Origin: an uncultured Gammaproteobacteria bacterium
Lineage (GTDB): Bacteria > Pseudomonadota > Gammaproteobacteria > JACCXJ01
NCBI GenBank assembly: GCA_963764725.1
Contig: CAVXTM010000003.1
Location: forward strand, 1 to 45,151
Direction of reading: 5' to 3'
DNA length: 45,151 nt
In this document: positions 1 to 45,151 of the stretch, piece by piece
Layout of the letters: the number at the start of each line of letters is the position of its first letter
Numbering within the stretch: the first letter of the stretch is position 1
Program-made: the position numbers and the translations under genes
Notes under the pieces: generated by a model
The model's input: only the letters and a program-made list of their open reading frames with translations
What the model was told of the DNA's origin: nothing
The model's database searches: none

Positions 1-95
1 TCAAAAGGGCTTTACCGCGTGAAACAAAGACTCGACGATTCTCGTTGTCTATCAGCAACCGTGCCCTCATTGCCACAGCCATTCCATTGATTTAA

Positions 96-712
<617 letters not shown>

Positions 713-831
713 ACGCGCGGTGAAGCGGTCGGCCCGATAGGACGAAGGACGCAGCTACCACAGGTGCGGACAGTATCAGTGCCCGTCGGTAGTTCAATTT
801 AGCTTTTTGTACTTTTCGGCCACAGCCAGAA

Positions 832-865
832 AAGACATGAAGTTGTCATCTACCATCGGTAGGGT
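832..865 (+). promoter_or_regulatory. Putative Pho box plus -10 upstream of the GT2 gene
   Basis: AAGACAT-GAAG-TTGTCAT (832-849), 10 bp, then TAGGGT. The first half-site is degenerate. Confidence 0.45.
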
Positions 866-966
866 ACATGCGTGGGGGACCGTGGCCTTCGTACCCGAAC
901 GCGCCGCTACGAGCGCTAAGCGCGCCGGACGTGGCGGAGATGGCTTTCACTCACAAGGTTTACGAG

Positions 967-1692
967 ATGAAGCTCGAAGAGATCACTCTCATCGTTCCGA
1001 CCAAGAACGAAGAGAAAAACATCGGAAAGTTTCTGTCTTCTCTGCCGCCGCACGTATGGCTGACGGTGGTTGACGCCAGTGATGACCGCACCGTGGCGCG
1101 TATACTGAAGCTTCGTCCAGAGCGCACAACGATCATTCATGAGCCATGCAACATCAGCATGGCGCGGCAGTGGGGTGCGGAGAAGGCTCACACTCGCTGG
1201 CTATTGTTCTCAGACGCCGATGTGGTGTTTCCGCAGGGTTATTTTGAACGCCTGAGCTCGCTCGCCGAGGACGACGTCATTTACGGACCCAAACTGTCCA
1301 CCGATCAATTCAAGCATTATTACCGTTGCTTCGCCTATGGCCAGGCGTTTTTTCATCGCCTCCGGATCCCTTCGGCCAGTGGCTCCAATCTGTTAATCCG
1401 CCGGACGGCCTGGACGCACGTTGGAGGCTTTGATACCCGATTGCCGTGTAACGAGGATTCAGAAATCGTCTGGCGCATCCGTAAGGCAGGGTTTCGCGTA
1501 ACTTTCGACCGCGAGCTTGTGGTTTACGCCACCGACCATCGGCGGCTTTATCGCGGCATCTGGCGTAAAACCGCCCATTCCTTGTTTTGCTGCGCTGTGC
1601 TTCGCTTTAACCTGTTGCCGCGTAGATGGCGCGGTTACGACTTCGGCTACTGGTCGGTGCCCCAGCCGGAAGAGCACAAGGCTTCGCATTAG
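967..1692 (+). CDS. Glycosyltransferase family 2
   Basis: Motifs LIVPTKNEE, VVDASDD, LLFSDAD (DxD) and GGFD..CNED. Start taken at MKLEE (967) rather than 868. Confidence 0.85.
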   Translation: MKLEEITLIVPTKNEEKNIGKFLSSLPPHVWLTVVDASDDRTVARILKLRPERTTIIHEPCNISMARQWGAEKAHTRWLLFSDADVVFPQGYFERLSSLAEDDVIYGPKLSTDQFKHYYRCFAYGQAFFHRLRIPSASGSNLLIRRTAWTHVGGFDTRLPCNEDSEIVWRIRKAGFRVTFDRELVVYATDHRRLYRGIWRKTAHSLFCCAVLRFNLLPRRWRGYDFGYWSVPQPEEHKASH

Positions 1693-1729
1693 CGTGTGAA
1701 CACTGGCCCTTAATGGACTGTCAAGATGG

Positions 1730-1758
1730 TCGCCATGGAACCGTAACGGAACGGTCAT
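1730..1758 (+). promoter_or_regulatory. Upstream Pho-box-like array (three half-sites)
   Basis: TCGCCAT-GGAA-CCGTAAC-GGAA-CGGTCAT with 11-bp period; no clear -10. Confidence 0.45.
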
Positions 1759-1861
1759 CAGGGCTAGATTTTGTGGGGGCAGCCGCGACCTCCGGGCTGC
1801 CCCTCTTCTCTTTGTGTGCACACCGGTTCTCGTCGAATACAACGTTCGCCGAGGTGAGCCC

Positions 1862-1917
1862 CCGTCACACTACCGTAACCTCCCTGCAACCTTTTTGACA
1901 CGCGCATCGAGTAGCAT
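1862..1917 (+). promoter_or_regulatory. Pho-box array (four half-sites) plus -10 for the phytase-like gene
   Basis: CCGTCAC-ACTA-CCGTAAC-CTCC-CTGCAAC-CTTT-TTGACAC, 10 bp, then TAGCAT. Confidence 0.7.
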
Positions 1918-2021
1918 CGCCCCGTTCGCGGAGTCTTTGAGACAAGCCTCGGCCGGAGTCCGTAACCAGCGCCAGGCACTGCCACCTACTGCACAACAAC
2001 GACCTGAGGAGGGAAAAGGAA

Positions 2022-4507
2022 GTGAAAAACATCACTACGGGACTATTGTTGGCTGGGTTCCTCGCTGGCGCGACGTCGAACGCGACGGAGGAGACAGACG
2101 GCCTTTTCTTCGGGCACGAACGCTCGACACACTTCCGCTTCCCGCCGCGCGAGAAGAGTTTCCAGCGCGTCGGCACGTTCGCCAACTATCTCAACAACGG
2201 AGACGACGCTGCCGATGAGACCGTCTCGGAGATCGTCGCCGCGACGGCGGACGGCAATACGCTCGTCTACACGGACGGCGTCCGGGGCACCATCGGCTTC
2301 ATCGACATCACCAACCCCGCGCAATCCGCAGCCGCTCGGCACCGTCATCCTCGACCCCAACCCGAGCGACGACACCGACTACAGTCCGACCTCGGTTGAC
2401 GTGCTCGGGAATCGAGTACGCACTGGTCGGCGCGAACACCAGCGAATCGCTGACGAACACGAGCGGCAAGCTCGTCGTCGTCGACATCGCGACCCGCGGC
2501 ATCGTCACCGAGATCGATCTCGGCGGCCAGCCCGACTCGGTCAAGATCAGCCCCGACCGCAAGTACGTCGCGATCGTGATCGAGAACGAACGCAACGAGG
2601 ACCTCTGCGTCGGCGGCACGCGAGAACGGTCACCGAGGTCGAGAGCGAGGACGACGTTCCGGGCGTGAACACGACCGAAGATTTGTGCGAGGACGGCGGG
2701 GGCGTCCTCGGCGGCCTGCCGCAGACCCCGTTCGGCAATCCCCCCGGGTACCTCGCGGTCATCAAGCTCAACGGCGCTCCGCTTGCCTGGGGACCACCCG
2801 GCGTCGTCAACCTCACCGGGCTGTCCGCCTATGCGCCGGAGGATCCGGAGCCCGAGTTCGTCGACATCAACGATCGCAATGAGGCGGTCGTGACGCTGCA
2901 GGAGAACAATCACGTCGTGATCGTCGACCTGCCGACGCCTCAAGGTCAAAGAACACTTTGGCATGGGCACGGTCACGCTCAGCGGCGTCGACCTCACCGA
3001 CGACGGCGTGATCTCCCTGACCGAAACGCAGGTCGACGTGCCGCGCGAGCCTGATGCGGTCGCCTGGGTGCCGGGACGCTTTGGCAAGCTCCCAACATTG
3101 CGACGGCCAACGAAGGCGACCTGTTCGGCGGCAGCCGCGGGTTCTCGATCTTCCGCCGCAATGGCACCGTCGCGTTCGACAGCGGCACCTCGCTCGAAGA
3201 GCTCGCCGTCCAGCACGGCCACTATCCGGAAGGTCGCTCCGATGCCAAGGGCACCGAGCCGGAGGCGATCGAATACGGCCGCTTCGGGGACGACGACTAT
3301 GTGTTCGTCGGCACCGAGCGCGGCAGCTTCGTCGCGGTCTACAAGCTCGACCACTTCGGGCAGCCGAGCTTCGAGCAGCTGCTGCCCGCGCCGCTCGGAC
3401 CGGAAGGGCTGCTGGCCATCCCGCAGCGCAATCTGCTGATCGCCTCGGGCGAAACCGACCTCGAGGACTTCGGCGTGCGATCGACGGTCATGATCTACGA
3501 GCTCAAGCGCGGCACGCCCGCTTACCCGCAGATCCTTTCGGATGACAGCGAGGGTTCGCCGATCCCTTGGTCCGCGCTGTCCGGCATGGTCTCGATTCCC
3601 TGGCAGCAGGATTCCCTGCTTGCGGTCTGGGACTCGGTCCTATAGCCAGAGCAACATCTTCCGCATCGACGTCTCGGAGCGGCCGGCGGTGATCACCGAC
3701 GTGCTGACGATCCAGGGCGGCAGCGGCAATTACGATCCGGAGGGCATCGCCATCGCACCCGATCACACCCTGTGGATCGCGAGCGAAGGCAACGCCGACG
3801 ACAGCGTGCCCCAACCTCCTCGTGAAGGCCGACTTCAACGGCAACGTGCTCGCCGAGATTGGCCTGCCGCCGGAGATCATCGCCTGCCGCGCGGCGACCG
3901 ACGCAGGCCCGCCGGGCACGCTCGGCTCGGGCTTCGAGGGCGTCGCCGTGCTGCGCTCTCCTGCCTCCGGCACGCCGGCTACCGGCTGGTGGTGGCCCAG
4001 CAGCGCGGTTGGGACTACACCACACCCGAGTGCGAAGATCTGGACGACGATGCCGGCGGCCTGAACGCCAGCGGCGAGCCGAACCGGACGCGCATCTGGA
4101 TCTACGATCCGAAGACCGACGCCTGGGATCACATCGCCTGGGAGCTTGCGCCGAAGCCGGCGAACGCGACCTGGGTCGGGCTCTCGGAGATCACGGAAGT
4201 GCCAGGTGGCGACTACATCCTGATCGAGCGGGACAACCGCACCGGCGATTTCGCCGTGCTCAAGACGCTCGTGAAGATCGACCGGCACGCAGCCGCCGAC
4301 AAGCTCATCAGCAACAGCGAGAAAGCCGTCTACGATCTGCTCCCCCATCTCATCGCCACCAACGGCTGGATCACCGACAAGCCCGAAGGAGTCGCGGTGA
4401 CCTCGACCGGCCGGACGTACGTGGTGACGGACAACGACGGCGTCGACGACTGGTCCGGCGAGTCCTGGTTCTTCGATCTCGGCCGCTTCTGGCGGCTGTT
4501 CCCCTGA
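2022..4507 (+). CDS. Secreted beta-propeller / esterase-like-activity-of-phytase family phosphatase, multiple frameshifts
   Basis: Signal peptide MKNITTGLLLAGFLAGA. Motifs spread over several frames: YTDG, GGQPDSV, EPEFVDIN..VTLQENNH, GTEPEAI, FVGTERG, GPEGLL, DPEGIA, GFEGVA, LSEIT, LIERDN, KPEGVA, VTDNDG. Confidence 0.75.
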
Positions 4508-4560
4508 CGCGGAAACACCCGCCGCCACCGGATCGACCGCAGCAGGGGACAGCGCAGCAA

Positions 4561-4656
4561 AAGACGGTGAGCCTTGCGCTTCAGGGTGGCGGTGCCCACG
4601 GCGCTTTCACCTGGGGGGTGCTCGATCGCTTGTTGGAGGATGAGCGCCTGGAGGTG
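4561..4656 (+). pseudogene. N-terminal fragment of a patatin-like phospholipase
   Basis: KTVSLALQGGGAHGAFTWGVLDRLLEDERLE is the patatin Gly-rich loop. Similarity ends before the GxSxG motif. Confidence 0.75.
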
Positions 4657-4803
4657 CTGCGCCACCAGGTTGCCCACAGTCTGAAAATAGCGGGCGTTAT
4701 CTTGCACGGACTTCTCACCTGCCTGGATGCGGGCCTCTCGATCCCAACGGGCTTCGTTAATGAAAGACTCTTTAACTAAAGACTCTGCGATTGCATTCAT
4801 TCT

Positions 4804-5316
4804 CTACTCCACGATGTCATAGCCGTGCGGCAAAAAAAAGTTCACGCGCTGTTGTGCACGTGGTCTTGCCATCTCTGCGTGGCGCTTGAACAATTCGCCG
4901 GCAAGCTGGCGCAATTGCCTCGCGAGATCCCAAACAACCACAAAACATTCCTTAATCTGCTGTGCGGGCGTGCGTCCATCGACAGAAGGTTCTTGCAGCC
5001 CCGCACCTACTTGTTGCTTGAGCCCGCCGATGCGTTTCATGAAAAACTCGTCCAGGTTGGAATGGACGATGGCGAGGAACTTCACCCGCTCCAACAACGG
5101 CGTGCGCTCGTCCGCGGCCTCATGCAACACGCGCCGGTTAAATGCGAGCCAGGTCAGCTCACGATTGAGATACCACTCGGGCGCGTCGAGATCAAAGCTC
5201 TTGGAACGGATCGCTAGGCCCTCATTGGGATCAGGATCGAACTCGATCGGTTTGAGCTTGGGTGTTGTTCGTTTCGCCGGTCGATTGGCCGGCTCCATCG
5301 TCGTCTTTGTATCCAT
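4804..5316 (-). pseudogene. ppk1: Polyphosphate kinase 1, N-terminal fragment only
   Basis: YLNRELTWLAFNRRVLHEA..PLLERVKFLAI..SNLDEFFMKRIGGL. About 170 aa against ~700 aa for PPK1; similarity is lost near 4880. Confidence 0.85.
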
Positions 5317-5456
5317 GGTGGCGCAATCTGCAGAACTCAAGAACCAAAGAAGGAGGTGCCATCCCTGGCGTTTGATTCCGCCCAGTCTCTGTACGGATAG
5401 GTTTCACACCCTGCCAACGAACCAGACCGACTTTCGTGGCAGTTAGCGACAATTGG

Positions 5457-5490
5457 ACCTTAACGCATCGTTGTGACAAAACGATGACCG
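5457..5490 (-). promoter_or_regulatory. Pho box plus -10 for ppk1
   Basis: Minus strand CGGTCAT-CGTT-TTGTCAC (5490-5473), 10 bp, then TAAGGT. Confidence 0.7.
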
Positions 5491-5551
5491 TGCGATGCGG
5501 CAGTGACCTTGCGTAGCGAGCCGGCACACACACGTGACCGGGCGGTGCATG

Positions 5552-5586
5552 TTGTCATAAAACGGTCATATTTCTTTGCTACAACC
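5552..5586 (+). promoter_or_regulatory. Pho box plus -10 facing arsC/corA
   Basis: TTGTCAT-AAAA-CGGTCAT (5552-5569), 10 bp, then TACAAC. Confidence 0.7.
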
Positions 5587-5767
5587 CGCCTGTCATCCTC
5601 GGCGGCGGAACGGGCACCGAGGTTACCCGTGCAAGAGCAACGAGACGGGTTGGCATCGCTCACCAGAACAGATGTCCCACAAAGCCCCATAGTGGTACGG
5701 CGCAGCGCCGCCGCTGGGGCAAACTAAATGGCCATAAACGCTAACAGGCCGCGGAGGGTGAGGGGAA

Positions 5768-6301
5768 ATGTCCGACAGGATATACAATGTCCTATTCCTA
5801 TGCACCGGCAACTCGGCCCGCAGCATTTTCGCGGAGTCGATAATGAATCGCCTCGGGCGCGGGAAGTTCCATGCATTCAGCGCCGGCAGCCATCCAAAAG
5901 GGAAAGTGCATCCGCTTGCGTTGAACCTGCTTCAGCGTCTCAACTTCTCGCCTGAAGGGCTCCGCAGCAAGGGCTGGGAGGAGTTCTCGGGTTCGTCTGC
6001 ACCAGCTATGGATTTCGTCTTCACGGTCTGTGACCGGGCAGCCGCCGAGGTATGCCCAGTGTGGCCCGGACAGCCCATGACTGCCCATTGGGGTGTCGCA
6101 GATCCAGCCGAAGCCCAAGGCACCGACTTGGAGCGCCTGCAAGCGTTCCGCACCGCTTTCAAGGAGCTGGAGAATCGCATTGCGATTTTCATCAATCTGC
6201 CGATCGCGTCCCTGGATCACCTCAAGCTCCAAGAACGGCTCCACGACATTGGGCGCGCGCGTGCTGCGGTCGAGGTCGAACCTTCCAGCCCCTCGGCCTA
6301 G
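5768..6301 (+). CDS. arsC: Arsenate reductase, LMW-PTP/thioredoxin-type (copy 1)
   Basis: VLFLCTGNSARS P-loop, FTVCD..EVCPVWPGQPMTAHWG. Confidence 0.9.
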   Translation: MSDRIYNVLFLCTGNSARSIFAESIMNRLGRGKFHAFSAGSHPKGKVHPLALNLLQRLNFSPEGLRSKGWEEFSGSSAPAMDFVFTVCDRAAAEVCPVWPGQPMTAHWGVADPAEAQGTDLERLQAFRTAFKELENRIAIFINLPIASLDHLKLQERLHDIGRARAAVEVEPSSPSA

Positions 6302-6449
6302 CATCACGCGCGTCGTCGCGGCTTCGCGCAGCCGTTCTCGTCGAACGGATAAAGGCCTGCGGCTCGCAGCGCTGCAGGGGTTCGCGAAGCATCTCAACGG
6401 CAAATCGCATGGCTAAGCGGGGCCCGCGCCGTTCCTTCCCTCGTCCCGC

Positions 6450-7478
6450 ATGACCTCAGCGACTGCTGCCACTACTGCCGAGGGTCGAAACCTCGAACTC
6501 GAGCGCGCCCGAGTCCACGGCTTTATCTACGGCGTCCTTTGGGAACCTGATCGACCGGGCCGCGAGCTCACATGGGAGGATCTGGACGGTGCGTTGCTCG
6601 ACCCCGATGCGGTGCTCTGGCTGCACTTCAATGCCGCGAACGCACACGCGCGGGAATGGCTCAGCCAGTGCCCGCGTCTGCCCGAGGCGCTACGGCGTTT
6701 CCTGCTCGATCGCGATGATCGCAAGCGCTTGGACCTCGTCGCAGAGGGAATCATCGGTGTGATCAGCGACGTGCATTATGGTTTCGACTTCGACCCCGGT
6801 CAGATCGCCCTACTGCGCTTTTATCTTGATGCCCGCTGCCTGATCAGCACCCGCCACCAGCCGCTTAGTGCGACCGATGAGCTGCGCAGGGTGATCCGCG
6901 GGGGCCTTCGTGTGGAGAACACCGCGAGCCTGCTGGCGAACCTCTTCGAGCTACAGGCTGCAATGCTAGGGAACGTCGCGGCGCGCCTCAACCGCGAGGT
7001 CGGGGACATCGAGGACCAGGTCCTTGCCGAACGCATCCACGACCAACGCGGAAAGCTCGGGGCGATCCGCCGTCTGGCGGTGCGTCTGCATCGGCATTTT
7101 GCGCCGGAGCTGCGCTCGCTGCAACACCTATGCGCGCGTCACCCGGCTTGGTTTCGAGACACCGATGTACGGGGGCTGCGGCAGCGGACGGAGGAATTGA
7201 ACGAGGTGGTCGACGATCTGGACACCATCCAGGAGCGCGCCAAACTCCTCCAAGAAGAGCTCGCGGGACGCGTTGCGGAAATGACCAGCCGCAACCTCGT
7301 CATATTGTCAATCGTGACTACCGTGTTTCTACCGATCACTCTGATCACCGGCATTTTCGGAATGAATGTCGCCGGCCTCCCCGGATTGGAGGATCGGTCG
7401 GCGTTCTGGTGGGTGATGATGGGGATGGCCGGCGTAGTGCTCGTTCTGCTCATACTCCTGCATTGGAAGCGGCTTTAA
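6450..7478 (+). CDS. CorA/ZntB family divalent metal transporter
   Basis: WLHF motif, coiled-coil stalk, and two C-terminal TM helices with FLPITLITGIFGMNV (GMN motif). Confidence 0.9.
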   Translation: MTSATAATTAEGRNLELERARVHGFIYGVLWEPDRPGRELTWEDLDGALLDPDAVLWLHFNAANAHAREWLSQCPRLPEALRRFLLDRDDRKRLDLVAEGIIGVISDVHYGFDFDPGQIALLRFYLDARCLISTRHQPLSATDELRRVIRGGLRVENTASLLANLFELQAAMLGNVAARLNREVGDIEDQVLAERIHDQRGKLGAIRRLAVRLHRHFAPELRSLQHLCARHPAWFRDTDVRGLRQRTEELNEVVDDLDTIQERAKLLQEELAGRVAEMTSRNLVILSIVTTVFLPITLITGIFGMNVAGLPGLEDRSAFWWVMMGMAGVVLVLLILLHWKRL

Positions 7479-7621
7479 GGAAGCTCTGCAAAAGTTACTG
7501 CGCAGCCCATCTGCTTTGTCGCGTGCTCGCCGTCGCTCGCCTATCTACCTGATATGTCTCGCGACTCGCTCCGCGGCTTCGCGCATCTGGGCTTGCTCGT
7601 GACACTCTTGCAGAGCTTCCC
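7478..7621. mobile_element. MITE-like element, copy 1 (144 bp)
   Basis: Terminal inverted repeats AGGAAGCTCTGCAAAAG...CTCTTGCAGAGCTTCCC, flanked by TA on both sides; near-identical to 12070-12214; no coding capacity. Confidence 0.75.
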
Positions 7622-7647
7622 TAGCCGCTCACCGGCCCAAGGAGGGG

Positions 7648-8367
7648 CTAGCTATCCTTCACATGGGTCTCCCGGTGCGCAGCAGGTGGTCGCACATCCT
7701 CGCCCGTAACCTGATAGATCACGTTTTCACGCAGGTTAACGGTATATTCGCCGATGCGCTCGAGCGCGTTCAGCGCCAGCACCACGGCGATCACTTGGCC
7801 TATCATGCGCGCGTCCTCCAGCACGAAGGTGGTCAGACGCCGTAGATCGGAGGAGAGCCAAGAAAGAAGCTCTTTGCGCGCCCCCAGGCCCTCCTCCGCC
7901 GACGTCACATCCCCGCGGTCGAAGATCTCAAGCGCTTGCCGCAGGCGTCCAGAAACCGCGCGTCCCATCCCGATCACGTTCTTCAAGAGCGTTTCCGGCG
8001 GGCTATTGGTCTCCTCGTCGAAGGCATTGACTACAAACTCCGCTACCCGTATCACCTTCTCCTCGATCCGGCCTAGATCGACCAACACCTTGGACATACC
8101 GATCACCGCGCGCAGGTCCTTGGCAACTGGGGTACGCTTGGCGATCACTTGGACGATCTCGGCATCGATCATCTTCTCGAGGTCGCGCACCGTTTCGTCG
8201 CGCTCGATGACCTGGCGCGCTCGGGAGGGATCCCACTGGTCCAAGGCCTTGAGCGTCACGTTGAGCTGCTCGAGCACGATTCCGCCCATCTCCAGCACCC
8301 GGATATGAGCATTGGTGAGTTCAGCGTCGTAGCGGCGCATGGTATGCCCTTCGAGTTGAGCGTTCAT
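7648..8367 (-). CDS. phoU: Phosphate signalling complex protein PhoU
   Basis: PVAKDLR, ALERIGE, YQVTGEDVR; last gene of the pst operon. Confidence 0.9.
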   Translation of the reverse strand: MNAQLEGHTMRRYDAELTNAHIRVLEMGGIVLEQLNVTLKALDQWDPSRARQVIERDETVRDLEKMIDAEIVQVIAKRTPVAKDLRAVIGMSKVLVDLGRIEEKVIRVAEFVVNAFDEETNSPPETLLKNVIGMGRAVSGRLRQALEIFDRGDVTSAEEGLGARKELLSWLSSDLRRLTTFVLEDARMIGQVIAVVLALNALERIGEYTVNLRENVIYQVTGEDVRPPAAHRETHVKDS

Positions 8368-8383
8368 AAGGGATATGCCTCCA

Positions 8384-9265
8384 TCAGCCGAAACGGCCCG
8401 TGATGTAATCCTCGGTTAAGGGATGCAAGGGATTGGTAAACACCTGGTCCGTCGCGCCGACCTCGATCAGATCACCAAGGTGAAAATAAGCGGTGCGCTG
8501 GGAGACGCGCGCGGCCTGCTGCATCGAGTGGGTGACGATGGCGATGGTGAAATTCTGGCGCAGCTCGTCCATCAGATCCTCAATCTTCGCGGTGGCAATG
8601 GGATCGAGCGCCGAGCAAGGTTCATCCATCAAGATCACTTCGGGGCTCACGGCGATGGTGCGTGCGATACAAAGGCGTTGCTGCTGACCGCCCGAGAGGC
8701 CGGTCCCGGGTTGCTGCAATCGGTCTTTCACTTCAGTCCAGAGACCGGCACGCTCGAGACTATGCTGAACTATCTCCTCCAGGTCCGTCTTGTCGTTCGC
8801 GAGGCCGTGAATCCGCACGCCATAGGCGATGTTCTCGAATATGGACTTCGGAAAGGGGTTGGGCTTCTGGAATACCATGCCGACCTGGGCGCGCAGCGGC
8901 ACCACGTCCATCCTCTTATCGTAGATGTCCGTTTCGTCGAGCTTGATCTCGCCGGCCACGCGACAGCCCTCGACCGTGTCGTTCATTCGGTTCAGACAGC
9001 GTATGAACGTCGACTTGCCGCAACCCGAGGGGCCGATCATCGCTATGACCTCGTTGGCGCCGATATCGAGCGAGAGATCACGAATCGCTTGCTTGTCGCC
9101 GTAGTAGACATCGACCTTGCGGCAGGTCATGCGCGGATTCTTTACAAAGGGATCACCGACCGTCCTACGATCTTCGCGGTCTATCGCCACCTTGGGCTTC
9201 AGCGATTCGACCGTCGTCTCGGGAACGCTGCGTTGCACCTGTTGCTTCTCGATTACGGATTCCAT
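8384..9265 (-). CDS. pstB: Phosphate ABC transporter ATP-binding protein
   Basis: [53 protein letters not shown]. Confidence 0.97.
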
Positions 9266-9290
9266 TAGCTTCCTCTATCAGACGTTGTGG

Positions 9291-10616
9291 TTACCAGCGG
9301 CGCTCAAAACGCTTGCGCAACACGATCGCGACCGAATTCATCAAGACCATGAACACCAGGAGCACCATGATTGCCGCCGACGTGCGTTCCATGAAGGCCC
9401 GCTCCGGGCTGTCGGCCCAGAGATAGATCTGCACCGGCAAGCCCGTGGCGGGATCCATAACCCCCCGAGGGATGTCGGCGATGAAGGCCACCATGCCGAT
9501 CATGAGGAGCGGTGCGGTCTCACCGAGGGCGCGCGCCATGCCGATGATGGTGCCGGTGAGCATTCCGGGCATCGCCAAGGGCACCACGTGGTGAAATACC
9601 GTCTGCACCTTGGAGGCGCCGATTCCCAACGCGCCGTCGCGTATGGACGGCGGCACGGCCTTCAGCGCCGAACGGCTTGCGACGATGATGATGGGCAGGG
9701 TCATGAGCGCCAGGACGATGCCGCCGACCAAGGGCGCCGAGCGCGGCAAGCCGATAAAATTGATGAACACTGCCAGGCCGAGCAACCCGAAGACGATGGA
9801 TGGGACGGCCGCGAGATTGTTTATGTTGACCTCGATGAGGTCCGTCCAACGGCTCTTGCGCGCGAACTCCTCGAGATAGATCGCCGCGGAGACGCCGATC
9901 GGGAAGGACAGGAGCAAGGTAACGAGGAGCGTATAGAAGGAGCCTACCGTGGCGCCCCAAATCCCCGAAAGCTCGGGTTCGCGCGAATCGCCGCCCGTGA
10001 AGAATGTGGTATTAAAACGCTTCTCGATCTGCCCCCGCCGGATGAGCTGGTCGATCCAGGCGACTTGCTTGGCTTGCAGTCCCGCAGCGGCACCTGTCGC
10101 ATCACGCTCGCTGTGGCCTTTCATAAGCATATCGACGGTGTCGCTCGCGGTCACCCAGACCTTCTGCTTCGTACCTACCACTCCCGGATCCTCGAGCACC
10201 TTCTTGCGTAGCTCGAACGCTGCGCCGCTGCTCAGCAGGTCTGATAGCGCCCGCTTGTCGGTCCGTGCCGTGACCTCCGGGAACACGCTCGCAAGCGCGC
10301 GTTTGACCAGTCCGCCGTAATCCGCTGCGGATAGGACCGCCGGGTCGCGTTTACCCTCGGGGTCGATGACTTGAGGGTCGAAATAGACCTCCAGCCCGAT
10401 GCGGGTCTGCCAGATCGCTTGATGACCGGTGGCGATGATGCTCGCGAACAGCGCCGCCACGAAGATGAAGCTCACGACCACCGCCAGCCAGCCGAAGAAG
10501 CGGAACCGCCGCTCGCGGGCGTAACGGCGGGCCAGCCCTGCGCGAACGGTATCGATGGCCCTGGGGCGCTCGGGGGTCTTTGCTTTTGTACCTAGGCCGT
10601 CGGTCGCGCTATTCAT
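9291..10616 (-). CDS. pstA: Phosphate ABC transporter permease PstA
   Basis: AIYLEEF, NLAAVPSIVFGLLG, ARALGETAPL. Confidence 0.95.
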   Translation of the reverse strand: MNSATDGLGTKAKTPERPRAIDTVRAGLARRYARERRFRFFGWLAVVVSFIFVAALFASIIATGHQAIWQTRIGLEVYFDPQVIDPEGKRDPAVLSAADYGGLVKRALASVFPEVTARTDKRALSDLLSSGAAFELRKKVLEDPGVVGTKQKVWVTASDTVDMLMKGHSERDATGAAAGLQAKQVAWIDQLIRRGQIEKRFNTTFFTGGDSREPELSGIWGATVGSFYTLLVTLLLSFPIGVSAAIYLEEFARKSRWTDLIEVNINNLAAVPSIVFGLLGLAVFINFIGLPRSAPLVGGIVLALMTLPIIIVASRSALKAVPPSIRDGALGIGASKVQTVFHHVVPLAMPGMLTGTIIGMARALGETAPLLMIGMVAFIADIPRGVMDPATGLPVQIYLWADSPERAFMERTSAAIMVLLVFMVLMNSVAIVLRKRFERRW

Positions 10617-11991
10617 ACTGCTCCCGGTATTTCCGCACGATGTGTAGCGCGATGATGTTGAGGACCAAGGTCACTGCGAACAGCACCAATCCGAGCGCGA
10701 AGGCCGCCAAGGTCTTGGGACTGTCGAACTCCTGATCGCCCACGAGCAAGGTCACGATCTGCACGGTCACGGTCGTGACCGCCTCGAACGGATTTGCCGT
10801 GAGGTTTGCCGCGAGCCCTGCGGCCATCACCACGATCATGGTCTCGCCGATGGCGCGGGAGACCGCGAGCAGGACGCCCCCGACGATCCCCGGCAAGGCC
10901 GCCGGGATCACCACCTGACGGATGGTCTCGGATTTGGTCGCCCCGATGCCGTAGGAGCCATCGCGCAGGGCCTGCGGCACGGCGTTGATCACGTCGTCCG
11001 CGAGCGAAGACACGAAGGGGATGATCATGATCCCCATCACCAGTCCCGCGGCGAGCGCGCTCTCCGAGGAGATGCTCAATCCGACGGCGGCGCCGGTGTC
11101 GCGGATCACGGGGGCAACGATCAGGGCGGCAAAGAAGCCGTAGACCACTGTCGGGATCCCCGCGAGCACCTCCAGCACCGGTTTCGCGACGGTGCGAAAT
11201 CGACGGTCGGCGTACTCGGAGAGGTAGATCGCCGACATCAATCCGATGGGGACTGCAACCGCCATCGCGATCCCGGAGATGAGCAAGGTCCCGGTAAAGA
11301 GCGGCACGGCGCCGAAGGCACCCGAGCCACCGACCTGGTCGGCGCGGATGGCGACCTGAGGGCTCCACTTGAGACCGAAAAGGAAGTCGCTGACCGGCAC
11401 CTGCTGGAAGAAGCGAATGGACTCGAACAGCACCGACAACACGATGCCTAGGGTGGTAAAGATCGCGATCGTGGAGCTAGCGATGAGAAAGGCGCGGATC
11501 ACCGCCTCGACGCGGTTGCGAGCGCGCAGATCGGCGCGAATGCCCCGTAGCGCATAAGCCCCACCCGCGATCGCGAGCGATAGCACGAATACCGCGAGGG
11601 CCGCCGAGCTCAATCCCTCCAAGTGGCGGTAACGCTCCGCCGCCGCCACCACCGCCGGGTCGACTTGGCCGGCCGGGATGCTACCCTTGACGACATTCTT
11701 GATATCGTTGACCAGCAGATCGATCCGGGCCTCGGATTGCTCCCGCATCTCTTGCGGAAGCTCGGCGACCACGAGCTTGGTCACGATGGTCGGCTCGAAG
11801 GAGAGCCATGCCGCGAATAGGAGGAAGGCGGGGATACCACACCAGAGCGCGGTGTAGAACCCGTGGTAGCTCGGCAGCGAGTGCAGGGTGCGCACGCTTC
11901 CGTTCGCGACGCGCAACGAGCGCCCGCGGCCGAGATAGAACGCCAGGCTCGTCAGGGCGAGCAGGACAATGACCAGAGGTGCAGCCTGCAT
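10609..11991 (-). CDS. pstC: Phosphate ABC transporter permease PstC
   Basis: AIYLSEYA, LAGIPTVVYGFF, SRAIGETMIV. Confidence 0.95.
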   Translation of the reverse strand: MQAAPLVIVLLALTSLAFYLGRGRSLRVANGSVRTLHSLPSYHGFYTALWCGIPAFLLFAAWLSFEPTIVTKLVVAELPQEMREQSEARIDLLVNDIKNVVKGSIPAGQVDPAVVAAAERYRHLEGLSSAALAVFVLSLAIAGGAYALRGIRADLRARNRVEAVIRAFLIASSTIAIFTTLGIVLSVLFESIRFFQQVPVSDFLFGLKWSPQVAIRADQVGGSGAFGAVPLFTGTLLISGIAMAVAVPIGLMSAIYLSEYADRRFRTVAKPVLEVLAGIPTVVYGFFAALIVAPVIRDTGAAVGLSISSESALAAGLVMGIMIIPFVSSLADDVINAVPQALRDGSYGIGATKSETIRQVVIPAALPGIVGGVLLAVSRAIGETMIVVMAAGLAANLTANPFEAVTTVTVQIVTLLVGDQEFDSPKTLAAFALGLVLFAVTLVLNIIALHIVRKYREQYE

Positions 11992-12069
11992 GGTCAGACG
12001 CTCAGGTTACTTGGCCGCATGGTGTAGTGTAGGCGCCGAGCAGTTCGTTCCCGGAGCCTGTGCGCTCTC

Positions 12070-12214
12070 GGGAAGCTCTGCAAAAGTTACTGTGCAGCCC
12101 ATCTGCTTTGTCGCGTGCTCGCTCGTCGCTCGCCTATCTACCTGATATGCCTCGCGACGCGCTCCGCGGCTTCGCGCATCTGGCCTTGCTCGCGACACTT
12201 TTGTAGAGCTTCCC
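12070..12214. mobile_element. MITE-like element, copy 2 (145 bp), between pstS and pstC
   Basis: GGGAAGCTCTGCAAAAG...CTTTTGTAGAGCTTCCC followed by TA; left flank is TC. Confidence 0.75.
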
Positions 12215-13269
12215 TAGTTCTCCGATAAGGATAGGGTCTTCATGTTCTTGACGTCGGCGGCTACCTGCGCGCGCTCTTCCGTTGGCATCGGGATAAGCCC
12301 CTTGTCCGCCAGATAGCCTTCATCGCCCCATGCCTTGTCGCTCGTGAACTCGGCCAGGAACTCCTTCATCCCCGGGATCACGTCCATATGCGCCAACTTC
12401 ACATAGATATAGAGTGGTCTCGAGATCTCGTAGGATCCATCGGCGATCGACTCGAAGGTCGGCTCTACACCATCCATGACTGCCCCTTGGACCTTGTCGG
12501 TGTTCTGCTCGAGGAAGCTGTAACCGAAGATGCCCAAGGCATTCGGATTGGCCTGGATCTTCTGCAGGATCAGGTTGTCGTTCTCGCCTGCCTCGACGTA
12601 GGCGCCGTCCTCGCGCACCGTATGGCAGATGGCTTTGTACTGCTCCTCGTCCTTGTCCTTGAGCGCCTTGATCCAATCAAAGGTTTTACAGCCGCCCTCC
12701 ATCGCAAGCTCGGCGAAGGCGTCGCGCGTTCCGGAGGTCGGGGGAGGGCCTAGGACCTCGATCTTTTTGTCCGGCAGCGCCGGATTGACATCCTTCCATG
12801 TCTTATAAGGGTTCGCTATCACGGCTTCCCCGCCCTTGGGATCGGGGACGTCCTTGGCGAGCGCGAGATAGAGGTCCTTGACGCTGAGCTTATACGGTGG
12901 CGACGCCTTTGAATTGGCGATGGCGATCCCGTCGTAGCCGATCTTGACCTCCAGGATGTCTTTGACACCGTTCTGCTCGCAGCCCTTGACCTCGGAATCC
13001 TTGATGCGCCGCGAGGCATTGGCGATATCCGGGTGGTCTACCCCAACCCCGGCACAAAAGAGCTTCATCCCCCCTCCCGTACCCGTCGACTCGATCTTAG
13101 GCGTCTTGAAGCTGCCGGTCTTACCGAACTGCTCGGCGACGGTGGTTGCAAAGGGGTAAACCGTGGATGAGCCGACGATGGTGATATAATCTCTGGCGGC
13201 CAGGGCGGCCGGATTGTATGCCAGCCCGAGGACCGCGGCGCCGGCGACGAGGGTCTTCTTGATCATCAC
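12214..13269 (-). CDS. pstS: Phosphate ABC transporter substrate-binding protein
   Basis: Signal peptide, IVGSSTVYPF, ESTGTGGG, NASR, PPTSGTRD, YEISRPLYIY. Confidence 0.95.
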   Translation of the reverse strand: MMIKKTLVAGAAVLGLAYNPAALAARDYITIVGSSTVYPFATTVAEQFGKTGSFKTPKIESTGTGGGMKLFCAGVGVDHPDIANASRRIKDSEVKGCEQNGVKDILEVKIGYDGIAIANSKASPPYKLSVKDLYLALAKDVPDPKGGEAVIANPYKTWKDVNPALPDKKIEVLGPPPTSGTRDAFAELAMEGGCKTFDWIKALKDKDEEQYKAICHTVREDGAYVEAGENDNLILQKIQANPNALGIFGYSFLEQNTDKVQGAVMDGVEPTFESIADGSYEISRPLYIYVKLAHMDVIPGMKEFLAEFTSDKAWGDEGYLADKGLIPMPTEERAQVAADVKNMKTLSLSEN

Positions 13270-13464
13270 TGCATTCTCCTCCTCTTATTGAGAACCGTAA
13301 ACACGGGCGACCGCCCCTATGGCGGTCGCGCACCGCTCAAGGTGTCTCCGTTGCGTGCCGTAGCCTGTTATACCGAAGGAATGCGACGAAGTCGTGACAA
13401 CCCCGGCTAAAGTTCGGAAACCCACCGCGGTCAGATACCGTACAGACGCCGGCCAGAAACTTTC

Positions 13465-13498
13465 ATGCTATAGGTCCTTTATGACAGTTCGATGACAG
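13465..13498 (-). promoter_or_regulatory. Consensus Pho box plus -10 of the pst operon
   Basis: Minus strand CTGTCAT-CGAA-CTGTCAT (13498-13481), 10 bp, then TAGCAT. Confidence 0.9.
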
Positions 13499-13690
13499 TC
13501 CCCACCGGCGCCCGGGAATGGTCACGCCACTGTCGCATCGCGCCACTAGTGTGCGGCGCAACTAGTTTCCGGGCTCATGCGGTGACAGTCCCCCGCCAAG
13601 CGATGGCGGATCCGATGTACCATCTGGAGATCCTGCTGGGCTCCGACTCACGGGCCGCCATCGCTCAAGAGCACGTCACAAAATTGTCGC

Positions 13691-13725
13691 TTGATTTCCT
13701 TCTATATTTCTATTAGTGTGGAAAT
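13691..13725 (+). promoter_or_regulatory. ars promoter with inverted-repeat operator
   Basis: TTGATT-N17-TAGTGT. The inverted repeat ATTTC-N10-GAAAT (13706-13725) overlaps the -10. Confidence 0.55.
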
Positions 13726-14100
13726 GTGAAGTCACAGCAAGTGGTGAACGCGCTGGCGGCCCTGGCACAGGAAACCCGTCTGTCTATCTTCCGCCGATTA
13801 GTCCAGGTGGGTGTGCCTGGGTTATCGGCGGGTGACATCGCGAAGACATTGGGCGTGCCCAACGCCACCTTGTCCTTCCATCTAAAGGAACTCACGAACG
13901 CGGGTCTAATCACGGCGCGGCAGGAAAGCCGCTTCGTTTTCTACGCGGCGGATTTCGCTGCCATGAATAGGCTCCTGGCATTTCTGACGGAGAATTGCTG
14001 CGCGGGCGAACCGTGCGGCTCGTTGCGTGTCTGCTGCCCACCGGGTGCTGAGGCCAAGAAGCCCAAACGATTATCGATACGTAAGGTGAAAACGGTATGA
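13726..14100 (+). CDS. arsR: ArsR/SmtB family repressor
   Basis: ALAQETRLSIFRRLV, TLSFHLKEL, FLTENCC (vicinal Cys pair); heads the ars operon. Confidence 0.9.
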   Translation: MKSQQVVNALAALAQETRLSIFRRLVQVGVPGLSAGDIAKTLGVPNATLSFHLKELTNAGLITARQESRFVFYAADFAAMNRLLAFLTENCCAGEPCGSLRVCCPPGAEAKKPKRLSIRKVKTV

Positions 14101-14147
14101 AACGATTCCATGTACATATCGCGGTGGAACGCGGTAATTGCTGCTGA
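14097..14147 (+). pseudogene. 16-aa remnant of an ArsI/CadI-like glyoxalase (MKRFHVHIAVERGNCC)
   Basis: ATG overlaps the arsR stop (ATGA) and its TGA overlaps the arsC ATG. The N-terminus MKRFHVHIAV and terminal CC resemble the two ends of ArsI/CadI proteins. Confidence 0.65.
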
Positions 14148-14650
14148 TGGAATCGCGCATTCTTAATGTCTTGTTCCTGTGCACGGGTAACTCCGCCCGC
14201 AGCATCATGGCAGAAGGACTGCTCGCGAAACATGGGGCGGGCCGCTTTCGGGCTTTCAGCGCCGGTAGCCAGCCGACCGGTCACGTGAATCCCTTAGCCC
14301 TCGAGCGCCTCCAAAAAGAGGGGATCTCGTTACCCGATGCCCGCAATAAGAGCTGGGAGGAATTCGCACGTCCGGGTGCGCCGGTCTTGGATTTTATCAT
14401 TACCGTGTGTGACAACGCCGCGGGGGAGGTCTGTCCTGTCTGGCCCGGCCAGCCCATGACAGCCCACTGGGGTGTCGCCGATCCGGCGGCGACGGTGGGC
14501 TCCGAGGACGAGAAACGTCTGGCCTTCGCCAAAGCGTTCGCTATCTTGGAGCGGCGTATTTCACTGTTCACCAGTCTGAGGCAAGAAGGCCTGGAACGGT
14601 TTGCCATTGAAGAGAAGGTTCGCGCGATGGGACATCCGGGAGGATCCTGA
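14147..14650 (+). CDS. arsC: Arsenate reductase, LMW-PTP type (copy 2)
   Basis: VLFLCTGNSARS, ITVCDNAAGEVCPVWPGQPMTAHWG. Confidence 0.92.
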   Translation: MESRILNVLFLCTGNSARSIMAEGLLAKHGAGRFRAFSAGSQPTGHVNPLALERLQKEGISLPDARNKSWEEFARPGAPVLDFIITVCDNAAGEVCPVWPGQPMTAHWGVADPAATVGSEDEKRLAFAKAFAILERRISLFTSLRQEGLERFAIEEKVRAMGHPGGS

Positions 14651-15729
14651 TGGCTGCCGAGTCACGGATCGGTCCCTTCGAACGTTATTTGACCCTTTGG
14701 GTGTTCGTTTGTATCGGTACGGGGATCGCGCTCGGTCGATACTGGCCTGAGGTATTTCAAGCGATAGGTCAACTAAAACTCGCCGAAGTCAATTTGCCGG
14801 TGGCGGTTTTAGTTTGGCTCATGATTGTGCCGATGTTGCTCAAGGTGGATTTCGGTGCCTTGCATGAGGTAAAGCAACATGCGCGCGGGATCGGGGTGAC
14901 GCTCTTCATCAACTGGGCGGTCAAGCCGTTCTCCATGGCCCTCCTGGGCTGGATCTTCGTTCGACACCTCTTTGCCTCCTGGCTACCGCAAGACCAGGTG
15001 GATTCCTATATTGCGGGCCTCATCCTGCTTGCCGCCGCCCCGTGCACGGCGATGGTCTTTGTGTGGAGTAATCTCTGCGACGGCGAGCCGCACTTTACGC
15101 TCTCGCAAGTGGCACTCAATGACACGATTATGCTGTTTGCCTTCGCGCCCCTTGTCGGCCTGTTGCTCGGCCTCTCCAGTATCGCGGTGCCCTGGGCCAC
15201 TTTAGCGCTCTCAGTCGTGCTCTACATTCTTGTACCCGTGCTTATCAGCCAGTTGTGGCGGAAAGCATTATTGCGCCACGGCGATCGCGGTCGTCTCGTC
15301 ATGGTTCTGAAGCGATTACACCCCATTTCGTTATCGGCGCTGCTAATCACTCTTGTCTTATTGTTTGCCTTTCAGGGTGAACAGATCCTGCGTCAACCGC
15401 TCGTCATCGCGCTCTTAGCGGTTCCGATTGGGATTCAAGTCTATTTCAATGCGGGGCTCGCCTATTGGCTGAATCGCCAATTCAACGTAGCCCATTGCGT
15501 CGCTGGCCCTTCGGCGCTGATCGGGGCAAGCAATTTCTTCGAACTGGCGGTGGCGACCGCTATCAGTTTATTCGGTTTTGAGTCTGGTGCCGCGCTAGCC
15601 ACCGTCGTCGGTGTATTAATCGAAGTGCCCGTGATGCTATCGGTGGTAAAGATCGTCAATGGAAGTCAAGCGTGGTATGCGCAAGGCAGCACAACGGGTA
15701 ATCAAGGCGCGCTTACCTCAGACAGATAA
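14650..15729 (+). CDS. acr3: ACR3 family arsenite efflux permease
   Basis: FERYLTLWV, AAAPCTAMVFVWS, GASNFFELAVA, GVLIEVPVML. Confidence 0.95.
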   Translation: MAAESRIGPFERYLTLWVFVCIGTGIALGRYWPEVFQAIGQLKLAEVNLPVAVLVWLMIVPMLLKVDFGALHEVKQHARGIGVTLFINWAVKPFSMALLGWIFVRHLFASWLPQDQVDSYIAGLILLAAAPCTAMVFVWSNLCDGEPHFTLSQVALNDTIMLFAFAPLVGLLLGLSSIAVPWATLALSVVLYILVPVLISQLWRKALLRHGDRGRLVMVLKRLHPISLSALLITLVLLFAFQGEQILRQPLVIALLAVPIGIQVYFNAGLAYWLNRQFNVAHCVAGPSALIGASNFFELAVATAISLFGFESGAALATVVGVLIEVPVMLSVVKIVNGSQAWYAQGSTTGNQGALTSDR

Positions 15730-15959
15730 GTCGCTCGATTGATTTATAGTACGAGATCCGGCAGTTCTAATTGTCACCGGCCGAAGATGTAATTGACATC
15801 AAACAATCCCCTCCGCTTAAACACCTGGAAACTGCTATCGCCTTGGCTCGGAGCGATCAGGTAGCCGACAGGATGGCCACGATAGTAGATAGCGAGGCCT
15901 TCTAGATCGCCTCCAAATGCCGGCCGCCGAAGGCAGTACTGCCGTTGTAGACGATCGTT

Positions 15960-16009
15960 GAAGGAACCGTCATCCGCACCGGACAGCCCCTATTGCGGTT
16001 GCCGGAGCG
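15960..16009 (+). repeat. psd 3-prime fragment A (EGTVIRTGQPLLRLPER)
   Basis: Near-identical to 25543-25592 of psd; starts with the 19-bp GAAGGAACCGTCATCCGCA also found at 17687-17705. Confidence 0.8.
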
Positions 16010-16105
16010 TCAGGATGCCAGCGGCCTCGTGTCCTTATCGAGAATCTGATCGCCTGGGAAGCGCGCTCTGGAGGAATGTCACACAGTAGTAATCCTGTAG
16101 CCTAG

Positions 16106-16139
16106 CGGTCACTCGGTCGTCACAATCCACTACTATTAT
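16106..16139 (+). promoter_or_regulatory. Pho box plus -10 for the GDPD gene
   Basis: CGGTCAC-TCGG-TCGTCAC (16106-16123), 10 bp, then TATTAT; an extra box-like ATGTCAC-ACAG-TAGTAAT lies at 16076-16093. Confidence 0.7.
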
Positions 16140-16222
16140 TCCTCTCACCGCGGGCAGATCACAAGGACGCGATCGCCCACGGATCACTAACGGATGAACA
16201 CTTCTGAATCGAGGGGACAAAA

Positions 16223-17550
16223 ATGAGCGTATCGAGAACCACTGTATCCATGATCGCTGCTGTGTTTATCGTAATGCCGACGCTCGCGGCGGTTGCACAC
16301 GCCGATGGAGTTGGCGACCACGGCCAGGAACAGTTCGTAGACGAGCACCGGAAGAATGGAAAAAATCACGTGCAGCTCGGCCCTCGTCCGTTCTATTTGG
16401 TGGAAAAAATGGAAACGGGTAAGCTCAAGACTGCGCTTCAGCAATGCTCCGATGGCCCGTTTTACAAGACCGATTTCTCGATCGGCCACCGCGGCGCTGC
16501 TTTGCAGTTCCCCGAGCACACGAAGGAGTCCTACCAGGCGGCCGCTCGTATGGGTGCCGGTATTCTGGAGTGTGACGTGACCTTCACCAAGGATCTGGCA
16601 CTCGTATGTCGCCACTCGCAGTGCGACCTCCACACCACCACCGATATCCTCAACACGCCGCTGGCCCCACAGTGCTCCGTGCCCTTCAGCCCCGCCGAAT
16701 TCGATCCGGATACCGGCGCGCTTACCAAAGCGGCATCGGCCCAGTGCTGCACCAGCGACATCACCGTGGACGAGTTCAAGACGCTCTGCGGCAAGATGGA
16801 TGCGAGCAACTCCAGTGCGACCACCCCGGCGGAGTTCCTCGGCGGCACCCCCAGCTTTCGCACCGATCTCTACGCTACCTGCGGCACGCTCCTCACTCAT
16901 GCTGAGAGCATCGAGCTGTTCAAGGATTTGGATACCAAGATGACGCCAGAGCTCAAAGTCCCCAGCGTGCCTATGCCATTCAACGGTTTCTCACAGGATC
17001 ATTACCGCCAGAAGCTGATTGATGAATACAAGGCGGCGGGTGTCAATGCGCGCAAAGTATACGCCCAGTCCTTCAACCTCGATGACGTGCGCTACTGGAT
17101 TGAGCACGAGCCCCAATTCGGGAAGCAGGCCGTCTACCTCAGTGACCGCTTCGATCCCCCTTTTGCTCAAGATCCTAACGACCCCACAACGTGGGATCCC
17201 ACCATAGAGACGCTTGTCGCTGATGGAGTGAAGATCATCGCGCCGCCCATGTGGGTACTGCTGACGGTCGAAGACGGCAAAATCGTGCCTTCGAAGTACG
17301 CCAAGGCGGCCAAGGCCGCAGGCCTCGACATCATTACCTGGACAATAGAGCGTTCAGGGCGCATTGCCGAGGACGTGTTGTTGGTCGGCGGCGACAACCC
17401 TACTATTACCAGTCGACCCTCGATGCGATCAGCAACGACGGCGATATCCTGGTTACCCTCGACGTGCTCGCGAAGGACGTAGGCATTCTGGGCATCTTCT
17501 CCGACTGGCCCGCCACGGTGACCTACTACGCGAATTGCATGCATCTCTAA
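16223..17550 (+). CDS. Periplasmic glycerophosphodiester phosphodiesterase (GlpQ-like), frameshift near 17400
   Basis: Signal peptide, [32 protein letters not shown]. The C-terminus [17 protein letters not shown] is in the 17251..17550 frame. Confidence 0.88.
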
Positions 17551-17598
17551 CTCCGAACGGGCGACCACGGGGGTTGCGCTTTTCGCTCCGGTCCCCTG

Positions 17599-17705
17599 GC
17601 AAGGGGAAGGAAATGGGTTGGTTTCAGTACGGATCGACCATCATCGTCTTCGCGTCCGACGGCTTCAAGCTGTGCGAGCACGTGAAGAAGGAACCGTCAT
17701 CCGCA
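17599..17705 (+). repeat. psd 3-prime fragment B (KGKEMGWFQYGSTIIVFASDGFKLCEHVK...)
   Basis: Closely similar to psd 25454-25561; ends in the 19-bp repeat shared with 15960-15978. Confidence 0.85.
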
Positions 17706-17867
17706 GCGCGCCTCCGCGCTGTATCGGCGGCGACCGGGTTCCTGGCTTGAGCGGCGATTCGGATCGAGAGGAGCGAATCCGTCAAACCTCAGCGCGTGCC
17801 TGAGTTAAACTTAACTATACCTGCGTTTCGGCTAGATCGTCGGTCGTCCCGATTATCTCTTTTTGCG

Positions 17868-20081
17868 TCAGACTCCGATTTCGCCACCGTCGTTCTTGGT
17901 GATGACGATGGTCGCCGTGCGCGGACGTGAGAGACCGCCATCCGGCCAATGGCTGCCGAACGCGCCGGTGGCAAAATCCGGCGTGGTGCTTTCGCCCGGG
18001 TGTTGGATGTTGACGAATATCGTCCTGCCGTCCGGGGTTTCCGCGATGCCGGTGATCTCGCACTCCTTCGGGCCCACCAGGAAGCGGCGCAGGCGCTTTT
18101 CGCCCAACTCCTTGCCGACGGGGGTCTCGACGGATTGGGTTACGGCTCCGTCTACATTGGCCACGGTCCTTCGGGCGCCGTCTCCCACTTCGCCCGGGAC
18201 GGCGGCCAGCAGCATGCAGTTGGTAGCATCGGTATACGCGCCGTCGTCGGTATGGAACCACAACAACCCGGGATTCGCACGACTGAACCACACGCTGTCG
18301 GGGCTGGAGAAGTCGTTCGCGTCGGTCAGACCGGAGATATTGACGTTGGTCGCGTCTGCGCTGGCACGCGCGCCGAACAGGAACACGTCCCACCTGAACG
18401 CGGTCGCGTCGACTTTGCCCTGCGCCTCGGCTAAGCGAATGATATGGCCGTTGGGGTTGCCTAGCTGATCCTCGCCGGTGGTCTTCCGGTCGTTATAGAA
18501 GCGTGGATTGGCGGCGTCGACACTGGTGATCGGACGGCTCGAGGCGTTGGTATTGGTCAAGGTGACATACACCTCGCCGTTCTTCGGATGGACGGCGGCC
18601 CACTCCGGGCGATCCATCTTGGTGGCGCCCGCCGCGTCGGCGGCCAGACGCGTGTTGATCATCACGTCGGCCTGATCGGCGAAGGCATAGGCCGGGTTGG
18701 TAGGGGTGATATTGTTGATCCCGAAGCTCAGCTCTCTCCATTCACCGGTACCATCGGCGTTGAACGTGGCCACGTAGAGCTTGCCGTCGTCCAGATACTT
18801 GTCACCCGCAGCCATTCCCTCGTCGGCGTCGCGGGGATCCCAGCGCCGGTTCGACACGTACTTATAGATGTACTCGTTGCGCGCATCGCAGCCCATGTAG
18901 GACACGAGCGGCTCGCCCTTCTTTGCCGGCCCGAGCCACGCGCCTTCGTGCGCGAAACGGCCAAGCGCGGTGCGCTTCTTGGGGATTGACGTTTTATTGA
19001 ACGGATCGACTTCCACCACCCAACCGTAGGTGTTCGCGACATTACGATAATCGTCGCTGCCGTCGGCGGAGGCGCCGAGCTTCATCGCGTTCCAACGACC
19101 ATAGAAGTCGTCCGCCGTATCGGGGGTCACCGTCGCCCACAGCTCACGGCCGTTACCCGCCACGCCGTAGCGCGCGAACGAGGCCAGCTCCTTCGCCGTG
19201 CGATTGGGGTCATCGGTCGCGACGATACGCCGGAAATACCCGGCCCAGTTTTCCTCACAGGTCAGATAGGTGCCCCACGGCGTGGCGCCGTTCGCGCAGT
19301 TATTGACGGTGCCGCGCGTTTCCGACCCATCGGGCGAGAATTTGGTGATCATGTACGGAGTCTTCGCCGCCGGTCCGGACAGCTCCATGGGCGTCAACGT
19401 GTGAATGCGACGGTTGAAGCGGGAGTCTTGCTTGTAGCTCCACTCCCCTTTCTTCCCTCGCTTCTTAACCACCTTAATGACACTGACGCCATGCAGGTAG
19501 AATTCGCGCAGCACTTCGCCCGCTACGGTTCGCGCCCCGTCGACGACGGTTTGGCCGGTCGGGTGAAGGAAGGCCGGTGTGATCGCTTCATGGTTGACGC
19601 ACAGTAGACCGCGGTGCGAGCAGTTCTCGTCGCGCTTACCATTGGGGCTTAGGCCGAAGTAACTCATGCCGTCGTGGTGATCGCCCGCACGCTGCGCGAA
19701 GCTGGCAGGATCGTCCGTGCCATCGTTCAGGTAGTCGGCGACGCCAGCGGCGATCGGATCGCCCAGACGGTATAGCACGTCATAGCTGTACCCCGGCGGC
19801 ACTGTGACGACATCTGCCAGACTCTTAGGGACAGCGTCAAAACCAAGCTTCAAGGAATGCGGCCGGACACTCTGATCTCCGTGCCGTTGACAGGCAGCCC
19901 AAGCAGAGCCTAAACCAACGCTGCCGAAGACCGCCATGGCAGCGGCGCCGGCGGTGCCGCGCAGCAACTGGCGGCGCGAAAGGCGCATTTGCAGAATGCT
20001 GTCGAAGGAAGGGTTATGTGATGTGTTGGTTATTGCGTCTTCGTCATTATCAGAGAAAAACGTTACGTGCTTGTCGGTCAT
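17868..20081 (-). CDS. phoX: PhoX family alkaline phosphatase (Tat-exported), copy 1
   Basis: SRRQLL Tat motif, GDHHDGM, VNHE, NNCANGATPWGTYLTCEEN, GRFAHE, MDRPEW, SSPD, CEITG, NIQHPG; AAGGAG RBS before ATG 20081. Confidence 0.93.
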   Translation of the reverse strand: MTDKHVTFFSDNDEDAITNTSHNPSFDSILQMRLSRRQLLRGTAGAAAMAVFGSVGLGSAWAACQRHGDQSVRPHSLKLGFDAVPKSLADVVTVPPGYSYDVLYRLGDPIAAGVADYLNDGTDDPASFAQRAGDHHDGMSYFGLSPNGKRDENCSHRGLLCVNHEAITPAFLHPTGQTVVDGARTVAGEVLREFYLHGVSVIKVVKKRGKKGEWSYKQDSRFNRRIHTLTPMELSGPAAKTPYMITKFSPDGSETRGTVNNCANGATPWGTYLTCEENWAGYFRRIVATDDPNRTAKELASFARYGVAGNGRELWATVTPDTADDFYGRWNAMKLGASADGSDDYRNVANTYGWVVEVDPFNKTSIPKKRTALGRFAHEGAWLGPAKKGEPLVSYMGCDARNEYIYKYVSNRRWDPRDADEGMAAGDKYLDDGKLYVATFNADGTGEWRELSFGINNITPTNPAYAFADQADVMINTRLAADAAGATKMDRPEWAAVHPKNGEVYVTLTNTNASSRPITSVDAANPRFYNDRKTTGEDQLGNPNGHIIRLAEAQGKVDATAFRWDVFLFGARASADATNVNISGLTDANDFSSPDSVWFSRANPGLLWFHTDDGAYTDATNCMLLAAVPGEVGDGARRTVANVDGAVTQSVETPVGKELGEKRLRRFLVGPKECEITGIAETPDGRTIFVNIQHPGESTTPDFATGAFGSHWPDGGLSRPRTATIVITKNDGGEIGV

Positions 20082-20144
20082 GGCTGTCTCCTTAAATGGA
20101 ATCGAGGAGCAACACGAATCGTTGCCCTTTGTCAGAGGGGGCTC

Positions 20145-20190
20145 ACCGTAACGGGGTTTTGTTAAATTATTATGACGGGCGGAGTGACAG
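20145..20190 (-). promoter_or_regulatory. Pho box plus -10 for phoX copy 1
   Basis: Minus strand CTGTCAC..CCGTCAT-AATA-ATTTAAC (20178-20161), 10 bp, then TACGGT. Confidence 0.65.
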
Positions 20191-20228
20191 CGTTTTCCGA
20201 AGGAAGAAGGCAGGACGAATGTCTTGAC

Positions 20229-20355
20229 GACAAGGATCTGAACAACTTCGATGCGGCCGTCGGTAGCGTCAAGATTGGCCGATATCCCTTTGGGATAGAC
20301 CTCGATCCCCACAGCAAAACGTTATTCGTCAGTCACGTCGGCGTATTTGCATACC
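20229..20355 (+). pseudogene. Possible fragment of a YVTN/YncE-type beta-propeller protein
   Basis: VGSVKIGRYPFGIDLDPHSKTLFVSHVG resembles a single YVTN repeat; no intact gene. Confidence 0.35.
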
Positions 20356-20559
20356 AGCATCTGCGTCCCCCGAGTCCGGAGCCGGCGTGTGGTTGAAGGT
20401 AGACCCTGGGCTAGGTGAGTTATGTTGGTGGTGTTAGGGATGCTCACGCCGAACGCCTTGTCCAATGGAGGACTTGGTTACGATCCCGTATCCGGGTGCA
20501 CGCTTATCGCATGGGACGATCCTGGTCTGCAAGTAAAAGCCGATGTAGTTCTCCATAGT

Positions 20560-20581
20560 AAAAAAAACCCTCTCGCGAGGG
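20560..20581 (-). terminator. Weak rho-independent terminator candidate
   Basis: Hairpin CCCTC-N4-GAGGG followed by a T8 tract on the minus strand. Confidence 0.35.
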
Positions 20582-20849
20582 CTCCCTAAAAACCACATTG
20601 AGGGCGGTTCTCAGTGGGGAGGGAGTTGCAACTGACGGCGTGAAACCTCTGTGACGGGGGTCTCAATCGATCGGATCAATATCACCGGCTGGAAAAAAGT
20701 TTGGTAACGACGGGTCGCACGACGATTAAGAAGCAGCGACAGTCAGATTCACGGACGAAACACCCGCGGTCCATCGCGGCCGCCTGCGGGTCTTCGCGGT
20801 AAAGTCGGTTAGGTTCCGTTGCCGCGAAGGATCTCCGATTCAGGCGAAC

Positions 20850-22109
20850 CTATTGCCGGGTGTTTACACCGCGACCCACACCTACGGACGTCGCGCTTAC
20901 GAGTTGAACCCGCCTACTATGCGCAGTGCGAGGGTTTGCGAAGAGCCCTGTCAGCAGCATTTCGAATTGTTGGACCACGCACTGCCAGCCGAGGGTGGCC
21001 ACGTATTCCCGCGCTTGGCACCGCATTCTGGGCAGCGACTGCAGCTCGTGCGCGAGATCCGTCGCGGTGGTCACGAAGGCTTCTGAGTCGCCGTAGGGAA
21101 CCAGAACGCCAGTCTCGCCATGCGTGATGTGCAGGTGTGCGGCGGCATAGTCATAGGCGACCACTACCAAGCCGCTGGCCATCGCTTCCAGCGTCACATT
21201 GCCGAATGTTTCCGTGTCGCTAGGAAAGAGAAATACGTCCGCCGAGGCATAATGTCTCGCCAACTGCTCACCTCGATGCACCCCGCAGAAGAGCAAATCG
21301 GGATGGTCCTTTTGCAGCATGGCACGCTGCGGCCCGTCCCCGACAATTACAAATTTGATTGACTTGCTGTTCGCTTGCATGGCGCGGTAGGCGGTGATGG
21401 CGAGCCCGAGATTTTTTTCCGGTGCCACCCGCCCCACATAGAGAACGACCAGATCGTGCTCGGAGACGTCCCAGGTCTTCCGCAGTGCCTGACAGCGGCG
21501 TGCCGGGGTAAACAGCTGACTATCGACACCGCGGCCGAGAACACTGACATTCTTGAAGCCACAGGCGTGCAGCCGGTCCCGGAGCTCGATGCTGGGTACC
21601 AGGGTGCCGGTAGTCCGGTTATGAAACCAACGGAGATAGAGGGCGACTAAATGTTGCAACCAGCCCGCCCGGTAGTGCCTCGAGTAGCTGTGAAAGTTGG
21701 TATGAAAGCCACTCAAGACCGGTATTCCTAAACGCTGGGCGGTCCGCACTGCCGACCACTCCAGAGGGCCCTCCGTGGCCACGTACACTACATCTGGACG
21801 GTGCTGCGTCCAGCACTCGCGCAGCAATCCGCCCGCCGGCAAGCCAACGTGCAATCCCTTATACCCAGGTAACGGGACGCCGTGCACCAGGGTCACCTCG
21901 GGATCGCGTCCGTAACTCGGGCCATCAGCACCCCACTGGCGCGGACACACCACCGATACTGCATGACCACATACTTTCAATCCGTCCACCAGGCGCGCTA
22001 AGGTGAGTGCCACGCCGTTGACTTCGGGTGGATAGGTGTCGGTAACGACACAAATATGATGTTGTTGTAAAGCGCGGTGATGAGACCGGGCCGGGTAGGT
22101 AGTAGGCAT
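20850..22109 (-). CDS. GT4 glycosyltransferase (GT-B; MgtA/Agt-like putative glycolipid synthase)
   Basis: VVTDTYPPEVNGVA, VATEGPL, FHTNF, GRGVD, YVGRVAPEKN, FPSDTETFGNVTLEAMASG. Confidence 0.85.
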   Translation of the reverse strand: MPTTYPARSHHRALQQHHICVVTDTYPPEVNGVALTLARLVDGLKVCGHAVSVVCPRQWGADGPSYGRDPEVTLVHGVPLPGYKGLHVGLPAGGLLRECWTQHRPDVVYVATEGPLEWSAVRTAQRLGIPVLSGFHTNFHSYSRHYRAGWLQHLVALYLRWFHNRTTGTLVPSIELRDRLHACGFKNVSVLGRGVDSQLFTPARRCQALRKTWDVSEHDLVVLYVGRVAPEKNLGLAITAYRAMQANSKSIKFVIVGDGPQRAMLQKDHPDLLFCGVHRGEQLARHYASADVFLFPSDTETFGNVTLEAMASGLVVVAYDYAAAHLHITHGETGVLVPYGDSEAFVTTATDLAHELQSLPRMRCQAREYVATLGWQCVVQQFEMLLTGLFANPRTAHSRRVQLVSATSVGVGRGVNTRQ

Positions 22110-22222
22110 CAGTGCGCCGCCCCTTTTCGCGCGTGAGTCATTGAGTTGCGCGTGCCGGACAAAGGATCTCTCTTTCCGCTCGACACAGTACAAGAACAGT
22201 ACAAAATAAGTGTGTTCTTTTC

Positions 22223-22251
22223 GTGATGATTACATGACGATTGCCTTACAT
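22223..22251 (-). promoter_or_regulatory. Pho-box-like array facing GT4
   Basis: Minus strand ATGTAAG-GCAA-TCGTCAT-GTAA-TCATCAC with 11-bp period; the -10 is weak. Confidence 0.55.
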
Positions 22252-22295
22252 TTGGTTTTGCCGGCAACGGTTGCTCCGCAGAACACAGTTACTGT

Positions 22296-22329
22296 TTGTC
22301 ATGATTCTTTCATAAAAGGATTGTATTAA
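22296..22329 (+). promoter_or_regulatory. Pho box plus -10 facing the Mpo1-like gene
   Basis: TTGTCAT-GATT-CTTTCAT (22296-22313), 10 bp, then TATTAA. Confidence 0.7.
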
Positions 22330-22367
22330 AGCACCTTCGGTTTTCTTACGCGCAGATAGGAGAGTTT

Positions 22368-22976
22368 ATGAACAGCTTTTTTCGGGCTCTAGAAACGCAA
22401 CGGTGGGACGATCACCGCTATTACCACCACAGCCGCATCAACCAGTCGCTGCATTTACTGAGCGCGGCCAGCTTTCTGTGCACCTACGTGCTGCTGTTCA
22501 CCGATCCGGCCGCTGCAGCGCTGGTCGGCTGGCTGGTTGCTATGGTCAGCCGGCAGGTCGGGCACTTCTACTTCGAGCCCAAGGGCTACGATGAAGTTAA
22601 TCAGACAACACACGAACACAAGGAAGAGATCAAGGTGGGCTACAACCTCAGGCGCAAGGTTGTACTGCTGGGGATCTGGGCCGTCTCACCGCTGGCGCTT
22701 TACATTGATCCGACGCTTCTGGGGTTCTTTGAGCCCCAGGCGGGCTCCGCCGACTTCGTGCACCGCATGGCGGTACTCTGGATCGCGATAGGCCTAGGCG
22801 GACTGTTGTTCCGGACGGTGCACCTGTTTTTTCTGCAGGGCGTGCAGACCGGACTGGTGTGGCTGACGAAGATTCTCACGGATCCGTTTCATGACATCAA
22901 GCTTTACCACACGGCCCCGCTGTACCTGTTGCGCGGCGAGCTGATCGATCCGGGCCCGGCGAAGCGGCACGCTTGA
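22368..22976 (+). CDS. His-rich membrane protein, Mpo1/DUF962-like
   Basis: YYHHSRINQSLH and RQVGHFYFE resemble the DUF962/Mpo1 H..N...H and Q..GH..FE motifs; several TM segments; GGAG RBS. Confidence 0.6.
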   Translation: MNSFFRALETQRWDDHRYYHHSRINQSLHLLSAASFLCTYVLLFTDPAAAALVGWLVAMVSRQVGHFYFEPKGYDEVNQTTHEHKEEIKVGYNLRRKVVLLGIWAVSPLALYIDPTLLGFFEPQAGSADFVHRMAVLWIAIGLGGLLFRTVHLFFLQGVQTGLVWLTKILTDPFHDIKLYHTAPLYLLRGELIDPGPAKRHA

Positions 22977-23036
22977 GGGTGCGGGTCGCGGTCGCCCCTA
23001 TACAGTGCGGCCGGACGGAAATGGGCGGGGAGACCG

Positions 23037-24686
23037 TCAGAAGCGGTGCGCGATGATCTCTCGCAGAATACGGCGCTTGATCGATCTGTTCGTCAACGCA
23101 GGGCCCGACCACCACCAGCCTTCTTGCTGCATGGCCCGGGCGGCTGCCACGAACCGGTCCGCGACCGCGTCGAAATCGGCGTCCGTATAGTCGAGGCTGA
23201 AGATGAGGCGGCCGGTACCCACCCAACTCAGGGCCAGTCCTTCAGCGCGCAGGTAGTACTGGAGCATCCAGTTGTAGCGCGACGGCTGCGTGTAGCAGAC
23301 GGTCCAGATCGACGACAGGCTCGCCACCTGCACCGGCAGGCCTTCCTCCCGCAGGCGTCGATTGAGCCGTTCGGCCCGGTCGCTCCAGATCTCATCGAGG
23401 TTGCGGTACAGCGCTCGAACCTGCAGGGTGTCGAGGCGCTGCAGGAACTCGTGCATGGCTCCCATGACGTAGGGATGCGAGTTGAAGGTGCCGCGAGCGA
23501 AGCAAATGTCCGTCGGGCGATCCTCGCGAAAGCGCTTCATCAAGTCCCGGCGACCGCAAACGGCGCCAATCGGCAAGCCACCGCCGAGGGTCTTGCCGTA
23601 GGTGACCATGTCGGCCCGGACACCGAAGTACTCCTGGGCCCCGCCCGGCGCAAGTCGAAAGCCGGTAAAGACCTCGTCGAATATCAGCGCAATCTTGCGC
23701 TCGGTGCAGACGGCGCGCAGCCGCATCAGCCATTCGGTGTAGGCCGCCCGATCGAAGAATGCGCTGCGCGCGCTGTCGACCAGTGCGGCGTCACCCGGCG
23801 CGTTCGCGTTCGGATGGAGCGCTTGCAGCGGATTTACAATAACGCAAGCGATATCGCGGCGTTTGCTCAACACTCGAAGCGTATCATCGTCCATGTCTTT
23901 CAAGGTATAGGTTTCGCGCGCCGGCAAGGGGTTGCCGACACCCGGCTGGACATCTCCCCACCATCCGTGGTAAGCCCCGCAGAAACGCACCAAGTGCGAC
24001 CGCCGCGTGTGGTAGCGCGCAAGCCTTACTGCCTGCATGACCGCCTCCGTGCCGGACATGTGGAACGACACCTCCTCGAGCCCGGCGATCTCCGTCAGCC
24101 GCTGCACGTTGTAAGCGACGACGGGATGATAGGCGCCGAGCACGGGTCCGAGCGCGCGCACGCGTTCAATGCCGCACGCCACGCACTCCTTGTAGAAGTC
24201 GTAGCCGAAGACATTCACGCCGTAGGAGCCGGTCAGATCATAGAAGCGGTTGCCGTCGAGATCGGTGAGGCTGACTCCGGAGGACGAGCGAACGAACGCC
24301 CCTGCCTTGAGGTGCCGGCGTACGAAGCGGCTGTATTGGAAGGGCACGCGGTAGGCGCCGGTAAACTGCAGATCGGAGATGCTGTCCTCGACCTCCACGG
24401 TGAGCCGCAGCGTTTCCGGGAAGCGCTCCCGATAGAGATCCGCAAGCCGCATGAAACCGGCGCGGCGACGGGCGGCTATATCTTCCGGCGCATCGTCGGA
24501 TCGGAAGAACCGCGCCTCGTCGTACTCGTAGAACGGTACGAGCGCTGCGATCCGTCGCGCGATACGGGAATGGCCGGACAATGACCGGTGCTTCGCCTTG
24601 GAAAGCGCGAGGCGCATCTTCAGTTGCTGAAGCGACGCGACCAATACGGCGCCGCTGAGCGCGTACAAAACCAATGTTGCGTCCAC
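23037..24686 (-). CDS. Class III PLP aminotransferase, glutamate-1-semialdehyde aminomutase-like, with N-terminal membrane anchor
   Basis: DLDGNRFYD, SGTEAVM, GAYHG, FDEVFTGFR, YGKTLGGGLP (PLP Lys), RGTFNSHP. 549 aa with a hydrophobic N-terminus. Confidence 0.85.
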   Translation of the reverse strand: MDATLVLYALSGAVLVASLQQLKMRLALSKAKHRSLSGHSRIARRIAALVPFYEYDEARFFRSDDAPEDIAARRRAGFMRLADLYRERFPETLRLTVEVEDSISDLQFTGAYRVPFQYSRFVRRHLKAGAFVRSSSGVSLTDLDGNRFYDLTGSYGVNVFGYDFYKECVACGIERVRALGPVLGAYHPVVAYNVQRLTEIAGLEEVSFHMSGTEAVMQAVRLARYHTRRSHLVRFCGAYHGWWGDVQPGVGNPLPARETYTLKDMDDDTLRVLSKRRDIACVIVNPLQALHPNANAPGDAALVDSARSAFFDRAAYTEWLMRLRAVCTERKIALIFDEVFTGFRLAPGGAQEYFGVRADMVTYGKTLGGGLPIGAVCGRRDLMKRFREDRPTDICFARGTFNSHPYVMGAMHEFLQRLDTLQVRALYRNLDEIWSDRAERLNRRLREEGLPVQVASLSSIWTVCYTQPSRYNWMLQYYLRAEGLALSWVGTGRLIFSLDYTDADFDAVADRFVAAARAMQQEGWWWSGPALTNRSIKRRILREIIAHRF

Positions 24687-24723
24687 GAGTCTCGGAACCC
24701 TACGTGAGCGACTTTACAATACG

Positions 24724-25644
24724 ATGACCGTGCGATCCGTGATTTCCCGGATCTTCCAGCAGGAAGACCTCAATTTTCTCCTGACGAACCGCATTCCGCG
24801 GCGTCTGCTCACCCAACTCATGGGCTGGTTCAGCCAGATCGAGCATCCGCTGGTGCGCGATCTGTCGATCGGCGTTTGGCGAATTTTCGCCGACCTAAAC
24901 CTGGAGGAAGCCAAGAAGACGCAGTTCCGGAGCATGCACGATTGCTTTACAAGGGAGCTCAAAGACGGGGCGCGGCCGATCGACCCGGAACCCGCCGTGC
25001 TCGCGTCCCCATGTGACGCTATTGTCGGCGCTGCGGGCCGCATCGAGGGCACCACGCTAATCCAGGCCAAAGGCTTCCCGTACACGCTGCACGATCTGCT
25101 CGGCGATTCGGAGCTGGTGCGTGTCTACCGCGACGGCTGCTACGTCACGCTTCGGATCACCTCGAGCATGTACCACCGGTTCCACGCCCCGCATGACTGT
25201 CGAGTCAAGCAGGTTGCCTACCTGTCCGGAGACACGTGGAACCTAAACCCGATCGCGCTCAAGCGTGTTGAAAAGCTCTTCTGCAAAAACGAGCGGGCGA
25301 TACTTGAGACCCGGCTGGAAGCGACGGGGCATACGGTCACCTTAGTGGCGGTCGCGGCGGTGCTCGTCGCCAGCATCCGCCTGCACTTCCTCGATATCCT
25401 GCTGCATCTCAAGCATCGCGGGCCGAATGTCATCCCCTGCGATGCGTCGTTCCGCAAGGGCGAGGAGATGGGTTGGTTTCAGCACGGATCAACCATTATC
25501 GTATTCGCGCCCGACGGCTTCAAGCCGTGCGAGCACGTGAAAGAAGGAACCGTTATCCTTACCGGACAGCCCCTATTGCGGTTGCCGGAGCGCGATCGCG
25601 CGCCTCCCCGTGGTGAGCCAAGGGCCGGGGAGCTATGGCCGTAG
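24724..25644 (+). CDS. psd: Phosphatidylserine decarboxylase family proenzyme
   Basis: FTRELKDGARP, SPCD, QAKG, YHRFHAP, KNER, KGEEMGWFQHGST (self-cleavage GST motif). Confidence 0.9.
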   Translation: MTVRSVISRIFQQEDLNFLLTNRIPRRLLTQLMGWFSQIEHPLVRDLSIGVWRIFADLNLEEAKKTQFRSMHDCFTRELKDGARPIDPEPAVLASPCDAIVGAAGRIEGTTLIQAKGFPYTLHDLLGDSELVRVYRDGCYVTLRITSSMYHRFHAPHDCRVKQVAYLSGDTWNLNPIALKRVEKLFCKNERAILETRLEATGHTVTLVAVAAVLVASIRLHFLDILLHLKHRGPNVIPCDASFRKGEEMGWFQHGSTIIVFAPDGFKPCEHVKEGTVILTGQPLLRLPERDRAPPRGEPRAGELWP

Positions 25645-25725
25645 CAGAGGGAGGTGAGTGTGATGCGAGCCGCCTCTCGATCTCGCGCTTGCCCGTGACG
25701 TCGGTCACCTTCCTTCTATCAATGG

Positions 25726-28188
25726 CTACTCAAGGTCGTCGCCCGGGACAAACGGACCACCGTTGACGCGACGGATCCCGATCGTTGCCGGTTTGGGCGC
25801 CCCAAGCGCGTTGCCGCCGAGGTTGCTCGGCCAGTTGCTGCCGCGCGGTAGCGTGCGGTTCTGCATGAACGTGTTGCCGTCCAAACCGAGCAGCTCGAGG
25901 TCACGGTTGAGTCTGCTCGCCGGGGTGCCGTCGTTCGGAATCGAATCCTCGCTCGGATGCTGCACCGAAAGGAACAAGGTATCGCCTACAAAAGTCGGAC
26001 CAGTCATCTCGCACCGGGGCGGTCCGTACGCGAAGGGAACGACCTTACCGGCATCTGCGCCCATTGTCGGTACGTAGAACAGCCAGTTGTTCCCGAACAC
26101 GCCAACGAGATCGCTTGCCGCCTCGTTGATGACCGTGTGATCGATGGTCTTCTGTGCCGGGTTCGCGCCAAGGGCGAAGCCGTTGTGCCGCTCGGTCAAC
26201 ATGTCGGTCACGAGCCACAGATTTCCGCGCCGGTCGAACACGAGGTTATCGATTGCGGCGAATCCGGTGCCACCCTCGGCGCCCGCCTCTCCACCTTGGA
26301 GGAAGCGGTCCCAGGTAAAGGTAATGCCCGTGCCGTCACTTGCGTCTTCGATGATCTTATAGAGGCCACCATGGGGCTGCGTCTCCGCAACGCCAGCGCC
26401 GTATTTTCCGAGGACAAAGACACGCGAGTCGGGATAGCCGTCGCTGCCGGCCGCCCCATCGGTCATGGCGATGAACACGTGCTGGGTGAGGGGATGGATC
26501 TCGATGTCCTCAGGTCGTGAGCAGGGCGTGCCGCCGATGAGGTTGGCGGCGAGGAAGGCGTCGCAGAGGAGCGCACCCTGACTGGTATAATAGTCCGATA
26601 GCCGCACCGTCCCGGCCGGCTTGCTGCCGCCTTTCGTTCTGTAGCTCTCGAGCGCCTCCGCCTCGGTGAGCACGATGGGGCTACTGACCCCGTTCAAGGT
26701 CACTGCCAGCGAGCCGCCATCGCTGGTCTGCCCTGCAATGCCATTGCGTCTTGGCAGGAGCACCCCGCCGTCGCGTTGCGCCTTGCCGTCCGTCCGTGCC
26801 GCACGCTCCGCTGAGCTCAGAACGGTGGGCGCGTTGGGATCTACCAGCGTGTTAAGCTCAAGCGGGATCCAGATGCCCGTAGCGTCGCTCATGAATCTCG
26901 CGACATAGAGCGTGCCCTCCGCAAGCAACCCGCTGTTGGCGGGGTCCTGCTCGTGTGTGACATTCGCTCGGCTGACGTATTTCCAGGTGTGGCCGCCGCG
27001 CCGGTCATCACCGAGGTACACGACGATGGGTTTACCGCGCTCGACGCGCATGGCGATGTTCTCGTGCCGGAAGCGACCGAGGGCCGTGTGCTTCTTGCCG
27101 CGCGATTCGGGACCCCGAGGATCGATCTCGACCATCCAGCCGTATTTCTCCCCGAGCAGTCCGAACTCGGCCCCGCTCGTCCCCGTGATGTAGCCGGTCT
27201 GACTGCCGTTCGGCAGCACACCTTCCTGCACGCCTATGAAGAACGTGGCGTTGCCGTGGAAGTTCTCTTCGGCGGAGAGGACCGTGCCCCACGGGGTTCT
27301 GGCCCCCGAGCAATTATAAGCCGTGCCGATGATGCGATTGCCCAGGCCATCGGCATTGACGCCCTCGAACACGTCCGTCGCCGCCGGCCCGGTCCCAACC
27401 AAAAAGCTTCTGTCACCTTGCTGATGGGAAAGGCTCCCCCAGGCGGTCACCGCCTGGTACGGGTCGGTCGGCGCTCGCTCTGCGTTGATGGCAAGCCCCG
27501 AGAGTCCATGAATGCGGCGATTCTTGGCATCGCCCGCCACGGCCTCATACCGGGCGCTCTTACCGTGGCGCCCAGTGCGGCGGACCCGCACGACCGTGCC
27601 GCCGCAGTTGTACAACATCTCGCCTAACACCTGGCGGTCTTTGGTTGTCGGTAAGGCAAAGCCGACGACAAGCGGGAAGGACTCGAATGCGGTTCCCAAC
27701 GACGCGATGTCGGCCGGCGTATCGGGCGAGAGCTTCGAGAACGGGTACGACACGTACTCATGGTTGATGTAGAGGCAGCCATCGTGGTCACTGTCATTGA
27801 GCGGCACAAAGGCCGTGTAATCGTGATTGTAGCCGACATAGTGATCAGGGTCGGCGAACAAGCGGTCACCCCAGCTTGCGATCAAATAGTATTCGTATTC
27901 CGGCGGGACCACGACGTCGTCGATAAGCGTATATTGAGTCAGGTTAACAAGGTCGTGTGAGTGCTTGATCACGCCTATCCCACCGATCCCCGTCGCGAGC
28001 CAGCTGTTCCTTTCCGAATAGATGGGTAGCGGATGAGGCAGGCGCAGGGGGGTCAGGCCGCCGGGTTTGCCGGTCTTCGCGGCCGGCGCAAACAGGCTCT
28101 CCCTGGATCTGGACATGCACGAGACGGCAATGGCGCTGGCACCAAGGCCCATGAACTTCAGAAACCTTCTGCGAGTGGCCTCATTCAT
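25726..28188 (-). CDS. phoX: PhoX family alkaline phosphatase (Tat-exported), copy 2
   Basis: TRRRFLK Tat motif, GYNHDY, INHEY, NCSGARTPWGTVLSAEEN, GRFRHEN, SRPED, CEMTGP, SVQHP. Confidence 0.9.
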   Translation of the reverse strand: MNEATRRRFLKFMGLGASAIAVSCMSRSRESLFAPAAKTGKPGGLTPLRLPHPLPIYSERNSWLATGIGGIGVIKHSHDLVNLTQYTLIDDVVVPPEYEYYLIASWGDRLFADPDHYVGYNHDYTAFVPLNDSDHDGCLYINHEYVSYPFSKLSPDTPADIASLGTAFESFPLVVGFALPTTKDRQVLGEMLYNCGGTVVRVRRTGRHGKSARYEAVAGDAKNRRIHGLSGLAINAERAPTDPYQAVTAWGSLSHQQGDRSFLVGTGPAATDVFEGVNADGLGNRIIGTAYNCSGARTPWGTVLSAEENFHGNATFFIGVQEGVLPNGSQTGYITGTSGAEFGLLGEKYGWMVEIDPRGPESRGKKHTALGRFRHENIAMRVERGKPIVVYLGDDRRGGHTWKYVSRANVTHEQDPANSGLLAEGTLYVARFMSDATGIWIPLELNTLVDPNAPTVLSSAERAARTDGKAQRDGGVLLPRRNGIAGQTSDGGSLAVTLNGVSSPIVLTEAEALESYRTKGGSKPAGTVRLSDYYTSQGALLCDAFLAANLIGGTPCSRPEDIEIHPLTQHVFIAMTDGAAGSDGYPDSRVFVLGKYGAGVAETQPHGGLYKIIEDASDGTGITFTWDRFLQGGEAGAEGGTGFAAIDNLVFDRRGNLWLVTDMLTERHNGFALGANPAQKTIDHTVINEAASDLVGVFGNNWLFYVPTMGADAGKVVPFAYGPPRCEMTGPTFVGDTLFLSVQHPSEDSIPNDGTPASRLNRDLELLGLDGNTFMQNRTLPRGSNWPSNLGGNALGAPKPATIGIRRVNGGPFVPGDDLE

Positions 28189-28215
28189 AAAGGTATCATT
28201 CCCTCGCCTTCCTCC

Positions 28216-28246
28216 AAAAAAAAGACCCCGCCGGGTGGCGGGGTCT
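28216..28246 (-). terminator. Rho-independent terminator of the csp gene
   Basis: 10-bp stem AGACCCCGCC/GGCGGGGTCT, 4-nt loop, T-tract on the minus strand. Confidence 0.85.
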
Positions 28247-28276
28247 CGTGAAACCTGCTTACGCAGTGCTTGATGT

Positions 28277-28480
28277 TTAGGCCGGCTGGACTGTTGCCGC
28301 CGACGGGCCCTTCGGACCCTGCTCCACGTCGAAGGTCACCTTTTGACCCTCCGCCAGGGACTTGAAGCCGTTACCCTGGATGGCAGAGTGATGCACGAAC
28401 ACATCCTTGCCGCCGTCCTCCCGGGTAATGAAGCCGTAGCCCTTACTGTCGTTGAACCACTTTACTATTCCTGTAATCAC
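28277..28480 (-). CDS. Cold-shock protein (CspA family)
   Basis: [15 protein letters not shown] (RNP1), DVFVHHSAI (RNP2), GPKGP; GAGG RBS, and TATAAT at 28615-28610 implies a long 5-prime UTR. Confidence 0.95.
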
Positions 28481-28884
28481 GGAAATACCTCTGTTTGGTT
28501 GAATTGGAATGGTGCAAACCCGATCCTGAAGACGACATTGCGGGAGTAACTACCGAAAAAACTGGAGGGACTTCCGAACTGACTACAAGACGTGTACTGC
28601 AACAAGTAAATTATAGTTGATATGGACACAAAAAGCTATGGAATGTTTTGTCATCTATCGGATATGCCGAAACCATACCCAGTAAGCCGGGTCGAGGCCA
28701 AGACGAAAGATACGTGCAAGTATTTCCACCCGTTCGAGTACACGGATCGTCTAGTACACCGTCAGTAGCCAGCGGGACGGCCGACCATAAATTTCGGGAG
28801 TTGTCACACGGTAGTCGCCTGTTGCAAACCTCCCGAGCGGCGTAGACTACTCACTCGCCACGAACAGCTTGTGGAGATAGTCGT

Positions 28885-29319
28885 ATGTCAAACGAGAACA
28901 AAGCAATCATCTACCGTCTTATTGACGCAGTCTGGAATCAGCGAAGGCTCGATATTTTGGACGAGATTGTCGCTCCCGACGCGGTCATTCACTCTAACAC
29001 GATTCCCGATCTGAGCCGCGGCCCTGAAGGAGCTAAGCAATATGTTCGACTGTTTTGCGCTGCTTTCCCTGACCTGCAAGTCAGGGCCGACGACATGGTT
29101 GCCGAGGGGGAGAAGGTTGCGCTTCGCTGGTCAGCATACGGCACGCACAAAGGAAAGCTCTTGAGCATTGAACCGACGGGCAAGTCCATGAGAATCACGG
29201 GGCAAGCGATTTACTCCATTGTTGCTGGCAAGATCGAGGAAGATTGGATTAACGCAGATACCTTTGGCATGTTACAGCAGTTAGGGATTGTATCCCCGTT
29301 ACCACATCGGCCCTCTTGA
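28885..29319 (+). CDS. SnoaL-like ester/polyketide cyclase family protein
   Basis: NKAII, AAFPDL, MVAEGEKV, GTHKG..PTGK, GKIEEDW...LQQLG. Confidence 0.85.
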   Translation: MSNENKAIIYRLIDAVWNQRRLDILDEIVAPDAVIHSNTIPDLSRGPEGAKQYVRLFCAAFPDLQVRADDMVAEGEKVALRWSAYGTHKGKLLSIEPTGKSMRITGQAIYSIVAGKIEEDWINADTFGMLQQLGIVSPLPHRPS

Positions 29320-29338
29320 TCCGACTCAGAAAGCAGTA

Positions 29339-29833
29339 ATGAAACAAGTCTTAGGCGGCTTGTTACTCCTGTTTTTGCTTGGTGGGTGCGCAAGCGACGT
29401 GCCGCTCGTGATCCGCGAACCACTGGCAGACAATCCTAGTTTGGCTGACGTACAACATAACCCCAAGGCATTCGTGAAACGACGCGTTCGGTGGGGCGGG
29501 AGAATCGTGCATACGAAGAGTGTAGGAAACAAAACGGAAGTGGAAATCCTTGCTATAGCGCTCGGCACCGATGGCCGACCCGAACCAGGCGACGTATCAC
29601 TCGGGCGGTTCATAGCCAATAGCGACGCGTTTCTTGACCGGGCGATCTATAGTGCCGATCGTGAGGTAACGGTCTATGGAGTTTTGGAAAACGTGCTCAT
29701 TCGCAACATAGGTGAACATCCTTACACATACCCGCTTGTAAAGGCGATTCAGATTTACTTGTGGCCGGAGGCTGGAGACGCTGCTTGGTACCCCCAGTTT
29801 TACTTTGGCTTCGGGGTCGGCGGTGGTTTATGA
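29339..29833 (+). CDS. Slp family outer-membrane lipoprotein
   Basis: Lipobox LGGC, VRWGGRI, GRFIA..FLD..IY, GEHPYTYP, IYLW. Confidence 0.85.
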   Translation: MKQVLGGLLLLFLLGGCASDVPLVIREPLADNPSLADVQHNPKAFVKRRVRWGGRIVHTKSVGNKTEVEILAIALGTDGRPEPGDVSLGRFIANSDAFLDRAIYSADREVTVYGVLENVLIRNIGEHPYTYPLVKAIQIYLWPEAGDAAWYPQFYFGFGVGGGL

Positions 29834-29856
29834 GTCGCGGATCCCACTCGTATAGA

Positions 29857-31035
29857 TCAAATCGTTGGTACACGACCTGAACCCTGAATTTGTTGATGGT
29901 AAGGAGAGCTGCCTAGCTTATCGTCGATGAGTCGGCTTATTAGAGCTTTTTCCTCATTGATGAACTGGGCAATTGCAGTTCGAAACTGCGGATGAAAAAT
30001 CCAATGTGCACTGTAGTTAAGTTCCGGGAGAAAGCCGCGCGGAACCTTATGTTCGCCTTGAGCCCCAGCTTCAAAGAGTGTGATTTTATTGCGTATGGCA
30101 TAGTCAATGGACTGGTAATAGCAAAGCTCGAAATGTAAGTGCCTCACGTCTTCATCAGCGCCCCAATAGCGGCCGTAAAGATGATCCCCTTTTCGATAGT
30201 TGATCGTGCCTGCTATTTCCGCTCCCCGGTCGTAGGCCAAAATAAGGACCAGTCGATCTCTCATCGTTGCTATTACCGTATCGAAAAAGCGAGGCGTGAG
30301 ATAGGCATAACCGCCCATTTTATCTATCGTCGAAAGGTAGAACCGGTACATGATGCCGGCATGTCTAGGACGAATAGCCTCACCTGTAACAACTCGGACC
30401 TCAAGCCCTCGTGCTATTAACTGTTCTCGTTCCCGTACGATCTGTTTTTTTCGTTTTGTCTTAAGATGGTCCAGAAAATCGGGGAAGTCCCGATACTCTC
30501 TATTAAGCCAGTGGTACTGAAAGCTATGTCTTATCAAAAAACCTCTTTCAGAGAAATGAGGGACTTCCTCCGGCGGGAGGAAAAGACAATGCACGGAATG
30601 ACACCCTTTCTCTTCAGCCAATGCCAGCATCGCAGAAATTAGTGCCCGCGAGACAGCTTCTCTGTCCGCATTCGGGCGTAACAGGATCTTGGCACCCGTA
30701 GCAGGAGTAAACGGTATGGCAGAAACCAGCTTTGGATAGTATGGCAGCGCGTACCGATGATAGGCAGCCGCCCATTCCCAGTCAAAAATGTATTCTCCAT
30801 AACTATTAGTTTTCAGATAAACATAGGTTGCTCCCACAAGCTCTACTTCCTGCCATACAGTGAGGTAGCGAGGTATCCAACCCGTTTCACTCCCAACACT
30901 CTGACTCGTTTCAAGCGCCAGCAGGTACTCGTAATCTGAAAAAGGAAAATTAAGAGAGGTAATTTGACCCCAGTCCAGTTTCTGAATATCTTTCATGGAA
31001 CAAAAGATCTTTATTTGGTAAGGCGATATTGCCAT
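29857..31035 (-). CDS. GNAT/FemAB-like protein (DUF482 type)
   Basis: GWIP, SYGEYIFDWEWA, YYPKL..IPFTPATG, LYGRYWG, LHFELCYYQ, EAGAQGEHK. Start uncertain (30996-31056). Confidence 0.85.
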   Translation of the reverse strand: MAISPYQIKIFCSMKDIQKLDWGQITSLNFPFSDYEYLLALETSQSVGSETGWIPRYLTVWQEVELVGATYVYLKTNSYGEYIFDWEWAAAYHRYALPYYPKLVSAIPFTPATGAKILLRPNADREAVSRALISAMLALAEEKGCHSVHCLFLPPEEVPHFSERGFLIRHSFQYHWLNREYRDFPDFLDHLKTKRKKQIVREREQLIARGLEVRVVTGEAIRPRHAGIMYRFYLSTIDKMGGYAYLTPRFFDTVIATMRDRLVLILAYDRGAEIAGTINYRKGDHLYGRYWGADEDVRHLHFELCYYQSIDYAIRNKITLFEAGAQGEHKVPRGFLPELNYSAHWIFHPQFRTAIAQFINEEKALISRLIDDKLGSSPYHQQIQGSGRVPTI

Positions 31036-31666
31036 GCGTAAGTTCTGGTCGCCCAATGAGTTAGAAAGGATCAGCTCCGCTACGATTGAACATTACAACG
31101 CAAATGCCAATAGTTTTTGGCACGGGACAAAAGATCACGATGTGACGCAAAATTATGAGGCATTATTGTCGGCTTTGCCCAACCAAAAAGGTCTATCGCT
31201 TTTGGATCTGGGGTGCGGTCCGGGCCGCGATCTTCTCTTTTTTAAGAACGAGGGACATCATGCGATTGGCTTAGATGGAAGCTACGAATTTTGTGAGATG
31301 GCGAAATCACTGACCGGTCTTCCGGTGCTCCACCAAGATTTCCTTAAACTAGAATTACCGGAGCAGTTTGTCGACGGTATTTTTGCAAATGCTTCGCTCT
31401 TTCATGTTCCTTCACAGGAAATGTCCAGGGTCCTAAAACAGCTAAGGTCCGCACTAAAACCACAAGGAGTACTTTTTTCTTCAAATCCCAGAGGAAACAG
31501 CGAGGGATGGCAGGGAAATCGCTACGGCACTTACCTTGAACTCGCTACCTATCAGCTACTGCTGGAATCGGCCGGTTTCGAGATCATAAAACACTACTAT
31601 CGACCGCAGGGACTCCCTCGCGCTGCACAGCCTTGGCTTGCCGTTGTCAGTCGGACAGTGGCTTAA
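31034..31666 (+). CDS. Class I SAM-dependent methyltransferase
   Basis: LDLGCGPGRD motif I, DGIFANASLFH, SSNPRG. Confidence 0.88.
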   Translation: MRKFWSPNELERISSATIEHYNANANSFWHGTKDHDVTQNYEALLSALPNQKGLSLLDLGCGPGRDLLFFKNEGHHAIGLDGSYEFCEMAKSLTGLPVLHQDFLKLELPEQFVDGIFANASLFHVPSQEMSRVLKQLRSALKPQGVLFSSNPRGNSEGWQGNRYGTYLELATYQLLLESAGFEIIKHYYRPQGLPRAAQPWLAVVSRTVA

Positions 31667-31713
31667 TCAGGTTTCGTCGGGATTGCCCACGGGATCCGTT
31701 TTCAGCAACCTGC

Positions 31714-32172
31714 TTAGGCGTCACCCCGGACGCGGAGCTTGGTGGCGATGAACTGCTCATGGGGCACATGGAGAAGATCTGCGACCTTGCGGATAAGGTG
31801 CTCCTCGTACTTGTGCAGGATGCCGTCGGCGTAGGCGACTCGCCACAGGTGATCGATGAGCTTTACCTTCTGCGCGGGGCTGAAGGTCAGGTTGATCTGG
31901 GAGGTGAACTGATGGAAATCCGTGGCTTCCCGCGCCTCCTCCTCGGCAAGCGCCATAAGCTCTGCGGCCTCCTTCGCGTCGAGCTCGAACTTCTCGGCGA
32001 TCGAGGCGAGGACCTGCGCCCGCTCAGCCTCGGCGATCTCCTCATCCATGCGCACTACCTCTGCGAGTAGGACCGCTACCGCCAGGCGCAGCCGGTGCTC
32101 CTCGTCCTGCGGCCCGTCGGGGCCACACAGCGCAATATGCTCTTCGAAGAACGCCTTGATCGCATCCAGCAT
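31714..32172 (-). CDS. TerB family protein
   Basis: FTSQIN, LWRVAYADG...YEEHLIRKVADLL. Confidence 0.85.
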   Translation of the reverse strand: MLDAIKAFFEEHIALCGPDGPQDEEHRLRLAVAVLLAEVVRMDEEIAEAERAQVLASIAEKFELDAKEAAELMALAEEEAREATDFHQFTSQINLTFSPAQKVKLIDHLWRVAYADGILHKYEEHLIRKVADLLHVPHEQFIATKLRVRGDA

Positions 32173-32496
32173 AGCTCCGCCTCCGCGATGATTGCCACCG
32201 GGGTCTGATCCTGGCAGCCGCGCGGTGCCGCGTCAAGCGCTGCGGAGGTTGGAGAGTCGGGCGAAGAGATCGCGCCGGAAGGGCAGGGCGAGGCCAAGCA
32301 GATCTGCACCATGAGCAGGCCCCCGAGCTGGCTGTAGTCGGCAGCTACCTGGATGGCGCCGGGCGCGGCGCCTCGGACCTCTTCCGGTCAGTCGCGGCAA
32401 CAGGTCGCGCCACGGGCGGATTCCCGGAGAACGGCCGCGCACCGTGGTCCGGCTCGCCATCGGCGTTGAACTGCATCGAGATTGACACGGCTAAGG

Positions 32497-33114
32497 TTAG
32501 GAACGGCTGGGCTTTTTCTTCGATCTTGATGGGGTTGCCGCCTGGTTGCTTAACAATTGTCTGCGGGTGCCTTCCAAGTACGATTGTGCGGTTGTTCGGT
32601 CATTGACGCACCTGGCCATAACTATCGCGCCAACCAGGCAGGCGACGGTGGCAATTGCCCGCTCCTTTTTGCGTTCAGGCGACGTGTCTTCTATTTGCTT
32701 CGAAAAGATCTCGATCATTTCATTAATCCCCTTGGCGACGTTTTCCCGCACCACAGGGCCCGCGCGCGCGATTTCGCTTCCAAGGGCGGGTACGGCGCAA
32801 CCCGTCCCCGGATCCCTGAGGTGTTTTTCTCCCAAGTAGAGATCGACGAGGCTGGCGAAGCCGCTCTTGGTCCGTGCGCTCTCCAATACTTTATGCCAAC
32901 CACGCACCGATTCACCGAATGCGGCTTCTATGGCTTCAGAGGCGAGTGCCTCTTTGGAGTCGAAATGGGTATAAAATCCGCCATGGGTAAGTCCGATCTC
33001 GCTCATCAGCTCCGCCACACTAATCCCATGTAACCCTCGTTCGCGAAGGAGTGTCGATGCGGCTTTAATGATCTCTTGTCGCGTCTTAGCCGCCTCTTCT
33101 CTTGAACGTCGCAT
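32497..33114 (-). CDS. TetR/AcrR family transcriptional regulator
   Basis: N-terminal HTH RERGLHGISVAELM..GLTHGGFYTHFDSKEAL; GC..PALGSE. Confidence 0.92.
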   Translation of the reverse strand: MRRSREEAAKTRQEIIKAASTLLRERGLHGISVAELMSEIGLTHGGFYTHFDSKEALASEAIEAAFGESVRGWHKVLESARTKSGFASLVDLYLGEKHLRDPGTGCAVPALGSEIARAGPVVRENVAKGINEMIEIFSKQIEDTSPERKKERAIATVACLVGAIVMARCVNDRTTAQSYLEGTRRQLLSNQAATPSRSKKKPSRS

Positions 33115-33205
33115 ACGTGATTCTCCACTGACCCAGTTTGTCAATACCTACCGGCACGGGAGGCGGCCGGCCGAACGCCGACCAAAACCAACTTCGCGGT
33201 ACCTC

Positions 33206-33259
33206 TTGACATATTTAGATTACTATCATAATCTTCTAATAGATTATATGCATCATCTA
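33206..33259 (+). promoter_or_regulatory. sigma70 promoter with two tandem palindromic operators (probable TetR sites)
   Basis: TTGACA-N17-TAATCT. AGATTA-N6-TAATCT (33217-33234) and AGATTA-N6-TCATCT (33241-33258) repeat with a 24-bp period. Confidence 0.7.
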
Positions 33260-33323
33260 AATGTTCGAGCGATGCGCTTTGGTTTATACCAATCGACAGT
33301 GAGAAGGATTAGGAGCGATTGCG

Positions 33324-34598
33324 ATGATTAATATCTTTTCTCGGATGAATAGAGATCTGGCGTCTTGGATAGCTATGTTTCAGTTCCTGCAGGGATTGGA
33401 TCGGTATAGGCGGAATTTAGAGCTGGGAGGCGAAGCGAGAGCGATCTTTGACCCGCCGCCGAAACACTGCAAACCCCGCCGGCGCAACGGCTGGTACTTG
33501 AAAAACCTCCTTTTGGCGCTCTTCTGTGTCATTGCGGGTAATTCAGAAACCGCTGCACTTCCCGAGCAACCTTATGAAATTCGCGCGCGGCTCGACGCCG
33601 CACCGGGAAACATCACCGTGACGTTTGATGGGCGGGTAATTATCAGTCTGCACCAGTTTTACGGTCCCGCCTACTCCGTTGCGGAACTGGGCCAGGATGG
33701 CTCCCTGAAGCCCTTTCCGAACACACAGTTCAACGACAGGACCGAGCGCACGCATGGGGTGCGGCTTGATTCGGTACTTGGGATCCGCTCTGACGGTGAG
33801 GGCATCGTCTGGATGCTCGACAATGGCCTGCGAAGCCAGGTGGTCCCGAAACTCGTCGGGTGGGACTCTGAACATGACAAGCTCCACAGAGTAATCGAGC
33901 TGCCGCCGCCTGCAACACCGCCGGATGCCTTTGTTAATGATTTCGCGATTGACCCAAAACGCAACGCCATCTATATCGCGGATCCGGCCGGTGGATCGGA
34001 CGCGGCATTAATCATCGTTGACCTAAAAACAAATCGCGCGCGCCGTGTTCTTCAAGGTCACCATAGCGTTATCCCGGAGCCGGTCGATCTCATCATGGAC
34101 GGTCAACCCGTTCAGATCAAAAAAGAGGATGGCACAATTCATCGCCCACGGCTGGGCGTGAATCCCATCACGATAGATACCAAAAACGAGTGGGTCTATT
34201 TTGGTCCCATGCACGGCATGAGCCTGTACCGCGTGCGCGCCGACGATTTAGCGAATGACCAACTGAGCGAAGTCCTACTCGAAGGTCGAGTCCAGCGGTA
34301 TAGCAGCAAGCCTATTTGCGATGGGATTTCCATCGATCAGAGCGACAACATCTATCTTGGCGATCTCGCCGCGAACGCCATCGGCGTCATTACACCCGAC
34401 CGCAAGTACACACGGCTCGTGCAATCGAAAGATCTCTCGTGGGTCAACTCCTTTAGTTTCGGTCCTCAGGGAGACCTTTACGCCGTGGTGAATCGCTTGC
34501 ACCAATCCGCGGTCCTCAATGCGGGAGAGGCACTCTCGAAGCCCCCTTACTTTGTGCTTCGAGTCAAAGCCTTCGACAACGGCGCCCCAGGGCGCTAA
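33324..34598 (+). CDS. Major royal jelly/Yellow (MRJP)-like beta-propeller protein
   Basis: PGNITV, SVLGIRSD..VWMLDNG, FVNDFAID, IYIAD, KPICDGISID, LSWVNSF. True start may be TTG 33498, followed by a signal-peptide-like segment. Confidence 0.75.
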   Translation: MINIFSRMNRDLASWIAMFQFLQGLDRYRRNLELGGEARAIFDPPPKHCKPRRRNGWYLKNLLLALFCVIAGNSETAALPEQPYEIRARLDAAPGNITVTFDGRVIISLHQFYGPAYSVAELGQDGSLKPFPNTQFNDRTERTHGVRLDSVLGIRSDGEGIVWMLDNGLRSQVVPKLVGWDSEHDKLHRVIELPPPATPPDAFVNDFAIDPKRNAIYIADPAGGSDAALIIVDLKTNRARRVLQGHHSVIPEPVDLIMDGQPVQIKKEDGTIHRPRLGVNPITIDTKNEWVYFGPMHGMSLYRVRADDLANDQLSEVLLEGRVQRYSSKPICDGISIDQSDNIYLGDLAANAIGVITPDRKYTRLVQSKDLSWVNSFSFGPQGDLYAVVNRLHQSAVLNAGEALSKPPYFVLRVKAFDNGAPGR

Positions 34599-34633
34599 GT
34601 AGAGCAATCAAAATGTAGAGCAATGGAGGTCCT

Positions 34634-35375
34634 ATGGCAGCGCAATTACTACAAACAATTCCAGGGCAGAGAACAGCAAAGATCGCACGAGCATTCGACT
34701 ATCTGACCTTCGTTCCAATCATTCTCGTTTTGACCGGTGCCTTCCACCTGAGCATGATTCTGACAGTCGGGGATTGGGATTTCTGGATGGACTGGAAAGA
34801 TAGGCGATGGTCACCTTTCTGGTAACGCCGTTGATGAGGCGATTACGTTCCCGGCAGCGGTCCAGTATGTGCTGTGGACACACTTTTCGGTTGCCAATGG
34901 GGGCCACGGTATGCGCCGTGGTTCTCCTGATCGGTATGTGCATCACCCGCTGGTTTGCCTACCATCTCTGGACCGACTATCCCATCAATATTGTCTTACC
35001 GGCGACGCTTATTCCAAGCGCCCTCATATTGGATTTCATCTTACTGTTGACTCGAAGCTACCTAGCCACCGCGGTGCTCGGCGCGAGCCTCTTCGCGGCC
35101 GTCTTCTATCCCGCCAATTGGCCGATCATCGCGCCCTTTCACGAGGCCGTGGCACACCACGGCGATACGATGACCATCGCGGATCTCCTCGGCTACCAAT
35201 ATGTGCGGCCAGGGGTTCCAGAATATCTGCGAATAATAGAGCGCGGCGTTCTGAGGACTTATGGAACGTACGCGACGCCGCTCACCGCTTTCTGCGCTGC
35301 CGTATTAGCCATGCCCCTCTATGGCCTTTGGCTCTATATCGGCAAGCTATTTAGCTCGATCAGTGCGTTACAGAC
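34634..35375 (+). pseudogene. Copper membrane monooxygenase subunit A (AmoA/PmoA/PxmA family), frameshifted, stop codon lost
   Basis: HLSMILTVGDWDFWMDWKDRRW, ITFPAAVQ, RLPMGAT, FYPANWP, IADLLGYQYVRPGVPEYLRIIERGVLRT. Three frame changes at 34810-34890; GGAGG RBS. Confidence 0.9.
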
Positions 35376-37614
35376 CGTTCGCGGCTTCATAGAGCCAGAC
35401 TCGATTCGCGTCATGTCCAAGAGGTTGCCGATGAACCGGTTCAAGCGTTCCGATTCCTCCTGGATAGTACGGATCAGATCGAGCCGTGTCGCACGGTCGA
35501 GTGCCTCGCCCTGGGTCGCAAGGCTGGTGGCCGAGCCAAGAATGGACGCCAGCGGAGTCCGCAGGTCGTGTGAGATCGATGTCAGCAGCGCCGCACGCAG
35601 CCGGTCGGTCTCGGCGACAAGGCGCGCGCGGTCCACGTCTTCGACCAGGTTCACCCGCTCGATCGCGAGTGCCGCCTGATCTGCTAGTGCATTGAGCAGT
35701 CGTTGTTGGTCAGGTGTGAGAATGGGCCCGGGTTCGTCGCGATCGATGCCGATCACACCGACCGCGCCACGGCCCGTCTGCATCGGCAGAAACAGCCGCT
35801 TGGCCCCGGGCAAAGTGTCAGCGCCCCGCCCGGCTGCGTGGTTCTTGTCCCAGCACCAGCGCGCGGCCGCGACATCTGCGGCATCCAGCGTGTCCTCCGG
35901 TGGGAAGCCAGCCCGCACCGCCACGCTGTTTTCTTCAGGGAGCAGGATGACGACACGTACCTTCAGCATCAGCGCAATCTGATGCACGGTGGCCCAGAGC
36001 AGATCCTCGAGGTTCGCCGCCCCCGCGAGCTTGCGGCTGAACTGGTAGAGTTCCTCCGTCGTGCGTGCGCGCTGGCGTGCGGTGATCGCCTGCGCGCGCA
36101 CCCGCGCAGTGAGATTGCTCGCGATCACCGCCGTGATGGCGAAGAAGAACAGTGCGACAACGTTTTCCGGATCCGCGATGGTGAAGGTGTGAAGCGGTGG
36201 CAGGAAGAAGAAATTGTAGGCCAGCACGCTGACGAAGCACGCGAACAGCGCAGGCCACAGCCCGTAGGCAATCGCGGAGACCAGCACCGCGGTGAGGAAC
36301 GTCAACGCGATGCTCGCGACACCCAGCGCCTGGCGCAGCACGAGGCCAACGCCAAGCGCCACCCCGACAAAGGCGAGGCTGCCCAAATATTCCCGGGCAT
36401 GGCTCCCGCGCGAAACGGGCGAAGGCAACTCCCGATCCGGTTTTAGTTCGGCCGGCCGTCTGTTGCGTCCGAGCACATGCACACTGGCGCCACTGGCCTT
36501 GCGTATCAGGGCCTGCGCAAGCGTTCCATTGAACAATTCCAGCCAACGCGAGCGCGCCGGCTGCACGATGATGATGTGCGTGAAGTTGTTGCGCCCGCGC
36601 ATAGTCGGCGATCGTATCCGCAACATCCTGACCCGGCAGGGTGACAGTCTCCGCACCCAGGCGCTGTGCCAGCCGCAACGCCTCGGCGACCCGATCACGT
36701 TCGGTTTCACTCATGCTCAGATCGCGCCCGGTCTCGATATGGACCGCGGCCCAGGGCGCCTTCAGGCTGTCCGCCATGCGCTTGGCGTGGCGGACCACGT
36801 CAATACTGCTCGGATCGCCGCCGATGCAGGCCAGCACACGTTCGCCGGCTGCCCAGGGACCGGCGATCGCGTGGGCCTGCATGTAGCTGACCATCTGTTC
36901 GTCGACCCGCTGCGCCGTGCGACGCAGCGCGAGTTCGCGCAACGCGGTAAGGTTGCCGGGCGAGAAGTAGTGGCGGATGGCGCGCTCGGCCTGGTGCGGC
37001 ACATAGACCTTGCCGTCCTTCAGCCGCTGGACCAGATCGTCCGGAGTCAGGTCGATCAGCTCGATGTCGTCGGCCTTGTCGATGATCGAATCCGGCACCG
37101 TCTCGCGCACCCTGATGCGGGTGATCCGGGCGACGACGTCGTTCAGGCTCTCGATATGCTGGACGTTGAGCGTGGTGTAGACGTCGATGCCGGCAGCGAT
37201 CAGTTCCTCGACATCCATGTAACGTTTGGGATGCCGGCTGCCTGGTGCGTTGGTGTGCGCCAGTTCATCGACCAGCGCGAGTTGTGGGCGTCGCGCCAGC
37301 AGTGCGTCGAGATCCATCTCTTCCAGAGCGCGTCCCTTGTACTCGACGCGCTGGCGTGGAATCACCTCCAGACCTGCGAGCAGTGCCTCGGTCTCCTTCC
37401 GTCCGTGGGTCTCGACGACCCCAGCGACGACGTCGATGCCTTCCTGCAGACGAGCTCTCGCAGCGGTGAGCATTTCGTACGTCTTGCCCACGCCCGGGGC
37501 GGCGCCGACGAAGATCTTCAGGCGTCCGCGCGCTTCCTGTTGCGCCGCCTGCAGCAGTGCGTCGGGGGAAGGACGGCCTTCGCGCGAACTTCGATCGTCC
37601 AACTGCGTCACCAT
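35375..37614 (-). pseudogene. kdpD: Sensor kinase KdpD, frameshift near 36595, C-terminal ATPase domain missing
   Basis: GRLKIFVGAAPGVGKTYEML, VDELAHTN, TLNVQHIESLND, USP domain, 4 TM, GAF, SISHDLRTPL H-box. Similarity ends after LLDMTRIESG. Confidence 0.9.
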
Positions 37615-38305
37615 CAGAGCTGGCGACCGTTCGAACCGATAGCCGACACGGCTATGGCTCAGGATATGCACCGGCTGCTTCGGATTTGGCTCGATCTTGC
37701 GCCGCAAATCCTGAACCACCTTCCGCAACAAGGCAACGCTGCCACCATCGTCATGACCCCAGATTGCGTGCACCAGATCCCGGTGTGTCAGCACCCGACC
37801 GTCAGCATCCAGCAGCAGCTTCAGCAATTGGAACTGGCGCCCGGACAACGAATGACTGCAACCGCCGCAGATAGATCCGGCGGAACACCAGATCGATCTG
37901 CAACGATGGCAGATTGAGGTAAGGTGTCTCGCCGCGGCGCCATACGTCGCGGCGCAGGGCCTTGCGGATGTGTGCAGCCAGTTCGTCCAGACCAAACGGC
38001 TTGGCGACGCAGACGTCCACCCCGGCATCCAGTGCTGCAATGATGATCTGAGGGTCCTCGCTCGGCGTCAGACCGATCAATGGCACCGACGATCGTCGCT
38101 TTGATCGCTTGGATCCCGTGACCTGGCGTGCAGTGGAGCGAGATCCAGCAGCACGGCGTCAGGCTGCCATTCGTCGATCCGCGCGAGCATGCTCCTCGCT
38201 CTGGGTCTCTGCGACATCATAGCCCTGGCGTGTGAGGCCACGCCGCAGGTAGCGGAAGATCGCCGGGTCGTCATCGATCACCAGTAGTTTCCGGCGCTGC
38301 ATCAT
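37615..38305 (-). CDS. KdpE-like OmpR-family response regulator, frameshifted
   Basis: [58 protein letters not shown]. As written it runs in frame into kdpD. Confidence 0.75.
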
Positions 38306-38341
38306 GCGTTCGCCGGGTGAAGGGAGGAAGTTTGTGCTCCC

Positions 38342-38942
38342 TCAGCCCTTCAGCCCGTCCAGCGCCAGGTTGAGTTTCAGCACGTTGACATGCGGCTCGC
38401 CGATGATGCCGAGCAGCCGGCCGCTCGTCTGGTCCTCGACCAGCTGCCGGACCTTGGCTCTCCGGCAGCCCGCGCGCCTTGGCGACGCGCGGCACCTGGA
38501 ACAGCGCGCCGGCCGGCGTGATGTCGGGATCGAGCCCGCTTGCCGACGTGGTGACCAGATCGGCCGGGATCGGCGTGTTCGGGTTCTCCGCCGCCAGCTT
38601 CGCCGCATCTTCCTTCACGCGATCCACCAGCGCCTTCGAGGTCGGCCCGAGGTTCGAGCCTGCCGAGTTCGCCGCGTTGTACGGCGCCGGCACCGTCTTG
38701 GTCGCATCGTTCGGATCGGTGTCGGTCGTCGCCGACGGCCGGCCGTGGAAGTACTTGTCGCTGGTGAAGTTCTGGCCGATCAGCGCGGAGCCGATCACCT
38801 TGCCGTCCTTCTCGATCAGGCTGCCGTTCGCCTGATACGGAAACACGGCCTGGGCGATGCCGGTCATCAGCAGCGGATAGATCAGACCGGTGATCACCGT
38901 CATGGCGACGATCATCACGATCGCGGGGCGAATGTGTTTCAT
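38342..38942 (-). CDS. kdpC: K+-transporting ATPase subunit C, frameshift near 38460
   Basis: [57 protein letters not shown]. Confidence 0.92.
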
Positions 38943-38956
38943 GTCAGTGGCCTCCC

Positions 38957-41070
<2,114 letters not shown>

Positions 41071-41074
41071 GGGA

Positions 41075-42822
41075 TTAGCTGCCTGTGTCGAAGAGGGTGC
41101 CGGCGTGCATCGCGAAGTGCTCGACGACCGGGCCGAGCGAAACCGCCGGGAAGTAGATCAGTCCGCCGGTGATCGCGATCACGCCGACCACCAGGCCGAC
41201 GAACAGCGGGCTGTCGGTCGGGAAGGTGCCGGCCGAGACCGGCACGATCTTCTTCTGCACCAGCGAGCCGGCCATCGCGAGCATCGGGATGATCATCAGG
41301 AAGCGGCCGATGAACATCGCGAGGCCGAGCGTGTCGTTCCAGAACGGCACGTTGGCGGACAGGCCGGCGAAGGCGCTGCCGTTGTTGCCGGTGGCCGAGG
41401 TGTAGGCGTACAGCGCCTCGCTGAAGCCGTGCGGGCCGGCATTGGCCATCGCACCGGTGCCGACCGGCAGCACCACGGCGAGCGCGGTGAAGCCGAGGAT
41501 CGACAGCGGCAGGATCAGGATGGCGAGCATGGCCATCTTGACCTCCTTCGCCTCCAGCTTCTTGCCGAGGTATTCCGGCGTGCGGCCGACCATCAGCCCG
41601 GCGACGAACATCGCGATGATGACGAACAGCAGCATGCCGTAGAGGCCGGAGCCGACGCCGCCGAAGATGATCTCGCCCAGCATGATGTTGACCATCGGCA
41701 CCATGCCGGCGATCGGCAGCAGGCTGTCATGCATGTTGTTGACCGCGCCGCAGGAGGCGTCGGTGGTGACGGTGGTGAACAGCGCCGAGTTGGCGATGCC
41801 GAAGCGGACCTCCTTGCCTTCCATGTTGCCGCCGGCCTGCAAGCGCGCTCGCGCGTCTGGTCGACGTGGAGCGCGGCGAAGGCCGGGTTGCCGGCCGCTT
41901 CCGCCCAGTAGCAGGTGGTCACGCCGCCGAGGAACAGCACGCCCATGATGGCGAAGATCGCCCAGCCCTGGCGCTGGCTGCCGACCATGCGGCCGAACAC
42001 GTTGGTCAGCGCCGCGCCGATCGAGAAGATCAGCAGGATCTGGATCAGGTTGGTCAGCGCGCTCGGGTTCTCGAACGGATGCGCCGAGTTGGCGTTGATG
42101 AACCCGCCGCCATTGGTGCCCAGCATCTTGATGACTTCCTGCGAGGCCACCGGGCCCTGGGCGATGATCTGCTTGGCGCCTTCGAGCGTGGTCGACCTCG
42201 GTATAGGCGTTCAGGTTCTGCGGCATGCCGAGCGCGATGAACACCAGGCCGACGACGATCGAGATCGGCAGCAGGATGTAGAGCACGCAGCGGGTCAGAT
42301 CGACCCAGAAGTTGCCGATGCGTGCTGCGCCGAACGCCGGGCGAAGCCGCGGATCAGCGCGATCGCCAGCACGATGCCGGTGGCCGCCGAGACGAAGTTG
42401 TGCACCGTCAGCGCCGGCCATCTGCGTGAGATAGCTCATCGTCGTCTCGGGCACGTACGACTGCCAGTTGGTGTTGGTGACGAAGCTGACCGAGGTGTTG
42501 AAGGCGAGGTCGGGCGAGACCGCGTCCTGGCCCTGCGGATTGAACGGCAGCACGTTCTGCAGCCGCTGCATCGCGTACATGATGACGAAGCCGGCGAAGC
42601 TGAATGCCAGCATCGCGATCGCGTAGCTCAGCCAGTGCTGCTCCTCGCGCTCGTCGACGCCGCACAGCCTGTAGATGCCGACCTCGATCGGACGCAGCAC
42701 CGAGCGACAGCGGCGTGCGCTCGCCCGTCGAAGACGCGCGTCATGTAGCCGCCGAACGGCTTGGTGATCAGGATCACCAGAACGGCATAGATCGCGATCT
42801 GCAGCCAACCATTGAACGTCAT
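41075..42822 (-). CDS. kdpA: K+-transporting ATPase subunit A, multiple frameshifts
   Basis: [47 protein letters not shown]. Confidence 0.92.
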
Positions 42823-42848
42823 GATCGCGTTGCTCCTCGCGATCCGGC

Positions 42849-42938
42849 TCAGAACTTCTCTGGGCGGATCAGGGCGTAGACCAGATAGACCAGCAGGCCG
42901 ATCGTCACGATCGCGCCCAGGACATAGTCGAGGGTCAT
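42849..42938 (-). CDS. kdpF: KdpF (MTLDYVLGAIVTIGLLVYLVYALIRPEKF)
   Basis: 29-aa hydrophobic peptide ending YLVYAL.RPEKF immediately before kdpA; not in the ORF track. Confidence 0.92.
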   Translation of the reverse strand: MTLDYVLGAIVTIGLLVYLVYALIRPEKF

Positions 42939-42948
42939 GGCAGTGGCC

Positions 42949-43032
42949 TCACAGGTGGTCGCAGGCGATGGCGTAGAGGATGCAGCCGCCCAGGAAGGCG
43001 GCGCCGATCAGGATGTAGAGGACGTCAAGCAT
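42949..43032 (-). CDS. Second small hydrophobic kdp peptide (MLDVLYILIGAAFLGGCILYAIACDHL)
   Basis: 27-aa single-TM ORF with GGAG RBS, 10 bp upstream of kdpF. Confidence 0.75.
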   Translation of the reverse strand: MLDVLYILIGAAFLGGCILYAIACDHL

Positions 43033-43093
43033 GGTGATTCTCCCCGGTCAGCAACGATGCCGCCGCATGCGGCCGGCATGTTGCGCTGCACAC

Positions 43094-43162
43094 AGATTAG
43101 CGCCGCGCGCCATATAGATTCGATGGGGACTGGGACGCCTCGGCATATAGATTCCATATAAA
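43094..43162 (-). promoter_or_regulatory. KdpE-box-like promoter for the kdp operon
   Basis: TTTATA-N5-TCTATA (43162-43146), a further TCTATA 33 bp downstream, 13 bp, then TAATCT. Confidence 0.6.
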
Positions 43163-43173
43163 CGACGACATCC

Positions 43174-44507
43174 TCAGAACGTCAGCACGGCGTCGACGCC
43201 CAGCGTGACGGCATTGTTGTCTCGCTGGGCATTGAACGGATGGTTGTTGGTGAAGGCGTGGTCCCAGCGCACTTCGGGCCGGATCAGCAGTCCGGTCACC
43301 GGCGCCGGCAACGCCGGCTTCCAGGTCACGCCGAGCGTCAGGGCGCCGTAGGTCGTGTTGGTTCCGGGCGCGACGTGGACAGGCGGACCGAAGCCCTGCT
43401 GCGCCAGGATCGGACCGTTGTTGGTCGGGAAGGAGGCGACGAAGAAGTTGTTGTCGTCGCGCCAGTACTCCGCGCGCCCGTTCAGCGCGACCGTGTCGGT
43501 CAGCGCGTAGGACGCATACTGCGCGAAGCCGAAGCCATTCACCGGCTTGTTGACCGCGCCGAAGCCGTCGCGCACCAGGTTGGCCTCGGATCACCAGGGT
43601 GAGCTTGTCGGTCGCCTTCCAGGTGACGATGACGTCGTTGTAGTAGCGCCACTGGCCGTTGGCGTTGAACCCCTCGGCGACAGCAGGCGGGTCGGCTGCT
43701 CGGGCCCGAAATGCGTCAGCGCCAGGATGGTCAGGTTGCCGTCCAGGAAGGTCAGGTTGAACCCGCCGATGCCGCCGATCGCACCGTTGTTGTCGCCGAG
43801 CGGCCCGAACGTCGTGTTGGTGCCGGTGTCGGCGCCGGCGTAGATGTCCAGCATGCTGTTGACATGCGTCACCGCCAGCGCGCCGGTGTGCTTGAACGGC
43901 AGGCCGAACTGGAAGATGTACGAGTGCGAGTAGAACAGGTTGGTCGAGGGATCGATCGTCTCGTAGCCGAGCGGCGTCGGATACTGGCCGACCTTCAGAG
44001 TCGATGCCGCCTTCGGTGAGCCAGGGCAGGTGCGCCAGCACGTTCGCCTCGACCACGTCGAACTGGTAGCGCTGGTCGGGCACCACCCGGTTCAGCTCGC
44101 CGAGGAACTGGGTGTAGCGAGCGTCCGAGCCATACATGAACTGCACCTTGAAGCCCCACTGGTAGTCGGGGTCCTTCGGATCGAGCGGCTTGTTCGCGGT
44201 GAGCAGGATCTGATTGAGCTGGAACTGGTTGGCGTGATCGGTGAACAGTTGACCGAAGTTGAGGCCATCGGCTGGCCGGGAAGGGTTGCCCATGAACCCG
44301 CCTTCGATCTGGGCGGACAGATGAATACCATTGACCCACAGCCCGGCCGGCGGCGCCTCGGGCGCGGCCGGAGCGGCCGCAGGGGGCGCCTCAGGCGCGG
44401 CCGGTGGCGCAGGCTGCGCCAAGGCCATTACCGGAGCCAAGGGTAGCGCAGAGCGTAGCGACGCGAGTTGCCCGCGCGCACCGGCGGCCCTCTCGAGATG
44501 ACGGCAT
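43174..44507 (-). CDS. Outer-membrane beta-barrel (putative porin), multiple frameshifts
   Basis: Signal peptide and Pro/Ala linker, NFGQLFTD..NQFQLNQ, MYGSDARYT, IRPEVRWD, and terminal aromatic ..VLTF typical of OM barrels. Confidence 0.75.
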
Positions 44508-44623
44508 TGTTTCCCCTCAGCTGATGCGCGCCGCCGCGACCGAGCGACCAGCCGCGCTTAACATCTGGTGAACGGTGTCCATTGAGAGATCAACCAGCCG
44601 GCGGCGGCTGCTGCCTGCGCGGC

Positions 44624-44812
44624 TCAGTATTCTCCGACGATCATCACCAGGACCTGGGCAAGCATTGCCAGTCCCAGGCAGACCGCGATGACCATCCCTG
44701 CCTGCTTCAGGAATTCCCCGGGCGTATACTGCACGCGAGCGTCCTGGGTCGGCTTATGCAACTCATCGATTGCACGCGGCAGTGCACCGAAGGTGGTGTC
44801 GATCTTGTCCAC
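44624..44812 (-). CDS. Small membrane protein (~62 aa) of unknown function
   Basis: GTG start after GGAG; C-terminal hydrophobic helix MVIAVCLGLAMLAQVLVMIV. Confidence 0.45.
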   Translation of the reverse strand: MDKIDTTFGALPRAIDELHKPTQDARVQYTPGEFLKQAGMVIAVCLGLAMLAQVLVMIVGEY

Positions 44813-44876
44813 GCCACACTCCATGCGAAGGCACGGGTCACGCCAAGCAGCGCTCCGCGCAACGCGCTCAGGGGCA

Positions 44877-44945
44877 TATCTAGTGCAGCCGGGCATATAA
44901 AATCTATATTGCTGCGTCAGCCCAAATATATAGAACGCATATAAG
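44877..44945 (-). promoter_or_regulatory. Second KdpE-box-like promoter
   Basis: CTTATA-N5-TCTATA (44945-44929), TTTATA 33 bp downstream, 13 bp, then TAGATA; same geometry as 43094-43162. Confidence 0.55.
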
Positions 44946-45151
44946 CGCACCGCAATTGTTGGACCTCATGCGCCGCTGGAGTTCCATCAACTATTCTGCG
45001 CGCTCCCGAGCAATATCGAATTTATATGTAGAGGCCGCCATATTCCGCCGGCATGGGCTGCTGGCATTCCATCTACCACGAAGCCTTGCTGGTGCGCTTG
45101 GCAAGCATGGCAGTCGTCTTTGTCGTGCTGGTGCCAGTGCTCTGGATCTTG

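Follow-up and report, generated by a model that had tools for sequence, protein, structure and literature searches.

The enzymes ArnA and ArnB act in placing 4-amino-4-deoxy-L-arabinose on lipid A, where the amine offsets membrane charge. Membrane remodeling under phosphate starvation by PlcP and Agt has been described from Sinorhizobium/Agrobacterium, SAR11, Pseudomonas aeruginosa, and Methylosinus trichosporium OB3b (PMC9239053, in the portion consulted). For the phosphatidylserine decarboxylase (PSD) of Escherichia coli, roles are assigned to individual residues (phosphate contact by Tyr137 and Ser166, plus a carboxylate-binding His) in the part of PMC7952604 consulted, and yeast Mpo1, treated in the corresponding part of PMC10398889 as the sole characterized member of its family, acts on 2-hydroxy fatty acids. 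The literature searched yielded no description of a module that unites a psd paralogue, an aminotransferase, and an Mpo1-like protein.

Such a trio, adjoined by a GT4 glycosyltransferase, occurs in the window (the whole stretch of 45,151 nt analyzed here, from an uncultured gammaproteobacterium). The four ORFs, which encode the GT4 glycosyltransferase (20850..22193, minus strand), the Mpo1-like protein (22368..22976, plus strand), the aminotransferase (23037..24686, minus strand), and the psd paralogue (24724..25644, plus strand), are intact and adjacent, as the initial annotation had described them, with a verified spacing of 37 bp between the last two; their strands alternate, however, so the cluster is not one operon with a single transcript. 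Its assignment to a Pho island is borne out by two flanking PhoX alkaline phosphatases (17868..20312 and 25726..28188, both minus strand; PF05787, 5.5e-130 and 1.5e-108), a GDPD gene (Pfam), and a phoU-pstBACS operon (7648..13498, minus strand; Pfam matches), in which a Pho box without mismatches (13481-13498) precedes pstS and displays the consensus used by this genome. Also as first reported, no hem genes lie nearby and btaAB and olsBA are absent: the ORFs scanned in the window include no member of the hem, btaA, or olsB families. Public annotation gives the module genes generic names only, and the psd paralogue, aminotransferase, and Mpo1-like genes recur as a group, downstream of phosphate-starvation promoters, in many soil bacteria.

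The 80 related loci used to assess conservation belong to Alpha-, Beta-, and Gammaproteobacteria, Polyangia, and Vicinamibacteria. By tblastn, the Mpo1-like gene is present in 76 of these loci, the psd paralogue in 76, and GT4 in 67 (73, 68, and 63, respectively, by ORF clustering); four loci each are negative for the Mpo1-like gene and for psd, and in all of the former and two of the latter the contig breaks off next to the aminotransferase. Among 300 sampled Pseudomonadota genomes, the aminotransferase occurs in 20 and the Mpo1-like gene in 21, with both in 20, and each of five complete carrier genomes has two PSD genes, one of them adjoining the aminotransferase. The conserved clustering on which the original proposal depended is thus present both at the level of loci (76/80 for either partner) and of genomes (20/20 for aminotransferase plus Mpo1-like gene). 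That these are unrelated neighbors sharing no pathway (psd as a spare copy, the aminotransferase as a HemL-like enzyme, and the Mpo1-like product as a hypothetical protein) would agree with the alternating strands and with the generic names, but is so improbable as to be nearly negligible given adjacency across several phyla, co-occurrence in all 20 genomes, same-strand operon versions and fusion proteins in other lineages, and an aminotransferase that falls below the HemL cut-off in a genome with a separate hemL.

Scanned with the consensus CTGTCAT-N4-CTGTCAT, the Mpo1-like gene is the only one of the four in the window with a consensus-like Pho box (TTGTCATGATTCTTTCAT, 22296..22313, plus strand; two mismatches), which ends 55 bp upstream of the start codon and is kept in the closest relative (L021). 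A box with ≤3 mismatches lies upstream of this gene in 24 of 76 related loci, and in 20 of these 24 loci a sense-strand box is situated 42 to 76 bp upstream (expected, ~0.02 per scan window). Of the divergent boxes initially placed before the Mpo1-like gene and GT4, then, the former stands, whereas nothing within four mismatches faces GT4. The gap between the aminotransferase and psd, originally considered box-free, proved otherwise: a degenerate box (CGGTCATCGTATTGTAAA, 24713..24730, minus strand; four mismatches) extends across the psd start codon and faces the aminotransferase. Relatives carry clear boxes at this site: one with ≤3 mismatches is present in 36 of 76 loci, against an expectation of 0.03 per scan window. 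Taken alone, the CGGTCATCGTATTGTAAA match is not above chance (32 matches with ≤4 mismatches in the window versus 21.0 ± 5.1 in shuffles); the conserved box positions in relatives (36/76 and 20/76 loci) support the suggestion that the module is under Pho control.

The GT4 protein (Glyco_trans_1_4, 7e-30; Glyco_transf_4, 3.4e-27; Pfam) has a longest ORF of 447 aa, although translation probably begins at the ATG at 22109, with AAGGGG upstream, which would give a product of 419 aa; an 11-bp direct repeat (22186-22207) arose by recent tandem duplication and is absent from L021. Its top NCBIfam matches are lipid glycosyltransferases, every one far below its cut-off (GlcNAc-PG synthase, 151.6 bits against 480; MGlcDAG synthase, 92.8 bits against 400). 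When module GT4s of relatives serve as queries, the window GT4 is the top match in its own genome, at 29 to 40% identity for most and ~50% for three. No GT4 match was obtained by tblastn in 13 of the 80 related loci, and the annotation of a Sphingomonas plasmid shows no GT4 next to the module; together with the low identities and the missing Pho box, these absences count against the reading favored below. A low-GC lineage, by comparison, has a single co-directional run of aminotransferase, GT4 fusion protein, psd, and Mpo1-like gene, which ties GT4 to the trio.

Genes for a PlcP-like metallophosphoesterase and for an OmpR/PhoB-type regulator each flank the module in 6 of the 80 related loci, and phoU does so in 4; like the Pho island in the window, these neighbors speak for Pho control. 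Module-linked methyltransferases are PmtA-like in 19 loci and OlsG-like in 10 (best matches, both under cut-off: phospholipid N-methyltransferase PmtA, 141.9 bits, and ornithine-lipid N-methyltransferase OlsG, 121.5 bits), and an MprF-flippase-like protein occurs in 14. The presence of lipid N-methyltransferase-like and flippase-like genes argues for a lipid product with a primary amine, and, of the earlier amino-lipid head-group reading, it is the amine-bearing product that these genes support. The sole hint of a uronic-acid donor is a UDP-glucose-dehydrogenase-family gene at the module end in one genome; none was found in the 80 related loci.

The aminotransferase (549 aa; PF00202, 3.7e-36) is a membrane-anchored class-III PLP enzyme of the AMT/GSAM-like subgroup. 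The N-terminal extension, hydrophobic anchor, and RGTFNSHP motif noted at the outset are all confirmed: the Pfam match spans residues 129 to 515, a single N-terminal hydrophobic segment occupies residues 1 to 19 and is followed by 28 residues with eight K/R and no D/E, and the motif reads CFARGTFNSHP. The YGK lysine, K365, does not vary among 25 sequences. The top PDB match is the AMT domain of MycA (6KFM; 3e-45), with GTFN(S/T)HP common to both, and a Foldseek search with the predicted fold likewise returns 6kfm_A first (8.7e-23; TM, 0.77); the enzyme is closest to this domain, not to HemL. Identity with HemL was rejected (TIGR00713, 180.5 bits against a cut-off of 527.3; separate hemL on C15), as the initial annotation had anticipated.

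These affinities bear on a catabolic role, in which the psd paralogue would convert PS to PE and the membrane PLP enzyme would strip the ethanolamine head group, as a transaminase or as a phospho-lyase comparable to class-III ethanolamine-phosphate phospho-lyases; the phosphatidate or diacylglycerol would then be glycosylated by GT4, freeing phosphorus from PE without phospholipase C. A Pho island with PhoX and GDPD would suit this role, as would the lack of plcP beside GT4 in the window (Pfam) and the class-III-fold lyases among the weaker NCBIfam matches of the aminotransferase (e.g., PbfA, 60.5 bits). We regard it as quite unlikely, however: the aminotransferase is nearest to aminating enzymes of the AMT/GSAM type rather than to lyases, the accessory methyltransferase-like and flippase-like genes suit a product lipid rather than breakdown, a PlcP-like gene is present elsewhere in the genome (C18:393407-394150), and the Mpo1-like protein would be left without a role.

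The psd paralogue (306 aa, pyruvoyl type; PF02666, 1.9e-53) scores above the cut-off of the PS-decarboxylase equivalog TIGR00163 (160.6 bits against 111.75) and can be aligned with E. coli PSD (7CNW/6L06), including its N-terminal region with the E. coli N terminus. Consistent with its first description as a paralogue, it is not the only copy: a housekeeping psd adjoins lptF/pepA at C18:428712-429365, and the two proteins are 28.9% identical. D98, H151, H154, and G-S-T 255-257 are retained, and this conservation of the catalytic Asp/His/Ser and the carboxylate-binding His suggests decarboxylase competence. Of 68 paralogues, 67 have Arg and Asn at the positions of E. coli Tyr137 and Ser166 (Arg144 replacing the phosphate-binding Tyr), whereas the Tyr is kept in 3/3 housekeeping PSDs. 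As the ligand of this Arg might be phosphate, a carboxylate, or a sugar, a phospholipid substrate is possible, and the module might then rework the head group of an existing phospholipid or aminolipid (PS/PE, PG, or ornithine lipid) to yield a new nitrogenous one instead of making a phosphorus-free lipid, with the psd paralogue still working on a phosphate-containing serine lipid. Along with Arg144, the equivalog-level score, the complete set of catalytic and carboxylate-binding residues, the resemblance of accessory methyltransferases to PmtA, which acts on PE, and the modules that lack GT4 all speak for remodeling. We deem it unlikely, if deserving of serious consideration, as Pho boxes and neighbors that dismantle phospholipids or scavenge phosphate sit poorly with making new phospholipid in phosphate starvation, and the phosphate-contact positions are systematically altered relative to housekeeping PSDs.

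The third protein of the trio (202 aa) is a Mpo1-like/DUF962-like, histidine-rich helical membrane protein that matches PF06127 at 4.8e-4 (20.6 bits, below the gathering score of 24). All 28 family members match this profile weakly, over the N-terminal His/Asn-rich region, and invariant residues include D14, D15, H16, H20, N25, H29, H66, E70, H82, E86, D172, and D176. The AF2 model (pLDDT, 82.7) is all-helical, no solved structure comparable to the fold was found, and Atlas neighbors carry the names DUF962/Mpo1-like; with a sub-threshold Pfam match and a fold lacking a solved counterpart, an oxidase role is proposed by analogy only. Mpo1-like proteins fused behind a PmtA-like methyltransferase form clusters of 53, 45, 21, and 12 sequences. 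Followed to the letter, the analogy with yeast Mpo1 and its 2-hydroxy fatty acids would yield long-chain amines: the Mpo1-like protein would produce a 2-oxo acid, amination a 2-amino fatty acid, and the PSD-like enzyme a fatty amine, later methylated or glycosylated. The nearest solved relative of the aminotransferase, the MycA AMT domain, does aminate a lipid-chain (fatty-acyl) carbonyl, and a 2-amino fatty acid is exactly the alpha-amino acid required by a pyruvoyl decarboxylase. Such a route is nonetheless decidedly improbable: the conserved module genes of the 80 related loci include none for acyl activation or acyl transfer, single-chain amines do not replace bilayer phospholipids, and the psd paralogue retains the region aligning with the N terminus of E. 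coli PSD, an enzyme that acts on a diacyl lipid.

[quoted passage not shown] The Mpo1-like fusions to a PmtA-like methyltransferase speak for this reading, as does the amination of a lipid-chain carbonyl by the MycA AMT domain. We infer every chemical step and substrate, as well as the phosphorus-free nature of the product. The Mpo1-like protein would oxidize a head-group hydroxyl to a carbonyl, the AMT-like aminotransferase would install an amino group, and the pyruvoyl decarboxylase would take off the carboxylate adjacent to the amine, leaving a primary-amine head group comparable to the ethanolamine of PE. GT4 probably supplies or decorates a glycosyl-diacylglycerol scaffold, which would form when phosphate-starved cells break down their phospholipids. 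Some lineages would go on to methylate the amine by means of a lipid N-methyltransferase, and flipping of the product may fall to an MprF-like protein. The order of these steps is not automatic, because class-III enzymes of the AMT/GSAM-like subgroup yield mostly non-alpha amines, yet a pyruvoyl decarboxylase requires an amine alpha to the carboxylate.

The proposed module can be compared with several described systems. With the PssA/Psd/PmtA route (PS to PE to PC) it has in common the pyruvoyl PSD family, including G-S-T self-cleavage, Asp/His/Ser, and the carboxylate-binding His, as well as PmtA-like methyltransferases in relatives; the module copy, in contrast, is a paralogue with Arg/Asn at the phosphate-contact positions that lies behind Pho boxes and is invariably accompanied by the aminotransferase and the Mpo1-like protein. 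The aminotransferase belongs by sequence and predicted fold to the same class-III subgroup as HemL, far under whose cut-off it falls, and the AMT domain of mycosubtilin synthase MycA (6KFM/6KFU), with which it shares GTFN(S/T)HP and the YGK lysine; the MycA domain is part of a PKS/NRPS, whereas the module enzyme is free-standing with its own N-terminal membrane anchor, and no carrier-protein or synthetase gene appeared among the conserved neighbors scanned. To yeast Mpo1, an Fe(II)-dependent 2-hydroxy fatty-acid dioxygenase (PF06127/DUF962), the helical membrane protein described here is linked by a weak but consistent profile match, a likeness known from sequence and, for the window protein, under the gathering cut-off; its family has the additional conserved motifs RQxGHFFFEPKGYD, THEHKE, and TDPFHD. 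PlcP-Agt is likewise a Pho-controlled membrane-lipid gene set with a lipid-type GT4, and its PlcP-like enzyme adjoins the module in some relatives (6/80) and lies elsewhere in the window's genome; it has no decarboxylase, aminotransferase, or Mpo1-like protein, its products are amine-free glycolipids (MGDG and GADG), and the window GT4 is neither beside plcP nor above the cut-off of any named lipid-glycosyltransferase model. ArnA/ArnB perform the same three kinds of steps as those proposed for the module (oxidation, decarboxylation, and transamination) with unrelated enzyme families, namely an SDR-type decarboxylase and a DegT-type aminotransferase, and do so on a nucleotide sugar, whereas the module would act on a membrane lipid.

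Four adjacent, intact open reading frames lie between positions 20850 and 25644, just as the initial annotation described: a GT4 glycosyltransferase (20850–22193, minus strand, its probable start being the ATG at 22109), a 202-aa Mpo1-like protein (22368–22976, plus strand), a 549-aa class III aminotransferase (23037–24686, minus strand), and a 306-aa PSD-family protein (24724–25644, plus strand). Because these genes occupy alternating strands (two divergent pairs, standing tail to tail), they cannot form one transcript; scans of 20300–25800 for sigma-70 promoters and terminators returned matches no more often than chance. A 512-aa frame antisense to the aminotransferase was dismissed as a shadow frame, since third-position GC favors the minus strand. 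The Pho-island setting claimed for the module is likewise borne out: around it lie phoU-pstBACS, whose Pho box is perfect, along with two genes for PhoX, one for GDPD, and one for a phytase-like esterase. Elsewhere in the window, a 178-aa ORF (4804–5340) whose sole match is to the N-terminal domain of polyphosphate kinase is possibly a truncated ppk, and the adjoining divergent region holds two Pho-box-like sites (5473–5490 and 5552–5569). Copies of a ~147-bp repeat lie on either side of the pst operon (7479–7624 and 12071–12217, 94.6% identity), and over 25 further copies (84 to 97% identity) are spread across seven or more other contigs; this could represent a small dispersed repeat or MITE-like element.

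The host genome (4.2 Mb, 19 contigs) contributes the window as its entire 45-kb contig C3. Its contig C18 carries pmoC, pmoA, and pmoB (AmoC, AMO, and Monooxygenase_B families; C18:232000–243000, locus L093), from which we take the host to be a methane or ammonia oxidizer, in agreement with its closest protein relatives, which are labeled Chromatiales USCg_Taylor or Gammaproteobacteria MAGs. Some 15.7 kb of the window (19614–35357), including the whole module, is repeated in reverse orientation at C16:488865–504894, with 97.5 to 99.6% DNA identity and an aminotransferase protein that is 100% identical; there, GT4 is read in two frames and the first PhoX persists only as a fragment. Either the segment was duplicated recently, or a strain-variant contig has entered the metagenome-assembled genome (contamination, 1.76%).

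Relatives of the aminotransferase occur in at least 596 species genomes. We compared 80 loci, drawn from at least three phyla and spanning the Alpha-, Beta-, and Gammaproteobacteria, the Polyangia/Myxococcales, and the Vicinamibacteria, whose aminotransferases are 61 to 89% identical to that of the window. By tblastn, these best 80 of at least 596 contain the Mpo1-like gene in 76 cases, the psd paralogue in 76, and GT4 in 67, and clustering of their ORFs gives 80 aminotransferases, 73 Mpo1-like proteins, 68 PSD paralogues, and 63 GT4s. All four loci lacking the Mpo1-like gene end at the aminotransferase, and two of the four lacking psd begin there (the other two, L049 and L084, have upstream DNA but no psd). 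Among 300 evenly drawn Pseudomonadota genomes, the aminotransferase is found in 20 and the Mpo1-like gene in 21, the 20 being a subset of the 21 (so that all 20 aminotransferase genomes have the Mpo1-like gene) and the remaining genome having a split Mpo1-like gene; since the genomes are kin, this co-occurrence is no statistical test. The conserved clustering expected of a pathway was thus found, and a chance neighborhood of the module genes is excluded. A plasmid of Sphingomonas parapaucimobilis YK209 (NZ_CP155753, 69.5–73.6 kb) carries psd, the aminotransferase, the Mpo1-like gene, and a methyltransferase in that order, under generic PGAP names only. Other cultured carriers are Dechloromonas sp. 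H13 (locus L079) and a Zoogloea isolate.

Regulatory sites recur at fixed positions. When a mean of 372 bp around the aminotransferase and psd starts was scanned for CTGTCAT-N4-CTGTCAT with at most three mismatches, boxes were present in 37 of 76 loci (expected from the rest of the loci, 0.03 per scan window), and 36 of these 37 share one offset, such that the box faces the aminotransferase and its first repeat overlaps the start codon of psd. The window has CGGTCATCGTATTGTAAA at this position, with four mismatches, which corrects the initial annotation's statement that the gap between the two genes is without a Pho box; matches with up to four mismatches number 32 in the window versus 21.0 ± 5.1 in shuffles, and this site alone is not above chance. 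If Pho regulon membership is taken as two CTGTCAT-like repeats 11 bp apart in a promoter position, then the Mpo1-like gene qualifies, and the aminotransferase does so by position only (four mismatches). Upstream of the Mpo1-like gene, boxes exist in 24 of 76 loci (20 on the sense strand, 42 to 76 bp from the start), and the predicted box of the window (22296–22313; two mismatches) occupies the conserved position and is kept in L021, the closest related locus. The divergent boxes initially annotated in front of the Mpo1-like gene and GT4 therefore hold for the former and fail for the latter, which no box within four mismatches faces. An 11-bp direct repeat (22186–22207) was considered as a site regulating GT4 and rejected, since it arose by recent duplication, is missing from L021, and varies within run X13. 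Flanking genes of the relatives' modules include a PlcP-like metallophosphoesterase (6 loci), an OmpR/PhoB-type regulator (6 loci), and PhoU (4 loci). Judging from these sequence patterns, the module appears to be Pho controlled. Metatranscriptome contigs (X20; mostly 90 to 99% alike) extend over all four genes and leave out the spacers between them, although diverged spacers would be lost from coverage anyway; the contigs were rejected as expression evidence, as they come from a relative and could reflect DNA carryover.

The aminotransferase has a class III fold (PF00202, 125.1 bits versus a cutoff of 30.5) and, as the initial annotation implied, is distinct from HemL, which measures about 430 aa and is soluble and unanchored: the window protein scores 180.5 bits on the HemL equivalog model TIGR00713, whose cutoff is 527.3, it is an anchored protein of 549 aa, and the genome has a separate hemL at C15:112307–113573 (335.2 + 263.1 bits). 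That hemL, and also a GSAM-like gene at C15:315255–316437, is each read in two adjacent frames, which suggests assembly indel errors (or real frameshifts) and cautions against overreading single frameshifts in this genome. The annotated N-terminal extension is real, as the Pfam domain begins only at residue 129 and is preceded by a single hydrophobic segment; the next 28 residues include eight K/R and no D/E, which by the positive-inside rule would place the catalytic domain in the cytoplasm. Both this anchor and a downstream RLxLSKAKHxSLxGHSR stretch are conserved among relatives. Among solved proteins, the AMT domain of mycosubtilin synthase MycA comes first both in sequence (6KFM, 3e-45) and in predicted fold (Foldseek 8.7e-23, TM 0.77), followed by GSAM, beta-transaminases, PctV, D-phenylglycine aminotransferase, and NeoB. 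K365 of the motif YGK, which we take to be the PLP lysine, does not vary across 25 sequences and lines up with the YGK of MycA AMT. The motif RGTFNSHP, initially set against its HemL-type equivalent, has its counterpart in the AMT-type GTFNTHP of MycA.

Assignment of the Mpo1-like protein draws on several weak but consistent matches. Against PF06127, the window protein scores 20.6 bits (E 4.8e-4; gathering cutoff, 24), all 28 aligned relatives match weakly (best E 1e-4), one distant orthologue reaches 24.7 bits, and neighbors in the protein atlas agree. The predicted model is all-helical (pLDDT 82.7) and retrieves nothing from the PDB at E ≤ 0.001 by Foldseek; its invariant residues (D14, D15, H16, H20, N25, H29, H66, E70, H82, E86, D172, and D176) include His, Asp, and Glu suited to a putative metal site. 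A profile search of 1.84 billion representatives gave 811 matches; those listed (150) comprise close relatives and fragments. Mpo1-like proteins also occur fused behind the PmtA-like methyltransferase, in clusters of 53, 45, 21, and 12 sequences, and apparent fusions with psd (P0150 and P0153) were rejected as frameshifted, garbled calls. One nearby atlas cluster (72 members; neighbors of window 22368–22973) is listed as 55% viral (Uroviricota), such that phages may carry relatives of this protein. Yeast Mpo1 is described as a 2-hydroxy fatty-acid dioxygenase (PMC10398889). We consider it highly improbable that the module synthesizes fatty amines.

The PSD-family protein (PF02666, 181.6 bits; TIGR00163, 160.6 bits versus a cutoff of 111.75) is the paralogue it was claimed to be. 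The genome has three PSD-family genes: the window copy, its near-identical copy on C16, and a housekeeping psd adjoining lptF and pepA, whose product is 28.9% identical to that of the window. By comparison, aminotransferase-adjacent psd products from other phyla are 59 to 90% identical to the window PSD (one 70-residue fragment, 50%), and each of the five complete carrier genomes has a pair of PSD genes, with one member adjoining the aminotransferase. The window paralogue aligns with E. coli PSD from the N-terminal region onwards, and catalytic D98, H151, H154, and the self-cleavage motif G255-S256-T257 are retained in 66 to 68 of 68 paralogues, so that the enzyme should still decarboxylate a serine-like alpha-amino acid head group. 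In E. coli PSD, as described in PMC7952604, Tyr137, Ser166, and the Val167 amide contact phosphate and His144 binds the leaving carboxylate. The Tyr137 position is Arg in 67 of 68 paralogues and the Ser166 position is Asn in 67 of 68, whereas the three housekeeping PSDs compared all keep the phosphate-contacting Tyr. As rival readings of the module, production of a new phospholipid head group is unlikely, and catabolic stripping of PE is less likely still.

Accessory genes in the relatives' modules are of several kinds. A module methyltransferase in 19 of 80 loci has phospholipid N-methyltransferase PmtA as its best NCBIfam match (141.9 bits), and a different one in 10 of 80 has ornithine-lipid N-methyltransferase OlsG (121.5 bits), both below cutoff; two unrelated types of lipid-amine methyltransferase beside one trio suggest that the product is a primary-amine membrane lipid. 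An MprF-flippase-like membrane protein is present in 14 of 80 loci and an SDR oxidoreductase in 11. The window itself, 4 to 6 kb past psd and within the duplicated segment, has a FemAB-like gene of the acyl/aminoacyl-transferase type (PF04339; 29857–31056) alongside a class I methyltransferase, neither of which is homologous to the relatives' accessory genes compared: the latter (31034–31666) was rejected as the module methyltransferase (21% identity, E 0.004), and the former shows no relationship to the N-acetyltransferase located close to the Sphingomonas module.

GT4 is the loosest module member, as the window protein, though the best counterpart in its genome, shares only 29 to 40% identity with most of the relatives' module GT4s (about 50% with three). 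It has the GT4 fold, and its best named models are lipid glycosyltransferases, far below their cutoffs. What ties GT4 into the module is a low-GC, small-genome lineage whose genes run in one direction: first the aminotransferase, next a gene for an 893-aa protein with a GT4 domain at its end, then psd and the Mpo1-like gene. GT4 forms the C-terminal third of this fusion (L101:2344–5022 of genome G013; L102:4012–6669 of genome G288); its N-terminal 539 aa have no Pfam match even at E 5 and start with a DMHCHD...NHNN pattern that, to our eye, resembles metal-dependent phosphoesterases. A UDP-glucose-dehydrogenase-family gene directly follows the module in one of these two genomes, although not in the other or in the 80 loci; as a clue to a uronic-acid donor, it is a lead only. 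Downstream of a PlcP-like metallophosphoesterase on C18 (392800–394219; 49% identical to a module-adjacent one in locus L044), a GT4 of the relatives' module type survives only as three short remnants, which suggests a plcP-agt pair in decay or faulty assembly. The genome yielded one weak OlsB-type match, on C18, and none to the BtaA family, for which control genomes were equally silent.

Taken together, the module consists of three membrane enzymes that are inherited together, keep their catalytic residues, and are associated with Pho boxes; GT4, lipid N-methyltransferase-like genes, and a flippase-like gene often accompany them. We rate it as a putative Pho-controlled lipid-remodeling gene set with new enzymology. 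The Mpo1-like protein would make a carbonyl, which the aminotransferase would convert to an amine, after which the PSD paralogue would remove the neighboring carboxylate, leaving a head group similar to ethanolamine, with a glycosyl-diacylglycerol as the probable scaffold. Chemistry is the weak point of this mechanism: a pyruvoyl decarboxylase requires an amine alpha to the carboxylate, whereas aminotransferases of the AMT/GSAM-like subgroup mostly yield other amines (D-phenylglycine aminotransferase being an exception). The module is widespread (at least 596 species genomes; 20 of 300 Pseudomonadota sampled) yet only generically annotated: neither the Mpo1-like protein nor the aminotransferase has a model of its own in NCBIfam (June 2026), and full-text literature searches found no paper on this gene set. 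Knowing the product would give membrane biology a further lipid class or head-group chemistry and assign first functions to a bacterial Mpo1-like protein and a membrane-anchored class III aminotransferase. Unidentified aminolipids and aminoglycolipids often appear in polar-lipid profiles, and the module product could account for them. With a pmoCAB-bearing host and USC-gamma-type relatives, the module may also matter for atmospheric-methane oxidizers of nutrient-poor soils and caves.

Replacement of phospholipids is a main survival route of soil and aquatic bacteria under phosphorus scarcity, and the known replacement lipids arise through only a few pathways: PlcP-Agt, OlsBA/OlsF, and BtaAB. 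The Methylosinus paper, as excerpted, describes only PlcP-Agt and ornithine lipid (PMC9239053). In PlcP-Agt, the Agt gene adjoins plcP and the product is glucosyl- or glucuronosyl-diacylglycerol; the window contains a GT4 but no plcP. It is possible, if doubtful, that the whole module is a complete new route to phosphorus-free counterparts of PE and PC, in which GT4 would make a glycosyl- or uronosyl-diacylglycerol after phospholipid breakdown; the Mpo1-like protein, as a new family of membrane metallo-oxidases, would oxidize this glycolipid; the membrane-tethered AMT-type transaminase would aminate the oxidized lipid; and the PSD paralogue, its specificity shifted from phosphate to a non-phosphate head group, would decarboxylate it, with the product being N-methylated and flipped in some lineages. 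Were this true, about 7% of sampled Pseudomonadota species, plus members of the Myxococcota and Acidobacteriota, would own such a lipid, which would form a fourth phosphorus-sparing class of membrane lipid beside the glycolipids, ornithine lipids, and betaine lipids.
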